A stretch of DNA of 64,000 nucleotides from an uncultured Rhodobacterales bacterium (GTDB lineage: Bacteria > Pseudomonadota > Alphaproteobacteria > Rhodobacterales > CAZPXZ01). Under the pieces are notes generated by a model that worked only from the letters and a program-made list of their open reading frames with translations, was not told the DNA's origin and did no database searches. Positions within the stretch are counted from its first letter, which is position 1. The number at the start of each line of letters is the position of its first letter. The position numbers and the translations under genes are program-made. Shown one piece after another: positions 1-64,000 of the stretch. The DNA is taken from positions 257 to 64,256 of the forward strand of contig CAZPIN010000242.1 in assembly GCA_964586735.1 (NCBI GenBank), written 5' to 3'.

Positions 1-94
1 CAGCCGCTAGTAGGCAGCGCTGCCAGCATAGCCGGGTTGCACCACTCTAGGACTTAGGGTAGACATCTTCCGGCGCTATCGTCTACCGCTGGAT

Positions 95-559
95 TTGCCC
101 GTGCCCCTACGCCAGCCCGAGCTACCGAATCTTCCCAGTTTCAAGCTCTCGCAGTATCTGCCGCACCAGCTTACAGCTGCTGCCGAACACCTCTGCGCCG
201 GCATCGCACGGCGCATATGGGCGGAATTCAGACTTACCGACGCCGAGTGGAGAATCCTGGCGCTGCTGGCTGACCGGGGCGACGTGCTGGTCGCGGACGT
301 CGAGGGGTTGGTGTATCTGGAGCAGCGCAGAATCGCCAAGGCCGTACATCGACTCGTCGCGTTGGACTATGTCGAGAAATACAAGGACAAGAGCGACAAA
401 CGCATTCTGTATCTCGCCCTGACCAGAAGGGGCGTCCTTATGGCCCAGCGCCTGCTGGCGGTGGCGCGCGAGTACCAGCGGAACCTCGAAGAAGTCACCG
501 GCCCGGATTGGAAAAGCCTGGAACGCGCGCTTGGCAACCTGCTTCGGGAGCCGCTCTGA
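95..559 (+). CDS. MarR-family winged-helix transcriptional regulator
   Basis: 154-aa ORF with a TTG start as drawn. 'LTDAEWRILALLADRG..VADVEGLVYLEQRRIAKAVHRLVALDYVEKYKDKSDKRILYLALTRRG' matches the MarR wHTH plus wing pattern. Confidence 0.8.
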   Translation: MPVPLRQPELPNLPSFKLSQYLPHQLTAAAEHLCAGIARRIWAEFRLTDAEWRILALLADRGDVLVADVEGLVYLEQRRIAKAVHRLVALDYVEKYKDKSDKRILYLALTRRGVLMAQRLLAVAREYQRNLEEVTGPDWKSLERALGNLLREPL

Positions 560-705
560 GCCATCTTGGAGATGCCGCCTGCCAGAGCATACGAGACTGG
601 AGGATTATGCAGGTTTCAAAGACTTGGCGCTTATGATGCAGTTTGCCACCATTTGCACCGCGCACACCCAGTCGGAAACCCGCTCAATTGAATGAGAAAA
701 CTCTA

Positions 706-735
706 TATGATACGTTTTGATACAGTTTGATACAT
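706..735 (+). promoter_or_regulatory. Three direct TGATAC hexamers at exact 10-bp spacing upstream of Hcp-like gene 1
   Basis: TGATAC at 708-713, 718-723 and 728-733 ('tgatacgttttgatacagtttgatac'), about 110 nt upstream of the ATG at 844. Function unknown. Confidence 0.4.
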
Positions 736-843
736 TTACAGGATATTGTATTCTCTTGCTGCAAGCACTACGGCAACTACCATACGGCGCACTGGCAAAT
801 CGCGCCGCCGTGGCGTGGATGCAGAAAGCAAGGAGACAGTGTC

Positions 844-1530
844 ATGGCTACAATCGTACTGGATATGGGCTCGGGGTTCTCAGGCGAATGCACCGTTAGG
901 GGCTTCACTGGCTACCTTGACGCGGTCGCGATCTTCGATGCCATCGAAGTACCCGTGCCGCAGCAGCGCACCACCGGGGGCGGCCGCACCGTCGGCAGGT
1001 CCAGAATATCCGACATCGAAGTCGTTCGCCTCGTCGACTCGGCCTCGCCTTCCATCGCCAACGCCTGCAGCGGCGGCAGGATGATCCCCGAGATCCATAT
1101 CCTCCTGTTTCGCATGCTTGAGGGCGAGCTGGTCAACCACATGGAGTACAAGATGTGGAACAGCTACATCACCCGGCTCGAGCGGGACAGCGAGGATGCG
1201 GCGGGGACCGTCTATGGACCGCACCTCAACGATTCCGGGGACCTCCTGCAGTCTAGGCCGAGCGCAGGGGCGGCCGCCACGCTCGCGCAGCGGTCGAGCA
1301 ACGTGACAGACCGCCCTTCGACGCGTCCGGCTGTGCCAAGCTTGGGGGCCAGCGTCAACCCAGTACAGGTCGAGCGGCTTTGGATCCGTCCGGCCGCAGC
1401 CAGCTGGACCTATCGGCAATACGGGCAGGGCGTCCGGCTGGGCGCCACGTCGGCCGGTTGGGACTTTGAAGGGGGCATCGATATTGACCAGAGCGCCGTG
1501 CCGAAGCAGGGGCCGAGACGCAAAGCGTAA
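844..1530 (+). CDS. hcp: Hcp/TssD-like tube-protein homolog, paralog 1, with an internal ~50-aa insertion
   Basis: ORF 727..1530 trimmed to ATG 844, which follows the SD 'AAGGAGA'. N-terminus 'MATIVLDMGSGFSGEC' and core 'VDSASPSIANACSGGRMIPEIHILLFRMLEGELVNHMEYKMWNSYITRLE' match the Hcp pattern as I recall it (D.sTP.L..ac..G..i....l..rk). The C-terminal 'VERLWIRPAAASWTY..GWDFEGG' resembles the last Hcp strands. Confidence 0.7.
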   Translation: MATIVLDMGSGFSGECTVRGFTGYLDAVAIFDAIEVPVPQQRTTGGGRTVGRSRISDIEVVRLVDSASPSIANACSGGRMIPEIHILLFRMLEGELVNHMEYKMWNSYITRLERDSEDAAGTVYGPHLNDSGDLLQSRPSAGAAATLAQRSSNVTDRPSTRPAVPSLGASVNPVQVERLWIRPAAASWTYRQYGQGVRLGATSAGWDFEGGIDIDQSAVPKQGPRRKA

Positions 1531-2326
1531 CCGCGGGAAGGAGTGTCGCAGAAGCCCTGGGCAGCCGTCCTGCCCTCCGTCTCGGCCCTTGCCGCCAGAC
1601 AGACGCAGGACAGCAGCCGCCGGCGCACCGCATTGGGCTGGTTCGGAAACCCGAGACTGAGGCCGACTTAGTGGGGTGTGTCAGGGGCGCGCTTGGCGCG
1701 GAATCTTCCCGGCCGACGGAACCATCGACGAGAGGCACTCTCCGGAGGCGGCATGCCCCGTAGGGAGGTGGTCCGCGGCGGCGCTTCATGACTTGCCGCG
1801 TAGAAGATGGCCGCCTTCGGCGACGGCGGCGCATTCCAAAATAACGTGAGGCTCAGCCCCCTGCTGGATGCCAGTGATCCATCATGGCGCCGGCGATACG
1901 CATCGTCGGTGTTGTCAGGAAGGCGGCTGCGGGCTAGGATTCGCCGCTCGTAGCGGCGGTGTCTGAGTGACCGGATGTTTCCGCAATGGGGAGCCGAATG
2001 CTCCGCAATGGACAGCTGTTCCGCCAGCAGTCTTGTCTGCGCCATCTCAGGTTGAGCGATGGAACAGCCGTCGGCCCCCGCGCCGCAGGCGCACGGCGCA
2101 GAAGCCATCCAGCCCGGCGTCCGGCCGCGCCGTCCAGAAGCAGTTCTTGTCCAGCCGCGGGCCAGCGTCTCAGGCTTCGCACGGTCGAGCTCAGGTTGAC
2201 CTGCGGTACCAAATGACGAGACCGTCAGGAGAGCGGCGGCGTGCATGGGTTGCACTTGGAGAAGAGAGGATGCTGTCAAGCGCGGCGCAGCGACTGCATC
2301 AAAGTGCCGTCAAGCGTCAGTCCATA

Positions 2327-2426
2327 TGATACAATTTGCTAGCGATTGCTACCCGCAGAACTGAGATTTCGCCCCCCGTGAAATGATGCGATGGCTTGCT
2401 TGAGCCTGTTTGATATAGTTTGATAC
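2327..2426 (+). promoter_or_regulatory. TGATAC/TGATAT repeats upstream of Hcp-like gene 2, homologous to the 706-735 element
   Basis: TGATAC at 2327-2332. TGATAT at 2411-2416 and TGATAC at 2421-2426 are 10 bp apart. The flanks 'gtttgatatagtttgatac' align with copy 1. Confidence 0.35.
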
Positions 2427-2543
2427 TTTTTTGCAGTATGAATTCCATTTGCGGTACGCGGCGGAAAGGCTACTCTATGGCATGCGAGCTGTTCCGCTCC
2501 AGCGCGGAGCAGGAACCGCAAAGCAACAGAAGGAACCAGAACC

Positions 2544-3200
2544 ATGGCGACAATCGTATTGGACATCAGGGGAATCCGAGGAGAATCCAGAGTTGCGGGC
2601 TATCAAGGATGCCTTGATGCAGTCGCAGTCTTCGACTCTCAGGAAGTACCCGTGTCGCAGGTCCCCGGCTCGACCGGACGCACAGTCGGCAGAGCCGCTC
2701 TGGCCGACTTTCAGGTCGTGCGCTACGTCGATTCGGCTTCGCCGGCGATCGCCAAAGCGTGCAGCGGAGGCCAGGAGATCCGGGAGATCAGGATTTTGCT
2801 GTTCCGCATGCTTGATGGCCAGATGGTCAATCATATGACCTACAAGCTGGTGAACAGCTACATCACCCGGCTAACGCGACAAAGCGAGGATGCTGCAGGG
2901 ACCGTCTTTGGCCATCAGATCAATGATGCCGCTGAGACACTGGTACCCAGCGCCAACGCTGGAGCGGCCGCTGCGCTCACGCGGCAGCTTGTCGCAGACC
3001 GCCCTACCCCGCGTCCGGCCAAGGAATCTCCATGGTTCAGAGCCGTGGAAGGCGACGTCGAACGTCTTTGGATCCGTCCAGCCGCAGTCAGCTGGGCCTA
3101 CCAGGAGTACAAGAATGGCGCACGGCAAGGCACCACCATGACCGGGTGGCACTTTGAAGAGGGCGTCGATATTGGCGAAAGCTCTTTGGTGACGGGATAG
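2544..3200 (+). CDS. hcp: Hcp/TssD-like tube-protein homolog, paralog 2, with an internal insertion
   Basis: 218 aa. It has the same N-terminal 'MATIVLDIRGIRGES', core 'VDSASPAIAKACSGGQEIREIRILLFRML' and tail 'VERLWIRPAAVSWAYQEY..GWHFEEG'. The leader 'gcaaagcaacagaaggaaccagaaccATGG' is conserved. Confidence 0.7.
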   Translation: MATIVLDIRGIRGESRVAGYQGCLDAVAVFDSQEVPVSQVPGSTGRTVGRAALADFQVVRYVDSASPAIAKACSGGQEIREIRILLFRMLDGQMVNHMTYKLVNSYITRLTRQSEDAAGTVFGHQINDAAETLVPSANAGAAAALTRQLVADRPTPRPAKESPWFRAVEGDVERLWIRPAAVSWAYQEYKNGARQGTTMTGWHFEEGVDIGESSLVTG

Positions 3201-3389
3201 CAGCCAGTGAGCGCTCGCCAAAACCGAACCATGAGCCCTGTTGCCGCTCAGGCGCTTTGCCGCCAGACACGGGCAGAACAGGCGCCGCCCAGCCTCAACG
3301 GGCTGGATTGAAGCGGCCGCCACCACCATTGCGCACCAGTCCACTCCATAGCGGAGTGGAAGCCGCAAGCAACAGAAGGAAACAGAACC

Positions 3390-4040
3390 ATGGCAACAAT
3401 CGTATTGGAAATCGATGGATACCAGGGGGAATGCAGGATCGTGCGGCATCAAGGCTGCCTCGACGCGGTCGCGATCTTCGACTCCTTGGAGGTTCCGGTA
3501 CCGCAGCAGAGCAGCGGCGCGGCCGGACGCACCGTCGGCAGATCCAGGATGGCGGACATCGAGGTCGTGCGCTACGTCGACTCGGCTTCGCCTTCACTCG
3601 CCAATGCATGCAGCGCAGTCAAGCACATCGGCAAGGCGTCGATCCACCTTTTCCGCATGCTTGAGGGCCAGCCGGAAAAGTACATGAGCTACGCGCTGTA
3701 TGACAGCTACATTACCCGAGTCGAGCGGAGCACCGAGGACGCAGCGGGGACCGTCTATGGCCCCCACTTCAACGACTCCGGCAGCGTCATACCGCCCAGC
3801 TCGAACGCTGGAGCTGCCCCTACGATGGAGCAGCTCAAAGCCGCAATTAACGGCCGCCCGGTCCCGCGTCCTGCTTTGCCGGGCACAGGGAGCGGCGTAA
3901 ACCCGGTCCAGGTTGAGCGGCTTTGGTTCCGGTCGGCCTCCGTCGGATGGTTCTACTACCATTACGAGCAGGGCGTCTTCCAAGGCAACTTCAATAAGGG
4001 GTGGAACTTTGAAGAGGGCGCTGAATTGAGGTCGGGGTAG
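3390..4040 (+). CDS. hcp: Hcp/TssD-like tube-protein homolog, paralog 3, with an internal insertion
   Basis: 216 aa: 'MATIVLEIDGYQGEC', 'VDSASPSLANACSAVKHIGKASIHLFRML', 'VERLWFRSASVGWFYYHY..GWNFEEG'. The leader 'gcaagcaacagaaggaaacagaaccATGG' is nearly identical to paralog 2. Confidence 0.7.
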   Translation: MATIVLEIDGYQGECRIVRHQGCLDAVAIFDSLEVPVPQQSSGAAGRTVGRSRMADIEVVRYVDSASPSLANACSAVKHIGKASIHLFRMLEGQPEKYMSYALYDSYITRVERSTEDAAGTVYGPHFNDSGSVIPPSSNAGAAPTMEQLKAAINGRPVPRPALPGTGSGVNPVQVERLWFRSASVGWFYYHYEQGVFQGNFNKGWNFEEGAELRSG

Positions 4041-4318
4041 CAGCTGGCGAGCGCCCGCCAAGGCTGAGAACAGGCGCCAGCCCGCCTCCCTCGCCCCGGC
4101 GTGGATCCAGCGGGCAGGTGCTTGTTCTCGTCGACGGACCGAGCGGCCCCGAAGGGGGAGGCCGAACGAATAGAATTCGTTAGGGCTACGCCGGATACGC
4201 GGGCGTCCCTACTCTGCCAGGATGCTGCCCGGGCGCAGTCTCGGCGAGACGCCGCCTGTAGGGGAATCGTGGACCGCGCTTGGGGACTTGACCTGCATGA
4301 CCCCGCGACGGCTGCCGT

Positions 4319-4618
4319 CTACTGCCGGTCCCTGCGGCGTCTTGACGCCCGCCCCCTGCTTCCACGCGCCGTCGGCTGAAGCCCCTCGCGCAGCACCGCC
4401 TTCATAGGGTGCCCGTCAGGCTCGCCCCCGTGCAGCTCCAGCAAAAAGCGGATCGCTTCCGCGCTGTCGGTCTCGGCAGGCAGGCCAAGCGCCCAGTCGA
4501 AGAAAATGCTGCGGCAGGCCGACTCGGTGATGCCCTCGATGCGAAAGGACTCCTGAATCAGCCCCCGCGGATCGTGGGGCGTACCCTTGCCGGGAATTCC
4601 TGCCGCGTCAGCAGGCAC
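4319..4618 (-). CDS. Hypothetical protein (99 aa)
   Basis: ORF only. It sits directly downstream of yebC on the same strand. No family recognised with confidence. Confidence 0.35.
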   Translation of the reverse strand: MPADAAGIPGKGTPHDPRGLIQESFRIEGITESACRSIFFDWALGLPAETDSAEAIRFLLELHGGEPDGHPMKAVLREGLQPTARGSRGRASRRRRDRQ

Positions 4619-4620
4619 GC

Positions 4621-5370
4621 TCAGCCCGCCAGGTCCTCGAGCATGTCGTCGGCCAACTCGAAATTGGCGAAGACCTCCTGGACGTCGTCGTCGTCCTCCA
4701 GCGTGGCGAACAGCCGCAGCGCCCTATCCGCCATCTCCCCCTCCACGGGCACCGTGTGCGTCGGCGACCACGCCTGCCGCGCCCGCGCCGGCGGCCGGCC
4801 CAGCGACTGCTCCAGAGCTGCCGCGACCTCCGCCAGGGCGGCCGGTTCGCAGACGATCCGATGTACCTCATCGGAGGACTCCACGTCGCGCGCACCGCTC
4901 TCGCTGGCGGCCAGAAACACGGTCTCCTCGTCGCCCGCCTCGCCATCGAGCAGAATCTCGCCAACCCGCTCGAACTGGAATCGCACCGCTCCGCCCTCGG
5001 CAAGCGACCCGCCGCTCTTGTCGAACTTCGAGCGCAGGCTGGCCGCGGTGCGGTTGCGGTTGTCGGTCAGGGCCTCGACCATGTAGCCGACTCCGCCGGG
5101 GCCGTATCCCTCGTAGCACACCTCGGCGTAGTCCTCGCCGCCGCCGCCGACGGCCTTCTGAATCGCGCGCTCGATGTTGTCCTTCGGCATGTTGTTGCCG
5201 CGGGCTTCCTGAATCGCGAGGCGCAGGCGGGGATTGCCGCTCGGGTCGCCGCCGCCCATCCGGGCGGCAACCGTGATCTCGCGCGTCAGGCGCGCAAAAA
5301 TCTTGCCCCGCTTCTGGTCCTGGCGGCCCTTGCGGTGCATGATGTTCTTGAACTGGGAATGTCCGGCCAA
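4621..5370 (-). CDS. yebC: YebC/PmpR-family DNA-binding regulator
   Basis: 'AGHSQFKNIMHRKGRQDQKRGKIFARLTREI' is the family N-terminus. I trimmed ORF 4621..5436 to the TTG at 5370, which gives 'MAGHSQF'. Confidence 0.9.
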   Translation of the reverse strand: MAGHSQFKNIMHRKGRQDQKRGKIFARLTREITVAARMGGGDPSGNPRLRLAIQEARGNNMPKDNIERAIQKAVGGGGEDYAEVCYEGYGPGGVGYMVEALTDNRNRTAASLRSKFDKSGGSLAEGGAVRFQFERVGEILLDGEAGDEETVFLAASESGARDVESSDEVHRIVCEPAALAEVAAALEQSLGRPPARARQAWSPTHTVPVEGEMADRALRLFATLEDDDDVQEVFANFELADDMLEDLAG

Positions 5371-5398
5371 ACCGCCCTCCTTCGCCGTCGCCGCGGCG

Positions 5399-6223
5399 CT
5401 ACTCGATACCCTCGGGCCAAATCTCCTCAAGCGCACCGCCTACCCGCACCTGCTCCACGCGGCGCGCCAAGCCCATACGGTCGTCGGTCTCCACATATAT
5501 AGCGCACAGCGTGGGGTTCTCGACGGCGGGATGCAGACGGCCGCCGCGCATGCCGGTGGAGAAGCGCAGCACCGCCGCCTCCTTGCTGTTGCCGATCACC
5601 GAATTGAAACTGCCGCACATGCCCACGTCGGTGACGTAGGCCGTCCCCTGCTCCAGAATGCGGGTGTCCGCCGTGGGAACGTGGGTGTGCGTGCCGACAA
5701 CCATGCTGACCCGCCCGTCGCAGAACCATCCCATCGCCATGGTCTCGGAAGTCGCCTCGGCGTGGAAGTCGAGCACCGTCGCGTTCACTTCGCGTCCAAT
5801 CCGCATGACCGCCAGCAGCCTGTCGGCGTCCTCGAAGGGATCGTCGTAATGTCCAGGCATCCCCACCCGGCCGAGCAGCTGGAGCACCAGCACCCTGCGC
5901 CCGTCGGGCAGGCTAAACACGTCGGAGCCGCGGCCTGGTGCGCCGCGGGCGATGTTGATGGGACGAAGCAGCCGTGGTTCGCGCTCGAAGTAGGACAGAA
6001 CCGAGTCGTTGTCGAAGGCATGGTTGCCCAGCGTAATCACGTCGGCGCCGGCGGCGTACATCTGGTTCGCCTGGGCGGGAGTGATGCCCTTGCCATGGGA
6101 GGCGTTCTCGCCGTTGACCACCACGAAGTCCAGCTTCAGCCGGTCGCGCAGCTCCGGCAGGCGGCCGGCGACGATCTGCCGCCCGCCCCGTCCCATGACG
6201 TCTCCGACAAACAGAATGCGCAT
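5399..6223 (-). CDS. YmdB-like metallophosphoesterase (TIGR00282-type)
   Basis: 'MRILFVGDVMGRGGR...DFVVVNGENASHGKGIT...DVITLGNHAFD' are calcineurin-like phosphoesterase motifs typical of YmdB. Confidence 0.85.
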   Translation of the reverse strand: MRILFVGDVMGRGGRQIVAGRLPELRDRLKLDFVVVNGENASHGKGITPAQANQMYAAGADVITLGNHAFDNDSVLSYFEREPRLLRPINIARGAPGRGSDVFSLPDGRRVLVLQLLGRVGMPGHYDDPFEDADRLLAVMRIGREVNATVLDFHAEATSETMAMGWFCDGRVSMVVGTHTHVPTADTRILEQGTAYVTDVGMCGSFNSVIGNSKEAAVLRFSTGMRGGRLHPAVENPTLCAIYVETDDRMGLARRVEQVRVGGALEEIWPEGIE

Positions 6224-6807
6224 CAGCCGCCAAACTCCACTGTCCCGTCCTCGGTTACGACCGCATCGAGTGGGATGTCGCGTTCCCCCGCCGGCACCCG
6301 CTCAACTTCTTGGGCGGCAAAGGCAAATCCAACCGCCCGGCAGGGGCCATCCGCGCGAAGCGCCGCCAGCGTGCGGTCGTAGTAGCCGCCGCCGTAGCCC
6401 AGCCGGTATCCGGCGCGGTCCCAGGCGAGCAGCGGCACCACGAGCCTGCTTGGCCGAAGCGGCTCGCCTGCCCGCGGTACCGGTATGCCGTACTCACCGG
6501 ACTCCAGCGGCTCTCCCGGCCGCCAGCGCCGAAACTCCAGCGGACTGCCGGGCGCCACCACAGCAGGCAGCGCAAGCCGCGCGCCCAGGCGGTCGGCTTC
6601 GCGAAGGGCATCCATGGGGTCCCGCTCCGTGCGGTAGGCAATGTAGCCGGACACCGCGCAGCCGGGCTCCACCCGCAGCGCCTCGAGCAGATGGCGGCAG
6701 GCCTGGCGGCGCGATTCGTCGGTCTCCGTTCGCCACGCCGCTTCCCGCGTCCGCCGGCTGTCGGTACGGAGGCTGCGCTTGCGGCTTTCGAGGTCGTCAT
6801 CATGCAT
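6223..6807 (-). CDS. 5-formyltetrahydrofolate cyclo-ligase
   Basis: 'LVVPLLAWDRAGYRLGYGGGYYDRTL' is the C-terminal 5-FCL motif. Its stop overlaps the YmdB-like start (TGATG). Confidence 0.8.
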   Translation of the reverse strand: MHDDDLESRKRSLRTDSRRTREAAWRTETDESRRQACRHLLEALRVEPGCAVSGYIAYRTERDPMDALREADRLGARLALPAVVAPGSPLEFRRWRPGEPLESGEYGIPVPRAGEPLRPSRLVVPLLAWDRAGYRLGYGGGYYDRTLAALRADGPCRAVGFAFAAQEVERVPAGERDIPLDAVVTEDGTVEFGG

Positions 6808-6849
6808 TCACGCTTCCCATTTGGCCCGCGCCGCGGCCATCCTGACAAA

Positions 6850-7143
6850 TCATGCGCCGATGCGGGAGGCAAGGCTGCGCATTCGGGCGGCGACGTCGCG
6901 CACGGTCTGGGCAGCCTCGCCCATGGCCGCCTCGTTCTGCGCGGCCGACTCGCTCGATTCGCTCAGGGCCTGGATACCCGCCAATAGCAGCAGCGTCGAC
7001 TCCGGCACAAAGCCCAGGCTGTCGGCAAGGTCGCTGGCGTGGCGGTCGATGACGCCGACGGCCTCGCGCACCTCGCGCTCGGCAGAGGGGTCCGTAGTCA
7101 GCGCGTAGCTGCGCTGGTTCACCTCTACGGAGATCTCCTTCAT
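6850..7143 (-). CDS. zapA: Cell division protein ZapA
   Basis: 97 aa. '[30 protein letters not shown]..' matches the ZapA pattern. Its position upstream of 5-FCL is the conserved arrangement. Confidence 0.8.
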
Positions 7144-7637
7144 GGCCGCGCTTCCTCTCCGGCGGCCGCCTCGCCCGCCTCTACCAGCCCGTCCATCCCG
7201 TCCTCATCGTCATCCAAGTCATAGTCTTCGTCCGCCTCGCCGTACTCTTCATCCGCGTCGGCCGCCGCATCGTAGCCGCCGTTGCCGCCGCCAAGCGATT
7301 GCCCGTATTCGCTGGCCGCCTCGTCTTCGCCGGAGCTCGCTTCGTCGCTCCCCGCATCCAGCAGCCCCTCGATGCAGTCGGCCGTCCGCAAAAGCTGCTC
7401 GGCGACCTTCGCTCGGACCTCCGCGTCCCTCTGCCGCTCCTCCTCCGCCTGCACGGTCAAGGTTGCCAGCTGGCGCTTGCGCTCCTCGCCAATCTTCTGC
7501 TCGCGCTCCACGGCCTCCTCGAGCATGGACATGGATTCGGACAGTTCCCGCAGCGCGTCGAGCAGGCTCTCGCGGGCGTCCTCCGCTGGCTCCTCCGGCT
7601 CCAGTTTCCAAGCCGGCTGCGCCATCGGCCGCTCCAT
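7140..7637 (-). CDS. DUF4164-like coiled-coil protein with a long acidic C-terminal tail
   Basis: This is the C-terminal 165 codons of the long shadow ORF 7140..9926. It starts '[16 protein letters not shown]', has the coiled-coil '[36 protein letters not shown]', and has an ATGA overlap with zapA. Confidence 0.6.
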
Positions 7638-7862
7638 GCCTTCCGCGCCCCGGACCATTCCGGGCCGCCTGCCAGCCGCCCTTTTACCGCATCCGCGCAC
7701 CAAGGGGAAATTGCCTCCGGGCCGGCCGCCGCGACCCGGCTGCTCGACGTCTCCGCCGCCATGGCGCCGCCGCCGCCAAGTACGCGCCCCGTCGTCAATT
7801 GCGATATTGTGCGGCGTCGCCGCGCCGCCTGCCGCGGCGGATGCATCGTCCCGGGTAGAGCC

Positions 7863-9890
7863 ATGAAACCATCCAACCGCCGCGACGCGGCAGGCAACCG
7901 CCACCGCCGCATGGCGGCCGCGCTTCGGGCGCTGGCCATCGACGCGGTCGAGCGCGCCAAGTCGGGCCATCCGGGCATGCCCATGGGCATGGCGGACGTG
8001 GCGACCGTGCTGTTCGACCGGCATCTGCGCGCCGACCCCGGCCATCCGCGCTGGCCCGACCGCGACCGGTTCGTACTGTCGGCGGGACACGGCTCGATGC
8101 TGCTCTACGGACTGCTCCACCTGACCGGCCACGCGGACATGCCGATGTCGGAGATCAAGGCGTTTCGCCAGCTCGAGTCGCACACCGCAGGCCACCCCGA
8201 GTACGGCCTGGCCCAGGGCATCGAGACCACCACCGGTCCGCTGGGCCAGGGGCTGGCGACGGCCGTCGGCATGGCCATGGCCGAGCGCATGCTGGCCGCC
8301 CGCTTCGGCAGCCGGGTGGTCGACCACCACACCTACGTCATCGCCGGCGACGGCTGCCTCATGGAGGGCATCAGCCACGAGGCCATCAGCCTCGCGGGAC
8401 ATCTGCGGCTGGGCAAGCTGATCGTGCTGTTCGACGACAACCAGATCACCATCGACGGCGCGGTGGAGCTGTCCGACTCGACGCGCCAGATCGACCGCTT
8501 CCGCGCATCGGGCTGGGACGTCTCCAGCGTCGACGGCCACGACCCCGCCGAAATCGACCGCGCCATCACAGCGGCGCGCCGCGCCTCCCAGCCCAGCCTG
8601 ATCGCCTGCCGCACGGTGATAGGAGCGGGCGCGCCCACCAAGCAGGGCACCGCCGCCGCCCACGGTGCCCCTCTCGGCCCCGACGAGGCCGCCGCCGCCC
8701 GTGCCCACTGGGACTGGCCCCACCCTCCATTCCACGTGCCGAAAGAGGTACTCGCCGACTGGCGCAAGGCCGGCCAGCGCGGCGCCGAGCAGCGCAAGCA
8801 GTGGCAGCGCAGGGTGCGGGCCCTGCCCAAGGACGAGCGGACGCGGTTCGCCGCCTGGCTGCGCATGGAGATGCCGGCAAGCCTCGACAAAGAGATGGCC
8901 CGCCACAAGAAGACGCTGATCGACGAGAAACCCAAAATGGCCACCCGCAAGGCCTCGGAGCTGGCGTTGAACGTCGTCAACCGCGAGGTGCACTGGACCA
9001 TCGGCGGCTCCGCCGACCTGACCGGATCCAACAACACCCGCACCGGCGAGCTGCAGGTCTTTGCGGCTGACGCGCCGAAGGGACGGTACGTGCACTGGGG
9101 CGTGCGCGAGCACGCGATGGCGGCGGCGATGAACGGCCTGGCGCTGCACGGCGGCTTCATTCCGTATGGCGGTACGTTTCTGGTCTTCGCCGACTACGCC
9201 AGGCCCGCCATCCGCCTCGCCGCCCTGATGGGGCTGCGGGTGGTGTTCGTGCTCAGCCATGACTCCATCGGCCTGGGCGAGGACGGCCCCACGCACCAGC
9301 CGGTCGAGCACCTGTCGATGCTGCGGGGCACTCCCAATCTCAACGTGTTCCGCCCGGCGGACGCGGTGGAAACGGCCGAGTGCTGGCAGATTGCCCTGCA
9401 GTCCGAGACCACGCCCAGCGTAATGGCGCTGTCGCGCCAGAACCTGCCGACTGTGCGTACCAAGGCGCAGCGCGCCAACCTCTGCGCCCGCGGCGCCTAC
9501 GTGCTGGAGGACTCGACCGAAAGCTGCAAGGCGGTGATCATCGCCTCGGGATCGGAAGTCAGCGTCGCCTTGGACGCCCGCGCACTGCTGGAGAAGGCGG
9601 GAGTACCCGCCCGCGTGGTGTCTATGCCCTGCGAGGAGCTGTTTGCGCGTCAGCCCGCCAGCTACCGGCGCAGCGTCCTGCCCAAAGGACCCGTCCGCGT
9701 GGCGGTCGAAGCGGGCGTGCAGAGAGGCTGGGAGCGCTGGCTGTACGGCGAGGGCGGGTGCGAGGAAAAGGCGGCCTTCGTCGGCATGAAGAGTTTCGGA
9801 GCCTCCGCGCCGGGCGAGGACCTGTACGTGCACTTCAACATCCGCGCCGATTCCGTAGTAAAGGAAGCGAAGCGCCTTCTGGGCAAGTAA
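7863..9890 (+). CDS. tkt: Transketolase
   Basis: '[30 protein letters not shown]', '[13 protein letters not shown]'. ORF 7299..9890 trimmed to ATG 7863. Confidence 0.95.
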
Positions 9891-9907
9891 CAGCGAAGGA
9901 GACCGGC

Positions 9908-10921
9908 ATGACCGCTCGCGTAGCAATCAACGGCTTCGGCCGAATCGGCAGGTGCATCCTGCGGGCAATACTCGAATCGGGGCGAGACGACGTGGAGGTC
10001 GTGGCCATCAATGACCTGGGGCCAGTAGACATGAACGCCCACTTGCTGCGTTACGACTCGGTGCACGGGCGGTTTCCCGGCGAGGTCGTAGAGGATGCAG
10101 AGGGAAACAGAATCGTGGCAGGCGGATGCTCCATGCGGGTAACTGCCGAACGAGACCCGGCCAATTTGCCCTGGGACGAGCTTGAGGTGGACGTAGTGAT
10201 GGAGTGCACGGGCATCTTTACGTCCCGCGACAAGGCCGCCGCCCATCTCGACGCCGGCGCCAGGAAGGTGCTGATATCTGCCCCCGCATCCGGGGTGGAG
10301 AAGACCATCGTCTACGGCGTCAACCAGGACGCCCTCGAGGCGGACGACACGGTTGTCTCCAACGCCTCGTGCACCACCAACTGCCTTGCGCCGGTGACCA
10401 AGACTCTGCACGAGGGCATCGGCATCGAGTCGGGCTTCATGACCACCATCCATGCCTACACCGGCGACCAGCCGACGCTCGACACGATGCACAAGGACCC
10501 TTACCGGGCGCGCGCCGCGGCGCAGTCGATGATTCCGACCTCCACGGGGGCTGCCCGCGCCGTGGGCCTCGTGCTGCCGGAGCTGGACGGCCGCCTCGAC
10601 GGCGTCGCCATCCGCGTGCCGACGCCCAACGTCTCCGCCGTGGATTTGAAGTTTGTACCCTCCCGCGACACCAGCGTCGAGGAGATCAACGGCCTGATGG
10701 CGAAAGCCGCCGCCGGCCCCCTCAAAGGAATCCTCACCCTCAGCAATGCGCCCACGGTGTCCATCGATCACAACCACGACCCGCACTCGGCAACCGTCGC
10801 ATCGGCGCAGACCCGCATGGTGGGCGAGCGGCTGGCGCGGGTGTTCGCATGGTACGACAACGAATGGGGCTTCTCGAACCGGATGGCGGACACCGCCGCG
10901 GCCCTCGCAGCAGCTGGCTGA
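9908..10921 (+). CDS. gap: Type I glyceraldehyde-3-phosphate dehydrogenase
   Basis: '[11 protein letters not shown]' and the catalytic '[12 protein letters not shown]'. ATG at 9908. Confidence 0.95.
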
Positions 10922-11121
10922 AGTGAGGGCCACTGCACCCCTGATCCAATCTTCGGCGATGTCCGACCTTTCCGCACGGACGGATAGTCTTCACGGCAGC
11001 ACCGTAGCGGCGGACGAATGAGGAAGAGTACGAAGGGGCTTCTGGGGTGCTGCCTCGGCACCCCGATGCGTACCCAAATAGCCTCGACCCGCAGTCGCAG
11101 CGGGATACTGACCGGCAGGTG

Positions 11122-11149
11122 TTGACTGTCTTGAAGAAACTGCTATGCT
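11122..11149 (+). promoter_or_regulatory. Sigma70-like promoter of TA cassette 1
   Basis: TTGACT (11122-11127), a 16-nt spacer, then TATGCT (11144-11149). It is homologous to the element at 12271-12298. Confidence 0.5.
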
Positions 11150-11229
11150 GACTGCCTGAGATTCCGCTGCACCCTATGGGCATCTGTAGCCCTTGGGAGA
11201 ACAGCGCGAACCGAACACGGAGTACAGCC

Positions 11230-11649
11230 ATGTCGAAGAAGCCTGCCGCCGCCCAGAAGAAGAAGTTCGTCTGGGATAGGAGCAAGATGCGCCCCATGAA
11301 GATTTGGGGGCTTGACATGCGGATACCGGAAGTCGCCGCAGAGATCCAGCGTGAAGTCGACGTGCTAGACGGAGTCATAGATAGTGATCCTGAGCGCGAA
11401 AAGTTCGTCGTAGACGAGAGTATGCTACGATCCAGAACGATGTGGGTTCCGGACATGCGCATACCGGAAGTCGCCGCAGAGATCCAGCGTGAAGCTGCTG
11501 TGTTGGACGAATCAGTAGGCAAGGATCCTGAGCTCGAAGAGTTCATGCTTGCAGCTGAAGAAGAAATGGTACGGGATATGTTGGAAGAAGAACGGAGGAT
11601 ACGCGCGAAAAATGAAAAAAGAGCGCAACGCGCGAAGGAAGAAAAATGA
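11230..11649 (+). CDS. DUF3018/MazE-like antitoxin with an internal tandem duplication
   Basis: ATG 11230 follows the SD 'ACGGAG'. 'MRPMKIWGLDMRIPEVAAEIQRE' and 'RTMWVPDMRIPEVAAEIQRE' resemble the DUF3018 core (..RPvqIWVPD.R.P.Fa.E.rRQ). The stop overlaps the toxin start (ATGA). Confidence 0.7.
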   Translation: MSKKPAAAQKKKFVWDRSKMRPMKIWGLDMRIPEVAAEIQREVDVLDGVIDSDPEREKFVVDESMLRSRTMWVPDMRIPEVAAEIQREAAVLDESVGKDPELEEFMLAAEEEMVRDMLEEERRIRAKNEKRAQRAKEEK

Positions 11650-12026
11650 AACGCGGCGATCTCGCAACTGCCGTATTTCAAGGGGAGCATGGCAAACCGC
11701 GCCCTGTTTTGCTTGTACAGGCAGATAATGTCGCACGTAGAGAGTTGATAACCGTGCTTCCGCTTACTTCGAATCTTGAGGATACTTCTGTTTTGAGGCC
11801 GGTTTTGCTCCCCACCAGAGAGAACGGCCTCCGGAAAATATCCCAGGTTGTGATTGACAGGCTGTTTTCGGTTCCCCAAAGGAAGATGGGGCCTGTCTTT
11901 GGACGTCTTGACGCAAATACAATGCGCGAAGTAGATCATTCGCTCGCGACGCATCTAGGCTTGCTTGACGAAAGCGAAAACTTGAACCTACGACGGCCAA
12001 TCATGCACCGGAAGACGGACTTCTGA
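11646..12026 (+). CDS. PemK/MazF-family toxin
   Basis: 'MKRGDLATAVFQGEHGKPRPVLLVQAD...ITVLPLTSNL...RPVLLPTRENGLRKISQVVIDRL' matches the PemK/MazF pattern. Confidence 0.75.
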   Translation: MKRGDLATAVFQGEHGKPRPVLLVQADNVARRELITVLPLTSNLEDTSVLRPVLLPTRENGLRKISQVVIDRLFSVPQRKMGPVFGRLDANTMREVDHSLATHLGLLDESENLNLRRPIMHRKTDF

Positions 12027-12270
12027 GTGATATGCCTGGGGCAGCGCGAGATTCGCTCAGACAATTTGCCGAAACGTGTATTTTGAGGAGACTGTGATTA
12101 TGGACTTGCCTGCCTCCCTATCACGGGCAGATGGCCTTCTCAGCATAGCCGCGGCGGCAGGAGAATGAGAGATGACCCGAAGGGTGTCTTCAGGAAAGGC
12201 AAATTTGGCTATTCGTTAAGTGCACAAAACGCTTCTACCCGCGGCTGCGATAGCGACCAGTACACAGGTG

Positions 12271-12298
12271 TTGACAATCTCTTGGAAGCTGCTATGTT
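12271..12298 (+). promoter_or_regulatory. Sigma70-like promoter of TA cassette 2
   Basis: TTGACA (12271-12276), a 16-nt spacer, then TATGTT (12293-12298). Confidence 0.5.
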
Positions 12299-12378
12299 GA
12301 TCGTTTGACATTCAGCCGCATCCTAGCGCTACTGGACGACCGCGGGAGAGTGGCGCGAAGTGGACACGGAGAACAGCC

Positions 12379-12666
12379 ATGCCGAAGACGCCTGCCGCAT
12401 CTTCCCAGAAGAACAAGTTCGTCTGGGATAAGAACAAGATGCAGCCCAATGCGATATGGGCACCCAACTTGCGTATGCCGGATGTCACCCCTGAGCCCCA
12501 CCGCGAAGCCGTTGCGCTGGATGAAACTTTTGATGATGAATATGTCGATCTCGATAAGCTTGTTCTTGCAGCTCAAGAAGATGTGATGCAGTGTATATTG
12601 AAAGAAGAACGGATGGCACGCGCAAAGAACAAGGAGAAGGCGCGACGCGCGAAGAAAAAAGAATGA
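12379..12666 (+). CDS. DUF3018/MazE-like antitoxin paralog (single motif copy)
   Basis: 'KFVWDKNKMQPNAIWAPNLRMPDVTPEPHREAVALDE' parallels cassette 1. It has the same K/R/E-rich tail 'KEERMARAKNKEKARRAKKKE'. Confidence 0.65.
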   Translation: MPKTPAASSQKNKFVWDKNKMQPNAIWAPNLRMPDVTPEPHREAVALDETFDDEYVDLDKLVLAAQEDVMQCILKEERMARAKNKEKARRAKKKE

Positions 12667-12950
12667 GACTTGGTGATCTTACAGCCGCGGCATTGCCAAG
12701 AGAGTACAGGCTTCTGAAGGACCTACCTAAAGTAGCGTTCGATTCGCTCATGCGATTCTCTAGAATGAGCAAGTACAAGTACCAGCACAGGATTGATACA
12801 AATTTGCAGAAGAGTATTGAGAAGCGGCTTGTCGCATTGGAAGTAGCTCCGTCTCGTGGAGGCAGGTCAAATCGGGGGAGGGCCGCACTCAAAGCTCAAG
12901 TAAACCCGATTTTCGATGCTGTCACACTTGCCCCGACCTTCAGTACCTGA
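12663..12950 (+). pseudogene. Degenerate toxin-position ORF (MazF remnant?)
   Basis: It has the same ATGA overlap as cassette 1. The first codons 'MRLGDLTAA' parallel 'MKRGDLATA', and then similarity is lost. A short patch (12729-12760) resembles the toxin 3' region (11929-11957). Confidence 0.4.
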
Positions 12951-13028
12951 CTGCAGAATGACCGCTGCCAATGCAAATAGAATTGCCACTGCAAACAGTG
13001 CCAATGTTGCACCAGCTAAGCCTCTCAT
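12867..13028 (-). CDS. Possible small membrane protein (53 aa, below the ORF-track cutoff)
   Basis: Hand-translated: 'MRGLAGATLALFAVAILFALAAVILQSGTEGRGKCDSIENRVYLSFECGPPPI'. A strong SD 'GGAGGGG' lies 6 nt upstream of the ATG (13028). It has one predicted TM helix. Confidence 0.3.
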   Translation of the reverse strand: MRGLAGATLALFAVAILFALAAVILQSGTEGRGKCDSIENRVYLSFECGPPPI

Positions 13029-13202
13029 GGCTGTCCCCTCCATTGCTACTCACTGTGCGGGCGCAGGTACATCCCGCTCAGCACATCGACAATAGAGCTG
13101 GCAAGCGGTATGGTCAACAGCCTAGCGCACAAGATGCCCAGATTCCTTTGGGTGTTGCAAATTTGCAACACCACCATTTCTGCTGCGCAGGGCACCGCAC
13201 AG

Positions 13203-14369
13203 TCACCCTGCCCGCTCCATCACCTCCACCGACAGCACGGTGGGAAGATGCCTGGCGATCTCCTGCCATCTTTCCCCCTCGTTCACCGATGCGAAGATAG
13301 ACCCCGAGTTGGTGCCAAAGTACACGCCGGCCGGGTCCCCGGCATCAGCGGCCATCGCCTGGCGCAGCACCGTGAAGTAGCATCCTTCCTGCGGCAGCCC
13401 GCCCCGCTTGGCCTCCCAGGTCTCGCCGCCATCCCTTGATCTCCATACGGCAGCCGCGGCGTCAGGCGGGTACCGTCCGACGCTGTCACCATTGAGCGGC
13501 ACCGTCCAAATCGTGAGCGGGTCGCGTGGATGCACCACGACGGGAAACCCAAACGTCGAGGGCAGCCCTTCGGTGATCTCATGCCAGTTTCGACCGCCGT
13601 CCTCGCTGCGGTAGACGCCATGGTGGTTCTGCTGATAGAGCAGATCGCCTTCCTCCCTAAGCCCCAGCGCCATGCAGTGCACGCAGTAACCGATATCGCC
13701 ATTGACCCCCGCCGCTGGATGGCTGGATACCGGTGCGGAGCTTAATTCGCTGCGCCGGTTTCTGCGTTCCCACGTCGCCCCGCCGTCTTCCGTCGCGAAC
13801 ACGCCCGCCACCGAAATTCCGACCCAGAACCTTCCCGGGTGCCTGGGGTGCGCCACGATGCTATGCAGCGTCAGCCCTGCTGCTCCGGGCTCCCAGTCCT
13901 CTGCCGATGGATGGCCCGTCAGGCTGTCGACCCGCTGCCAGCTCGCACCGCCATCGGACGACTCGTAAAGCGCGGCGGGCTTGGCGCCCGCGTAGATCTT
14001 GCCATTCGCCCTGCCGAGCGACCACAGCGCCACGATCTCCCTGCCAAAGGGCGCCGGCGGCGACCCCTTCAGTCCGATCGCTTCGGCTATCTGTGGATTG
14101 TCCTCGACAAAGGCATCCGACTCGCCGTTGGCGAGTCTGGACAGCGTCCAGCTCTCTCCCCCGTCCATGGACCTCCAGACGCCCGCGCCTTGCCAAGCGC
14201 CGCCGCCAGCGGCCCAGATCTCGCCCGTCTCCGGGTCTCCGATGACATGGTTGATGGGCCAGATGTCGCAGTGCGGACCGTGAAGCTTCCATCGCCAGCG
14301 TCCTTCGTCGCTCCTGAGCAGAAACGCCCCCTTGGTAGTGCCAATCAGCAGCGTCGTCGATGTTGGCAT
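13203..14369 (-). CDS. BNR/Asp-box repeat beta-propeller protein (sialidase/glycosyl-hydrolase-like)
   Basis: Five Asp-box motifs: 'SMDGGESW', 'SSDGGASW', 'TEDGGATW', 'SEDGGRNW', 'SRDGGETW'. A strong SD is present. Confidence 0.8.
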   Translation of the reverse strand: MPTSTTLLIGTTKGAFLLRSDEGRWRWKLHGPHCDIWPINHVIGDPETGEIWAAGGGAWQGAGVWRSMDGGESWTLSRLANGESDAFVEDNPQIAEAIGLKGSPPAPFGREIVALWSLGRANGKIYAGAKPAALYESSDGGASWQRVDSLTGHPSAEDWEPGAAGLTLHSIVAHPRHPGRFWVGISVAGVFATEDGGATWERRNRRSELSSAPVSSHPAAGVNGDIGYCVHCMALGLREEGDLLYQQNHHGVYRSEDGGRNWHEITEGLPSTFGFPVVVHPRDPLTIWTVPLNGDSVGRYPPDAAAAVWRSRDGGETWEAKRGGLPQEGCYFTVLRQAMAADAGDPAGVYFGTNSGSIFASVNEGERWQEIARHLPTVLSVEVMERAG

Positions 14370-14524
14370 TCCCTCCTCCCCTTCTCTCTCGCGTCAGCCT
14401 ATCCGATCATGCCGGCACTCGCCCCTTCCCTCCGCCGACACGGCGACGCCGCACTGCCTGGTTGACAGCCATGGCGGCCATGGGCTAGACTGATTGGAAC
14501 GTTCCAATTCTCGGACAACGATAC

Positions 14525-15520
14525 ATGCGCTGGACACTTGTTGGGGCGAGCACAATCGCTTCCCAGTACGTCATCGCCGCGATTCGCGCCCATGGAGGCG
14601 AGGTCGCCCGCCTCGTCAGCGGCGACGCTAACCGCGCCTGCGACTATGCCGCGTCGCACGACATCGACAAGCACGGCACCGACGTGGCCGAGGCTGTCGG
14701 AGACTCCGACATCGACGCGGTCTACGTCTCCTCGACCAACGAGAAGCACCTTCCCCAGGCCATGGCCGCCATCGAGGCAGGAAAGCATGTCCTGTGCGAG
14801 AAGCCGCTGGCACTGACCCTAGCGGACGCCATCTCCATGGTGCGCGCCGCCGAGTCCGCCGGCGTGGTTTTCGCCACCAACCACCATCTGCGCTGCGCGG
14901 GCAGCCACCACGCCATCAAGCAGGTGGTGGACGAGGGCCGCATCGGCGACGTTCTTTCGATGCGCGTCCACCATGCCGTCCACCTGCCCCCGAATCTGCA
15001 GGGATGGCGGATCGACTCCAAGGCCGCCGGCGGCGGCGTGGTGCTGGACATCACGGTGCACGACGCGGACACCGTGCGGTACATTCTGGGAGAGGATCCG
15101 GTGTCGGTGGCAGCCGAGACCGCCGCCTCGGGCATGGGCCAAGGAGTCGAGGACTCGGCCATGTCCGTTTGGACCTTGCCATCAGGGGCGATGGTGATGT
15201 CCCACGAGAGTTTCACCCATCCCCACGCCGGCAGCGGTCTGCAGGTGCATGGCACCAAAGGGTCGATCATCGCCCGCGGCGTGATGACGCAGCAGCCCGT
15301 CGGCAAGATCATGCTGCGCACCGACTCGGACAAGGAAGACGTGCCGTTTTCAGACCACGGCCTTTACCACTATGCGGTCGGGAGGTTTGCAGCCGCGGCG
15401 AAGGGTGAAGGAACACCCGCCGCGGACGGCTGGGACGGCGTGAAATCCCTCGCCGTGGCGCTCGCGGTGCTCGAAGCCGCGCGCACTGGCACGCGGCAGG
15501 CCGTACAGTACGAGGCGTAG
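14525..15520 (+). CDS. Gfo/Idh/MocA-family oxidoreductase
   Basis: N-terminal Rossmann segment and 'GKHVLCEKPLALTLADA', the family signature. Confidence 0.85.
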   Translation: MRWTLVGASTIASQYVIAAIRAHGGEVARLVSGDANRACDYAASHDIDKHGTDVAEAVGDSDIDAVYVSSTNEKHLPQAMAAIEAGKHVLCEKPLALTLADAISMVRAAESAGVVFATNHHLRCAGSHHAIKQVVDEGRIGDVLSMRVHHAVHLPPNLQGWRIDSKAAGGGVVLDITVHDADTVRYILGEDPVSVAAETAASGMGQGVEDSAMSVWTLPSGAMVMSHESFTHPHAGSGLQVHGTKGSIIARGVMTQQPVGKIMLRTDSDKEDVPFSDHGLYHYAVGRFAAAAKGEGTPAADGWDGVKSLAVALAVLEAARTGTRQAVQYEA

Positions 15521-15523
15521 GGC

Positions 15524-17095
15524 ATGGGAAAGATCGTCGATCCTGCGGCGGCGGCGGCTCGAGTCCCAGACGGAGCAACCGTCACCGTCTCGTCCTCGTC
15601 GGCGCTGGGATGCCCGGACCGGGTGCTGCGGGCCATAGGCGACCGTTTCGCCGCCGAGGGCCATCCAAAGGACATCACCACGCTCCACCCCATCGCCGCA
15701 GGCGACATGTACGGAGTAAAGGGCATTGACCACATCGCCAGGGACGGCCTGCTCAAGCGGGTGCTGGCGGGTTCCTACCCCTCCGGTCCGTCGAGTCTGC
15801 CAATGCCCGAAATCTGGTCGATGATCGTCGAGGACCGCATCGCCGCCTACAACGTTCCGTCGGGGATCATGTTCGACATGCACCGCGAGGCCGCCGCCCG
15901 GCGTCCCGGCGTCCTGACAAGGACCGGCCTCGATACGTTTGTAGACCCGAAGCGCGAAGGCTGCGCAATGACGCCCCGCGCCGCTGCCGACCCCATCGTC
16001 CATCGGGCGGAGTTTGCGGGCGAGACCTGGCTGCACTTTCCCAACATCATCCCCGACGTCTGCATCCTGCGGGCGACCACGGCGGACGAGACGGGCAACC
16101 TCACCTACGAGCACGAGGGCGCCTATCTGGGCGGGCTGGAGCAGGCCATCTGCACCCGCTGCCATGGCGGCGTGGTCATCGCCCAGGTTGCCCGCGTCAC
16201 AAGGCAGGGAAGCCTGCGCCCGCACGATGTCCGCGTGCCGGGGCACCTGGTGGACATGATCGTCGTCGACCCCGACCAGGCGCAGACTACGGAGACCCTG
16301 TACGACCCGGCGATATCGGGCCAGACCGTACGGCCCTGGGCGAGCTTCGACCTTCCGGAGCATGGCGTGGAAAAAGCCATCGCCCGCCGCGCCGCGCTGG
16401 AGATGAAGCGCGGCATGACCGCCACGCTTGGCTTCGGCATCTCGGCGATGGTGCCGCTGATACTGATCGAGGCGGGCCACCCGGAGGCGGTCACCTGGGC
16501 CATCGAGCAGGGCGCCGTCGGCGGCGTGCCGCTGGGGGGCTTCGCGTTCGGCTGCGCCGCCAACGCCGCCGGCTTCGTGCCCTCGCCGCAGCAGTTCGTC
16601 TACTTTCAGGGCGCGGGCTTCGACGCGGCGTTCCTGTCGTTCATGGAGATCGACGTCGAAGGCAGCGTCAACGTCTCGAAACTTGGCAAGAAGCCCTATC
16701 TCACGGCCGGCTGCGGCGGCTTCGTCGACATCACGGCGCGGGCGAAGCGGATCGTGTTCTCCGGATGGTTCGAGGCGGGGGCCAAGGTCGACCTGACCGA
16801 AAGCGGCATCACCGTCGTCCAGCCGGGGCGGCATGCCAAGATGGTGGACAGGGTCGAGCAGGTCACGTTTTCCGGCAGGCGCGCCAGAGAGCAGGGACAG
16901 GACGTCCTCTACATCACCGAGCGCTGCGCCATGCGTCTTGGCGAAGATGGCCTGGTGGCGACCGAAATCATGCCGGGCATCGATCCAGAGCGCGACATCG
17001 TCGCCGCCTCCGGCGGACGGGTGACGGTCGCCGAGAACGCGGTCGAAATGCCAAAGAGCCTTCTCGCGAAGTCTCCGATGGAGCTGGACCTGTGA
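15524..17095 (+). CDS. Acyl-CoA:acetate/3-ketoacid CoA-transferase (YdiF-like, family I)
   Basis: 523 aa. 'KIVDPAAAAARVPDGATVTVSSS', 'LKRVLAGSYPSGP' and the size match fused alpha/beta CoA-transferases. Confidence 0.75.
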   Translation: MGKIVDPAAAAARVPDGATVTVSSSSALGCPDRVLRAIGDRFAAEGHPKDITTLHPIAAGDMYGVKGIDHIARDGLLKRVLAGSYPSGPSSLPMPEIWSMIVEDRIAAYNVPSGIMFDMHREAAARRPGVLTRTGLDTFVDPKREGCAMTPRAAADPIVHRAEFAGETWLHFPNIIPDVCILRATTADETGNLTYEHEGAYLGGLEQAICTRCHGGVVIAQVARVTRQGSLRPHDVRVPGHLVDMIVVDPDQAQTTETLYDPAISGQTVRPWASFDLPEHGVEKAIARRAALEMKRGMTATLGFGISAMVPLILIEAGHPEAVTWAIEQGAVGGVPLGGFAFGCAANAAGFVPSPQQFVYFQGAGFDAAFLSFMEIDVEGSVNVSKLGKKPYLTAGCGGFVDITARAKRIVFSGWFEAGAKVDLTESGITVVQPGRHAKMVDRVEQVTFSGRRAREQGQDVLYITERCAMRLGEDGLVATEIMPGIDPERDIVAASGGRVTVAENAVEMPKSLLAKSPMELDL

Positions 17096-17859
17096 GCGGC
17101 GTTCAGACAGCCTTCGAAAGTGGCGTGGCAGTGATACGCCTCGACAACGAGGCCAAGCTTAATGCCCTGACGATGGACATGCTGCGCGAGATGGAGGACG
17201 CCCTGGACATGGTCGAGCGGGACGACTCGGCCCGCAGCCTCATCGTCACTGGCGAGGGCGGCCGGGCCTTCTGCGCCGGCGCGGACATCAACGAATGGAG
17301 CGAACTCGGTCCGGCGCTGTTTGCCCGCCAATGGATACGCGCCGGGCACCGTGCCTTCGACCGCCTTGCCAGGCTGGCCAAGCCCACGGTCGCGGCGATC
17401 AACGGACATGCCTTAGGAGGCGGACTGGAGCTGGCCGCCGCCTGCGACGTGCGGGTGATGGCGCCGAAGGCGACCCTGGCCCTGCCCGAGGCGAGCGTCG
17501 GCGTGGTGCCGGGATGGTCCGGCACCCAGCGGCTGGCGCGCCTGCTTCCGGAGTCCGTCATCAAGGAGATGGCCCTGTTTGGCAGGCGCGTTTCAGCGGA
17601 ACGGGCATTCGAGCTCGGATTTGCGGCGGAGGTGTCGGACGCGCCGCTTGCGGCGGCGCGGGAAATCGCAGCGAAGGCGGCCGGGCTGTCGCCGCGGGCG
17701 GTGGAAATCTGCAAGCGCATGCACCATGCCGGCGCAAACGAGGACCGCGCCGCTATGATAGATGCCCTTGCATCGGCGGCCATCGCGGCCAGCGAAGACC
17801 ATGCGGAGGGCGTAGCCGCCTTTCGCACCAAGCGGGCTCCGCAGTTTACGGGAGCCTGA
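17092..17859 (+). CDS. Enoyl-CoA hydratase/isomerase family protein
   Basis: GTG 17092 overlaps the upstream stop (GTGA). '[19 protein letters not shown]' and '[19 protein letters not shown]' are crotonase motifs. Confidence 0.85.
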
Positions 17860-18010
17860 GCGATGCGCAGCCATCACGCCGCCAGTCGCGGCAAAGGAAC
17901 TTTTTCCGGGGACGTCTCCGCCAACGCGGCGCGGACGCGGTCGGACGAAGCGTTTCGGGAGAGCCCGGAACATCACCCCAGCAAACCACGCAACATCCAC
18001 GGAGGAAACA

Positions 18011-19261
18011 ATGCGTACTCTTGCAACTAGAACCATGGCGGCGGCCGCATTCGCGGCGTCCGCTGGAATGGCCCAGGCACAGGACGTGGAGGTGCTCCAC
18101 TGGTGGACGTCGGGCGGCGAAGCGGCCGCGCTGAACGTCCTCAAGGAGGATCTCCAGAGCCAGGGCATCGGCTGGATCGACATGCCTGTGGCAGGCGGCG
18201 GCGGATCGGACGCCATGACCGTCCTGGCCGCACGCGTGGCGGCCGGCGACCCGCCAACGGCGGTGCAGATGCTTGGCTTCGACATTCTCGACTGGGCAGA
18301 GCAGGACGCCCTCGCCAATCTCAACGCCGTCGCCAGACGCGAGGGCTGGGACTCGGTGGTGCCAGCGGCGCTGCAGAATTTCGCCAAGCACGGCGGCAAC
18401 TGGATCTCGGCGCCGGTCAACGTCCACTCGACCAACTGGGTGTGGGCCAACAAGGCGGTGCTCGACGAGCTCGGCATCTCGCAGCCGGAGAGCTGGGAGG
18501 ACCTCGTCGCCGCCATGGAGAAGGTCAAGGCCAGCGGCCGGACCGCTCTGGCCCACGGCGGCCAGGCCTGGCAGGAAGCGACGATCTTCGACGGCGTCGT
18601 GCTGTCGGTCGGCGGCGTGCCGTTCTACAAGAAGGCGTTCGTCGACCTTGATCCCGCCGCCCTCGGTTCGGACATGATGGTCGAGGCGTTCCGCCGCATG
18701 GAAGTGCTGCGCAGCTTCGTCGACGACAACTTCTCCGGGCGCGACTGGAACCTGGCCTCGGCCATGGTGATCAACGGCGACGCCGCCTTCCAGATGATGG
18801 GCGACTGGGCCAAGGGCGAGTTCATCAACGCGGGCAAGGTTCCGGGCAAGGACTTCCTGTGCTTCCGCCAGCCCGGCTCGCAGGGCACCGTGAGCTTCAA
18901 CTCCGACCAGTTCGCGATGTTCGCGGTCGCCGGCTCGGCCAGCCAGAACGCGCAGGCCGCCATGGCCAGCTCGATCATGTCGCCGAAGTTCCAGTCGGCC
19001 TTCAACGTGGTCAAAGGCTCGGTGCCTGCGCGCACCGACGTTCCCAACACCGCGTTCGACGACTGCGGCAAGAAGGGCATGGCGGAGCTCGCCTCGGCCA
19101 ACCGCAACGGCACGCTGGTCGGCTCGATGGCCCATGGCCACGCCAACCGGGCGGCGGTCAAGAACGCGATGTACGACGTCATCACCGCCCACTTCAACGG
19201 CGAGTATGACGCCGCGACGGCCGCCGAGGAGCTGGTCACCGCGGTCGAGATCGCGCAGTAG
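18011..19261 (+). CDS. Sugar ABC transporter substrate-binding protein
   Basis: Signal peptide '[25 protein letters not shown]'. The content is family-1 SBP-like. SD 'GGAGGA'. Confidence 0.85.
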
Positions 19262-19290
19262 ACTCGAGCCGCAAAGGCGAACCTGACACG

Positions 19291-19317
19291 CTCCGGGGCG
19301 GCCATGCCGCCCCGGAG
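19291..19317 (+). other. Perfect 12-bp stem / 3-nt loop hairpin between the SBP and permease genes
   Basis: 'ctccggggcggc-cat-gccgccccggag'. No T-run follows, so it is more likely an mRNA-stabilising or attenuating element than a full terminator. Confidence 0.5.
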
Positions 19318-19351
19318 CACCCATAAGCCACGAACACTAGGAGGAAACTCG

Positions 19352-20245
19352 GTGATTCGGGAAGGCGCCGCGGACTTTCGCACCCGGCTGCAGCGTCTGC
19401 TGCCCAAGCTGGTGCTTAGCCCGTCGCTGGCGATGGTCTTCGTGTTCGTCTACGGCTTCATCATCTTCACCGTCTACCTCTCCTTCACCGACAGCCGCAT
19501 TCTTCCCTCGTTCGGCTGGGTCGGCTGGGAAAACTATTCCAAGCTCTGGCGGCTGAGCCACTGGACCACCGCCCTGACCAATCTGGGCATCTACGCCTTC
19601 CTGTACATCAGCATCTGCACGGTCGTGGGGCTGTTTCTGGCCATCTTCCTCGACCAGAAGATCCGCGGCGAAGGCACGCTGCGTCCCATCTACCTCTACC
19701 CGATGGCGCTGAGCTTCATCGTCACCGGCACCGCCTGGAAATGGCTGCTCGACCCCGGCATCGGCATCGAGAACACCATGCACCTGTGGGGGTGGGAGAG
19801 TTTCCATTTCGACTGGATCAAGAACCGCGACTACGCCATCTACACGGTGGTGCTGGCGGCGGTATGGCAGACCAGCGGCTTCGTCATGGCGATGTTTCTG
19901 GCGGGGCTGCGGGGCATTGACGGCGAGATCATGAAGGCGGCGCAGATTGACGGCGCGTCGAACTGGAACCTCTACCGCCGCATCGTCCTGCCGCTGCTGC
20001 GGCCGGCGTTCCTGTCGGCGTTCGTGATCCTCGCCCATCTCGCCATCAAGAGCTACGACCTCGTGATCGCCCTCACCGGCGGCGGTCCCGGCCGGGCCAC
20101 CGAGCTGCCGGCGACGTTCATGTACTCCTACACCTTCACCCGCAACCAGATGGGCATCGGCGCCTCCTCGGCGGTCATCATGCTGATGACGATCGCCTCC
20201 ATCATGGTGCCCTACCTGTACGCCGAGCTGCGGGAGAAAAAGTGA
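19352..20245 (+). CDS. Sugar ABC transporter permease
   Basis: I prefer GTG 19352 (SD 'AGGAGG' 7 nt upstream) over ATG 19304, which lies in the hairpin loop. It is multi-TM with 'KAAQIDGASNWNLYRRIVLPLL' (EAA loop). Confidence 0.85.
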   Translation: MIREGAADFRTRLQRLLPKLVLSPSLAMVFVFVYGFIIFTVYLSFTDSRILPSFGWVGWENYSKLWRLSHWTTALTNLGIYAFLYISICTVVGLFLAIFLDQKIRGEGTLRPIYLYPMALSFIVTGTAWKWLLDPGIGIENTMHLWGWESFHFDWIKNRDYAIYTVVLAAVWQTSGFVMAMFLAGLRGIDGEIMKAAQIDGASNWNLYRRIVLPLLRPAFLSAFVILAHLAIKSYDLVIALTGGGPGRATELPATFMYSYTFTRNQMGIGASSAVIMLMTIASIMVPYLYAELREKK

Positions 20246-21126
20246 TGTCCAGCGCGGCGCAGACCCAGACCGTGCGCACCGGGCGCGTCGCCCGGACGCT
20301 GATCTACGTGTTTCTGCTGCTGGCGGCGCTGTTCTACCTGTTGCCGCTGTTCGTCATGCTGGTGAACTCGGTCAAGCCGCTGAGCGAAATCACCGGCGGC
20401 AACATGATGGCGCTGCCGCAGGTCTTCACCATCGAGCCCTGGCTGGAGGCGTGGTCGAGCGCCCAGGTGGGAGTCGAGCCGACCGGGCTGCGTCCCTATT
20501 TCTGGAACTCGATCAAGATGGTGGTGCCGACGGTGTTCATCTCCACCGTGCTGGGCGCGCTCAACGGCTACGTGCTGACCAAGTGGCGCTTCCGCGGCGA
20601 CACGGTGCTGTTCGGGCTGATGCTGTTCTCCTGCTTCATCCCCTTCCAGATCGTTCTGATCCCGATGGCCCGCATCCTTGGAATCATCGGACTTTCGGGC
20701 ACCACCCCCGGCCTTGTGCTGGTGCATCTGGTCTACGGCATCGGCTTCTCGACGCTCTACTTCCGCAACTACTACGCGGCCTTTCCGACGGAGCTTGTGC
20801 GGGCGGCGCAGATCGACGGGGCCGGCTTCTTCCAGATCTTCAGGCGCATCCTGCTGCCCTCCTCCGGGCCGATCACGGTGGTCTGCGTGATCTGGCAGTT
20901 CACCAACATCTGGAACGACTTTCTCTTCGGCGCCTCCTTCAACGCGGGCGAAGCGGCGCCGATGACGGTCGCGCTCAACAACCTTGTCCAGTCCTCCACC
21001 GGCGTGAAGGAATACAACGTCCACTTCGCCGGCGCGGTGCTGGCGGCCATGCCCACCCTACTGGTGTACATCGTCGCCGGCCGGTACTTCGTGCGGGGAC
21101 TGATGGCAGGATCCGTAAAGGGATAA
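20242..21126 (+). CDS. Carbohydrate ABC transporter permease
   Basis: 'RAAQIDGAGFFQIFRRILLPSSGP' EAA loop. ATGA-type overlap with the upstream gene. Confidence 0.85.
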   Translation: MMSSAAQTQTVRTGRVARTLIYVFLLLAALFYLLPLFVMLVNSVKPLSEITGGNMMALPQVFTIEPWLEAWSSAQVGVEPTGLRPYFWNSIKMVVPTVFISTVLGALNGYVLTKWRFRGDTVLFGLMLFSCFIPFQIVLIPMARILGIIGLSGTTPGLVLVHLVYGIGFSTLYFRNYYAAFPTELVRAAQIDGAGFFQIFRRILLPSSGPITVVCVIWQFTNIWNDFLFGASFNAGEAAPMTVALNNLVQSSTGVKEYNVHFAGAVLAAMPTLLVYIVAGRYFVRGLMAGSVKG

Positions 21127-21131
21127 ACGCC

Positions 21132-22244
21132 ATGGCTTTTCTTGAAATCCGCGACGCGACGAAGTCCTACGGCAGCGTGGAGGTGCTTCACCGCGTCGAC
21201 ATCTCGGCCGAAGAGGGCGAGTTTCTGGTCCTGGTCGGGCCGTCGGGCTGCGGCAAGTCCACTCTGCTCAACATGATCGCCGGGCTGGAGGACGTCACCT
21301 CGGGGGAGATCGCCATCAACGGACGGGTGGTCAACGGCGTGCATCCCTCGAAACGCAACATCGCCATGGTGTTTCAGAGCTACGCCCTCTACCCGAACAT
21401 GACCGTGCGGCAGAACATCACCTTCGGCCTTGAGATGCACGGCGTGCCCAAGGCGGAGCGGGAGAAGGCGATGCTGGACGTCGCCAGGCTGCTACAGATC
21501 GAACAGCTGCTGGACCGCAAGCCGGGGCAGCTGTCGGGTGGCCAGCGCCAACGGGTGGCGATGGGACGGGCGCTGGTGCGCAATCCGGACGTGTTCCTGT
21601 TCGACGAGCCGCTGTCGAACCTCGACGCCAAGCTGCGCGTCGACATGCGCACCGAGATCAAGAAGCTGCATGCCAATCTGGGGACGACCATCGTCTACGT
21701 GACCCACGACCAGATCGAGGCCATGACCCTGTCGACCCGCATCGCCGTGATGTACCAGGGCCATGTGCAGCAGCTGGGCGCGCCGCGGGAGATCTACGAC
21801 CTGCCGGCGAACCTGTTCGTGGCGACGTTCATGGGGTCGCCGGCGATGAACGTCATCCCCGCCAGGGTGGCGGTGACGGACAGCCGTCCGCACGCGCTGG
21901 TGTACACCGCCGAGGGCGAGACGGCGAGTCTTCCCTTCTCGCAGGCCGGCCTGGCCGCCTGGGACGGCCGCGAGGTGCTGCTGGGAGTGCGTCCGGAGGC
22001 GATCACGGACCCCGACGGCGCCGACCGCAAGTCAGCGAACATCGTCACCCTGCGCAACCGGGTGGGCGTCACCGAGCCCGCCGGCTCGGACACGTTCGTC
22101 ACCATGTCGCTGGGAGGCCGCGACGTCATGGGGAGGATGCGGGCCGACGCGGCTGTAACCGCCGGCGACGTGTTTGACTTCGCGGTCAACATGGAAAAGG
22201 CAGTGGCGTTCGATCCGGCCACCGAAGCGCGCATTCAGGACTGA
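21132..22244 (+). CDS. Sugar ABC transporter ATP-binding protein (UgpC/MalK-like)
   Basis: Walker A 'GPSGCGKST', signature 'LSGGQRQR', Walker B '[12 protein letters not shown]'. Confidence 0.9.
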   Translation: MAFLEIRDATKSYGSVEVLHRVDISAEEGEFLVLVGPSGCGKSTLLNMIAGLEDVTSGEIAINGRVVNGVHPSKRNIAMVFQSYALYPNMTVRQNITFGLEMHGVPKAEREKAMLDVARLLQIEQLLDRKPGQLSGGQRQRVAMGRALVRNPDVFLFDEPLSNLDAKLRVDMRTEIKKLHANLGTTIVYVTHDQIEAMTLSTRIAVMYQGHVQQLGAPREIYDLPANLFVATFMGSPAMNVIPARVAVTDSRPHALVYTAEGETASLPFSQAGLAAWDGREVLLGVRPEAITDPDGADRKSANIVTLRNRVGVTEPAGSDTFVTMSLGGRDVMGRMRADAAVTAGDVFDFAVNMEKAVAFDPATEARIQD

Positions 22245-22310
22245 GGGCGCGGGGCCGCGGCAAACTGCGCCGCCGGCCAGGCTGCCTGACAGTCGCCGAA
22301 AGGCTCCGCC

Positions 22311-23894
22311 ATGAAAGCGTCCTACGACTTCATTGTCGTTGGCGGCGGGTCGGCGGGCGCGGTGGTGGCCGCCCGGCTTTCCGAGGATCCAAGGATCGAG
22401 GTGCTGCTGGTCGAGGCGGGCGGAGCGGGACGGCATCCGCTCTATCACCTGCCCGCAGGATTCGCCAAGATGACCAAGGGCATCGGCAGCTGGGGATGGA
22501 GCACCGTGCCCCAGAGGCACATGCAGGACCGGGTGTTTCGCTACACGCAGGCCAAGGTGCTGGGCGGGGGGTCCACCATCAACGCCCAGATCTACACGCG
22601 AGGCAATCCGCTGGACTACGACGGATGGCGGCAGACGGGATGCGAGGGATGGAGCTACGGGGACGTGCTGCCGTATTTCCGCCGGGCTGAGGACAACGAC
22701 ACCTACGAGAACCGCTACCACGGCAAAGGCGGACCGCTGGGCGTCAGCCAGCCCGCCGCGCCGCTGCCGGTCTGCGAGGCGTTTTTCGAGGCGGCGGAGT
22801 CGCTGGGATTGCCGCGCAACGAGGACGTCAACGGCGAGCGGCAGGACGGAGTCGCCTACTACCAGCTGACGCAGCGGCGGGCCCGGCGGTCATCGACGGC
22901 AACCGCCTACATCGCGTCCGCCAGACGGCGGCCGAATCTGACGGTACGCGCCGATTTGCAGGTACGGCGAGTGCTGGTTGAGGGAGAGCGGGCCCGCGGC
23001 ATCGAGACGGCTGACGGCGGCAAGTACGAGGCCAACAGCGAGGTCATCCTGTCATGCGGGGCCATCGGAACGCCGCGGCTGCTGCAGCTGTCGGGCGTGG
23101 GACCGGCGGAGGACCTGGCCGCGCTGGGTATCCCGGTGGCGCTGGACCGTCCGCAGGTAGGCGCCAATCTCCAGGACCATCTGGACCTGTACTGCATCGT
23201 CGAGCTGTCCGGGCCACACAGCTACGACCGCTACGCCAGGCCCCTATGGGCGGCGATGGCCGGGCTGCGCTATCTGCTGACGAGGACGGGACCCGTGGCG
23301 TCGTCGCTGTTTGAGACGGGAGGCTTCTGGTACGCCGACCCCGGCGCCGCCTCCCCTGACCTCCAGATGCACCTGGGGCTTGGCACCGGCATCGAGTTTG
23401 GCGTGGCCGACATGCCGCAGGGGGGCGTTACGCTGAACTCCTGCTATCTGCGGCCGCGGTCGCGGGGCACGGTGCGTCTGGGCAGCGCCGACCTGGCGTC
23501 CCCTCCCCTGATCAACCCCAACTATCTGGAGGATCCGCGCGACCGCGCCATGTCCATCGAGGGGCTGAAGCTGACCCAGCGAATCATGGCGGCCGAGCCC
23601 CTGCGGCGGTTTGTGCGGGCGGAGCGCCTGCCGGGGCCCGACGTGCGGAGCGATGAGGAGTACTACGACTACATCTGCCAGCACTCCAAGACATCGCATC
23701 ACTGCGCCGGCACATGCCGCATGGGGGCGGACGCGGAGGCGGTGGTGGACAGCAGGCTGCGGTTCAACGGAATCGCCGGGCTGCGGGTGGTGGACAACTC
23801 GGTCATGCCGACGGTGATTTCGTCCAACACCAACGCGGCGGCGATCATGATTGGCGAGAAGGCCGCCGACATGATCCGCGAAGACCACGCCTGA
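22311..23894 (+). CDS. GMC-family FAD oxidoreductase (choline-dehydrogenase-like)
   Basis: 'YDFIVVGGGSAGAVVAARLSE' and C-terminal 'HHCAGTCRMG'. Confidence 0.9.
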   Translation: MKASYDFIVVGGGSAGAVVAARLSEDPRIEVLLVEAGGAGRHPLYHLPAGFAKMTKGIGSWGWSTVPQRHMQDRVFRYTQAKVLGGGSTINAQIYTRGNPLDYDGWRQTGCEGWSYGDVLPYFRRAEDNDTYENRYHGKGGPLGVSQPAAPLPVCEAFFEAAESLGLPRNEDVNGERQDGVAYYQLTQRRARRSSTATAYIASARRRPNLTVRADLQVRRVLVEGERARGIETADGGKYEANSEVILSCGAIGTPRLLQLSGVGPAEDLAALGIPVALDRPQVGANLQDHLDLYCIVELSGPHSYDRYARPLWAAMAGLRYLLTRTGPVASSLFETGGFWYADPGAASPDLQMHLGLGTGIEFGVADMPQGGVTLNSCYLRPRSRGTVRLGSADLASPPLINPNYLEDPRDRAMSIEGLKLTQRIMAAEPLRRFVRAERLPGPDVRSDEEYYDYICQHSKTSHHCAGTCRMGADAEAVVDSRLRFNGIAGLRVVDNSVMPTVISSNTNAAAIMIGEKAADMIREDHA

Positions 23895-23904
23895 GGAGCG
23901 GAGC

Positions 23905-24993
23905 GTGGCAGGCAAGAAGACAGCAGCGGCAGCCCGAGGCAACGCGGCGGAAAGAAACGGCAACGGGCGGCAGCAGGCAGACGCAAACCGGCGGCCGACC
24001 ATCATCGACGTGGCCGAACGGGCCGGCGTGTCCAAGTCCACCGTGAGCCTGGTGCTGCAGAACTCGACGTCGGTGCGCGGGACGACCCGCAGCAAGGTGC
24101 AGAAGGCGGCGGCCGACATCGGCTACGTCTACAACCGCACGGCGGCGAAGATGCGTCTGGCCAACGCCGGGCTGGTGGGGCTGGTGATCAACGACCTGCG
24201 CAACCCGTTTTTTACCGAGCTTGCCGCGTCCCTGCAGATGGCACTGTCGGCGCGGGGCTACGCAGTGGTGCTGGCCAACACCGACGAGAACGCCAAGGCC
24301 CAGGAGGCGACGGTGGGCAGCATGATCGAGCACGGGGTGTCGGCGTTTGTCATATCGCCGGCCTACGGAAAGGTGAGGAAAACCTTCGACGCGATGGCCC
24401 GCGCCTCTCTGCCCGTCATGCAGGTCATGAGGAAAGCGGACAGCAGAACCAGGCGGTTTCCCTTCGCGGCGCCCGACTACGTGAACGGCGGAAAGATCGC
24501 CGCCCGCCACCTGCTTGACCAGGGAGCCAGGCGGATCGCAATCGTGGGCGGCGTAGAGGGGCGCGGAGTCACCAAGGAGCGCATGGCCGGGTATCTGGAA
24601 GCGCTGGAGGAAACGGGGATTGAGCCGTTGGTGATGGCGGGAGAGCCAAGCAGGGTATACGGGCGGCGGGCGGCTGCCAGGCTGGCAGTCGAGTATCCGG
24701 ACTGCGATGGAGTGCTGTGTTTCAACGATCTTGTGGCTTTGGGACTGCTGGCCGGACGCCTGCAGCTTGGACCGGACGCCGGCAGGCATATCAAGGTCGT
24801 CGGCTTTGACGGCATCGAGGAAGCCGAGAGTTCCTGCCCTCCCCTCACCACTGTACGGTGCGGAGTCGAGGAATTTGGACAGCAGGTAGCACAGACCGTG
24901 CTGGACTGGCTTGAGAACGGCATCCTGCCGCCGGGCGAGAGGCGGCAGCCCGTTACCCTCGATGTGCGGGAGTCGAGTCAGACAGGATGCTGA
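23905..24993 (+). CDS. LacI-family transcriptional regulator
   Basis: 'TIIDVAERAGVSKSTVSLVLQN' HTH, followed by a periplasmic-binding-like fold. GTG start as drawn. Confidence 0.85.
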   Translation: MAGKKTAAAARGNAAERNGNGRQQADANRRPTIIDVAERAGVSKSTVSLVLQNSTSVRGTTRSKVQKAAADIGYVYNRTAAKMRLANAGLVGLVINDLRNPFFTELAASLQMALSARGYAVVLANTDENAKAQEATVGSMIEHGVSAFVISPAYGKVRKTFDAMARASLPVMQVMRKADSRTRRFPFAAPDYVNGGKIAARHLLDQGARRIAIVGGVEGRGVTKERMAGYLEALEETGIEPLVMAGEPSRVYGRRAAARLAVEYPDCDGVLCFNDLVALGLLAGRLQLGPDAGRHIKVVGFDGIEEAESSCPPLTTVRCGVEEFGQQVAQTVLDWLENGILPPGERRQPVTLDVRESSQTGC

Positions 24994-25025
24994 CGCGGGC
25001 GGGGTATCTGGCAGGGCGGCTTGCT

Positions 25026-25440
25026 TGATGCGATTCTTGGCGAATGTGCCGTTTAGTATTATATTCTGCGGGAATCGTATCGAATGGCCTAGACAGTTTT
25101 GCACTCCGGCGACAATGGGAGACAGTCTGTGGCCTTGATGCTGGGGAGTGGAGCCAGGCAGGTGCTGAACATGGATACGGGCACTGACCGAGTGCCGTAT
25201 TCGATACGATTCTTGTCGAATGTACCGTTTGGTGTTATATTCAGCGGGAATCGTATCTGATGATCCAAGCAATCCTGCACCTTGGCGGCGAAGACCGGAG
25301 CCTGTACCCTGTGGTGGGCAACAAGTGCGGCAGAGTGCTGAAACGGGCATGGTCTCCAACTGAGCGCCGTATCTGTTATAGTTCTTGCCAGATGCGCCGT
25401 TTGGTGTTATATTCGACATGAATCGTATCGCCAAGGCTAG
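25026..25440 (+). repeat. Three tandem ~172-176-bp promoter-operator-leader units of the AbiE cassette (units A, B, C)
   Basis: The -35/-10 pairs are TTGGCG/TATATT (25037/25060), TTGTCG/TATATT (25213/25236) and TTGCCA/TATATT (25385/25408), each with a 17-nt spacer. The 52-nt cores of A and B differ at about 6 positions by eye. Unit B is flanked by the inverted repeat GATACGATTC (25203-25212) / GAATCGTATC (25248-25257). Confidence 0.75.
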
Positions 25441-25493
25441 CAGTGCAACCCTCTGGCGACGAGTTGCGGCAAAGTCATCGAGGACTGCTACCC

Positions 25494-26276
25494 ATGCGAG
25501 CCAGACAGTATATTGACGAACTAGCGTCCAGGGGCAGGCATCACTTCACTACTGCCGCCGCCATTGAGGCGTTCGGCGGAAGCGAAGGCGCTGCGCGGTC
25601 CAAGCTTCGGCGCTTGAACAAGCAGGGGCGTATAGCCAGCCCTATGCGCTCGTTTCATGTCATCGTTCCTCCGGAATACCGCCGTTATGGCTGCCTGCCT
25701 GCCGAACACATCATCGACCAGATTATGGGGATGCTGGATACTCCGTATTACGTAGCGCTGCTATCTGCGGCGGAAAAGCATGGAGTCGCCAATCAGCGGC
25801 CACAGGCGCTGCAGGTGATGGTTCCCGTCAACCGGCCCAATATCATATGCGGCAAAACGCGTATCAGGTTCATTGCGCGCAAAGACCTCGAGCGAATGCC
25901 AATTGTCAAATTCAATACTCCCCACGGGTACATCAACTACTCGACGCCCGAAGCGACCGCACTGGAACTGGTAGGCTATCCGCGGCACTCCGGCGGATTT
26001 AGCAGCGTAAGAACAGTCTTGACTGAACTGGGCAAAGGGATCAATCCCCAGAAGCTGGTTGAAGCCGCCAAACTGTGCCCTGTTGGCTGGTCGCAGCGCC
26101 TCGGCTATCTGCTGGAATTTACGGAGTTACCGGAGCTCACGACTGCCATCGAATCCTTCGTACGCGACCACGCAAACAGCTACATCTCGCTCCACAGCGG
26201 TCAATCGACCGTAGGCGCCAAGCGAAACGGGCGATGGAAGGTCATCGTAAACCACGAGGCTGATCCAGGCTTGTGA
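25494..26276 (+). CDS. abiEi: AbiEi-family antitoxin/transcriptional regulator (copy 1)
   Basis: 'MRARQYIDELASRGRHHFTTAAAIEAFGGSEGAARSKLRRLNKQGRIASPMRSFHVIV' is the AbiEi wHTH N-terminus. It is roughly 70% identical by eye to copy 2. ORF 25443.. trimmed to ATG 25494. Confidence 0.75.
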   Translation: MRARQYIDELASRGRHHFTTAAAIEAFGGSEGAARSKLRRLNKQGRIASPMRSFHVIVPPEYRRYGCLPAEHIIDQIMGMLDTPYYVALLSAAEKHGVANQRPQALQVMVPVNRPNIICGKTRIRFIARKDLERMPIVKFNTPHGYINYSTPEATALELVGYPRHSGGFSSVRTVLTELGKGINPQKLVEAAKLCPVGWSQRLGYLLEFTELPELTTAIESFVRDHANSYISLHSGQSTVGAKRNGRWKVIVNHEADPGL

Positions 26277-26480
26277 TGTCCAAGGGTTGCATCGACGACT
26301 GACGGACCAGCGCTGCCTGGCGACTGGATGTCCAGATCGAGCAAGACCGGGTACTGAGTCGCGCCAACCCTGCGATGGCCCAATGTCTGGGACTGTGGAG
26401 CGGACAGCATTACGCGACGGCACGGTACCTCCATAGGCCGCATCTTCGTTCCCCTTCTATCCACCTCAGGGCAAGTACCT
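26276..26480 (+). pseudogene. Decayed 5' fragment of an AbiEii toxin gene
   Basis: Nucleotide alignment with 27708-27915 holds for about 200 nt ('atgtccaagggttgcatcgacgacTGAcggaccagcgctgcctgg' vs 'atgatttccaaggactgcattgataagtggcggacccgcgctccctgg'). There is an in-frame TGA at codon 9, and homology is lost after about 26480. Confidence 0.65.
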
Positions 26481-26780
26481 TCATCCGGCGCCGACACTCC
26501 GCCAGTTCGCGGCGGCGAGGATAGTGATGGCAGAAACGGTCGCCCGGAGCCAGAATGGAGGGGCGCCAAGTCAGCGACGTGCCGCGCCACAATGGCGTGA
26601 TGTACCGTCTGTACCGTCTAGTATGAATGGAGGGCAGGCGAGACCACGTCTACGGCTTCAGCTGGTTTTGCGACCTGCTGCGGTACTGGCATGGCTGGTC
26701 AACGGCAACGGATGCGCAAGGGTGCACCCCGCCGCACAGCGACGGCTGCTCCATGCCAGAGCATCCAGCAGGACTGGGGC

Positions 26781-26808
26781 TTGACATCACTGCTGAGTGT
26801 GCTATGTT
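26781..26808 (+). promoter_or_regulatory. Additional strong sigma70-like promoter upstream of AbiE unit D
   Basis: TTGACA (26781-26786), a 16-nt spacer, then TATGTT (26803-26808). The corresponding positions in units A and B are degenerate. Confidence 0.4.
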
Positions 26809-26819
26809 GGTGGTAGTAC

Positions 26820-26848
26820 TTGGCGGATACACCTCTTGGTGTCATATT
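26820..26848 (+). promoter_or_regulatory. AbiE unit D promoter (fourth copy of the repeated promoter-leader)
   Basis: TTGGCG, a 17-nt spacer, then CATATT, followed by 'gaatcgtatcgcc' and the leader 'gcaacccttggcggcgaac', as in unit C. Confidence 0.5.
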
Positions 26849-26928
26849 CGGCAAGAATCGTATCGCCTAGGATAGCCAACGCAACCCTTGGCGGCGAACT
26901 GCGGCAGGACCATCGAGAGTAGCCGCTC

Positions 26929-27711
26929 ATGCGAGCTGAACAATACATCGACGACCTGGCGGCCAGCGGCAGGGGGCACTTCACGACTGCCGCCGCCATG
27001 GAGGCAATCGGTGGAAGCGAAGACGCTGTGCGGGCCCAGATTCGGCGCCTGAACCAGCGGGGGCTGGTTGCCAGTCCCATGCGCTCGTTTCACGTTATCC
27101 TTCATCCGGTATACCGGCGTTATGGCTGCGTGCCTGCTGAGTACTTCATCGACCAGCTCATGGAGACGCTGGGCACTCCGTACTACCTAGCGCTCCTTTC
27201 GGCGGCGGAACAGCATGGGGCCGCCCATCAGCGGCCGCAGGTGATGCAGGTGATGGTACCCGATAGTCGCCCCAGCATTAAATGCGGTAAAACTGTTATT
27301 CGATTCATCGTGCGCAGCGACCTCGAACGAATGCCAATTGTCAAGATCAATTCACCCTACGGGTGCATCAAGTACGCAACCCCCGAATTGACTGCGCTGG
27401 AATTGGTGGGCTACCCGCGACGTGCCTGTGGAATGGACAACGTGGCGACAATCCTGATTGAACTGGGCGAAGAGATCGACCCCAAAATGCTGCTTGAGGC
27501 CGCCAAACTATGCCCTGTTGGCTGGTCACAGCGTCTTGGCTACCTGCTGGAATTCACAGGGTGGCCAGAGCTAGCGGCTGCCATCGAGCCCTTTGTACGA
27601 GACCGCGCAAACAGCTACATTCCTCTGCGCCGCTCCCAAGCGACTGCAGGAGGCAAACGTGACACACGATGGAAAGTCATCGTAAACCACGATGTGGATC
27701 CAGACTTATGA
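26929..27711 (+). CDS. abiEi: AbiEi-family antitoxin/transcriptional regulator (copy 2)
   Basis: 260 aa, a paralog of copy 1. Its stop overlaps the abiEii start (ATGA). Confidence 0.8.
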   Translation: MRAEQYIDDLAASGRGHFTTAAAMEAIGGSEDAVRAQIRRLNQRGLVASPMRSFHVILHPVYRRYGCVPAEYFIDQLMETLGTPYYLALLSAAEQHGAAHQRPQVMQVMVPDSRPSIKCGKTVIRFIVRSDLERMPIVKINSPYGCIKYATPELTALELVGYPRRACGMDNVATILIELGEEIDPKMLLEAAKLCPVGWSQRLGYLLEFTGWPELAAAIEPFVRDRANSYIPLRRSQATAGGKRDTRWKVIVNHDVDPDL

Positions 27712-28544
27712 TTTCCAAGGACTGCATTGATAAGTGGCGGACCCGCGCTCCCTGGCAACGGGATACCATGGTCGAGCAGGACCTTGTCCTGAGTCGCGCC
27801 CTTGTTGCGATGTACTCGGTGCCCGAGATCGCTGAGCGGATAGCATTCCGCGGCGGGACGGCACTGCATAAGCTGCATCTCCGCTTCCCTGCTCGCTACT
27901 CGGAGGACATCGACCTCGTCCAGATTCGGCCAGAACCAATTGGCAAGACCATTGACCTTATACGAACTGCTCTGGATCCTTTGCTTGGCACGCCTAGGCG
28001 CATGTTCAAAGAGGGACGCATCGTCCTCCTATATCGATTCTACTCTGAGGGTCCACGCCCCAAGAAGCTGCGGCTGAAGATCGAGATCAATTCCCGCGAG
28101 CACTTCACGGTGCTTGGCCATACCAAAATCCAGTATTCTGTTGAGAACCCATGGTTTTCGGGCTCCGCCAGCGTCACCACATATACCATCAACGAGATAA
28201 TGGGATCAAAGCTTTGTGCGCTCTTTCAGAGAAAAAAGGGCCGAGACCTCTTCGACGTCGCTCTCGCACTCTCTCAAAAGCTGGTCGACACGCAAATTCT
28301 GCTGCGGTGCTTCAAGCGGTTCAGGGAAGAGGGGGGAGACGCGGTTACTCGCGCGCAGTTTGAGGCAAACCTCCATCACAAGTCCAACGATGAGGAATTT
28401 CGCGATGGTGTTGTCGAGCTACTCGAACCAGACGCTTCATGGGATTTCGATGATGCCATGCGCCTGGTACTCGACGAGATCGCCCCGCTGCTGCCCGGCG
28501 AGCCGTGGAAGGGCGAAGCAGACGATGACAACGGACAATTGTGA
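27708..28544 (+). CDS. abiEii: AbiEii/AbiGii-family nucleotidyltransferase toxin (DUF1814)
   Basis: 'AFRGGTALHKLHLRFPARYSEDIDLVQ' is the NTase GG..L / S.DiDl motif. ORF 27669.. trimmed to ATG 27708. Confidence 0.8.
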   Translation: MISKDCIDKWRTRAPWQRDTMVEQDLVLSRALVAMYSVPEIAERIAFRGGTALHKLHLRFPARYSEDIDLVQIRPEPIGKTIDLIRTALDPLLGTPRRMFKEGRIVLLYRFYSEGPRPKKLRLKIEINSREHFTVLGHTKIQYSVENPWFSGSASVTTYTINEIMGSKLCALFQRKKGRDLFDVALALSQKLVDTQILLRCFKRFREEGGDAVTRAQFEANLHHKSNDEEFRDGVVELLEPDASWDFDDAMRLVLDEIAPLLPGEPWKGEADDDNGQL

Positions 28545-28722
28545 GATTGCGCGCGTATCCTTGACGCATCCGCTGAGATGATGGGCGGGTTCGTCTGCCG
28601 GCCCCAGAGTATCACCAGCTGCGCCCGCCGGCACTCTTCCCTCTCCTCGTGCCGCAGTGAGGTCTCACTCCAGCAGTTGGAGGGGAGATGCCGTGCTTTG
28701 GTGTTGACAGGGTGCCAGTACG

Positions 28723-31700
28723 CTAGAACCCCAACCTGCCCTCCAGGCGGATCGTATGGTCCGGAAGCTCCTCTGCGCCTTCCTCGCGCTGCCCATAGAG
28801 GTCGAAGCGCAGCTGGCCAATACCCGCGTCTACCCTGCGCAGCTCAGTGCCAAGACGCAGCGAGCGATCCTCGTCTGCCTGTCCCGCCTCGCCATAGACC
28901 GTCGCCAGCGCCCATTCGCCAAGCATTCCGGCACCGTAGCCGAGGCGAATCTGTATGGCACCGCCGCCATCCGCAGTGCCAGCGGAATCGGTTACGGATT
29001 TGGCGGAGGACGCCCACAGGGTGTCGCCGTCCCCTGAAAGCGACGCGTTCCATGTGGGCTTCAGGGACATCTGGAGACCGCGTCCTCCCTCGCTGGCCGC
29101 GTATTCCAGCCCAAAGCCGAGACTCCACTGCTTGAATTCTTCATCCTCATGAGCGAGCAGTGCGCTACCACCGCCTCTGAACGAGAGGCCCCGGTCCGGC
29201 GCGATGAAGCCGAACTGCATCGACACCTCCGCCCCAATGCCCTTCTCCGCATCGCCGCCGTCGACGCGTCCGCCGATGCCCATTCTCGTTATGACGGAAG
29301 CGCCAGTGGTCATCGCCCGCTTCGACTCGCGCTCTACTGCAGCGCGCATCCGGTACGAGTTCACATCTATCTTCTCCAGCGTAATTTCATCATCAAGCCC
29401 GTCAGAGGATACTGACGTGAGGAATATGTCGGCTCGCATCGACAGGCCGGAGCCTTCGTTTTCAGTGACGAGGCCGTTGCGCAGGCCGGCCGCTACGGTC
29501 TGGGTGTCAATGTCCGTCTCCAGCTCCGCCCGGTCATCTTCGGAATTGGTGGTCCCTGTACCAGCGCTATAAGCCCCCCAAACCATGCTGTTGCCATCCT
29601 CGGACACGACGTGGACGTAGGGCGTGACGCTGGCGACGCTGGTCGTTACTTCGCCGTTGCCAAGGCCGGCGCCGGCAAACTGATACTCCATCTGGCTTTC
29701 CTTGCGGCTGAACGCAACGCCCAGCATGAAGCGGTTCCTGCGGAAGCCAAGGCCGAGGTGGCTGGAGCTGACTTCGTTCTCATAGTCGAAGGCGCCAAAG
29801 TTGTCATCCGCGAAACCGCCCTCCCCTGACAAGCGGCCTGCTCCTCCCCAGAAGAGGAAAGAGGAACCGCCGTCAGACTGGCCATCCAGAGACAGCGCAA
29901 ACCGGCTTTGGTCCTGGAGGTCGCGAATACTGGGAACGTTTGCCCACTGCCTGTAGGAGTCGAAGCCGCCGCCGGAAACCTGGCTGTACTCCGAATCGAG
30001 ATGGGCTCCATACGGGGCGGCAACCTCGACGCCAAAGAAGCTGGCGATTTCCTTCGCAGCCTGACCGCCGCCAGCTCCAGCCGCCAGCGCTTTGGCACTG
30101 ACCGCGTGTCCACCCAGCACGACGCTGTCGCTGTTGCTATAGGCATGCATATCTGCGATGCTCCAAAGCTCGTCGACGACGCTAGCAGCGAACGAGCGAC
30201 TGGCGCTTGCCAAGACGTAGGAAAGCCCCCTCGCTCGGGGGTCGACAACCCGCACCGAAGTCTCGGCTGACACAACCGTTCTCCCGCTGTCCGTCGCATT
30301 TGGTTCCGCTGGCTGGATTGCCAAGTCCCCTCTCAGAACGCTAGCGCCAGTATCCCTGCGCTTGGGCCGCTCAAACTCGATGGATACAGAACCAGCTATC
30401 CTGCCATCAACCTCGAAACTCTGGGGCACCAGGTTGGTTCCCCTATAGACGGTTACTTCGCCGCTCTCTTCGCCAGTGGCACGGACTCCAGCGCTTCGCG
30501 CCGTGCCTCCCGCTGCCCCGGCCACGTCAGCGGTCGTGTAGCTCGCCCTCCACAGGACGGTCACGTCATAGTCCAGCGCCGGATACACCGCCACCTGAAA
30601 GTCGACCTTGGAGTTGGAGTCGGAATCCGTGCTAGCCCTCAGCGACCTGACGGAAAGGACCGACTGCCCCGGAGCCTCCGAAATCACGCCTTGACCGACT
30701 GCGTCTCCATCGCGATAGACTGCGCTCTCCGACTGGTTGAAAAGGGCAATCTCGACAGTCTCGCCGTAGCCCTCGGCGATGAAGTCAAGCTCGGTGGAAA
30801 GCACGATGTTTCTCGACGAAATGTCCGGTGTGAACAGCAGCCGGCCATCAGTCGCCGAGCCACTGTCAGACCGACTGGTAGTGTCCAAGAAGTCGGCGAC
30901 CGAGGCTGCCGTGCCGCCAGATACGCTGTAATCCACGGAGACTGTCCGCGCGGTGCCAGGACTCCGCGTCAGCGTAACGACAAAGACGAGATCCTGGCCC
31001 TCCACCGTCTGCGCATCGGTAATCGTCAGCGCGTCAGGGGAAGCGTCGTTATCGCGGATGACACCTAATGCTGCTGCCGCCTGAAGAGTCACGCTTCCCG
31101 ACACCACTCGCGTCAAGAGAATCTCAACGGTTTCGTTGTCTTCCAACTCCGCATCGTCCACCGTCCTCAGCGTCAGAGTAGCCGAAGTCTGCCCTGCCCC
31201 TATGGAAAAGCTGTCCGTAAGGCTGTCCAGGAAAAAGTCTCCTGCTTCGATACCTATGCCTGTAATCCTGTATCCGACTTCGATATTCGCACGGCTTTGT
31301 TCATTCAGCGATATGTCAAAAGTCAGGGTACCGCCTTCGTCTACCGGATCAGCATTGGCAATTGCCAAGGTGGGCGATTCGCCGGGGACCGGCGTCGAGG
31401 CGGGCATCTGATCGTTATCGCGAATGACGCCGGTCGCCGCCTGTCTTTGAAGCGTCACGTTTCCGGACAGCACCCTCGTCAAGCGTACCTGAATGGTCTT
31501 GTCCCGCTCCGCGACCGCATCGTCCCGCAGCGCCAGTTCCAGAGTCGCCGCGGCCCGATTGGCAGGGATGGTTATCGTACCCGTTAGGGCTGGCGTAAGC
31601 GGCGTGCTGAAGTCCGCTGCATCGACTCCCGCGCCGGATACGGCGTACTCTATCTCGGTATCCTGAAGGACCGGAATGCTGAGTGACACGCTGAATACCA

Positions 31701-34700
31701 GGGACCGGCCCTCTGGCACTGCAGGGGCATTGGAAATTATCGCAGCTGGCGGTGCAACAACGGGGGGAGGCAGACCATCATCGTCACGGACGACGACGGC
31801 TGCGCTAGACGGCGTGCCAAACGTATAGCTGGTATGGCTTTGAATGGTCAGCAGCACGGTGGAGTAGGGCTCGTCATCCTCATCCTGCGGCGCTAAAAGG
31901 CTCACCAGCACGGTGTTGGCGCCAGCAGCCATGGTCACGCTCGTACGGGTGGCATCGGCTGCGCTCAGTACGCCACTCTGGTCGTCGATAGTGAACCTCA
32001 CCGTCAGAGCGCCCGTAGCCAAGCCCGTGCGTCTTATTTCAAACACGGCGTTATCGCCCTCGCCAATGAAGGAGCTTTGCGCCACAACTGTAACCTCGGA
32101 TGGGCCTTCCGGAAGAACTTCTGTAGTGGCATCGCTTGGTATCCTTTCCTCAAAGCCCAAATCGTCATTAAAGATCAGCACGATGCGGATCAGCTTGCCC
32201 TGGTCCGCCGCAACCAGCGTATAGGAGAGGCTGCCGTCACCGATATTTTCAGGAGTCGGATCGGTTGCGCTGTCCAACCGCTGCCACTGGTAGGCGTCTA
32301 CCGCCATGACCCTGCCATTGGCGTCGGCTATGTTTGACGGCGTAGCGGTCAGAGTACGGCCAACTTCGACTGTTCCGGCTATTGTCAGAGTGCCCGTGGC
32401 GGGGGTGTTCATAATATCGCCGATTGCGCCAGTTGGGTCGCTTGCAATCGTTTCCTCAGTGCCTAAATCGTCAGTAAAGGTTAGCACGATACGGATCAGC
32501 TTGCCTTGGTCCGCCGCAACCAGCGTGTAGGTAAGGCTTCCGTCGCCGATGTCGTCAGGACTCGTGTCGGCGGCATCGTCCAGGCGCTGCCACTGATAAC
32601 TGTCAGCCGCCCTGGTCCTTCCGTCAGCGTCCGCTATGTTTGATGGCGTGGCGGTCAGGGTTTGGCCAACCTCCTCCGTACCGGTGATTGTCAGCGTGCC
32701 TGTGGCGGGGTTGTTCGTAAGCTCGCCGATGGCGCCCGTGAGAGAGCTTGTGATCGTTTCATTGAAGTCATCATCGTCCGTGAAGGTCAGAACAATGCGG
32801 ATTAGCTTGCCTTCATCCGCCGCGACCAGCGTGTAGGTAAGGCTTCCGTCGCCGATATCTTCAGGAGTCGTGTCGGCAGCATCGTCTAGGCGCTGCCACT
32901 GGTAGCTGTCTACTGCCCCGATCCTCCCGTTTCTGTCCGCTATGCTTACTGGCGTGGCGGTCAGGGTTTGGCCCACCTCCTCCGTGCCGGATATTGTCAG
33001 CATGCCAGAGGCGGGGTGTTCTGGAATCACCACGGGGCCGATCCAGTAGCTTTCTTTCACCTCCGGGTTGCCCTCGTCGTCTTCAAACTCAACCGTCACA
33101 CGGATGTATTTGTCAACCTCTGCCTGTGTAAGCGTGTAGGAAGCGTCCGTTGCGCCAGCAATGTCCACCCCCACAGTGGCAGTACGGGTGTCGGCGGTCT
33201 GCCACTGATACTGGTAGGCGACCGGGAGCGTCAGCCCATCTACAGGGTCATCGATGTTGACCGCTGAAGATATTAAAGTCTCGCCTCTCTCTGGGCTCCT
33301 GTCAATACTTGGATCACCTAGATAGCGGCTTATATTCAGATTGCCCTCGGCTGGAGCGTCGTTCTCCGCTACGGGGCCTTGCCAGCCGCTTACTGCCCTT
33401 TCCTGGGTGTTTTCGTCGTCGGTATATACCAATTCCGCCTGAACAAAACAGTTCTCGTCCTCGTTTTGCAGCCGATAGCTAGGATTGCTCGAACTTTCAA
33501 TTCTTTGCTTGTTCGTGCCGACGTTGTCCTCTGCGCAAAAGAACTCGTACCTAAAGCCTCGCCCAAACTTGTCTGTCATGCCATTTGGATCGCTGACCTC
33601 GTTTCGATTTATAGTCAAAAGTTCTCCATTACGAAGCGTTCCAGTAAGTAAATTCGCCCCAACTGTGGGTGCCACGTTGACATCCAATACCACCGGGGAC
33701 AGCGCGCTGGAGAGCACCGTCTGGTCTCCGCGGCCGTCGGTGACAGTAACCGCGGCAACCAGCTTACCGCCTGGCACCGTAATCGCGCCGTCCATAGCCG
33801 GGAGCGTTATGGTTGATCCACTAAGGGACGGCAGTAGAACTGCTCCTGTATCCGTAGTGGGATCTGTGACGGCTGTTGCGGATTCGGGGTATCTGTAGTA
33901 CGAAAACACCCACCGGCTCGTATCGGTACGGTCGCCTTCCAGCCCGTCATCGTCCATAAAACCCGATGTAACAACGGTGACATCCGTTCCTACCCTGAAA
34001 CCTACGGTAGAAGTGAAACTAAATGTCGGCGTACCCGTGGTGGGAAGGTTGGGGAGTTCAAGCACCGGCCCCGCCCAATCGCTCATTATTACCTCGGAAT
34101 TGCCAAAATTGTCGGTAAATGAAAGGGTTACTCGAAAGTACTTGCCAACATCACCTTCTACCAACAAGAAAGTAAGCGCAGTTGAATGATCTGATGCATC
34201 CGAGCCCTGATCATCATCCGCTCTTTCCCACCTATAGGTAAAGCCCAAGAAAGGATTAGGAAGTCCATTTTCGTCTACAACATCATCAAAGTCCGGTACC
34301 ATACTTGCTCCGACTTGTATCGGAGGCTGAGGTTGCCCCCGCGGCCTGCCAGTAGTAGCGACCAATTCACCTGTGACTGGGGTATTGCCCGTTCCCAGGA
34401 TCCTGATGGAAAGCGACCTCATGTCGTCTGCTTCCGCTCCCGTCCAGTAGCCGTCGCCCGTCCCAGCATCGGCGTTGTTGGGATTTCCATTTACATACCC
34501 ACTTAAGCTCCAGCTAGTAAGTCCCGTGGTAACCTGGTCTCTTTTTCTTTGCCACGTAACGCTGGTACTGCCTGTCGGCTGTGCCGGGGTGTGCCCCAGT
34601 TCAATGTAGTATGTGGTATTCGCTGTAAGTGTGGTGCTGGCGGGAGCGGTAAACTTGTTCCATGCATTCGCAGTAAGGGTTGGGTTCGTCAGCGTTACCG

Positions 34701-35010
34701 CCCCTGTCGTCGTCGGGGCACTCGAGGCTTGCGGCAAGAGCCGTACCTGTGTGGTGCCGTCGGCAGGCACAGCAGTAAAATACAGCTCTACCGAGGTAAG
34801 CGTATAGTCGTGGCCTCCCGTAGTAAACTCCTGCGCAAACCAATTTGTTCTGGTTATGGTTTTCCCGCCCTGTGTTGTAGCCCCGCTATTGTCAAGGATC
34901 GTGTATTCGGTCTGCGCCTGCACCGCGGAGGGTGCTGTCATCCCCGCCGCCGCTAGCATCATCCCCGCCATCCAGGCGCATACCGCCGCCCGAAGCGGTC
35001 CGTGCGCCAC
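28723..35010 (-). CDS. Giant autotransporter-type surface protein: signal peptide, N-terminal domain, ~7 beta-sandwich-like ~100-aa modules, 4-5 Calx-beta domains, C-terminal beta-barrel
   Basis: The ORF runs to 35238. The probable start is GTG 35010 (or ATG 34971), just before the signal peptide 'MAGMMLAAAGMTAPSAVQAQ'. Calx-beta-like units end in '..VVRDDD' / '..VIRDND'. The C-terminus ends '...IRLEGRLGF' (aromatic terminal residue) with alternating beta-strand pattern. Confidence 0.8.
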   Translation of the reverse strand: MAHGPLRAAVCAWMAGMMLAAAGMTAPSAVQAQTEYTILDNSGATTQGGKTITRTNWFAQEFTTGGHDYTLTSVELYFTAVPADGTTQVRLLPQASSAPTTTGAVTLTNPTLTANAWNKFTAPASTTLTANTTYYIELGHTPAQPTGSTSVTWQRKRDQVTTGLTSWSLSGYVNGNPNNADAGTGDGYWTGAEADDMRSLSIRILGTGNTPVTGELVATTGRPRGQPQPPIQVGASMVPDFDDVVDENGLPNPFLGFTYRWERADDDQGSDASDHSTALTFLLVEGDVGKYFRVTLSFTDNFGNSEVIMSDWAGPVLELPNLPTTGTPTFSFTSTVGFRVGTDVTVVTSGFMDDDGLEGDRTDTSRWVFSYYRYPESATAVTDPTTDTGAVLLPSLSGSTITLPAMDGAITVPGGKLVAAVTVTDGRGDQTVLSSALSPVVLDVNVAPTVGANLLTGTLRNGELLTINRNEVSDPNGMTDKFGRGFRYEFFCAEDNVGTNKQRIESSSNPSYRLQNEDENCFVQAELVYTDDENTQERAVSGWQGPVAENDAPAEGNLNISRYLGDPSIDRSPERGETLISSAVNIDDPVDGLTLPVAYQYQWQTADTRTATVGVDIAGATDASYTLTQAEVDKYIRVTVEFEDDEGNPEVKESYWIGPVVIPEHPASGMLTISGTEEVGQTLTATPVSIADRNGRIGAVDSYQWQRLDDAADTTPEDIGDGSLTYTLVAADEGKLIRIVLTFTDDDDFNETITSSLTGAIGELTNNPATGTLTITGTEEVGQTLTATPSNIADADGRTRAADSYQWQRLDDAADTSPDDIGDGSLTYTLVAADQGKLIRIVLTFTDDLGTEETIASDPTGAIGDIMNTPATGTLTIAGTVEVGRTLTATPSNIADANGRVMAVDAYQWQRLDSATDPTPENIGDGSLSYTLVAADQGKLIRIVLIFNDDLGFEERIPSDATTEVLPEGPSEVTVVAQSSFIGEGDNAVFEIRRTGLATGALTVRFTIDDQSGVLSAADATRTSVTMAAGANTVLVSLLAPQDEDDEPYSTVLLTIQSHTSYTFGTPSSAAVVVRDDDGLPPPVVAPPAAIISNAPAVPEGRSLVFSVSLSIPVLQDTEIEYAVSGAGVDAADFSTPLTPALTGTITIPANRAAATLELALRDDAVAERDKTIQVRLTRVLSGNVTLQRQAATGVIRDNDQMPASTPVPGESPTLAIANADPVDEGGTLTFDISLNEQSRANIEVGYRITGIGIEAGDFFLDSLTDSFSIGAGQTSATLTLRTVDDAELEDNETVEILLTRVVSGSVTLQAAAALGVIRDNDASPDALTITDAQTVEGQDLVFVVTLTRSPGTARTVSVDYSVSGGTAASVADFLDTTSRSDSGSATDGRLLFTPDISSRNIVLSTELDFIAEGYGETVEIALFNQSESAVYRDGDAVGQGVISEAPGQSVLSVRSLRASTDSDSNSKVDFQVAVYPALDYDVTVLWRASYTTADVAGAAGGTARSAGVRATGEESGEVTVYRGTNLVPQSFEVDGRIAGSVSIEFERPKRRDTGASVLRGDLAIQPAEPNATDSGRTVVSAETSVRVVDPRARGLSYVLASASRSFAASVVDELWSIADMHAYSNSDSVVLGGHAVSAKALAAGAGGGQAAKEIASFFGVEVAAPYGAHLDSEYSQVSGGGFDSYRQWANVPSIRDLQDQSRFALSLDGQSDGGSSFLFWGGAGRLSGEGGFADDNFGAFDYENEVSSSHLGLGFRRNRFMLGVAFSRKESQMEYQFAGAGLGNGEVTTSVASVTPYVHVVSEDGNSMVWGAYSAGTGTTNSEDDRAELETDIDTQTVAAGLRNGLVTENEGSGLSMRADIFLTSVSSDGLDDEITLEKIDVNSYRMRAAVERESKRAMTTGASVITRMGIGGRVDGGDAEKGIGAEVSMQFGFIAPDRGLSFRGGGSALLAHEDEEFKQWSLGFGLEYAASEGGRGLQMSLKPTWNASLSGDGDTLWASSAKSVTDSAGTADGGGAIQIRLGYGAGMLGEWALATVYGEAGQADEDRSLRLGTELRRVDAGIGQLRFDLYGQREEGAEELPDHTIRLEGRLGF
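32108..33020 (-). repeat. Three in-frame 306-bp tandem repeats inside the autotransporter gene
   Basis: The 'GKLIRIVL'-coding segments lie at 32177-32206, 32482-32511 and 32788-32817, a 305-306 bp period. Protein units read 'GTLTI.GTEEVGQTLTATPSNIAD.DGR...DSYQWQRLDDAADT.P.DIGDGSLTYTLVAAD.GKLIRIVLTFTDD'. Confidence 0.85.
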
Positions 35011-36056
35011 CGCCTGATTCCGCCTTCCTTCGCCCGTATCCAGCCCTAGTCGGCTGCGGCTGCGGCTGACGTCCCCCCGCGCTATCCACCCGTTCTGCCG
35101 TCGCCAGCAAGCTGCGATTCCCGCTGCCTTACGTACCAGGCCGCCTCGCAGCCCCTGTCCAGTCGAGGCGGGCTCGTTCGTCCCTCCGATGCCGCCGCCC
35201 GCCCCATGGGCACCAGCGCATACCCGTACTGCGTTCATACCGATGCTCTCCTGTCGGCCTTTACGCCTCGTTCCGACATTGGCCCGCTGCCCCCTTCCCC
35301 TTCCTCAAGCAAGGCTGGGCGGCTTCGAGTCCGTATGCGTGCGTGGAGCCGTACGACCGTTTCGGTCGCACGTCCCCCTCCAGCGCAAGCGCTACGCGCC
35401 TCCGCCGCATCTACACTAGCAACTCTTTGCGCCCATGCCAAGTCCCCCGTCGCTCGCGATGTCAATGCCCTTCGGCGGCGGCTGGCCCGTACCGCGCTGC
35501 GGCGTTCCCGCCCGTCCATCCGCCCAGACGGCTGACGTACAGTGGACACGTCGCCACGGCGCTCGACACCGCTAAGGCACCAACCATCCCGGGAGACTCT
35601 GCCATCGAGGCGGTCTCCGCCAGCCTCTCTCGGCTCCTGTGTGTATAGCCGTAGCATAACCCTTCCTTCCTCCGCCGGCGATGCCCGCATCTCCCTTGCC
35701 CAGCGCTCTGGCATGGCATTGCCCTCCTTCCGCCCGACCGTCGCGGGCGTGCCCAAACCGCCGCCTTCACGCTTGCCGCCAACATCCGCTCCCGTAGCAC
35801 GCGTCTCCCGCGCAGAGCCACCGTCCCCGCTTGCGCAGGCACCGCTACCCTGTCCCGCGTCCAAACGCGCTCTCCGGTACGCGTTACTAGTGGCTTGCGC
35901 GCCCAGTGGCATCTTCCCGCGACGCCGCAGGATACTGCGAGCCTTGCCGGTCCGCACGGCCACTGGCAGCCGCTATGCTTGGCGGATAGGCGACGGCGAC
36001 CGGACCGGCAATCTCAAATTCCGGCACCCCGACCCCGCGCAAACGGAGAAACCAAG

Positions 36057-36437
36057 ATGGACAAGGACCTGTTCGACAAAGGGCTGGAGCGCAGGCGCGC
36101 CACCCTCGGCAAGGAGTACGTCGACGCCAACCTCAGCGCCGCCGACGATTTCACCCGCCCCTTCCAGGAGGCGATGACGGCATGGTGCTGGGGCTTCGGC
36201 TGGGGCGACGACGCCATCGACCCCAAGACCCGCTCCATGATGAACCTCGCCATGATCGGCGCCCTGGGCAAGATGCATGAGTGGGAAATCCACTGCCGCG
36301 GCGCCATCACCAACGGAGTCTCCGTCGAGGAGATCCGCGCCATCGTCCACGTCGTCGGCATCTACTGCGGCGTGCCGCAGGCGCTCGAGTGCTTCCGCGT
36401 CGCCCGCAAGGTGCTGGAGGAGGCCGGCAAGCTGTAG
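36057..36437 (+). CDS. Carboxymuconolactone decarboxylase (AhpD-like) family protein
   Basis: 126 aa. 'RSMMNLAMIGALGKMHEWEIHCRGAITNGVSVEEIRAIVHVVGIYCGVPQALECF' matches the CMD family pattern. ATG 36057. Confidence 0.8.
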   Translation: MDKDLFDKGLERRRATLGKEYVDANLSAADDFTRPFQEAMTAWCWGFGWGDDAIDPKTRSMMNLAMIGALGKMHEWEIHCRGAITNGVSVEEIRAIVHVVGIYCGVPQALECFRVARKVLEEAGKL

Positions 36438-36489
36438 CGCTCGGCGCTGCACAGGAGGCACCGGGGTGGCGGACGCTGGGTGGCAGTTT

Positions 36490-37644
36490 CTAGGCGGGAG
36501 GCTCCACCGCCTCCCGCATCCACCGCTGCAGGTGCATCACCGAGTGCTCCGAATTGACGCCGCAGGCGGGGTCCACCACCAGCGGCCCGGGCCGGTAGCC
36601 CCGCGACCCCAGTCCCCGCTGCACGCACTCCACCAGATGGATGTCCTCCTCCACCGTAGTGGCGCGGTCCTGCTTCGCCAGCTGGCGCACCACGGAATCC
36701 TCCGCGCCGCCCTCCGAGTGCCAGCCCCGCCATACCACCACATGGCCGACGTCGACAGGGCGCCAGTGGTAGGTGTTCAGGCGGTTGCCCGGATAGACCT
36801 GAAACGAAAACAGCGGCCACAGGTACCAGCTCGAGTAGCCGTCGTGATGGGCATACCCCGATTCGATGTCGTAGGTCATCCTGCTCAGGTCGCCGCTTTG
36901 CGTGGTGTGGCGCAGGCAGTAGCCCTGCGGCTGGATGTCGTAGGTCTCGGTCTTCACCACCCCCGTCGAAAACGTCGGATGGTTGAGCGCGCAGTGGTAG
37001 CACTCCGAGTAGTTCTCCACCGACACCTTCCAGTTGCACCGCTCCGGTATCTCCACCCACTCCAGCGGCTCGAGGCTCTCCCAGTTGGGCACCCACTCCT
37101 CCAGCTCCCGCCGCGCGCCGGGAAACCACTCGTCCATCGGCGCCGCATCGGAGTCGAGATTGACGAACACAAACCCCAGAAACTCCTCCGCCCGCACCTC
37201 GCAAAGGCGGATGCTGCCGCGGTCAAATCCCGGCACGCTTCTGGCGTTGGGCGCCCCGCGCAGCTCTCCAGTCAATTCGTACGTCCAGGCGTGGTAGGGA
37301 CAGACAAGCGTGCGGGCGGTCCCCTGTCCCTTGACGATCTGGTGCGCCCGATGCTGGCAGACGTTGTAGAAGGCCCGCACCGCGCCGTCCCGTCCCCGCA
37401 CGCAGAAGAAACCCTCCCCCGCCAGCTCGAAGGCGCAGTAATCGCCCGGTTCGCGCACCGCGCTGGCATGGCATGCGTACTGCCAGCTGCGCGACAGAAG
37501 CCCGGTGCGCTCTGCCTCGAAGACCGCCGGGTCCGTGTAGTAGCGCGCCTCCAGCGACCGCGTGGGCCCGTCCCCGCCGCCGCCTTCGGCGGGCGCCCGC
37601 TTCTGCTTGGGCTGCGTTAGAGTCGTCTCGCTCATAGTGGGCAT
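36490..37644 (-). CDS. Rieske [2Fe-2S] aromatic-ring-hydroxylating oxygenase alpha subunit (GbcA/monooxygenase-like)
   Basis: Rieske motif 'CQHRAHQ...CPYHAWTY'. Start at ATG 37644 or 37635. Confidence 0.85.
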   Translation of the reverse strand: MPTMSETTLTQPKQKRAPAEGGGGDGPTRSLEARYYTDPAVFEAERTGLLSRSWQYACHASAVREPGDYCAFELAGEGFFCVRGRDGAVRAFYNVCQHRAHQIVKGQGTARTLVCPYHAWTYELTGELRGAPNARSVPGFDRGSIRLCEVRAEEFLGFVFVNLDSDAAPMDEWFPGARRELEEWVPNWESLEPLEWVEIPERCNWKVSVENYSECYHCALNHPTFSTGVVKTETYDIQPQGYCLRHTTQSGDLSRMTYDIESGYAHHDGYSSWYLWPLFSFQVYPGNRLNTYHWRPVDVGHVVVWRGWHSEGGAEDSVVRQLAKQDRATTVEEDIHLVECVQRGLGSRGYRPGPLVVDPACGVNSEHSVMHLQRWMREAVEPPA

Positions 37645-37668
37645 GTTACGCGAATCGGGAGCGCGCCG

Positions 37669-40113
37669 GTGGCCCAGAAACTGCCTTCCCACGCCCGCGC
37701 CGTCATCGTCGGCGGCGGCATCATGGGCGTGGGCCTCGCCTACCATCTCGCCAAGGAGGGATGGGGCGGCGAAACCGTCCTCGTCGAGAAGGCCGAACTC
37801 ACCAGCGGCAGCACATGGCACGCCGCCGGCCAGATCACCCAGTCAGTCAGCTCGCACAGCCTCGGCCGCTGCGTCGCCTACAACCTCAGTCTCTACGCCG
37901 GCGGCCTCGAGGCCGAAACCGGACAGTCGGTCACCTGGCACGGCTGCGGGTCGCTGCGCCTCGCCTACACCGAGGACGAGATGGACTGGCTGCGCCACAC
38001 CCTGTCGGTAGGCCGCGCCCTCGGTTTCCGCATGGAGATTGTCAGTCCCGCCCGCGCCGCCGCGCTGCATCCCCACTACCAGCTCGACGGCGTGCTGGGC
38101 GCGCTGCACACCCCCGACGACGGCCATGTCGATCCGGCGGGCGCCACCATGGCCCTGGCCGCCGGCGCGCGCGCCGGCGGCGTCCAGATCGTACGCCGCT
38201 GCCGCGCCACCAATATCGTCCGCGCCCCAGGCGGCGAATGGACCGTGGAAACCGAGCGGGGACCGATTCGCTGCCAGCACGTGGTCAACGCCGGCGGTAC
38301 CTACGCCCGCCAGATCGGCGACTGGAGCGGCCTGCAGCTGCCCGCCGTCTCCATGACCCACCATTATTTCGTGACCGAGCCGGTGCCGGAGTTCGCCGGC
38401 CTCGACCGCGAGCTGCCGGTGGTGCGCGACGACCGCAAGGTCTCCGGCTACGTCCGCATGGAGCAGCGGCGCGGCCTCATCGGAATCTACGAAAAGGAAA
38501 ATCCCAACACGGTCTGGGAGGACGGCTGCCCCTGGGAGGCGGAGAACGAGCTCTTCGACCCCGACTACGACCGCGTGCTGCCATGGCTGGAGGAGGCCCT
38601 GCGCCGCATGCCGGTCCTCGCCGACCGCGCCATCGCCCGCACCGTCCACGGCGCCATCTCCCATCCCCCCGACGGCAACCCGCTGGTCGGCCCGGCCCCC
38701 GGCGCCCCCGGCTACTGGTACTGCTGCGGCACCCAGATCGGAATCGGCTGGGGACCGGGCCTTACCCGCGAGCTCGCCCGCTGGATGGTGCATGGCGCGG
38801 CCAACATCTCCATGCGCGACTGCGACCCCCGCCGCTTCGGCGATTACGCCACCCGCGAGTGGCAGGCGGTCAAGGCCAAAGAGGACTACTGCCTGCGCCA
38901 TGAGATTCCCTACCCCCACTTCAGCCGCAAAGCCGGACGGCCGGTGCACCCCTCCCCCCTCTACGAGACTCTGAAGGCCAAGGGGGCGGTGTACGAGGAG
39001 GTGTACGGTTTCGAGCGCCCCCGCTGGTTCGCCCGCGGCGGCGTGCCGCAGCGGGACCATGACTCCTTCCGCCGCACGCCCGTGCATGACATGGTGGGCG
39101 GCGAGGTCCGCGCCGTCCGCGAGCGCGCTGGCATCATGGACATCACCGCCTTCGCCAAGGTCGAGGTCGCCGGCCCCGGCGCCGCAGCTCTGCTCGGCCG
39201 CCTGTCGGCCAACCGGGTGCCTGGCAAGGACGGCGCGACCGCCCTTGCCCACCTGACCAGCCGCGCCGGGCGAATCGAGCTGGAGACCATCATCCTGCGC
39301 ATGGAGGAGCGTCGCTATTATCTGGTGTGCGCCGCGTTTTTCGAGCGGCGGCTGGTCGACCATCTCGAGTGCCACGCCAAGGGACTCGACGTCGAGGTCC
39401 GGGCGCTGTCGCGGGACTGGGCGGCGCTGGCCATCAACGGACCCCGGGCGCGGGAGATTCTGGCCGCCTGCACCGACGCCGATCTTGGCAACGCCAGCTT
39501 TCCGTGGATGACGGCGCAGCCCATTGCAGTCGCCGGCCACGAGGTATGGGCGATGCGCATGTCCTACGCGGGAGAGCTGGGATGGGAGCTGCACATGCCC
39601 AGCGCCGCCTGCCACGGCGTGTACGACGGACTGTGGAAGGCGGGCGAGTCCTGCGGCATCGCCGACTACGGAAGTTTCGCCATGAACGCCATGCGCATGG
39701 AGAAGGCTTTCAAGGGCGCCGCCGAGCTGACCAACGAAGTCACCCTGGCGGAAGCCGACGTCCTCCGCTTTGCCAAATCGGACCAGGAGTTTCTGGGCCG
39801 CGCCGCCGCGCTGGACGGCAGCCTCCGCTGGGCGTGCGCCTATCTCGCCATCGATACGGACGGCATAGCCGACGGCCACGGCGGCGAGGCGGTGATGATG
39901 GATGGCAAGGTCGTTGGCTCCACCTCCTCGGTGGCCTATGGCCACAGCGTCGAAACGACCCTCGCCTTCGCCTACCTCGATCCCGAGGCCGCCGCCCCCA
40001 ACACCGAGCTGCGGGTACTCGTCCAGGGAAAGCCGCGCTGCGCGCGGGTACTGGTGGAGCCCGCCTACGACCCCCAAAGCCTGCGGCCGCGGGCAGACGC
40101 GGAAGCCAGCTGA
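37669..40113 (+). CDS. FAD-dependent oxidoreductase with a C-terminal GcvT-like aminomethyltransferase domain (dimethylglycine/sarcosine dehydrogenase-like)
   Basis: 814 aa. 'AVIVGGGIMGVGLAYHL' dinucleotide fold. The C-terminal half is GcvT-like ('MSYAGELGWELH'). Confidence 0.85.
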   Translation: MAQKLPSHARAVIVGGGIMGVGLAYHLAKEGWGGETVLVEKAELTSGSTWHAAGQITQSVSSHSLGRCVAYNLSLYAGGLEAETGQSVTWHGCGSLRLAYTEDEMDWLRHTLSVGRALGFRMEIVSPARAAALHPHYQLDGVLGALHTPDDGHVDPAGATMALAAGARAGGVQIVRRCRATNIVRAPGGEWTVETERGPIRCQHVVNAGGTYARQIGDWSGLQLPAVSMTHHYFVTEPVPEFAGLDRELPVVRDDRKVSGYVRMEQRRGLIGIYEKENPNTVWEDGCPWEAENELFDPDYDRVLPWLEEALRRMPVLADRAIARTVHGAISHPPDGNPLVGPAPGAPGYWYCCGTQIGIGWGPGLTRELARWMVHGAANISMRDCDPRRFGDYATREWQAVKAKEDYCLRHEIPYPHFSRKAGRPVHPSPLYETLKAKGAVYEEVYGFERPRWFARGGVPQRDHDSFRRTPVHDMVGGEVRAVRERAGIMDITAFAKVEVAGPGAAALLGRLSANRVPGKDGATALAHLTSRAGRIELETIILRMEERRYYLVCAAFFERRLVDHLECHAKGLDVEVRALSRDWAALAINGPRAREILAACTDADLGNASFPWMTAQPIAVAGHEVWAMRMSYAGELGWELHMPSAACHGVYDGLWKAGESCGIADYGSFAMNAMRMEKAFKGAAELTNEVTLAEADVLRFAKSDQEFLGRAAALDGSLRWACAYLAIDTDGIADGHGGEAVMMDGKVVGSTSSVAYGHSVETTLAFAYLDPEAAAPNTELRVLVQGKPRCARVLVEPAYDPQSLRPRADAEAS

Positions 40114-40696
40114 TGCTGGCAGACTGCCCGAGGACGCGGCGCTGGCGGAAGTGCGATGCAGGGTCGTCGGCATAGCGACGAGGCCGAGACGATGGCCGTC
40201 CTCGCGAAGGCGGGCAGCCACTTCATGAAATCCCTGCGCAACCGCCTGCTCGCCATCGCCGCTGAAGACGGTCTCCATGACATGCCGGACTGCAGGTCGA
40301 CCTCGCGCAGATTGACAAGGGCGCCCTCGACGCCTATCCTATGAGTCGCCGCGTCAGCAGCCCGCGTATGGACGGCCCGGGCACGCATCGATTCGCTGGA
40401 CGGAGGCGGCCGAGCTGTCCATAATCATGGCCGCACTGCAGGATGCGGCGCCCGGTGCGGATAGCGGACTGGACGGACTTTAACTTTTACGCCACAAGAG
40501 TCGTGGCGGTAAAATCACTTTTTTCAAACCGTAATTCTCGCGCAAATGCATGGATAAATTTTTCCACGGGGATCGTATTTGCTTCTTTGCGCAATTGCGC
40601 CACTTGCATTCTCACGCTGCATGCCTACCTTGCATGAACCATCAATCCGGAGGGGCTGGTCGGCAGCGTCTTCGCACAGACAAGGGAGCCACCGCC

Positions 40697-41695
40697 ATGC
40701 ACGACCCCAACAATCAGGACGATGTCAATTTCCGCAGGCTGGGCAACTACGAGAAGGTGCTCTGGGAGCTGGCCCGGCTGAGTCTGGCCCCGGTGTTCTT
40801 CCATCAGCTCTGCACGGAATTTGGCCTCCAGCTGATCAACCCGATACTCCTGGGCCTCGGCGAGGCCGACCTGGTGGTCCTTGCGAAGCTGACCGACGGC
40901 CGCTACCTGCTCATCGTCTGGGAGCACAAGTCCTACAGGGACGAGTACGCGAAGCTGCAGCTGGCCCGCTACGTCTTCGCCAAGGCGTACGAGCTGGTGC
41001 AGGACAAAGAGCATACAGAAGGCAAAGTGCCAATTATGTACGGCGTGGTTGCCCTGCACCGGGAAGCGTCGAAGTATCCTCCGGCTGACTTGGACGACCT
41101 GGCCGGCCTCACCAATGAGGAGGAGAAGAAGGCCGCGATGAACACCATAACAGTAGACGGACTCGACTTCGGGCAGATTGGCCGGAAGAACCTCTGCGAG
41201 GACCCGGAGGCAGGTGGGCTGATACTGCCGTTTACGGTTGGCTGGGGCGGACGGGAGCTGGACGACGGGGACCTCGTCTACTTGGGCCGGGCGGTAAGGC
41301 TTCACAAGGAGGAGATGAAGCGCTATATTGTTGGGCAGGTTGTCGATAGGCTGGGCGTACCGTTTGAGCGGTGGCGAACGGTTGCGACAGGAGAGATGGA
41401 ACCAGAGGAAGCGAAGAAAACCGTGGACGCGATTGTGGAACAGCTGAGGAGCGAGGGCGAAGCTCGGGGGCTGGCCAAGGCTTTCCTGATGCAGGCGCGG
41501 AGCAAGTTTCGGCGAGTGCCCAGGAACAGACAGGCGCAGGTGCGCGCCGCTTCGATACCGCAGCTCGAGGACTGGATGCGCCGGATATTTACGGCTACCA
41601 GCCTCAACGCGGTATTTGACGGCGACGCTGACGGCGGCCACGCCATCAACGGGGTTCCCGCCAAGCCGCCTTCCCGGAAGGGGACGGCCAACTAG
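40697..41695 (+). CDS. Rpn/YhgA-like PD-(D/E)XK recombination-promoting nuclease with a C-terminal DUF4351-like tail
   Basis: ATG 40697 follows the SD 'GGGAG'. 'GEADLVVLAKLTDGRYLLIVWEHKSYRD' resembles the Rpn nuclease core (D...EHQS..D). The tail 'EGEARGLAKAFLMQARSKFRRVPRNRQAQVRAASIPQLEDWMRRIFTATSLNAVF' is DUF4351-like. Confidence 0.7.
   Translation: MHDPNNQDDVNFRRLGNYEKVLWELARLSLAPVFFHQLCTEFGLQLINPILLGLGEADLVVLAKLTDGRYLLIVWEHKSYRDEYAKLQLARYVFAKAYELVQDKEHTEGKVPIMYGVVALHREASKYPPADLDDLAGLTNEEEKKAAMNTITVDGLDFGQIGRKNLCEDPEAGGLILPFTVGWGGRELDDGDLVYLGRAVRLHKEEMKRYIVGQVVDRLGVPFERWRTVATGEMEPEEAKKTVDAIVEQLRSEGEARGLAKAFLMQARSKFRRVPRNRQAQVRAASIPQLEDWMRRIFTATSLNAVFDGDADGGHAINGVPAKPPSRKGTAN
41471..41645 (+). 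repeat. Direct repeat copy 1 (the 3' tail-coding part of the rpn-like gene)
   Basis: It aligns with 41917-42091 at a 446-bp offset, with about 9 mismatches in the first ~150 nt by eye. Confidence 0.85.
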
Positions 41696-41820
41696 GCTGG
41701 CTATTCCTCGCCCAACGCTCTAGGCACCGAGATGCGGGTACTTGTCCAAGGCGAGCCGCGCAGCGCCGTTTCGAGACGGCTCTGGAACGAGGGACAAGCC
41801 AAGAGGAGGCAACGGAATCC

Positions 41821-42414
41821 ATGGACGCGATTGCACAGCAGTTTGAAAACGAGGGCATCGCCAAGGGCGAATCTCGGGGCATTGCCAAGGGCCGGGAGAT
41901 TGGCGTGGCCGAGGGACTGGCCAAGGCTTTCCTGATGCAGGCGCGGAGCAAGTTTCGGCGAGTGCCCAAGAACAGGCAGGCGCAGGTACGCGCCGCTTCG
42001 ATACCGCAGCTCGAGGAGTGGATGCGCCGGATTCTTACGGCTACCAGTCTCAATGCGGTATTAGACGGCGACGATGGCAACGGCCATGCCGCTTCACAGC
42101 GGCCCCGTTCAAGAGAGCAGAAGCACGAGGAGGCCAGAGAAGCCATGGACCCAAGGAAGAGGCTGGAAAGGCTGATGCTCGATCGCGAAGCTCTAAGTCA
42201 TATTCAAGGTGTGGGGACAGGCATCACCCTTGGCGAAAGGATGATATTTGAGAGGGCCGCTAAACGGCGGTTTCAGAGCATCCCAGATCGTCTGATGCTC
42301 CAAATGGACGAAGCATCGTCGGACCAGTTCGATGCCTGGTTTGACCGGCTGTACGAGGTCTCCGATCTGGAATCGGTGTTCAGCGGAAGCGGCGACGGCA
42401 AAGCCAGCGAGTAG
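41821..42414 (+). CDS. Stand-alone protein with two DUF4351-like domains (an Rpn tail paralog lacking the nuclease domain)
   Basis: 197 aa. An EG-repeat linker 'ENEGIAKGESRGIAKGREIGVAEG' is followed by a near-copy of the upstream gene tail, and then a second divergent module 'LGERMIFERAAKRRFQSIPDRLMLQMDEASSDQFDAWFDRLYEVSDLESVF'. SD 'GAGGAGG'. Confidence 0.65.
   Translation: MDAIAQQFENEGIAKGESRGIAKGREIGVAEGLAKAFLMQARSKFRRVPKNRQAQVRAASIPQLEEWMRRILTATSLNAVLDGDDGNGHAASQRPRSREQKHEEAREAMDPRKRLERLMLDREALSHIQGVGTGITLGERMIFERAAKRRFQSIPDRLMLQMDEASSDQFDAWFDRLYEVSDLESVFSGSGDGKASE
41917..42091 (+). repeat. Direct repeat copy 2 (the first DUF4351-like domain of the stand-alone gene)
   Basis: See 41471-41645. 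Confidence 0.85.
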
Positions 42415-42884
42415 TAGTGCCTGGTTGCTCCGCGACGGATGATGCCAATGCCCCAGATTGGCCGAGTGAGACCTGGCTGCGCATCCGAATCGTGGTACAG
42501 CGACGTCGAACTGCGTTTCCTTCAGGATTTCGACACTTTCCGGTGCCGCCAGGATCTGTGCCGCTGGACAAGTCGGTGCGGCTGGTGACGACTCTTGGCG
42601 GCAGCAACCGCCGCGAGAAGCATCCGTCATCAGGTTATCAGCTTGTGTGATGCGGCTATGGCTGCCCTGCCAAGGCGGTGAGCGGCTATTGCTATTCAGA
42701 GGAGTAGCTGCAGGCGATTTGCGAGAAACGGCGAAGCAAAGACTTGTACCCGCGGCAATCCATCCCCGTCAGGGCTAGACGGCAGCGCTGCCGGGAAAGC
42801 CTCCAACAAGACTGGCAGACACTATCATGTGCAGATTGGTGCCACTTGCGGGTACCAGTCAGACCTAGCGGACACGGGAAGGGA

Positions 42885-44174
42885 ATGCCCGCCATGACCA
42901 GCCGCATTCACAGTCAGGCCGAGTGGGCAGAGCGCGCCCGCGCCGTGCTGCCGGCGGGAGGCTTTGGCAACTTCGACCCCCGATTCGTGATCCGCGAAGG
43001 CAACGGGTCGCGTCTGTGGGACGAGGACGGCAACGAGTACGTCGACTACCTGCTCGGCTCCGGTCCCATGATGCTTGGCCACGGACACCCCGAAGTGCTG
43101 GAGGCTGTTTACCGGCAGCTGCCGCTGGGTCAGACGTTTTTCGCCAGCAACGCCGCCGCCATCGAGCTTGCCGAGGAAATCTGCCGCGCCGTACCATGCG
43201 CCGAACGGCTGCGCTACGTCTCCTCCGGAGGTGAAGCCGACATGTACGCCATGCGGCTGGCGCGGGCCTATACCGGACGCGACAAGATCGTGAAGTTCGA
43301 GGGCGGCTACCACGGCATGAGCGCGGAGGCGCAGATGAGCCTCGCCCCGGAACGGCTGGCCAACTTTCCCCAGGCGGTGCCCGACAGCGCGGGAATCCCC
43401 CAGGCGGTGGCCGACGAGATGCTGATCGCCCCCTTCAACGATCCCGACTACATCAGGTCGCTGCTGGCGGAATGGGGCGACCGCGTCGCCGCCATCATCG
43501 TCGAGCCCCTCCAGCGAATCATTCCGCCCCTGCCGGGGTTTCTGCAGCTGCTCCGCGAGGAGGCCGACCGCTATGGCATCGTGCTGGTGTTTGACGAAGT
43601 GGTGACCGGATTCCGATTCGCCTACGGCGGCGCCCAGGAGCTGTACGGGGTGGTGCCCGACGTGGCCACGCTGGGCAAGGTGATTGGCGGCGGTTTTGCG
43701 CTGGCCGCTATAGCCGGCACAGAGGACATCATGGCGCACTTCGACAGGGACTCCGTCGGCGCCGAGAGGTGGCTGATGCAGCTGGGGACGCTGTCGGGCA
43801 ATCCGGTGGCGGCGGCGGCCGGTCTCAAGTCGCTTGAGATACTCCGCCGCCCGGGCCAGTACGGAACGCTGCGCGGCAATGGCCTGCGGGTGATGGACAT
43901 GGCGGCCGCCGCCCTCGACGAAACCGGACTGCCCTACCAGATCGTGGGCGAGCCGACGCTGTTTGACGTAGTCTTCGCCACCGAGCAGCCCCGTGACTAC
44001 CGCGCCGTGAAGGAGGGTAACATGACGCTGGCGAAGAGGTTCAACGACGCGCTTGTGGCGGGAGGGCTGTTCAAGTCGGCGGGAAAGACGTACATCAGCC
44101 TCGCCCTCACCGAAGAAGACTTCGATGTCACACAGCGGGCAATGGCCTCTGCCGCCAAGTCTCTGACAGTATAG
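42885..44174 (+). CDS. Class-III (aspartate aminotransferase fold) PLP aminotransferase, GSA-aminomutase-like
   Basis: 'YVDYLLGSGPMMLGHGHPEV', 'VFDEVVTGFRFAYGG', 'TLGKVIGGG' (PLP lysine). ATG 42885 follows the SD 'GGGAAGGG'. Confidence 0.85.
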   Translation: MPAMTSRIHSQAEWAERARAVLPAGGFGNFDPRFVIREGNGSRLWDEDGNEYVDYLLGSGPMMLGHGHPEVLEAVYRQLPLGQTFFASNAAAIELAEEICRAVPCAERLRYVSSGGEADMYAMRLARAYTGRDKIVKFEGGYHGMSAEAQMSLAPERLANFPQAVPDSAGIPQAVADEMLIAPFNDPDYIRSLLAEWGDRVAAIIVEPLQRIIPPLPGFLQLLREEADRYGIVLVFDEVVTGFRFAYGGAQELYGVVPDVATLGKVIGGGFALAAIAGTEDIMAHFDRDSVGAERWLMQLGTLSGNPVAAAAGLKSLEILRRPGQYGTLRGNGLRVMDMAAAALDETGLPYQIVGEPTLFDVVFATEQPRDYRAVKEGNMTLAKRFNDALVAGGLFKSAGKTYISLALTEEDFDVTQRAMASAAKSLTV

Positions 44175-44241
44175 GATGCCGCAGCCTACCCTCCCAACAA
44201 CTGCCCAGTGAAGTGTGGACTGGACCCCATTCATGGCATAC

Positions 44242-44270
44242 TTGACATCCGACTGGCGGCCAGCTACTCT
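44242..44270 (+). promoter_or_regulatory. Sigma70-like promoter candidate for the small-protein/HEPN pair
   Basis: TTGACA (44242-44247), a 17-nt spacer, then TACTCT (44265-44270). Confidence 0.35.
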
Positions 44271-44361
44271 GTCCGAGATAGCTGCGTGGCTCAGGCGACG
44301 CTGCCGACATCCGGCGGCCCACTTGGCCATCTTGGCTTGGGTAGAACACAAGGAGCACGTG

Positions 44362-44670
44362 ATGACTACCGTCAAAGCAGAGGTCTCTGGCAAGCTGATG
44401 AGCTCTCTCAAGAGAGTGATTCGAAAGCATCTCGCCCCCTCCAAGGTGGTTGATGTACATGTCAAAGGCAAGGCGGGCTGGGAGGATGAGCCGATCCTTA
44501 CCATTTACGTCGTTATAAGGAAGCAGGCAGAACGGCTTGGGTTGCCCGACCCCGAAGGGTATCTTGCACTGCGGAATCATGTGTATTCGACGCTCGAACA
44601 GGCTGGGGATGCAAGACGGCCGCTCTTCCGCTTCCTTTCAGAAGAGGATATGTCAAATGTACGCATTTGA
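44362..44670 (+). CDS. Small hypothetical protein (102 aa), upstream partner of the HEPN gene; possibly a degenerate MNT-like fold
   Basis: ATG 44362 lies 6 nt after the SD 'AAGGAG'. It overlaps the next gene by 14 nt. 'VVDVHVKGKAGWEDEPILTIYVVI' occupies the position of the MNT 'v.lfGS.arG....SDiDl.v' segment, but the catalytic G-S and D-x-D residues are missing. Confidence 0.5.
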   Translation: MTTVKAEVSGKLMSSLKRVIRKHLAPSKVVDVHVKGKAGWEDEPILTIYVVIRKQAERLGLPDPEGYLALRNHVYSTLEQAGDARRPLFRFLSEEDMSNVRI

Positions 44671-45130
44671 ACTAATCCAGTGCGCTATGCGTCCGCTCGA
44701 CCCAGCGCAAATCAGCGATCCTACCGATGCTGACTTCAACAGGTCCGTCAGCTCTTCCTACTACGCTGTCTTTCACGCAGCATGCCAGAATGCCGCGGAC
44801 TGTCTTGTGGGGTCATCACCACAAAGTCGAATTGACCCGGCCTGGCGGCAGGCATATCGAGCAGTCGATCATGGGCACGCGAGAAGGCAATGCAATAACA
44901 AGATGGAGATGATACGGTTTCTGGACACAATTCAGAATTTTGGGAGTTTCTTTGTCGACCTTTATGATTTGCGGCATGATGCGGAATATGACCCGGCAAT
45001 TGTCTTTCGGTATGAAGAAGCTCTAGCAGCAGCGGAAGGCGCAAAGTACGCCGTCGAAAGCCTGTTTGAATCTCCCTTGGCGGACCGCCGGTCTTTTGCC
45101 GTGTGGATGACAATGAAGCATCGCACATAG
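44657..45130 (+). CDS. HEPN-domain-like protein (157 aa)
   Basis: 'NRSVSSSYYAVFHAACQNAA' and 'FFVDLYDLRHDAEYDPAIVFRYEEALAAAEGAKYAVESL' resemble the HEPN helices (R..a.Y.....t.eeA). No His at +5..+7 after the Arg. Confidence 0.6.
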   Translation: MYAFELIQCAMRPLDPAQISDPTDADFNRSVSSSYYAVFHAACQNAADCLVGSSPQSRIDPAWRQAYRAVDHGHARRQCNNKMEMIRFLDTIQNFGSFFVDLYDLRHDAEYDPAIVFRYEEALAAAEGAKYAVESLFESPLADRRSFAVWMTMKHRT

Positions 45131-45280
45131 CAGTTGCACATCTGCGTATACAGTCGCTTTCTGCAAGCTTTCACTGTCTGGTTCAAACACGCCGTCCTCG
45201 CCTGTACTGCTGCACCGCCCCCTACTGCTGTTCTTCCCGGCGGCATGAGGGCCGGTCCGGTTCAGGTTCAAGCAAACAGC

Positions 45281-46885
45281 CTAACTGCCGCCGCCGTCAT
45301 CCTCAACCACCTCGAAACCAGTGATCTTGCGCTTGCCCTTGCTAAACTCCACCTTCACCGCATAGACGGGCCTGTCCGTTCCCCGATACTTCTGCGCGTA
45401 TTCCATGTCCAGCGTCCGCTTCTCCTTCTTTGCCTCATCATCCTCATCACCGTCCGACAGGCTGAACTCAAACAGATACGCGTACGACGGTCCCGATACC
45501 GCCAAGTCGGTCCGGTCCCAGACATCGGTTTTCTCGGCGCACGCCATGAGGCCCGCTCCCGCGAAGCTGCTGTAGCAAATGCTCATAAAGTGCTTCTTGC
45601 ACCCCCTTTCATCCATATCCTCGTGCCACTTCTTTGGCAGGCTGGCCAAAATGCTTTGAAAATGCGCCTTCACTGCCGCAGTGTCGCCCTCCGACAGATA
45701 CCCGTGCAGCTGCCCGCCCTCCTCGATAAGCGTCTTTGCCGCTTTTGGCAGCATGGTTTCCAGCCGCAAGAGGCTGAGGTGCTGCCGCACCGCCCGGTTT
45801 GGAAAGTCAAGCCTGCTGTACCTGCTGCTGTACATGTCGTCATCGTCATCATCTTCCTCTATAGCCAGAGTCAGGTAACCCGCATGAAACAGCAGCGCCC
45901 GGTCATCCATACTGTCGAGGTCAATTGCCTCCATTTTAAATGCATCGGCAAGCGCGCTGCCCGTCATCACACTGTCGAGGCTTGCCGGATCATCCTTGCC
46001 CATCCGCAACACCACGTCCAGCGGATTCGGAGATCTCGCCTCGAACCACCACGGCCGGTACTCCCGCTTGTCAAGGAGGCACAGGATATCGTAGGGATTG
46101 TACAGCTTTTCCTTCCCTTGCCAATTGTAGCCGCTGTACCATTCGCGCATCTCCTCCCGGTCCAGGCCGTCCAGCTCCGGCGCGAAGGCTTCGCCGATTT
46201 CCTCTTCGGTAAATCCGAAGGCTGAAGAGTATTCTTTGTCCGTCGTAATGCCCTGCAAATTGTCATTGGTGGAAAAAATGCCCGACATGTGAAACCTGCT
46301 CCCGCCTATGAAGAAGCTGTAGTCAATGTCCTCCTGGGAAGACTTCGTCAGGGCATATATTCCGCTCAGCCCGCTCTTGTTCTCGGCGGCGATTTCCGGC
46401 GTACCAATTGTGTCAAGGATGGGCTTGTCGCACCCGTCCACCAGCAGCGCCACTCTCTTCCCGGTTTCGCTGTGCATCCTTCTAGCAAGTTCGCGCAGCC
46501 TGAACGAACAGCTTCTCTCTTTGGTTGTCACGCCGTACTGCCGCTCGATTTCGCCAATCTGCGCTTGCACCGTTTCCTCAAGGTCGTTCCTGCCCGCATA
46601 CTCCCTTTCGCTCAGGTCTAGATGCAGTACCGTATGCCGCTTAGACCAGTCCCACGTGCCGTGCAGCGCGAGGCCCCTGAACAGCTCCTCGTTGCCCTCA
46701 AGCGCCTCCTTCATCGTGTCGATGAACAGGCTCTTGCCGAATCTGGGCGGGCGCGCCAGTATGACGTACCTCATCCCCCTATTTATCAGCTCGTCGACGT
46801 AGGCGGTCTTGTCCACATAGTAGTATCCCCCCTCCCGAATTTCGCGGAATTTGCGGATACCTATTGGCAGCTTCTTGTTTTCCAT
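45281..46885 (-). CDS. AAA-ATPase-like (PF09820-type) protein with a C-terminal PD-(D/E)XK (DUF1703/PDDEXK_9-type) domain
   Basis: ATG 46885 follows the SD 'GGAGGG'. 'KKLPIGIRKFREIREGGYYYVDKTAYV', 'ILARPPRFGKSLFIDTM'; C-terminal 'DRTDLAVSGPSYAYLFEFSLSD'. Confidence 0.7.
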   Translation of the reverse strand: MENKKLPIGIRKFREIREGGYYYVDKTAYVDELINRGMRYVILARPPRFGKSLFIDTMKEALEGNEELFRGLALHGTWDWSKRHTVLHLDLSEREYAGRNDLEETVQAQIGEIERQYGVTTKERSCSFRLRELARRMHSETGKRVALLVDGCDKPILDTIGTPEIAAENKSGLSGIYALTKSSQEDIDYSFFIGGSRFHMSGIFSTNDNLQGITTDKEYSSAFGFTEEEIGEAFAPELDGLDREEMREWYSGYNWQGKEKLYNPYDILCLLDKREYRPWWFEARSPNPLDVVLRMGKDDPASLDSVMTGSALADAFKMEAIDLDSMDDRALLFHAGYLTLAIEEDDDDDDMYSSRYSRLDFPNRAVRQHLSLLRLETMLPKAAKTLIEEGGQLHGYLSEGDTAAVKAHFQSILASLPKKWHEDMDERGCKKHFMSICYSSFAGAGLMACAEKTDVWDRTDLAVSGPSYAYLFEFSLSDGDEDDEAKKEKRTLDMEYAQKYRGTDRPVYAVKVEFSKGKRKITGFEVVEDDGGGS

Positions 46886-47414
46886 GATCAGGCCCTCCAA
46901 GACCGGCGGCGAGACTCCTGTCCCGTCTGTCTGCGATGGTAGCTGCCTTCTTTCCAGCTGTCAAGCCCGGATCATGCTGGCGGTCTGACGAACACGCATC
47001 CCGGCCCGCGGATCAGGTTTCAGGCCCTCTGCCCCAAGCAGCCAGCCCCCACGGTTCTGCCCAAAGACGGCAGCGCAAGCCCGCTCGTCCCCTGTCTGTC
47101 ACCTGCCGCCTTCACTGTACCGCGTGCTGACGCCTCTTCCCTTCTGGCAGCCCCCTGCATCGTCATCTCGCGCAGTACATGGTCCAGCGACACACCCCAA
47201 AGCGCCCCGCCGCCGCACCCGTCCCGAAGACCTCTGCTGTGGCCGGCTTCCACGCCGCTTGCCCATCGCCAGCGGGCTGCGGTAGTATGGCGGGGCTTGG
47301 GCTTCTGGTGGGAGGCGCACGGCCTGGTCCGCGTCTTGCGCTGGCCCGTGTTCCGCCCTCACTTCAGCAAAGACTGAACTTTGCCCCGCAACCGTACTGA
47401 CTTGGTAGCACCGC

Positions 47415-47702
47415 ATGGCAGTAAGCGAAGACGATGTCAGGCGAATCGCCCGTCTGGCTAGAATCGATGTGCCGGAGGACGACGTGGCCTCCCTCTCCTC
47501 CGAGCTCTCCTCCATACTCGGCTGGGTGGAGCAGCTGGCCGAGGCTGACGTCGATGGCGTCGTCCCCATGGCGTCGGCCGCCGACCTGACCCTGCCCCTG
47601 CGCGATGACGAGGCGACCAGCGGCACGCGGCGGGAGGACATACTCGCCAACGCGCCGGATGCCCGGGACGGCTACTTCGCCGTGCCAAAGGTGATCGAGT
47701 AG
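47415..47702 (+). CDS. gatC: Asp/Glu-tRNA amidotransferase subunit C
   Basis: 'VRRIARLARIDVPEDDVASLSSELSSILGWVEQL'. Confidence 0.9.
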   Translation: MAVSEDDVRRIARLARIDVPEDDVASLSSELSSILGWVEQLAEADVDGVVPMASAADLTLPLRDDEATSGTRREDILANAPDARDGYFAVPKVIE

Positions 47703-47705
47703 TCC

Positions 47706-49187
47706 ATGGCCTCCCTCGACACCATCGACGGAATCGGCAAGGCGCTTCGCGCTGGAGACATCTCTCCGCGGGAGCTGGCCGAGCGGCATATCGCAAAGGC
47801 GGAGTCCGTCGCCCCGCTCAATGCCTTCACAAGCATCGCCGCCGACCGGGCGCTTGCCATGGCGGATGAAGCCGCCAGCAGGCTGGCGGCGGGCGGCAGT
47901 TCGCCGCTGCTTGGCGTGCCGGTTGCCGTCAAGGACCTCTTCTGCACCCGCGGCGTACGTTCTCAAGCCTGTTCGCGGATTCTGGAGGGCTTCCTGCCCA
48001 CCTACGAATCCACCGTCACCCGGCAGCTGTGGGAATCGGGCGCCGTGCTTCTGGGCAAGACCAACATGGACGAATTCGCCATGGGGTCCTCCACCGAAAC
48101 CAGCGCCGACGGCGCCTGCGTCAATCCATGGCGGCTGGAGGGCGGCGCGCCCCTCAGCCCGGGCGGGTCGTCGGGAGGCTCGGCCGTCGCCGTGGCCGCG
48201 GGCGCCGTGCCGGCTGCGCTGGGCACGGATACAGGCGGCTCGATCCGGCAGCCCGCCTCGCTCACCGGCTGCGTCGGCGTCAAGCCCACCTACGGCCGGT
48301 GTTCACGCTGGGGCATCATCGCGTTCGCCTCGTCGCTGGACCAGGCCGGGCCGTTCGCCCGCTCTGTGCGCGACGCCGCCATCACTCTTGAGGCCATCTC
48401 CGGACACGACCCGGCCGACTCCACCAGCGCGCCAAGACCAGTGCCAAAATTCTCCGACGCCATTGAAAACAGCGTGCGCGGCAAGCGGGTTGGCATTCCC
48501 GCCGAGTACCAGGTTGACGGCATGCCAGCCGAGGCCCGCCTTCTCTGGGAGCAGGCCGCCTTATGGCTGCAGGATGCTGGCGTAGAGACCGTCGAGGTGT
48601 CCCTGCCCCACACGTCCTACGCGCTGCCCACCTACTACATCATCGCGCCGGCGGAAGCCTCCTCCAATCTCGCCCGCTACGACGGGGTGCGCTATGGCAG
48701 GCGGGCCGAGGGCGACGGCGGCGTGGTCGAGATGTACAGCCGCACCCGCGGCGAGGGGTTCGGCGCGGAGGTTCGGCGGCGGGTGCTGATCGGCACCTAT
48801 GTGCTATCGGAGGGCTACTACGACGCCTACTACCTGCGCGCCCAGCGTGTGCGGAAGCTGATCCGCGAGGATTTCGAGCGGTGCTTCGACGAAGGTGTGC
48901 ACGCGATGCTCACGCCAACCACTCCCGGTCCGGCGTTTCCGGTGGGCGAAAATGCCGAAGATCCCATCGCCATGTACCTGAACGACGTCTTCACGGTGAC
49001 CGCCAATCTAGCAGGGCTGCCGGCAGTCTCCGTACCCGCCTCGCTGGCCGGGCAATCTGCCGGATTGCCTCTGGGCATCCAGCTGATCGGGCGCCCGTGG
49101 GAGGAGGAGACGATGCTGGCCCTCGCGGCGAAAATCGAAGAAGCGACCGGTCCCCGGCCGCAGCCTCAGCGATGGTGGGAATCATGA
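47706..49187 (+). CDS. gatA: Asp/Glu-tRNA amidotransferase subunit A
   Basis: Amidase signature '[14 protein letters not shown]', '[12 protein letters not shown]'. Confidence 0.95.
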
Positions 49188-50662
49188 GCGGCGGGCAGAC
49201 AGCCGAGGCGCCGCGACTGCAAGGCAGCGACGGAGAGTGGGAGATGGTGATCGGGCTGGAGGTGCATGCCCAGGTCAAGTCCGCGTCGAAGCTGTTTTCG
49301 AACGCAGCCACGGAATTCGGGGCCGAGCCCAACGCGCAGGTGTCTCTGGTGGACGCGGCGATGCCGGGGATGCTGCCGGTGCTGAACCGCTTCTGCGTCG
49401 AGCAGGCGGTCCGCAGCGCAATCGGACTGGGGTGCGAGGTGCAGCAGCGCTCCGTTTTTGACCGCAAGAACTACTTCTACCCGGACCTGCCGCAGGGCTA
49501 CCAGATCAGCCAGTACTCGGACCCCATCGCCACGGGAGGAGAAGTGCTGGTTGAAACGGACGCCGGATCGCGCCTGGTGCGGCTTGTCCGGCTGCATCTG
49601 GAGCAGGACGCGGGCAAGTCGATGCATGACCAGACGCCCGGAGCGACCCTCGTCGACCTCAACCGCACGGGCGTGGCCCTGATGGAGATCGTCTCGGAAC
49701 CCGACATGCGGTCCGCCGAAGAGGCTGGGGCGTTCGTGCGCAAGCTGCGGTCCATACTGCGCTATCTGGGAACCTGCGACGGCAACATGGAGGAAGGATC
49801 GCTGCGCGCCGACGTCAACGTGTCGGTGCGCCGCCCGGGCGAGTCCTACGGCACCCGCTGCGAGGTCAAGAACCTGAATTCGGCGCGCTTCCTCCAGCAG
49901 GCGATTCGCTTCGAGGCCGAGCGGCAGATTCAGATCATCGAGGACGGCGGAACCGTGGAGCAGGAAACGCGGCTGTTTGACACTGGGTCCGGCCAGACCC
50001 GCTCCATGCGATCGAAGGAGGACGCTCAGGACTACCGGTACTTCCCCGACCCCGACCTGCTGCCGCTGGTGCTTGAGAAGAGCTGGATCGAGGAGATCCG
50101 CGAATCGCTGGTGGAGCTGCCGGACGCCCGACGGGAAAGGTTTGTGTCGGACTACGGACTGTCCCAGGCTGACGCCGCGGTGCTGGTGGAGGAGCGGGCC
50201 ACGGCGGAGTACTACGAGCGGGCGGCGAAGGGACGGGATCCGCTGCGGGTCGCCAACTGGATACTGCATGAGCTGTTTGCCTACCTGAACAAGGACAAGG
50301 TGGCCATCGAGGACTGCCCCGTAACGTCCGAGTATCTGGGCCAGCTGGTGGACCTGGTGGAGAACGAAACCGTATCCGGCAAGATCGCCAAGCAGGTTCT
50401 GGAGAAGGTGTGGAGCGACGGCGCAGCGCCCGCCGACATCGTCGAGCGGGAAGGTCTTGCCCAGGTCACCGATACAGGCGCCATCGAGGAGGCGGTGGAC
50501 CGGGTGATCGAGGCCAATCCAGAGGAAGTGGAGCGCGCCCGCAAGAAGCCCAGCCTGGCGGGATGGTTTGTCGGCCAGGTCATGAAGGAGACGCAGGGGC
50601 GCGCTGACCCCAAGCAGGTCAATGCCCTTGTGCGGGCGAAGCTGGGGCTGGGCGACTCCTGA
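49184..50662 (+). CDS. gatB: Asp/Glu-tRNA amidotransferase subunit B
   Basis: ATGA overlap with gatA. '[13 protein letters not shown]', '[15 protein letters not shown]'. Confidence 0.95.
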
Positions 50663-50927
50663 CTTCCTCCGTCGTGCGGAGGTCCAGCGACAGCGCGTGG
50701 ACCGATTCCGCCAGCTCGTCGGCAAGCGCGTAATGCACCAGCCGGTGGCGCTCGATGCGCGACAGACCCTCGAACCGGTCCGACACGATGCCAACGCGAA
50801 AGTGCGTGCCGCCACCCTCGCGCCAGCCGGCATGGCCGCGGTGAAGGTCGCTCTCGTCGACCACGTCCAGACTGGAGTACGGGAAGGCCCTAGCCAGTCT
50901 GGCCTCTATCTCTTGCTTGGTAGCCAT
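50619..50927 (-). CDS. bolA: BolA-family protein
   Basis: '[17 protein letters not shown]....[27 protein letters not shown]'. Its 3' end overlaps gatB convergently by 44 nt as drawn. Confidence 0.8.
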
Positions 50928-51105
50928 TGATACACTCCTGCTTGAGTCTGGCGTAGCGTGCTAAGCTACAGCCGCGTCTGCCCTTTGTTTTGGCGGTGCA
51001 CTCGACTATAGCACGGGAGGATGCTCTGCTGACGCTGCTGGGAATCCCGCTTTGTATCAATTTGTCAGAGACAGAGTCTTGGCGCAGCCGTCTTGGCGAG
51101 CCCGG

Positions 51106-52068
51106 CTAGTCAGCTGATTCGCGGCCTTTGCCTGCAACCGTCGCCAAAGTCTCTTCGGCCATCTGGTTCAATTGTAGCAGCCGCTGCTGCATCTCCTCGG
51201 GAAGCTCGCGCCAGGTGGGAGCTGACTTCTGCATGGAAACGATCGCTACGATATTGTTGCACAGCTCCGGCAGATAGCTTGAGAACCCAGGGCGCTTGCT
51301 TGTGATCGCTTTAAGCACTAGTCTATAGAAGCCCATTACTCCATAAAGGCGCGTTAGGGATTCATCAAGGGGCTCGATGAGAGTGATTCCGTAGTCAGCA
51401 ACGTGATGGTCTGATGAACGACCGTTGAATGACTCGATGATCTTGATCCAGGGATGGTGGGGATGCTCTTTGCGAATCGCGTCCGCCAGCTTGAGTACCT
51501 TGTGAGTACGGGAGGGATCGATGCAAAGATGAAGGAGCGCTGCCTTGGACAGGCGTTCGGCAGCATACTGCGTAAACGCGCACAGAGTGTTTCTTCCTTG
51601 CGTGGTATCCACTCTCTTTATCGTCAACAGCTGGCTGGCGGCCATGGTGATGTGGTCTGCAGCCACCTCAAGCCCGTTCGCCATCTCGGGATATGAAACA
51701 GTTAACTTCTTTTGTGAATCAGGAGTAACCCACTCCCCTGCCAGCAATACGCCGTCCTTGACCACAGAACGCTCCAGTGTGCCCAGCCGGTTGCATCGCT
51801 CGGTCAGCTGTCTAGGGCTAAACGAAACGAAGTTGACTGTGGACAGTATAGGTGCAGTCCGCAGTACCTCCTTCATATACCGCTTCGGCGCCAGCAGCGC
51901 AACATCCCAGTCGCTGTCGCTTCGGGCGGTGCCGCGGGCACGCGAACCAAACAGAATCACCGCCTGCACTAAGGGCATACCGGCGAAGATTCGCTTCGCA
52001 AGCCGTCGCATGTCCGGCATACCCTTAGGATCTCCTGTCCATACGGGTGCAACCGCTTGGTACTGCAT
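51106..52068 (-). CDS. Fused minimal nucleotidyltransferase (MNT) + HEPN domain protein
   Basis: ATG 52068 follows the SD 'GGAGAG'. NTase motif 'VILFGSRARGTARSDSDWDVALL'. The C-terminal half has Rx4H 'GRSSDHHVADYG'. Confidence 0.7.
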   Translation of the reverse strand: MQYQAVAPVWTGDPKGMPDMRRLAKRIFAGMPLVQAVILFGSRARGTARSDSDWDVALLAPKRYMKEVLRTAPILSTVNFVSFSPRQLTERCNRLGTLERSVVKDGVLLAGEWVTPDSQKKLTVSYPEMANGLEVAADHITMAASQLLTIKRVDTTQGRNTLCAFTQYAAERLSKAALLHLCIDPSRTHKVLKLADAIRKEHPHHPWIKIIESFNGRSSDHHVADYGITLIEPLDESLTRLYGVMGFYRLVLKAITSKRPGFSSYLPELCNNIVAIVSMQKSAPTWRELPEEMQQRLLQLNQMAEETLATVAGKGRESAD

Positions 52069-52485
52069 GACGGTCTCTCCAGCTCCCGCAGCCTCTTCTC
52101 CCACCTAATGTACTCAGTAGATTCTTCCTGTCAATGCTTGTAATGATAGTCATACTGTGGTACTGGCCTCTCAGAAGTAGAGAGCAGGTCCCACACTTTT
52201 AGGCGAAACAGACAAGAGTGCACTTCAATGACGGAACTTCCCCATAGGTTCACAGTCATCTGACCGGATGGAGGGAAAGAACAGCCGCCTAGTTGAAAGG
52301 AATGCCGCCAATACATGAGAGCGCTCAACAGCTGCGATGTGTATGTTTTTGACATGCATTCCTTCATTTTAGGCCGCAATGTGCGTCTACCATCCATTTT
52401 CAACCCATTCCATGCGCCCCATCATATTTTTTGAATCTTTTCATGCCGCATTATCGCGCCAAAACGGTATTATTTTCTTTCATTG

Positions 52486-52525
52486 GCGATTATTATCAAT
52501 TATTAGCGATTATTAGCATTTATTA
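52486..52525 (+). repeat. Four TATTA tracts at exact 10-bp phasing in an AT-rich spacer
   Basis: TATTA at 52491, 52501, 52511 and 52521 ('gcgatTATTAtcaatTATTAgcgatTATTAgcattTATTAtcc'). Confidence 0.6.
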
Positions 52526-52791
52526 TCCATCTCCCTTTATCGGCCGACTATGCCGCAATCTGCAGATACTGTTCTGTTTTAGGTTATGTATAGCTTATTT
52601 TCGCCCCATGTGCTCCTTTTCATTGCATTCTTTCGATTTCTCCAGATCTAGACGAGGTAGACCGGTGCTTCGGAGCAGGCCACCCGGACGCACACGATAC
52701 CCGGGCGAGGCCAGTGGTTGGAGGGGGGGCACTCCTTGCACCTCCTCAATCCCCATCCATCGGGGACGATGCCTAAAGCCGCCATTCCAAA

Positions 52792-53784
52792 TTAACTTTC
52801 ATCGCTGTCGTCAAAGTAGCTCTCGTCAATTATCATTTTCCAATACGCAGTCACATCACGTACACCTATTTTGTTTTCCCTCATTAACCGAGCCAACTTT
52901 GCACCATCGATGAGGGCAATGTACTTGTTTGTCACTTCTCTCACGACTGTTTTGGCACTGTCTGTAAACTTTGATGTTGTGACGAATACCCCTTTACTGG
53001 CTCCCCGCTGGTCCATAGCCCCAATAAAACTTTGTATGGTATCTGGCCCTACGCCCCTATCTTCATTGTAGCGCTTCGCCTGAATGAGTATTTTTTCTAG
53101 ACCAAGGGAATCCTCTTCAATCACTCCGTCGATTCCACCGTCTCCCGTTAACCTTGTTGGATATCCCCGCTCTGGATTCCCATCGCCATAACCGAGCCTT
53201 ATCAGTAGGTCTACTACCAATCGCTCCAGCACCGAATAATCAGATTGCATCACCAAGTCAAGTAGTTCTCTTTCCAGCGTTCTATTATAATATTCTACTG
53301 CTTTCTCCAGCAATAGAAGCGGATCTTCTTCTGCATCGTTCACAGTATCTACTCTGTCACCTTCTGCGTTCGCACTGATTCTCGATACCCTACTAGACGC
53401 TGTTATCTCGTTTTGCCACAACACATAGGATGGATAGCCCCGCAACAGCTCCTTGTCAATTTTCTCTGGCTCAGCCATCAGGAGTTTCTCCCCTTCTTCA
53501 AGTATTTTGTATTTTCCGTGCCCTACACGTTTTATTAGCTCTGCTTTGAGCATTCCGTGAACCGCCCAGCTAACTCGTTGTATAAATTCTGTAATTCTTC
53601 CACTTGGTATGAGAATTGTGGTTTCTTCCTTTGTCAAGCCCAACTGGTCCTTAATCCAATCACGAAGTCTTCGGATGTGAACACCTTCGCTTGCGTTCTC
53701 AGACTTTTGATCAAGTACCTGCAAACCCTTCAGGGCAGGTAGCATATAATCCTCGAAGCTACGACGCACAGGCGCATGCTTCAC
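52792..53784 (-). CDS. mrr: Mrr-type (type IV, modification-dependent) restriction endonuclease
   Basis: Mrr_N-like 'SFEDYMLPALKGL...LTKEETTILIPSGRITEFIQRVSWAVHGMLKAELI', then the catalytic 'GDGGIDGVIEEDSLGLEKILIQAKRY'. The ORF extends to 53916. GTG 53784 is my preferred start, and this is uncertain. Confidence 0.8.
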   Translation of the reverse strand: MKHAPVRRSFEDYMLPALKGLQVLDQKSENASEGVHIRRLRDWIKDQLGLTKEETTILIPSGRITEFIQRVSWAVHGMLKAELIKRVGHGKYKILEEGEKLLMAEPEKIDKELLRGYPSYVLWQNEITASSRVSRISANAEGDRVDTVNDAEEDPLLLLEKAVEYYNRTLERELLDLVMQSDYSVLERLVVDLLIRLGYGDGNPERGYPTRLTGDGGIDGVIEEDSLGLEKILIQAKRYNEDRGVGPDTIQSFIGAMDQRGASKGVFVTTSKFTDSAKTVVREVTNKYIALIDGAKLARLMRENKIGVRDVTAYWKMIIDESYFDDSDES

Positions 53785-54074
53785 TGAAGCAACTTCCTCA
53801 TTTGTTTCACCTTCAACTTCGACGTTGTTTCCATCCTTTTCCCAATTCAGTGGTTTCGCCGTTAGTCCGAATCGGACACTTGTCTCATACCTGCATTGAT
53901 TGTGGGAGCATAGCACAAACCGGAACCCGAGTCAAGCGGTGCGCGTACGCACCAAACATGTAGAGTACCGCTAGATTTTCCACAGATTGCATAGGGTGCC
54001 CGCCACATTGTCGCCATATTTCAGCCACCGCCCGGTGGCTCACATTTCTATCAGGTTCGCTGCACATGTCGCCT

Positions 54075-54102
54075 TTGCACCTCTATCTCGGTGTGCTATA
54101 CT
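54075..54102 (+). promoter_or_regulatory. Sigma70-like promoter candidate for the DUF4236 gene
   Basis: TTGCAC, a 16-nt spacer, then TATACT. Confidence 0.35.
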
Positions 54103-54144
54103 GGCCCCACCTCCACCAGCGGCAGTCGCACAGGAGCCAATGGC

Positions 54145-54765
54145 ATGTTCGGTTTCGGCAGGAAAGACGAGCACGGGCAGCAGGTGCGCCTAGAGCACCG
54201 CGGCAAGCATATCCGCCTGTCGCGCACCGGCGACCCTGCCCTGCGCGTCCAAGGCAAGGTCCTCGGCGTCAACGCCACCGCCAACACCACCCATGGAATC
54301 CGCCTCTCTGCGCGCATCGCCAAGGGAGCGCGGGTGGCCCTGCAGAACGGCAAGTTCCGCCTGATCGGCCGCTGGCGCTCCGGGCCGCTGGCCTTCAACC
54401 TCTCCAAGTCCGGCGTGTCGGCCTCGGTCAAGAACGAGGTCGGCACCATCAACCTGCTCAAGCCGCAGTACTCCTCCTACAAGGCGGCGGGCATCCAGTT
54501 TCGCGGCAAGAAGGCGCTCTACGGCCACATGGCCTACGCCGCGATCAAGCTTATCTTCGCGCTTGCCGTTCTGGCCATCGCCCTGATTGGTATCGTGCTG
54601 TGGGCCTTGGCCTTCCTTTGCCTGTTCATCTGGGACTTCTTCGCCGGCATGATCAGCCGCAGCGAGGAGGAGGAAACCGTGATTGACGTGACCGAGACAG
54701 CCGAGGTCTCATCCCCTGCGGACAGCAAAGCGGAGTCCACCGCCCAGGCCAGCGAGACCCTGTAG
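54145..54765 (+). CDS. DUF4236-like membrane-anchored protein
   Basis: ATG 54145 follows the SD 'AGGAG'. 'FNLSKSGVSASVKNEVGTINL' is DUF4236-like. TM segment 'LIFALAVLAIALIGIVLWALAFLCLFIW'. Confidence 0.6.
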   Translation: MFGFGRKDEHGQQVRLEHRGKHIRLSRTGDPALRVQGKVLGVNATANTTHGIRLSARIAKGARVALQNGKFRLIGRWRSGPLAFNLSKSGVSASVKNEVGTINLLKPQYSSYKAAGIQFRGKKALYGHMAYAAIKLIFALAVLAIALIGIVLWALAFLCLFIWDFFAGMISRSEEEETVIDVTETAEVSSPADSKAESTAQASETL

Positions 54766-55010
54766 GCAAGGCTCCACCCTGCGTCCCTGACATTCCCGCA
54801 GGATGCCTGGCAGCCCGCCCCGATGCGCCAGCCGTCCGTCACCCCGGCCCTTCTGCCATTGCGACCCGTCGTGCCCGCCTGTCAGATACGTGCTACGCTA
54901 TCCACGCTGAAAAACCGGCGGCATGACCGCTAAGGAGACGGAGACTGACCTGCTGCTTGACCATCCCGCCCCGCTGGCGGGAGGCGGAGGGTGGAGGTCA
55001 AGGTGACAAG

Positions 55011-55592
55011 ATGGTTTGGAATTCTCCCTTCAGGGACGCCAACCTAGTTGACCAGGAGGAGGACGACCGCCCGTGCGACGCGCCTGGATGCGACCAGCAC
55101 GGCGTCCACCGGGCACCCAAAGGGCGCGACTATGCAGATGGCACGTACTGGTTTTGCCTCCAGCACGTCAAGGAGTTCAACCGCAGCTGGAACTACTTCG
55201 ACGGCATGAATCCCGCCCAGATCGAGGCCGCCGTCCGCAGCAGCAGCACCTGGGACCGGGCGACCTGGCCGGTCAACCACCACGCTCCGGCCTACCAGAA
55301 TGGCAAGGCATGGATCGATCCATTCGACCTGTTTTCCCGGGAGTTCCGCGAGGCGGCCCGCAGGCAGCGGCCGCAGCCGTCCCGCCGTCCCGTCCTGTGC
55401 GCGCGCGCCCTGGATATACTTGGCCTCAAGCCGTCGGCCACGCCCGCGCAGATTCGCCGCCGGGCGCTCTCGCTGATCAAGCGGCTGCATCCCGACACCA
55501 ACCAGGGCCGCGCAGTGGACGGCAACCGCCTTGTGAGGGTAATTTGGGCCTGGCGCCGCCTGCGGCCCGCCATCGCCCGTCCCGAAGACTGA
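55011..55592 (+). CDS. J-domain protein (conserved neighbour of cobS/cobT)
   Basis: C-terminal 'ALDILGLKPSATPAQIRRRALSLIKRLHPDTNQG' carries the HPD motif. Confidence 0.75.
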   Translation: MVWNSPFRDANLVDQEEDDRPCDAPGCDQHGVHRAPKGRDYADGTYWFCLQHVKEFNRSWNYFDGMNPAQIEAAVRSSSTWDRATWPVNHHAPAYQNGKAWIDPFDLFSREFREAARRQRPQPSRRPVLCARALDILGLKPSATPAQIRRRALSLIKRLHPDTNQGRAVDGNRLVRVIWAWRRLRPAIARPED

Positions 55593-55637
55593 GAGACAGT
55601 TCCCGCGGCGCTCGCCGCCGGAACGAGCGTAGCCCTC

Positions 55638-56723
55638 ATGCCCAAGAAACCCGACACCTCCGTCCACGCGCCGATGACGCCAGACAGGGAGATCGACGTC
55701 GCCAAGACGTTTGGCTTCGACTCCGACGCCAAGGCGCCGGCGTTCACCGAGCGCACCGAGCTCGTGCCCGAGATCGACGACAGCTACTGCTTCGACCCGG
55801 ACACCACACGTATCATTCTCGCCGGCTTCGCCCACAACCGCCGGGTCATGATTCAGGGCTACCACGGCACCGGCAAGTCCACGCATATCGAGCAGGTGGC
55901 GGCCCGCCTCAACTGGCCCTGCGTCCGCATCAACCTCGACAGCCACATCAGCCGCATCGACCTCATCGGCAAGGACGCCATCGTGATTCGAGACGGCCAG
56001 CAGATCACCGAGTTCCGCGACGGCATGCTGCCGTGGGCGGTGCAGAACGCCGTGGCCCTGGTCTTCGACGAGTACGACGCGGGGCGCCCCGACGTAATGT
56101 TCGTGATTCAGAGAGTGCTGGAGTCGGAGGGACGGCTGACCCTGCTCGACCAGAACCGGGTCATCCGCCCGCATCCAAGCTTCCGGCTGTTCGCCACCGC
56201 CAACACCGTCGGCCTGGGCGACACCACCGGCCTGTACCACGGCACGCAGCAGATCAACCAGGGCCAGATGGACCGCTGGTCCATCGTCGCCACCCTCAAC
56301 TACCTGCCGCACGACGCCGAGCGGGCCATCGTCCTCTCCAAGGTGCCGCACTACGACACGCCTGAAGGCCGGCTGACCGTGGAGCGGATGGTGACTCTCG
56401 CCGACCTCACCCGCAGCGCCTTCGTCAACGGCGACATCTCCACCGTGATGAGTCCGCGCACCGTAATCAACTGGGCGCAGAACGCCGACATCTTCGGCGA
56501 CCTGTCCTTCGCATTCCGCGTCACCTTCCTCAACAAGTGCGACGAGCTGGAGCGTCCCTCCATCGCCGAGTTCTACCAGCGGTGCTTCGACCAGGAGCTC
56601 GACATCGGAGTCAAGCCTGCAGTACAGGAGGCAAAGCCCGACGATACGGCCGCCCCCTCTGGTACGGCGGCAAAGGCGGCTGGACGGCAGGCGACGAAAC
56701 CGAAGGTGGAGAAGGCGGCATGA
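55638..56723 (+). CDS. cobS: CobS-type AAA+ (MoxR-like) ATPase
   Basis: '[32 protein letters not shown]', '[14 protein letters not shown]'. Confidence 0.9.
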
Positions 56724-58570
56724 CCGCTTCCGGCCCCGCCGACGCCGCCGAGCAGTTCAAGCAGTCGCTTGCCGCAACCACGCGGGCCATCGCCCAGAAG
56801 CCCGAGCTTGAGTTCGAAACCCCTCCCGACACCTCGCCCTCCGATTCGCCGACCCAGCATTCCCGCCTGACCAAGCGGGCTCTCGCCCAGGCTGACATCG
56901 CCCGCACCCGCGGGCAGGCTGACGCTTTGGGGCTGCGCCACCGCCACCACCGTCCCGGCCTGCACGCCCGCCTGCGCCCCGGCGGCGTGGCCGCCGCGGC
57001 GGTATTCGATTCGCTGGAGCAGGCGCGCATCGAGGCGCTCGGCGCGCAGCGGATGCCGGGCGTTGGCAGCAATCTCGACGCCTCGCTTTCGGCGGAGCTT
57101 CGCGCCGCCCGCCCTGAAACTTCCGACGTAGCTGCCTCCACCGCGCTCGCCGCGCGCCTTGCACTGCGCAAATTTGCCATTGAACGGGACCTGCCCAGCG
57201 ACATCGAGGCGGTGCGCGCGCATTGCCCCGACGTCTCGGCGGTGGACTTCGAGGGACTCGCCGGCTGCATGGAGTCGCAGCGGGAGTTCGCCGAACTCGC
57301 CCGCCAGGCCATCGCGGCCCTGGGGCTTGCCGAGCAGCTGGCGGAGGACGGCGAGCCGGAGCCCGACGAGGACCCCGATACCGCCAGCGAGGCGGCCGAG
57401 GGACCCACGGACGAGATGGTCAAGGAGGAGCTGGCCAGCGAGGAGCAGGAGGAAACCGCCACCGAGGCCACCACATCCACCGGCCAAAGCGAGGACGGCG
57501 AGGACTTGGAGGCCGAGGGCGACGACGAGGGATCCCCTCCCAGCCAGCCTCCAAGGCCGGACCCCACCAGCTGGGCGGACCCCAGCTACAAGGTGTACAG
57601 CCGGGAGCACGACGAGGTGGTACTGGCAGGCGACCTGTGCTCCCTGGAGGACCTGGCCAAGTACCGGGCGCAGCTGGACGCCCAGATCGAGCCGCTGCGC
57701 AGCGCCGTCGGCCGCCTAGCCAATCGCCTGCAGCGCCGCCTCCAGGCCCAGCAGGCCCGCAAATGGAGCTTCGACCTCGACGAGGGCCTCCTCGACACGG
57801 CCCGGCTGGTGCGGGTTGTCATCGATCCTCTGGCGCCGCTGTCGTTCAAGATTGAAAGCGACACCTCCTTCAAGGACACGGTGGTGACGCTGCTGCTGGA
57901 CAATTCGGGATCCATGCGCGGACGCCCCATCGCCACCGCCGCCATCTGTACCGACATCCTCGGCCGCACGCTGGAGCGATGCGGAGTCAAGGTTGAAATC
58001 CTTGGCTTCACCACCCGCAACTGGAAGGGGGGCAAGTCGCGGGAGGCGTGGATCGCCGCCGGACGGCCAAGCGGGCCGGGCCGTCTCAACGACCTGCGGC
58101 ACATCGTCTACAAGGACGCCGATGTCCGCTGGCAAAAGGCAAGGCTAAGCCTGGGACTGATGCTGCGCGAGGGCCTGCTCAAGGAAAACATCGACGGCGA
58201 GGCCCTCGAATGGGCCCACGGCAGGCTGCTTGCCCGCCCCGAGCGGCGCAAAATCCTCATGGTGATTTCGGACGGCGCCCCCATCGACGACTCGACCCTT
58301 GCCGTCAACGGATCCTCCTATCTCGAGCACCATCTGCGCAGGGTCATCGCCGCCATCGACCGCATGGCGTCGGTCGAAATACTCGCCATCGGCATTGGCC
58401 ACGACGTCACCCGCTACTACCGGCGGGCCGTCACCATCACTTCGGCCGACCAGCTGGCGGGAGCGATGACCGAGCAGCTGGCGGACCTGTTCGAGGAGGA
58501 CGACCCGCGCTCCGGCCGCCGGCGGCGGATCAGGGAATCAGCTGTTTCTTCCGCCGCCGCCGCCGCGTGA
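56720..58570 (+). CDS. cobT: CobT-type vWA-domain protein
   Basis: ATGA overlap with cobS. It has an acidic middle and a C-terminal vWA/MIDAS motif '[11 protein letters not shown]'. Confidence 0.9.
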
Positions 58571-58835
58571 GCAGCAGCGAGACAAGTCCCAGAACGGCGA
58601 AGATGGCCGCGAGAGGCCACGTCAGGACGGTCTGAATCACCGGATCCCACAGCGCGGGAAGGACGTAGCGCTGGATGCCCGCCTGGGCGAGCTGAAGGCT
58701 GTCGGCATGAACGGCGAACCACCACTCGCCCGCGGAGCGAAGCGCCTGATTGGTGTCGCCCTGAACCCATAGGATCAGGTCGACGATCGTCACGAGAAGC
58801 GCAACGACAAGCAATGTCCAGCCAACAGCGCGCAT
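58530..58835 (-). CDS. Small membrane protein (2 TM)
   Basis: Trimmed to '[24 protein letters not shown]...[25 protein letters not shown]'. It overlaps the cobT 3' end convergently. Confidence 0.5.
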
Positions 58836-58999
58836 GGTTCCGTTCCAATGCCACAGCGCCGCGCATCCAGACCCAGGTCCATGCCGCGGCCGCTTTTTCA
58901 CGCGCCCCGCACAAGTCGAATCGGAGCGGCACTCTAAATGTCAATTGGTATCAAATTGCACCTAAGGCTGTCAAGTCCGCCATCGCCGCCCAAAGACGC

Positions 59000-60021
<1,022 letters not shown>

Positions 60022-60034
<13 letters not shown>

Positions 60035-61434
60035 GCTTCCTCCATGCGCTGTATCGCTGCAACTATCCCCGGGGCGAAATCCCCGTGCCGTTCGGCAAGG
60101 CCGCCCCAAAGGTCCGGTTCGCGGGCAAACGCCTCCTCTTCGCCTGCGGCCAGGAGCGGGCGCAGCCGCTCCAACCGCGGCTCATGGTACGGCACCCGCG
60201 CACCGCCGTTTACATGCCGGCGGGCGTAGACGTACCAGCTTGCCACGCAGTCATAGCCGAAACGGGGCGCAATGCCCTGCTCCAGGCACGATTCCAGCGT
60301 GGGGCGCACAAACAGCGGCATTTTGGCCCAGCCGTCCATGCAGATGCGCTCCAGGCTGTCGCCGAGTCCCCGGTTGCCCAGCCGCGCCGCGACCGACTCC
60401 CAGTAGGCCCCCTTGTCGAAAGGCAGGTCGATGGTGATGCCGGGCAGTACCTCCTCGACCTCCCAGCCGTCGATATGCCGGCGCAGCCGCGAGTCCTCCA
60501 TGGCCTGGTCGAAGGTTTCATGGCCGGCCAGCGCGCCAAGATAGGCCAGCCCGGTATGCCCTCCGTTGAGGATGCGGATTTTGGCCTCCTCGTATGGATC
60601 CACGTCGCCGACCATCTCCACGCCGCACTGGTCCAGCGCGGGAAACGGCCCCGCCATCCGGTCCTCGACCACCCACTGCATGAAATCCTCGGCGTGGACC
60701 GGCGCCATCTCGCGCTGCGGAAACATCGCCCTTGCCTCCTTGGCCAGGGCGTCGCTGGCCCGGGGGGTAATGCGGTCCACCATCGAGCAGGGAAACGCCG
60801 CGCTGGCGCGGGTCCAGCCGGCCACCTCCCGCAGGCCGCGCGCCTCCAGATAGTCGAGCAGCCCTTGCCGCAGCATGCGTCCGTTGGCGCGGATGTTGTC
60901 GCAGCACAGCACCGACACCGGTCCGCCGCCCGCCTCCGCCCGCCTTCCCAGTGCCCGGGCGAGATAGGCGTAGACGGTCGCCGCGCCGCCGCCGTTGAGC
61001 TCGCGGGCCACCGCCGGGTGGGACAAGTCCAGCGCTCCGCCGTCGTCAAGGCAGTAGCCGCTTTCGGTTACGGTGACGGTCACCGCATGGACGCTGTCGA
61101 GCGCAATCAGCGACTCGGCCCGCTCGGCGTCCTCGGCCCAGTCCGCAAACGCCACATGCGGCCGCGCCAGCCTGTACGCCCGCGTCCCGTCCGCCGCCAT
61201 CGTCTTGACCAGATAGCCGTCTTCGGCCTTCTGGGCGGCGGCAAACGCCGCGCTGTCGGCGGCCCGCAGATTGACCGCCGCCACGCCCCAGCGGAGGTCC
61301 CCGGTCGCCTCCATGTAGTCGTCCAGATACACCGCCTGATGGGCGCGGTGAAACGCGCCGTAGCCGATGTGAACCACCCCGACCCGCGCCGCCGCGCGGT
61401 CGTAGCCCGTCCGGTACACCTCCGCCTCGGTCAT
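60022..61434 (-). CDS. Mannitol dehydrogenase family oxidoreductase (mannitol 2-dehydrogenase / D-mannonate oxidoreductase-like)
   Basis: This is the last 470 codons of shadow-extended ORF 60022..63060. '[20 protein letters not shown]', '[10 protein letters not shown]', '[13 protein letters not shown]'. Confidence 0.85.
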
Positions 61435-62327
61435 GCCGCTGGGCCCTCGCTGGCCGCCAGCCCCCTGCGGGCGAGCTCGCGGTAGGCCGTGGGCGGCATG
61501 TGCTTCATCTTGAGGAAGTGGCGGTTGAAGTTGGCAAGGTTCTGGAAGCCCACCTCGTGGCAGATCACCGACACATGCCGGTCCGTGGCGTACAGCAGGG
61601 AGCACGCCTGGCCGATTCGCACCCGGTTGACGAACTCCACGTAGCGGCTGCCGGTCGCCTTCTTGAAGTTGCGGGCGAAGGCGGCGACGCTCATGTTGGC
61701 CATGCTGGCCGCCCGCTCCATCGGCAGCCGCTGGTGGTAGTGGCCGACGATATGGTCGACCACGCCGGCGATGCGGGCGTGCATCCCCCGGTCCTTGGCC
61801 TCGGCAAGGCGGACAACCGACAGCGGCCGCCTGCCGGCGTCCCGCCCTACCCGCACCAGAAACTGGATGAAGGCGGCGATGCGCGCGGCGCCGGTGGCGT
61901 CGCGGATGCGCTCCAGATGCTCCCGCGCCTCGGCCAAATCGACCCCCTCGAACTCGATGCCGGACTTCGCCTGTTCCCACATCGAGGCCAGCTCGCCGAA
62001 CTCGGGAAAGGCCCGCGTCAGCAGCTCTACGCTCTCTTCGCTGAACTGCACCAGCATGTCGCGCACCTCCACCGGGTCGGGGTGCATGACCCCGTCCGTC
62101 ACCCAGTTGTGCGGCAGGTTCGGCCCGGTGAGAAACAGCGAGCCGGGCCGGAATTCGCCGATGTAGTCGCCGACAAACGCCTTGCCGCGGGTGGCGACGA
62201 TCAGGTGCAGCTCGTACTCCTCGTGGCTGTGCCAGCGGCACAGTCCGGTGGGCCATCCATGCTCCAGGTAGCGAATCGCCCCCGGCGCCCTGTCCACGTA
62301 CTCGTATTCCGGCTGGATGATCGACAT
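61431..62327 (-). CDS. AraC-family transcriptional regulator (cupin + HTH)
   Basis: 'HSHEEYELHLIV' cupin, then C-terminal 'ICHEVGFQNLANFNRHFLKMKHMPPTAYR'. Confidence 0.85.
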   Translation of the reverse strand: MSIIQPEYEYVDRAPGAIRYLEHGWPTGLCRWHSHEEYELHLIVATRGKAFVGDYIGEFRPGSLFLTGPNLPHNWVTDGVMHPDPVEVRDMLVQFSEESVELLTRAFPEFGELASMWEQAKSGIEFEGVDLAEAREHLERIRDATGAARIAAFIQFLVRVGRDAGRRPLSVVRLAEAKDRGMHARIAGVVDHIVGHYHQRLPMERAASMANMSVAAFARNFKKATGSRYVEFVNRVRIGQACSLLYATDRHVSVICHEVGFQNLANFNRHFLKMKHMPPTAYRELARRGLAASEGPAA

Positions 62328-62330
62328 GGT

Positions 62331-63101
62331 TCAGAACCTCAGCACGCTGCCGCCGTCGACGCTGATGGTCTGGGCGGTGATGTACTGCGACTGTGCGCTG
62401 GCCAGAAACACCGCCACCCGGGCAACCTCGTCGGGGCGGCCCATGGTGCCCAGCGGCACCGCCTCGCCAACCTCGCGCTTCTTCTGGCCAATCTCCTTGC
62501 CCTCGAATTGGGCGAACAGCGCGTCGACCCGGTCCCACATGGGCGTATCGATGACGCCGGGGCTGATGGCGTTGACGCGGATTCCCCGCGGCGCAAGCGC
62601 CAGGGCGGCCGACTGGGTGTAGCTGATAACAGCCGCCTTGCTGGCGCAGTAGTGGGCGACGAGCGCCTCGCCGCGATGGCCGGCCTGGCTGGCGAGATTG
62701 ATGATCGAGCCCGGACGCTCCGCGCCCGCCAGCGCCCGCGCCGCCGCCTGCATCACCGCGTACATCGAGCGGACGTTGAGGCCGAACAGCCGGTCGTACT
62801 GCTCCAGGTCCGCGTCGAGCACGCTGCCCATGTCGAAGACGGCGGCGTTGTTGAACAGCACGTCCGGCGCCTCCTCGGCGGCCCATGCGCAGCATCCCTC
62901 GAGGCCCGCCGGTTCCATCAGGTCGAACGCCCGGTACCGGACCTCGCAGCTGCCGGCGAACGACTCCCCCAGGTCGGTGGCCAGCACCTGCGCCCCCAGC
63001 GCGGCGAAATGCTCCGCCGTCGCCTGCCCGATGCCCCCGTTGGCGCCCGTGACCAGGCACTTCTTTCCCGCCAGGTCCGTCGGCGCGGGGTCGAGGCTCA
63101 C
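62331..63101 (-). CDS. SDR-family oxidoreductase (sorbitol/polyol dehydrogenase-like)
   Basis: GTG 63101 (GTGA overlap with the permease stop). 'KKCLVTGANGGIGQA', 'YCASKAAV'. Confidence 0.85.
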   Translation of the reverse strand: MSLDPAPTDLAGKKCLVTGANGGIGQATAEHFAALGAQVLATDLGESFAGSCEVRYRAFDLMEPAGLEGCCAWAAEEAPDVLFNNAAVFDMGSVLDADLEQYDRLFGLNVRSMYAVMQAAARALAGAERPGSIINLASQAGHRGEALVAHYCASKAAVISYTQSAALALAPRGIRVNAISPGVIDTPMWDRVDALFAQFEGKEIGQKKREVGEAVPLGTMGRPDEVARVAVFLASAQSQYITAQTISVDGGSVLRF

Positions 63102-63937
63102 TTGACCGCTCCGAAGGTCAGGCCCTGCACCAGCTGCTTCTGCGTCAGCCAGCCAAACACCATGATGGGCAGGCATGCCAGCGTCGACACCGCCGACAGC
63201 TTTGCCCAGAACAGCCCCTCGGGACTGGAAAACGAGGCGACCAGCGCCACCAGCGTGCCGGCGTCGGCGCTCGTCAGCTGCAGGGACCAGAACGCCTCGT
63301 TCCACAGCAGCACGATGGACAGCAGCGCCGTCGAGGCGATGCCGCCCCGCGCCAGCGGCATGACCACCTGCGTGATCTCGGCCCAGGTCGACGCCCCGTC
63401 CATCCGCGCCGCCTCGAGAATCTCCCGCGGGATGTCCCTGAAGAAGTTGAACAGGATCAGCATGATGATCGGCAGGTTGATCAGCGCGTAGATCACCACC
63501 AGCGCGGTCTTGGTGTCGAGCAGTCCAAGCTTCTGGCAGATCAGGTAAATCGGCATCAGCACGCCGACGGCGGGCAGCATCTTGGTCGACAGCATCCACA
63601 GCAGGATGCTCTTGGTGTGCTTGCCCGGATGGAACGCCATGGCAAAGGCCGAGGGCACCGCGATCAGCATGGCCAGCAGGGTGCCGCCCACCGAGGTGAC
63701 CACCGATGACCAGGCGTAGCGGAAGTAGTCGGTGCGCTCCTCGATGAGGAAGAAGTTTTCGAGAGTAGGTTCAAAGAACAGCAGCGGCGGAATCGCGATC
63801 GCCTGCTGCTCGGTCTTGAAGCTGGTCAGCACCAGCCAGAAGATGGGAAAGAACATCAGGCCCGCCGCCAGCCAGCAGGCTGCAACCGCGGCGCGGTGCC
63901 GCAGGCGCTCTTTCTGCCGGTCGGTCATGCCGCTCAC
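63098..63937 (-). CDS. Carbohydrate/polyol ABC transporter permease
   Basis: Multi-TM with the EAA loop 'EAARMDGASTWAEITQVVMPL'. Start at GTG 63937 or ATG 63928. Confidence 0.85.
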   Translation of the reverse strand: MSGMTDRQKERLRHRAAVAACWLAAGLMFFPIFWLVLTSFKTEQQAIAIPPLLFFEPTLENFFLIEERTDYFRYAWSSVVTSVGGTLLAMLIAVPSAFAMAFHPGKHTKSILLWMLSTKMLPAVGVLMPIYLICQKLGLLDTKTALVVIYALINLPIIMLILFNFFRDIPREILEAARMDGASTWAEITQVVMPLARGGIASTALLSIVLLWNEAFWSLQLTSADAGTLVALVASFSSPEGLFWAKLSAVSTLACLPIMVFGWLTQKQLVQGLTFGAVK

Positions 63938-64000
63938 GCCGCCAGGTTCTTGCCGATCGCCCGCACCAGGAAGAAGGCGACGATGTTGGCGAGGATGATG
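63934..64000 (-). CDS. ABC transporter permease, 3' end only (truncated by the window edge)
   Basis: Hand translation '..IILANIVAFFLVRAIGKNLAA*'. Its stop overlaps the next gene start. Confidence 0.5.
   Translation of the reverse strand, partial: IILANIVAFFLVRAIGKNLAA

What the first reader, a model, noticed from the sequence alone, without database searches (positions are those of the whole stretch)
700..4040. Three tandem Hcp-like genes with a ~50-aa Pro/Ala-rich insertion and no T6SS partner in 64 kb
Seen: three paralogous ORFs (844-1530, 2544-3200, 3390-4040) share the N-terminus 'MATIVL(D/E)..G..GE(C/S)', the core 'VDSASP.(I/L)A.ACS......I.(L/I).LFRML(E/D)G' and the tail 'VERLW(I/F)R.A...W.Y..Y..G...G....GW.FE(G/E)G'. 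From memory these line up with Hcp/TssD (for example, P. aeruginosa Hcp1 has 'DKSTPNLMMACSSGKHYPQAKLTIRK' and ends '..YGWNIRQN'). Canonical Hcp has a loop of about 12 residues between the strand ending 'ITRLER' and the strand 'VERLWIRP'. These proteins have about 60 residues there ('DSEDAAGTVYGPH.NDSG......AGAA......RP..RPA'; roughly nt 1216-1362 in copy 1). The insertion is conserved in position but variable in sequence. Each unit also shares its SD/leader ('gcaa(a)gcaacagaaggaa(a/c)cagaaccATGG') and a downstream block ('ttgccgccagaca..'), so whole units were duplicated. I see no tssB/C, vgrG, PAAR, tssM or clpV in the window. The only neighbour is a MarR regulator. Inference: this may be an Hcp ring/tube scaffold decorated by a flexible loop and used outside a canonical T6SS, or a heteromeric Hcp set for a distant T6SS.
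Basis: partly seen in the sequence, partly recalled or inferred. Interest (0 to 1): 0.7.

Follow-up and report, generated by a model that had tools for sequence, protein, structure and literature searches.

The report
Orphan trio of long-form Hcp genes
Three neighbouring genes encode an unnamed long version of the type VI secretion tube protein Hcp; in every other genome sampled, this version sits inside a secretion-system cluster directly before a normal Hcp gene, but here it stands alone.

Summary
ORFs 844-1530, 2544-3200 and 3390-4040 are paralogs (52-57% identical) with a confident Hcp/TssD fold. Pfam T6SS_HCP matches above its cutoff, and the model's TM-score to solved Hcps is 0.83-0.90. 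About 60 residues replace the roughly 10-residue loop before the C-terminal beta-hairpin. The 64-kb window holds no other T6SS gene.

The insertion is not private to these genes. It defines a whole subfamily: about 38 of the best 150 representative clusters, none named by any source. Its length is constrained (median 61 aa) and about ten anchor residues are conserved.

In 14 of 14 loci sampled outside the window's clade, the long Hcp is followed immediately by a canonical 161-177-aa Hcp. This usually lies inside a divergent T6SS cluster (TssA/B/C/E/F/G/K/L, ClpV, DUF2169-pentapeptide, PAAR-like).

The window's clade (the window plus two short contigs and one context-less representative protein, P0008) has lost that partner and sits among housekeeping genes. 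Its promoters carry conserved TGATAC boxes, and a MarR gene lies upstream in two of the three contexts. The genes are under purifying selection, insertion included.

Best reading: they are specialised "minor" Hcp subunits for a T6SS encoded elsewhere in the genome. A T6SS-independent role is not excluded. This is a new variant of a known kind.

The parts
95..559 (+). MarR-family transcriptional regulator, directly upstream of copy 1
   Evidence: Pfam MarR_2, HTH_27 and MarR match above their cutoffs. It is 62% identical to the MarR that precedes the orthologous long-Hcp gene in L003.
633..646 (+). Conserved distal promoter box ATGATGCAGTTTGC, about 200 bp upstream of copy 1
   Evidence: It aligns with equivalent boxes upstream of unit 2, L003 and L002.
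706..733 (+). Three TGATAC direct repeats at 10-bp spacing, a candidate operator. The last repeat overlaps a -35-like TTGATA.
   Evidence: The pattern has 3 matches in the window against 0.00 expected by chance. It is conserved in unit 2 and L003, and partly in L002. A promoter-like site TTGATA-16-TATTCT lies at 727-754.
844..1530 (+). Long-Hcp copy 1 (228 aa), ortholog of the single-copy genes in L002 and L003. Insertion at residues 116-175 (nt 1189-1368).
   Evidence: Supported. The grouping c1+L003+L002 has 88% bootstrap. Against L003, dN/dS is 0.25 in the core and 0.15 in the insertion.
1531..2325 (.). Spacer of about 0.8 kb between unit 1 and the unit 2 promoter, with no convincing gene
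   Evidence: The ORFs here have flat codon-position GC and no Pfam hit. There is no Rfam hit, no T6SS probe hit and no significant RNA fold. The block TTGCCGCCAGACA lies at 1589-1601.
2326..2339 (+). Distal promoter box ATGATACAATTTGC of unit 2
2409..2426 (+). TGATAT/TGATAC direct repeats of unit 2 (candidate operator)
2544..3200 (+). Long-Hcp copy 2 (218 aa). Insertion at residues 114-171 (nt 2883-3056). The family's PH motif is replaced by HQ.
3201..3389 (+). 189-bp spacer between copies 2 and 3. It lacks TGATAC boxes and carries the shared leader/RBS at 3369-3393, so copies 2 and 3 are probably co-transcribed (inference).
3390..4040 (+). Long-Hcp copy 3 (216 aa). Insertion at residues 115-174 (nt 3732-3911). 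This is the protein modelled with AlphaFold2.
   Evidence: Supported.
4066..4129 (+). Long imperfect hairpin downstream of copy 3, a candidate transcript end
   Evidence: Folding gives -71 kcal/mol with z = -3.1. It has no T-run, and the simple terminator scan did not call it.

Best explanation
What it is: the three genes encode paralogous members of an unnamed 'long Hcp' subfamily of the T6SS tube protein TssD/Hcp. Each has a complete Hcp beta-barrel. A length-constrained, Pro/Ala/Gly/Ser-rich segment of about 61 residues, with about ten conserved anchor residues, replaces the short loop before the C-terminal beta-hairpin.

Family role: in every locus sampled outside the window's clade, the subfamily's gene lies immediately upstream of a canonical-length Hcp, in or next to a divergent T6SS-i-like cluster. 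Its ancestral role is therefore that of a second, specialised tube-fold subunit that works with the major Hcp. It is not the bulk tube protein.

Geometric argument (inference): six 60-residue insertions per ring would fill the lumen, clash with the sheath, or block ring stacking. A long-Hcp homohexamer is therefore unlikely to be a repeating tube unit.

The window's clade: it has lost the adjacent partner, moved into housekeeping neighbourhoods and triplicated long ago. Copy 1 keeps the ancestral position, beside MarR. Its promoters carry conserved TGATAC-box arrays.

Mechanism I commit to (inferred, not shown): the three proteins are alternative minor-Hcp subunits. They form homo- or hetero-hexameric rings that are loaded into, or at one end of, the tube of a T6SS encoded elsewhere in this genome. 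The insertion acts as the docking or recognition element. Expression is gated by a repressor that binds the TGATAC boxes, with the adjacent MarR as the candidate.
For: Shown:
- Hcp family and fold.
- The insertion is homologous across the family, with median length 61 aa, 56-64 aa in 35 of 37 sequences, and anchors T115, D117, G120, P125, H126, G141, R156 and P161.
- Long-then-short Hcp pairing holds in 14 of 14 independent loci. Neighbours include TssA/E/F/G/K/L, ClpV, TssB/C, DUF2169-pentapeptide and PAAR-like genes.
- The window proteins match long-Hcp probes at E 1e-25 to 1e-33 with 96-99% coverage. Short-Hcp probes reach at best 2e-10 with 66-73% coverage.
- All three ORFs are intact, with dN/dS below 1 in every comparison. 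Between orthologs the insertion gives 0.15.
- Cis-elements are conserved in four promoters across three genomes. MarR synteny recurs in L003.

From the literature:
- Major and minor Hcps, and Hcp heterohexamers acting as effector-recognition particles, are established in Bacteroidales (PMC13213661, PMC13035841).
- Bulky residues at ring faces abolish Hcp stacking (PMC3925092).

General knowledge, not tested here: orphan hcp genes that serve a distant T6SS are common.
Against: - No T6SS gene and no canonical Hcp lies within 64 kb.
- The two other genomic contexts of the window's clade are also housekeeping only: UvrD, M24 peptidase and thioesterase in L002, and aminotransferase plus MarR in L003. 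Those contigs are short (6.8 and 2 kb).
- The clade sits on a long branch. It is 35% identical to other long Hcps, against 52% among those. It has changed motifs that are otherwise near-invariant: RDxASPKLA becomes VDSASPS(L/I)A, and ERVWLN becomes ERLWIRP. That pattern is what a change of function would produce.
- No effector, immunity, VgrG or PAAR gene accompanies the copies, unlike typical auxiliary hcp modules.
- The rest of the genome could not be inspected.
- The insertion is modelled at pLDDT ~50 in two family members, so its position relative to lumen, face or outer wall is not established.
Confidence: 0.5

Rival explanations
1. T6SS-independent, domesticated Hcp ring. After losing its canonical partner, this clade acquired a role outside secretion. 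Examples would be a cytoplasmic or exported ring scaffold or chaperone whose insertion binds a client, expressed under MarR-type stress control.
For: - Three of three genomic contexts lack any T6SS gene.
- The long/short pairing, otherwise invariant in 14 of 14 loci, is broken only in this clade.
- The clade has a long basal branch and altered conserved motifs.
- The genes are maintained by purifying selection, so they are not decaying remnants.
- The clade has its own conserved promoter architecture.
Against: - No positive evidence points to any alternative function. There are no PADLOC hits, and the only PHROG hit has unknown function.
- L002 and L003 are too short (6.8 and 2 kb) to exclude a T6SS nearby.
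- From general knowledge, Hcp genes in genomes without any T6SS are uncommon.
- The insertion anchors shared with the T6SS-linked forms are retained, which suggests the same kind of contact is kept.
Confidence: 0.3
2. The three paralogs replace the long+short pair. They assemble with each other into heteromeric rings and themselves build the tube of a T6SS encoded elsewhere, with no canonical Hcp.
For: - Three old, divergent paralogs are retained side by side.
- There is precedent for obligate Hcp heterohexamers (PMC13035841).
- No short Hcp lies in 64 kb.
Against: - All three carry the full-length insertion. Every ring would then carry six insertions, which is hard to reconcile with a stackable tube enclosed by a sheath (geometric inference; PMC3925092 shows how sensitive the ring faces are).
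- In L002 the clade member appears to be single-copy within 6.8 kb.
Confidence: 0.1
3. Non-functional relics of a lost T6SS island that are drifting towards pseudogenes.
For: - The locus has lower GC (61.8%) than its flank (69.3%), which looks island-like.
- A spacer of about 0.8 kb without a gene separates units 1 and 2.
- dN/dS between the window paralogs is fairly high, 0.46-0.73.
Against: - All three ORFs are intact and full-length, and the core folds at pLDDT above 90.
- dN/dS is below 1 in all 20 comparisons, and 0.15-0.25 between orthologs.
- Promoter boxes and the RBS are conserved across genomes.
- Orthologs persist in at least two other genomes.
Confidence: 0.05

Closest known systems
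Canonical T6SS tube protein Hcp/TssD (Pfam PF05638; e.g. P. aeruginosa Hcp1 1Y12, A. baumannii Hcp 4W64)
   Same: The fold and strand order are the same: the beta-barrel, the single alpha-helix (the 'DSASPxLAxAC' motif), the extended beta2-beta3 loop and the C-terminal hairpin ending in 'GW.F/I'. Foldseek gives E 1e-14 and TM-score 0.83-0.90 normalised to the Hcp chain.
   Different: - About 60 residues replace the roughly 10-residue loop before the C-terminal hairpin.
- The proteins score below the NCBIfam TssD cutoff, 36-45 bits against 58.9.
- No T6SS genes lie nearby in the window.
T6SS-linked long Hcp subfamily (unnamed; e.g. P0158, P0165, P0166, P0167 in loci L005-L018 and L139-L141)
   Same: - The insertion sits at the same position, has the same length and shares anchors (T/S115, D117, G120, P125-H126, G141, R156, P161).
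- Alignments are full-length at E 1e-25 to 1e-33.
   Different: - Those genes are always followed by a canonical Hcp, usually inside a T6SS cluster. The window's clade is not.
- The window's clade is only about 35% identical to them.
- It has altered core motifs.
Minor Hcps and Hcp heterohexamers of Bacteroidales T6SS-iii (B. fragilis Hcp1-4; PMC13213661, PMC13035841)
   Same: - Several divergent Hcp paralogs accompany one major structural Hcp.
- Some minor Hcps carry small insertions that AlphaFold models with low confidence.
- The proposed role is effector recognition by specialised rings.
   Different: - They belong to a different T6SS class (iii against i-like) and a different Hcp lineage.
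- Their insertions are short (about 13-15 residues) and at other positions.
- They sit next to effectors, whereas the window genes have no effector neighbour.
- The comparison is functional analogy only. No homology of the insertion is implied.
Tube-fold accessory proteins of other contractile systems (T4 gp48/gp54 tube initiators, gp3 terminator; Afp5/Afp7 of eCIS)
   Same: A second protein with the tube fold is encoded beside the main tube protein, which is the arrangement seen for long+short Hcp in the related loci.
   Different: - No sequence relationship was tested or found here.
- T6SS clusters are reported to lack such proteins (PMC5813253).
- The role is a hypothesis for the family and is not shown.

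Membership tests
Hcp/TssD (T6SS tube protein, PF05638) | Sequence match to the family profile above the curated cutoff | tested here: met
   PF05638 scores 53.5, 58.0 and 66.7 bits against a cutoff of 23.5. The stricter NCBIfam TIGR03344 model is not met, at 36-45 bits against 58.9.
Hcp/TssD (T6SS tube protein, PF05638) | Hcp fold: two-sheet beta-barrel, one flanking helix, extended beta2-beta3 loop, C-terminal hairpin | tested here: met
   In the AF2 model the core has pLDDT above 90. Foldseek top hits are all Hcp, with E down to 1e-14 and TM-score 0.83-0.90 normalised to the target.
Hcp/TssD (T6SS tube protein, PF05638) | Forms hexameric rings that stack into a tube | not testable with these tools
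   Only monomer prediction was available, and no model coordinates were returned.
Hcp/TssD (T6SS tube protein, PF05638) | Encoded with, or serving, a T6SS (tssB/C, tssE-G, tssJ-M, vgrG) in the same genome | tested here: inconclusive
   None was found in the 64-kb window.
Long-Hcp subfamily (defined here) | Insertion of about 56-64 residues at the loop before the C-terminal hairpin, with anchors T/S-x-D-x-x-G ... P-H ... G ... R ... P | tested here: met
   The window insertions are 58-60 residues long by motif boundaries, or 59-61 by the alignment-column measure used for the family range. Anchors are present in copies 1 and 3; copy 2 has HQ in place of PH.
Long-Hcp subfamily (defined here) | Canonical-length Hcp gene immediately downstream | tested here: not met
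   This holds in 14 of 14 loci outside the clade. It is absent in the window and in L002.
Long-Hcp subfamily (defined here) | Located in or beside T6SS core or spike genes | tested here: not met
   The window, L002 and L003 have housekeeping neighbours only.
Specialised Hcp with a fused effector domain (Hcp-ET type) | C-terminal toxin or effector domain appended to Hcp | tested here: not met
   The extra residues are internal and low-complexity. They have no Pfam, PDB or PHROG match of their own. The C-terminus ends 10-25 residues after the Hcp fold.

The most novel reading that the evidence does not exclude
The long Hcp is a new class of T6SS component: a second tube-fold subunit that a divergent, cross-phylum T6SS lineage requires alongside its canonical Hcp. 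It could be a tube initiator or adaptor on a non-canonical spike, a distal cap, a lumen plug, or an obligate heterohexamer partner. The window's clade would then be a derivative freed from both the partner and the machine, and would now work as a stand-alone, MarR-controlled Hcp-ring protein.
Probability: 0.3. Interest if true: 0.75.

Novelty: new variant of a known kind. Interest (0 to 1): 0.55.

Why it matters
Hcp has been treated as a uniform building block of about 160 residues. Only in 2026 were heteromeric 'minor Hcp' rings shown to select effectors, and only in Bacteroidales.

This analysis finds a conserved second Hcp form with a fixed-length 61-residue insertion. In MAGs labelled Rhodobacterales, Paracoccaceae, Pseudomonadales, Gammaproteobacteria, Acidobacteria, Dehalococcoidia and Ca. 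Azophilus, it is genetically locked to a canonical Hcp within a divergent T6SS-i-like lineage. That gives a concrete, testable case of division of labour within the T6SS tube outside Bacteroidota.

It also bears on the statement that T6SSs lack tube-accessory proteins (PMC5813253).

The window adds a natural experiment: a clade of this protein that has lost both the partner gene and the cluster yet is still under selection. Finding out whether this organism has a T6SS would show whether an Hcp ring can be re-used outside secretion.

Tried and rejected
- Close-family scans of genome contigs and metagenome contigs found nothing. A degenerate DNA pattern for VERLWIRP returned 120 metagenome stretches, all chance matches by tblastn.
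- The A4 alignment was too diverse for the search for related loci. A subset (A6) worked.
- The AFDB Foldseek library was unavailable, so structural neighbours gave no organism names.
- Attempts to see beyond the window's left edge through the MarR protein failed with two alternative start codons. Look-ups of the Hcp copies returned only 1.5-1.7-kb contigs from run SRR16090826.
- The first NJ bootstraps were invalid. The Kimura distance became undefined above p = 0.85 in resamples. I capped it and recomputed on unrooted splits. Deep nodes remain unresolved: the split between insertion-bearing and insertion-less sequences has 31% support.
- A fourth, degenerate Hcp copy or a decayed partner in the 1531-2543 spacer is rejected.
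- A known RNA in the locus is rejected.
- An anti-phage defence role is not supported; there are no PADLOC hits.
- A plasmid origin is not supported. No long form was found in 72,556 plasmid records.
- A second AF2 model, of a T6SS-linked member, did not give a confident insertion structure either.
- The VgrG-sized proteins of the related loci match no Pfam, NCBIfam or PDB sequence. Calling them spikes rests on size and position only.


Full report
**1. The observation**

The three ORFs are present exactly as described: 844-1530 (228 aa), 2544-3200 (218 aa) and 3390-4040 (216 aa), all on the + strand. They are 52-57% identical to each other and share the quoted N-terminal, core and C-terminal motifs. 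tblastn of each copy against the whole window finds exactly three copies and no degenerate fourth.

A MarR-family regulator lies at 95-559. The locus has 61.8% GC against 69.3% in the next 5.7 kb. Its genes have GC3 of 0.75-0.77, against 0.85-0.92 for housekeeping neighbours. The locus therefore looks like an acquired island.

**2. They are Hcp with a true internal insertion**

- Pfam T6SS_HCP (PF05638) matches all three at E 4e-14 to 3e-18, above the gathering score. The match covers only residues ~6-114, which is profile positions 2-110 of 129.
- The stricter NCBIfam TssD model matches below its cutoff.
- A family profile searched against PDB sequences matches solved Hcps in two pieces. For 7fcf_B, profile 6-108 matches chain 6-113, and profile 172-208 matches chain 124-162. 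About 63 profile positions replace about 10 residues.
- An AlphaFold2 model of copy 3 has a core at pLDDT above 90. Residues 115-174 sit at about 50, with one tentative helix at 142-154.
- Foldseek against the PDB returns only Hcp structures at the top: 4W64 at E 1e-14, then 1Y12, 7FCF and 4TV4. TM-scores normalised to the Hcp chain are 0.83-0.90.
- The insertion spans residues 116-175, 114-171 and 115-174, which are nt 1189-1368, 2883-3056 and 3732-3911. It has no match of its own in PDB or PHROGs.

**3. The insertion defines a family**

The word-indexed search found only five close proteins, three of them the window's own. The exhaustive profile search of 1.84 billion representatives gave 885 hits at E<=1e-3 and 17 at E<=1e-30. 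About 38 of the best 150 are proteins of 189-230 aa that align across the insertion, most of them end to end.

In an alignment of 37 such proteins, the insertion is at the same place in all of them. It has a median length of 61 residues, and 35 of 37 fall between 56 and 64. Proline is enriched (10.3% against 2.9% in the core). About ten positions are conserved: T115, D117, G120, A122, P125, H126, G141, R156, P161 and E174 in copy-3 numbering.

None of 33 family members recovered from the annotated collection carries a name from any source. Apart from the window's own proteins, all come from ENA or Logan assemblies. No long form occurs in 72,556 plasmid records. A second AF2 model, of the T6SS-linked member P0165, also leaves the insertion at pLDDT 42-58.

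**4. Genomic context elsewhere**

I read 14 independent loci that carry a long Hcp outside the window's clade. These are L005 (with its variants L006 and L007), L008, L010, L011-L018 and L139-L141. In all 14, a canonical-length Hcp gene of 161-177 aa starts 14-170 bp downstream. That short Hcp matches PF05638 in one unbroken stretch, positions 2-128 of 129. L018 has two long+short pairs in tandem.

Most of these loci also carry T6SS core genes:
- TssE, TssF and TssG.
- ClpV, TssK, TssL (DotU) and TssA (ImpA_N).
- A TssM-sized protein of about 1,150 aa with no family hit.
- TssB and TssC in L013 and L141.

Downstream usually come VgrG-sized proteins of 750-850 aa with no Pfam, NCBIfam or PDB match. 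These are followed by a DUF2169/pentapeptide protein and a PAAR-like protein. L011 and L017 are auxiliary modules (long + short + VgrG-sized) without core genes nearby.

The eight loci with named records are all MAGs. They are labelled Rhodobacterales (two loci), Paracoccaceae, Pseudomonadales, Gammaproteobacteria, Acidobacteria, Dehalococcoidia and Ca. Azophilus. DUF2169/pentapeptide proteins are known T6SS accessory factors (PMC8747328, PMC11883445). Five literature searches did not surface a description of a long Hcp or of a two-Hcp T6SS-i lineage. That is absence from a limited library, not proof of absence.

**5. The window's clade is the exception**

Pfam scans of about 43 further window ORFs find no T6SS family. 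They find metabolic and transport genes, AbiE, MazE-like and HEPN-NTase modules, Mrr, and a 2,171-aa Calx-beta/Ig protein. tblastn with 30 proteins taken from the related T6SS loci hits only the three Hcp copies at E<=0.1.

The clade consists of the window's three genes, P0002 (L003), P0004 (L002) and the representative P0008. It is monophyletic with 100% bootstrap. L003 shows MarR followed by long Hcp, with an aminotransferase upstream. L002 shows a single copy between UvrD plus M24 peptidase and a thioesterase. The clade was not found in GTDB species representatives or in JGI metagenome contigs.

On shared core columns, the clade is 35% identical to T6SS-linked long forms. Those are 52% identical to each other, and the clade is 23.5% identical to the short partners. 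Motifs that are near-invariant elsewhere are changed: RDxASPKLA becomes VDSASPS(L/I)A, and ERVWLN becomes ERLWIRP.

Copy 1 groups with the L002 and L003 genes (88%). Copies 2 and 3 are not sisters (1%), so the triplication is old. DNA similarity of the neighbouring sugar-ABC operon to Rhizobiales and Rhodobacterales replicons (75-79%) places the organism in the Alphaproteobacteria but no closer.

**6. Selection and regulation**

Nei-Gojobori dN/dS is below 1 in all comparisons: 0.25-0.58 in the core and 0.15-0.73 in the insertion. Between copy 1 and its L003 ortholog, the insertion (0.15) is at least as constrained as the core (0.25). dS is probably underestimated in this GC3-rich genome, so the absolute values are rough.

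Four promoters (units 1 and 2, L003 and L002) share two elements:
- A distal box ATGAT(A/G)CA(A/G)TTTGC at 633-646 and 2326-2339.
- An array of TGATAC direct repeats with 10-bp spacing at 706-733 and 2409-2426. The array is reduced to one copy in L002.

The last repeat of unit 1 doubles as a -35-like hexamer. Unit 3 has neither element but shares a 25-nt leader/RBS with unit 2. A significant hairpin follows it at 4066-4129, with z = -3.1. I infer that unit 1 is transcribed alone and that units 2 and 3 are transcribed together. The two MarR proteins are 62% identical. That MarR binds the boxes is a guess.

**7. How it probably works**

Shown: a full Hcp fold, a homologous and constrained insertion, obligate genetic pairing with a canonical Hcp in a T6SS lineage, and loss of that pairing in the window's clade with continued selection.

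Inferred, step 1: strand topology places the insertion on the same ring face as the C-terminus, which is opposite loop L4,5. The evidence is the strand order in the model: 79-91, turn, 94-114, insertion, 175-193, turn, 196-206. Douzi et al. place L4,5 and the C-terminus on opposite stacking faces and show that bulky residues there stop tube formation (PMC3925092). A. baumannii Hcp residues at the ends of the equivalent loop also contact the mid-helix (PMC4469607), so an outward-facing position cannot be excluded. No model coordinates were available to settle this.

Inferred, step 2: wherever it points, six 60-residue segments per ring are hard to fit in a repeating tube inside a sheath. Together with the invariant short partner, this argues that the long form is a specialised or minor subunit. 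It could be a heterohexamer partner, an end ring or adaptor, or a carrier. This is analogous to Bacteroidales minor Hcps (PMC13213661, PMC13035841). It would also be an exception to the reported lack of tube-accessory proteins in T6SS (PMC5813253).

For the window, I favour minor-Hcp paralogs that serve a T6SS encoded elsewhere (0.5). The alternatives are a T6SS-independent ring protein (0.3), a self-sufficient heteromeric tube (0.1) and relics (0.05).

**8. Verdict**

The finding is real, and the Hcp assignment is right. The insertion is a family trait, and the window holds an orphan, triplicated offshoot of that family. This is a new variant of a known kind and is of moderate interest in itself. 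Interest would be higher if the family turns out to be a new T6SS component, or if this clade works without a T6SS.

Noticed in passing
Not in the window: proteins P0009, P0012, P0016, P0033 (also P0014, P0027, P0032, P0036, P0060, P0068, P0089, P0113): These are giant single-chain proteins of 1,048-2,164 aa. The four whose sequences were read (P0009, P0012, P0016, P0033) consist of six or more tandem canonical-length Hcp domains without the insertion. P0016 and P0033 have an N-terminal 'RR..LE.R.LLA' leader. P0009 has flanking Ig-like regions and an HExxH-like motif. Six domains in one chain suggest a covalent pseudo-hexameric Hcp ring.
   Followed up: partly
L013:13949 onward (Acidobacteria MAG JAJDVI010000092.1): A second short Hcp in this T6SS locus continues as a 685-aa ORF. 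It is an Hcp with a long C-terminal extension, like a fused-effector Hcp.
   Followed up: no
L005-L018 and L139-L141 (related T6SS loci): This T6SS lineage is divergent. The VgrG-sized proteins (750-850 aa), their 550-650-aa paralogs and the TssM-sized protein (~1,150 aa) match no Pfam, NCBIfam or PDB sequence. Even the short Hcp scores just under the NCBIfam TssD cutoff, 58.5 against 58.9 bits.
   Followed up: partly
window 28723-35238 (-): This is a 2,171-aa ORF in a lower-GC stretch (~60%). Its only weak matches are Calx-beta and AIR9 Ig-like domains, which suggests a giant surface or adhesin-like protein.
   Followed up: no
window 25443-28544 (+): Two AbiEi antitoxin paralogs (25443-26276 and 26929-27711) are followed by an AbiEii nucleotidyltransferase toxin (27669-28544). 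This is a type IV TA / abortive-infection module with a duplicated antitoxin.
   Followed up: no
window 51106-53916 (-): This is an AT-rich island: the 52-54 kb bin has 47% GC against a window mean of 63.5%. It carries a fused nucleotidyltransferase-HEPN protein (51106-52104) and an Mrr-type restriction endonuclease (52792-53916).
   Followed up: no
window 7299-9890 (+): The transketolase ORF as listed is 863 aa, and the Pfam match starts only at residue 202. The true start is probably downstream, or the protein has an N-terminal extension of about 200 residues.
   Followed up: no
window 1531-2325: About 0.8 kb between Hcp units 1 and 2 has no convincing ORF, no Rfam hit, no probe hit and no significant RNA fold. 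This is unusually long non-coding DNA for this gene-dense window, and its origin is unexplained.
   Followed up: partly
window 40550-41695 (+) and 45281-46900 (-): A YhgA-like (Transposase_31) protein and a predicted AAA-ATPase (PF09820) flank a lower-GC stretch at 44-46 kb, which may be remnants of a mobile element.
   Followed up: no

Follow-up and report, generated by a model that had tools for sequence, protein, structure and literature searches.

A threefold AbiEi-type promoter-operator array with lacI relics upstream of an abiE toxin-antitoxin locus in an uncultured Rhodobacterales bacterium

Two control regions are the closest described counterparts of the locus reported here. In the promoter of Mycobacterium tuberculosis rv2827c-rv2826c (Prv2827c), two pairs of 23-bp repeats lie within positions -1 to -131, and a single Rv2827c monomer binds to each of them; the gap inside a pair is 13 bp and the pairs are 4 bp apart, which gives a period of 63 bp (23 + 13 + 23 + 4) (Beck et al. 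2020, PMC7319586). At the Streptococcus agalactiae abiE promoter (PabiE), as far as the cited accounts describe it, AbiEi binds the inverted repeats IR1-IR2 and exerts negative autoregulation (Dy et al. 2014, PMC3985639; Hampton et al. 2018, as cited in PMC7319586).

The locus examined here resembles Prv2827c in its paired inverted repeats of approximately 22-23 bp, which are separated by an 11- to 13-bp gap and straddle a promoter, and in the fold of the repressor/antitoxin, 1ZEL being the best PDB match to the model of AbiEi-1. Relatives of this locus share a further trait with Prv2827c, namely, two tandem pairs within about 131 bp of the start with a 63-bp period. Unlike in Prv2827c, the proximal pair has been lost here, the distal pair and its promoter occur three times at a spacing of 172-176 bp, and each extra copy carries a lacI relic. 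AbiEi-1 also differs from Rv2827c in sequence, with approximately 14% identity and no HMMER match, and its binding to the sites described below is predicted. In common with S. agalactiae PabiE, the locus has an N-terminal winged-helix antitoxin with predicted negative autoregulation, promoter-overlapping inverted repeats, and, in its intact cassette, a bicistronic abiEi-abiEii order; PabiE differs in having a single pair with a 3-bp gap and a smaller protein (6Y8Q), and its module is not multiplied. Head-to-tail segmental duplication via short homologies can give rise to tandem promoters and operators, so that several promoters of the same sense precede a single gene. Such segmental duplications of regulatory DNA are usually recent and near-identical, whereas the copies described here are old, with tails only about 55-60% identical, and their regulatory cores are preserved.

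The window, that is, the whole 64-kb (64,000-nucleotide) stretch of DNA that was analyzed, contains the following features in the region of interest, all on the plus strand.

23905 to 24993, plus strand: LacI-family regulator gene (Pfam LacI, Peripla_BP_1, and Peripla_BP_3)
24922 to 25026, plus strand: tail copy 0, consisting of the native lacI 3' end and a short spacer, directly upstream of core A
25027 to 25200, plus strand: unit A, followed by its tail and then unit B
25027 to 25082, plus strand: unit A core, with arms at 25027-25048 and 25060-25081, -35 TTGGCG at 25037-25042, and -10 TATATT at 25060-25065
25083 to 25202, plus strand: leader stub A (to approximately 25112) and tail A, which derives from the lacI 3' end and has decayed
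25203 to 25372, plus strand: unit B, followed by its tail and then unit C
25203 to 25258, plus strand: unit B core, TACGATTC-N35-GAATCGTA, with 0 mismatches in 16 core positions, the best pair in the window
25259 to 25374, plus strand: leader stub B and tail B, likewise derived from the lacI 3' end and decayed (second copy)
25375 to 25493, plus strand: unit C, followed by abiEi-1 (ATG at 25494)
25375 to 25430, plus strand: unit C core, with -35 TTGCCA at 25385-25390, -10 TATATT at 25408-25413, and a degenerate left arm (mismatches at 2 of 8 core positions)
25431 to 25493, plus strand: abiEi-1 leader with a GAGGA Shine-Dalgarno-like motif, the canonical place of the proximal inverted-repeat pair, which is absent
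25494 to 26276, plus strand: abiEi-1, intact, 260 amino acids (PF09407 AbiEi_1, E = 1.5e-41)
26273 to 26458, plus strand: abiEii-1 pseudogene stub, starting at an ATGA overlap and reaching a stop after 8 codons
26810 to 26928, plus strand: unit D, followed by abiEi-2
26810 to 26865, plus strand: unit D core, with a perfect right arm, a degenerate left arm, and CATATT as the -10
26929 to 27711, plus strand: abiEi-2 (PF09407 AbiEi_1, E = 6.6e-38)
27708 to 28544 (probable), plus strand: abiEii-2 (PF08843, E = 4e-34), its start inferred, with an ATGA overlap at 27708
26929 to 28544, plus strand: intact cassette 2, consisting of abiEi-2 and abiEii-2

Unit alignments and a reading of positions 24,600-27,200 placed units A, B, and C head to tail with periods of 176 and 172 bp. 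Unit A aligned with unit B over the full length, and unit C (25379-25500) aligned with unit D (26814-26935). Each of A, B, and C carried a TTGnnn-N17-TATATT element within an inverted-repeat pair that terminates in GAATCGTATC; the sigma-70-like sites were TTGGCG (A, 25037-25065), TTGTCG (B, 25213-25241), and TTGCCA (C, 25385-25413), each followed by N17-TATATT, and in unit B the -35 (25213-25218) was paired with a TG-extended -10 (25236-25241). A promoter scan of the region found four such sites against 0.8 expected. Thus, the three tandem promoter units and the fourth in front of abiEi-2 that the original prediction described were borne out by both the alignments and the promoter sites. It had also placed abiEi copy 1 behind unit C, which holds; the gene starts at 25494, not 25495. 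The perfect 10-bp inverted repeat reported for unit B was found as well (GATACGATTC at 25203-25212 and GAATCGTATC at 25248-25257), as part of a larger repeat than first seen. The two 22-nt arms are 11 nt apart and together span the -35 and -10 of each of units A to D; they are complementary at 15, 17, 11, and 11 of 22 positions in A, B, C, and D, respectively. The half-site pattern ATATTCNNCNNGAATCGTATC occurred six times in the 64-kb window, every time inside units A-D, where shuffled sequences gave an expectation of 0.05. The array went unreported by TRF because the copies are too diverged. L094 (run SRR16090826), a Logan assembly obtained independently for the same organism, was base-identical across the lacI-to-unit-A junction up to position 25075, and therefore this junction is not an assembly artefact.

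The genes downstream form two cassettes. The bicistronic AbiEi-AbiEii layout is present in cassette 2, and cassette 1, which lies behind units A-C, has a stub in place of the toxin gene: compared with abiEii-2, abiEii-1 showed in-frame stops by tblastn and 74% identity over 258 nt by blastn, and the homology stops at approximately codon 62 counted from the stub ATG (codon 75 of the open reading frame called from 27669). AbiEi-1 and AbiEi-2 are 70% identical, with highly similar N-terminal domains, and their genes showed a dN/dS of 0.27 and a dS of 0.64. AbiEi-2 was closer to P0005, a protein of another contig (81% identical), than to AbiEi-1, so the two cassettes may not be a simple local duplication. 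HMMER searches of PDB sequences with AbiEi-1, both as a single sequence and as a profile, gave no match, and a fold search was therefore used. The AF2 model of AbiEi-1 (pLDDT 89) matched best Rv2827c (1ZEL; E = 3e-8, TM 0.71) and second S. agalactiae AbiEi (6Y8Q; TM 0.41). The locus is an AbiE type IV toxin-antitoxin, or abortive infection, locus with a Prv2827c-like operator, both of which are kinds already known.

Homologues of AbiEi-1 were numerous (4,056 matches), mostly from Myxococcota and other metagenome-assembled genomes, and the closest ones beyond this contig were approximately 70% identical. A scan of genome contigs yielded a single Bacteroidales locus at 35% identity, and a plasmid megablast found nothing. 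In all, 92 related abiEi loci totaling 296 kb were compared; some are near-duplicates (97 unique of 115 sites) and not all are independent samples. Pairs matching TACRATTC-N35-GAATYGTA with at most three mismatches were searched for in the 70 loci with a defined start. They fell at two fixed places, a distal one at -112 to -131 and a proximal one at -55/-56 from the ATG; two pairs were found in 41 of the 70 loci, one in 19, none in 10, and three in no locus. The distal pair bears the -35/-10 consensus TTGcca-N17-TAT.TT, and the proximal pair stops 4 nt before the ATG, its right arm GGAGAATTGTA serving also as the ribosome-binding site. The modal period from the distal to the proximal pair was 63 bp (25 of 43 loci). 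Judged from these sequences, the two-pair layout is the norm of a large, phylogenetically wide AbiEi_1 subfamily. Furthermore, relatives that are 47-68% identical to AbiEi-1 share the GAATYGTA half-site core, suggesting that recognition is conserved. The proposal that the units are AbiEi promoter-operators is thus supported by the same inverted-repeat pairs at fixed positions in related loci and by the fold similarity to Rv2827c and AbiEi.

Against this family, the window departs from the layout of exactly two adjacent pairs. Unit C, at -117 from the ATG, occupies the canonical distal position, the gene-proximal pair has been lost in both cassettes, and 172 and 348 bp upstream of unit C there are additional pairs of the distal type. 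The leader motif gca.cc.tggcg.cga sits where the family has its proximal pair, which is unrecognizable here. At a threshold of 15 bits, more than two sites per locus were found in none of the 92 related loci, while the window has four, and a literature search returned no description of such a threefold array. The locus differs from the known kinds in that the proximal pair has been lost and the distal promoter-operator occurs threefold in tandem, with a lacI relic on each extra copy.

The origin of the extra copies was read from their tails. The original prediction had noted that the tails of A and B resemble each other, and their identity was indeed 60% compared with 48% for shuffled sequences (z 6.9). 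According to the alignments, their source is the last approximately 24 codons of lacI plus approximately 33 nt. In local alignments, tail A (25133-25168) matched lacI 24957-24993 (z 6.3) and tail B (25272-25356) matched 24922-25008 (z 4.0), at offsets of 175-176 and 348-350 bp, which equal the unit periods (176 and 176 + 172). Global alignments of the two tails with the lacI 3' end gave z values of 4.6 and 5.4, and a three-row alignment placed tails A and B as far upstream of cores B and C, respectively, as the lacI 3' end is of core A. The frame-0 translation of tail A, RRQWETVCGLDAGEWSQAG, resembles the LacI C terminus, RRQPVTLDVRESSQTGC followed by the stop.

The lacI end itself is native. 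The true lacI start is probably downstream of 23905, and the Peripla_BP_3 match of the product reaches the end of the Pfam profile. The closest orthologue, L095, with 80% amino acid identity, has the same C terminus, ending in GERRQLVNLDVRESSLTGC and the stop; there, GMC oxidoreductase and ABC-transporter genes lie upstream, as here, and downstream of lacI are unrelated DNA and a different two-gene module, with no abiE. Since the profile end is reached and this C terminus is conserved in L095 without abiE, the lacI copy is the original. Unrelated flanking sequence has been repeated with its order and register kept, as in tandem segmental duplication. Because both tails align in register with the end of lacI, A and B are segmental tandem duplicates of the lacI/abiE junction. 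On this sequence evidence, the repeated unit is the lacI 3' end, the abiE promoter-operator, and the early leader, approximately 175 bp in all and present three times, and A and B were formed in place, once abiE already adjoined lacI.

Two rounds of an approximately 175-bp tandem duplication would have produced A and B as extra copies of the distal module. The lacI 3' end (GGGCGAGAGGCGGCAG) and the abiE leader (for unit D, GGCGGCGAACTGCGGCAG) have a similar GC-rich stretch, GGCG.CGA..GCGGCAG, in which the break and rejoining points lie; this would fit a microhomology-mediated duplication, and the exact breakpoint is ambiguous within approximately 30 nt. The leader motif gca.cc.tggcg.cga is likewise similar to a GC-rich stretch of the lacI 3' end. 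The abiE island has 54-59% GC compared with 62-70% in the flanks. No clean order of the duplications emerged, as core identities and tail similarities disagree and the cores are only 56 nt long.

Site quality was then scored with a position weight matrix (PWM) built from the sites of the related loci and with one built from distal sites only, as follows.

Site B: 54-59 bits
Site A: 44-51 bits
Site C: 41-44 bits
Site D: 23-30 bits, under the 5th percentile for sites of the family
Next best site in the window: -2 bits
Canonical proximal position: -32 bits in cassette 1 and -38 bits in cassette 2, compared with 39-69 bits for real sites

With the mixed-site PWM, unit B came out near the median of the family; with the distal-only PWM, it lay between the 25th and 50th percentiles. 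In predicted operator quality, B was clearly the top one, and A was equal to or slightly above C. Core mismatches followed suit, with none of 16 positions in B, one in A, and two in C; in D, about half of the core positions of the left arm were changed, and this unit fell outside the three-mismatch pair scan.

The cores were much better preserved than the tails. Core identity was 88% for A-B, 79% for C-D, 75% for B-C, and 73% for A-C, compared with a tail identity of 54-60% over all columns (48% for optimally aligned shuffles), and this contrast was significant by Fisher's test (p = 1.4e-4 for A-B and 1.8e-6 pooled). The cores have 41-45% GC in a window of 63.5% GC. Exact runs common to two units did not exceed 18 nt, a length that speaks against recent gene conversion. 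Tail divergence was approximately 0.34 differences per aligned site, or approximately 0.45 substitutions per site after Jukes-Cantor correction, which is comparable to the abiEi dS of 0.64; the array is therefore old. In simulations of neutral decay at the tail-derived rate of approximately 0.2 per site, starting from a B-like ancestor or from the A/B/C/D majority, both copies kept at least the score of A with P ≤ 0.001; at 0.10-0.15 per site from a B-like ancestor, P was 0.008-0.08, and from an ancestor near the family optimum, the outcome was not significant (P = 0.26-0.94). Together, the sequence data suggest that the promoter-operator parts of A and B have been under purifying selection. 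The contrast between core and tail is also explicable by older gene conversion confined to the cores.

We regard as the probable state of this locus that A and B are in-place tandem duplicates and that three AbiEi-repressible promoters read through into abiEi-1, where promoter and operator activity is deduced from consensus matches and from experimentally studied homologues whose proteins are 13-15% identical. P_A, P_B, and P_C point in the same direction and would all feed abiEi-1. No terminator-like site was found in the tails, the sole matches in the array overlapping the -35/spacer of units A and C, and abiEi-1 would consequently be transcribed from three tandem promoters, with 5' untranslated regions of roughly 75, 245, and 420 nt. 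Each inverted-repeat pair covers a promoter and is predicted to take two AbiEi monomers, as experiments have established for Rv2827c and for AbiEi of S. agalactiae. Both AbiEi-1 and AbiEi-2, which are 70% identical, may repress all units, and we infer negative autoregulation by AbiEi on the inverted repeats of its own promoter. The lacI-derived parts have decayed almost to background, with the promoter hexamers and AbiEi half-sites of A and B retained. Compared with a single unit, such an array would give a higher maximum antitoxin output that is still self-repressed, with the cassette's own toxin gene dead; the extra operators, amounting to four more monomer sites, would bind additional repressor, and the antitoxin supply may cover the intact neighbor toxin AbiEii-2. 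The spacings of 176 and 172 bp are not whole helical turns, unlike the 63 bp of the family, and for this reason cooperative contacts between units are not proposed. The array was seen in one genome.

Of the alternatives, the one that survives best, although we consider it unlikely, is that A and B are neutral leftovers, nonfunctional and decaying, whose scores stem from a strong ancestor, chance, or past gene conversion of the cores. It would agree with the occurrence of the array in a single genome and in 0 of 92 related loci, with the decay simulated from a near-optimal ancestor, which gives the observed scores, with the spacing that lacks helical phasing, and with the conflicting trees obtained from core and tail similarities. 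However, the cores are far better preserved than the tails of their own units (p from 1e-4 to 2e-6), and the half-sites of the family consensus are better kept in A and B than in the gene-attached C and D. AT-rich cores persist amid high GC with no long identical tracts, and the copies are old, as judged from the substitutions in the tails compared with dS, yet intact.

Beyond the favored reading of three read-through promoters, the array might be a selected device, in which the toxin-less cassette 1 amplified its module and became a high-gain, self-limiting 'orphan antitoxin' with A and B serving as promoters and as a repressor buffer; this we hold to be doubtful. AbiEi-1 would then keep in check cassette 2, which would be poorly self-regulated because unit D is the weakest operator and lacks the proximal pair, and it might provide immunity against incoming abiE elements.

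It is distinctly improbable that A and B act mainly as operators, that is, as high-affinity AbiEi sites that make little transcript and serve either as a decoy sink, a reading already offered in the original prediction, or as remote auxiliary operators for P_C, raising steady-state antitoxin or sharpening control. Scores rank B best and A at least as high as C, just four such sites exist in the 64-kb window, the left arm of unit C is weak, and both cassettes are without the proximal pair, all of which agree with such a role. Rv2827c binds its repeats as a monomer with an affinity set by the match to the consensus (PMC7319586). Nevertheless, the -35, the 17-nt spacer, and TATATT have been retained in all three units and are not obviously needed for binding, although the hexamers overlap the arms, and two extra pairs on a single-copy chromosome, with their four monomer sites, would make a small sink.

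That A and B drive discrete noncoding RNAs of approximately 110 nt, as the original prediction had also suggested, or small proteins encoded by the tails, appears very improbable. A promoter-like site is present in every unit, and two 47-amino-acid open reading frames (25044-25187 and 25220-25363) lie in equal register; they have no counterpart in unit C. However, these frames have in common just 13 residues encoded by the promoter core and the frame of the LacI relic, they begin in the -35 region, upstream of the predicted transcription start of their own unit, and Pfam gave no matches for the small frames or for a 529-amino-acid antisense frame (23845-25434). Besides the lack of a tail terminator, no Rfam family matched at E ≤ 1, and tail folding did not differ from that of shuffled sequences (z -0.7 and +1.1; -0.9 and +0.8 on the other strand), with differing predicted structures for tails A and B. 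A two-sequence RNAalifold consensus (-20.7 kcal/mol) contained six compensated pairs, but column shuffles matched it in both energy (p = 0.16) and pairs (p = 0.30). Thus, the folding and covariation expected of such RNAs were no better than in shuffled sequences, and conservation within the units is lowest in the tails.

The least probable proposal, also made in the original prediction, is that abiE cassettes lost their genes by deletion and left A and B as scars. It agrees with the decay elsewhere in the locus (the abiEii-1 stub) but fails on the tails, which in comparisons on both strands resembled neither the abiEi and abiEii genes nor the DNA between the cassettes or beyond cassette 2 (z -1.2 to 1.3) and match the lacI 3' end in register instead.

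Should A and B prove inert, the locus is a decaying duplication within a defense-gene hotspot. As a by-product, the comparison provides an operator consensus for the AbiEi_1 subfamily, TACRATTC-N35-GAATYGTA in two pairs with a period of 63 bp. Should A and B be active, the locus would be a natural example of a toxin-antitoxin/abortive-infection module that had its control region, and not its genes, amplified and then retained, and one, two, or three copies of the operator-promoter would form a set for testing how the copy number of a self-repressed promoter bears on antitoxin level and response speed.

The operator layout was conserved in this AbiEi_1 subfamily across many phyla when the 130 nt 5′ of each abiEi were compared among 92 related loci (L002-L093). 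Two inverted-repeat pairs, TACRATTC-N35-GAATYGTA, lay at about −120 and −55 relative to the ATG; the most frequent period from the distal to the proximal pair was 63 bp. The distal pair carried the −35/−10 elements, while the right arm of the proximal pair, GGAGAATTGTA, also serves as the ribosome-binding site. This geometry is identical to that published for the Mycobacterium tuberculosis rv2827c promoter-operator (PMC7319586).

Among the tandem promoter-operator copies preceding abiEi-1, units A and B each contain a small ORF:
25044-25187, 47-aa ORF in unit A
25220-25363, 47-aa ORF in unit B, same register
Both ORFs (M[CY]RLVLYSAGIVS…) traverse the frame of the LacI relic, and each begins 5′ of the predicted transcription start of its own unit. 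They had no match in a Pfam search and no counterpart in unit C; they are probably spurious. An independent Logan contig from the same organism (L094, run SRR16090826), of which positions 2169-2250 correspond to 24994-25075 of the window, ends inside unit A, in its right inverted-repeat arm (…GCGGGAAT). Because the units have no 31-mers in common, a graph break caused by repeats is not expected there; possible causes of the contig end are low coverage and a copy-number variant.

Downstream of abiEi-1, the region up to unit D, the promoter-operator copy preceding abiEi-2, contains:
26273-26458, abiEii-1 pseudogene stub, overlapping abiEi-1 at its start (ATGA)
26459-26809, inter-cassette stretch of 351 bp, from the abiEii-1 stub to unit D
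26781-26808, sigma-70 match just 5′ of unit D (TTGACA-N16-TATGTT, TG-extended, 10/12)
The abiEii-1 frame meets a stop after 8 codons and more in-frame stops beyond, and its similarity to abiEii-2 runs out near 26458. Therefore, abiEi-1 is an antitoxin gene orphaned of its toxin partner. The inter-cassette stretch had no detectable similarity to cassette 2, the lacI-derived tails or any Pfam family. At its 3′ end, the sigma-70 match is better than that of unit D, which has the weaker −10 CATATT, and may constitute a replacement or additional candidate promoter for cassette 2, outside the AbiEi operator.

AbiEi-2 (26929-27708) shares 81% identity with a protein, P0005, encoded on a separate 22-kb NCBI contig, versus only 70% with the neighbouring AbiEi-1. 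The two cassettes would represent either an old duplication with later spread or separate acquisitions.

Two ORFs mark the far end of the abiE island:
28578-29135, plus strand, 185-aa ORF after abiEii-2
28723-35238, minus strand, giant 2171-aa protein carrying Calx-beta and IG_AIR9 domains
The 185-aa ORF had no match in a Pfam search, and its span overlaps with the 5′ portion of the giant ORF; at the matching position, some cassette relatives (L002-L005) carry a HipA_2 (PF20613) gene instead. The GC content of the island is 54-59%, against 62-70% in the flanks. When the slot flanked by the lacI-family gene and the giant protein gene (24994-28722) was compared with that of the closest relative (L095, 7105-9450), the latter held, on the minus strand and in place of abiE, a 216-aa protein and an AAA_15/AAA_21 ATPase. 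This slot looks like a defence-gene hotspot.
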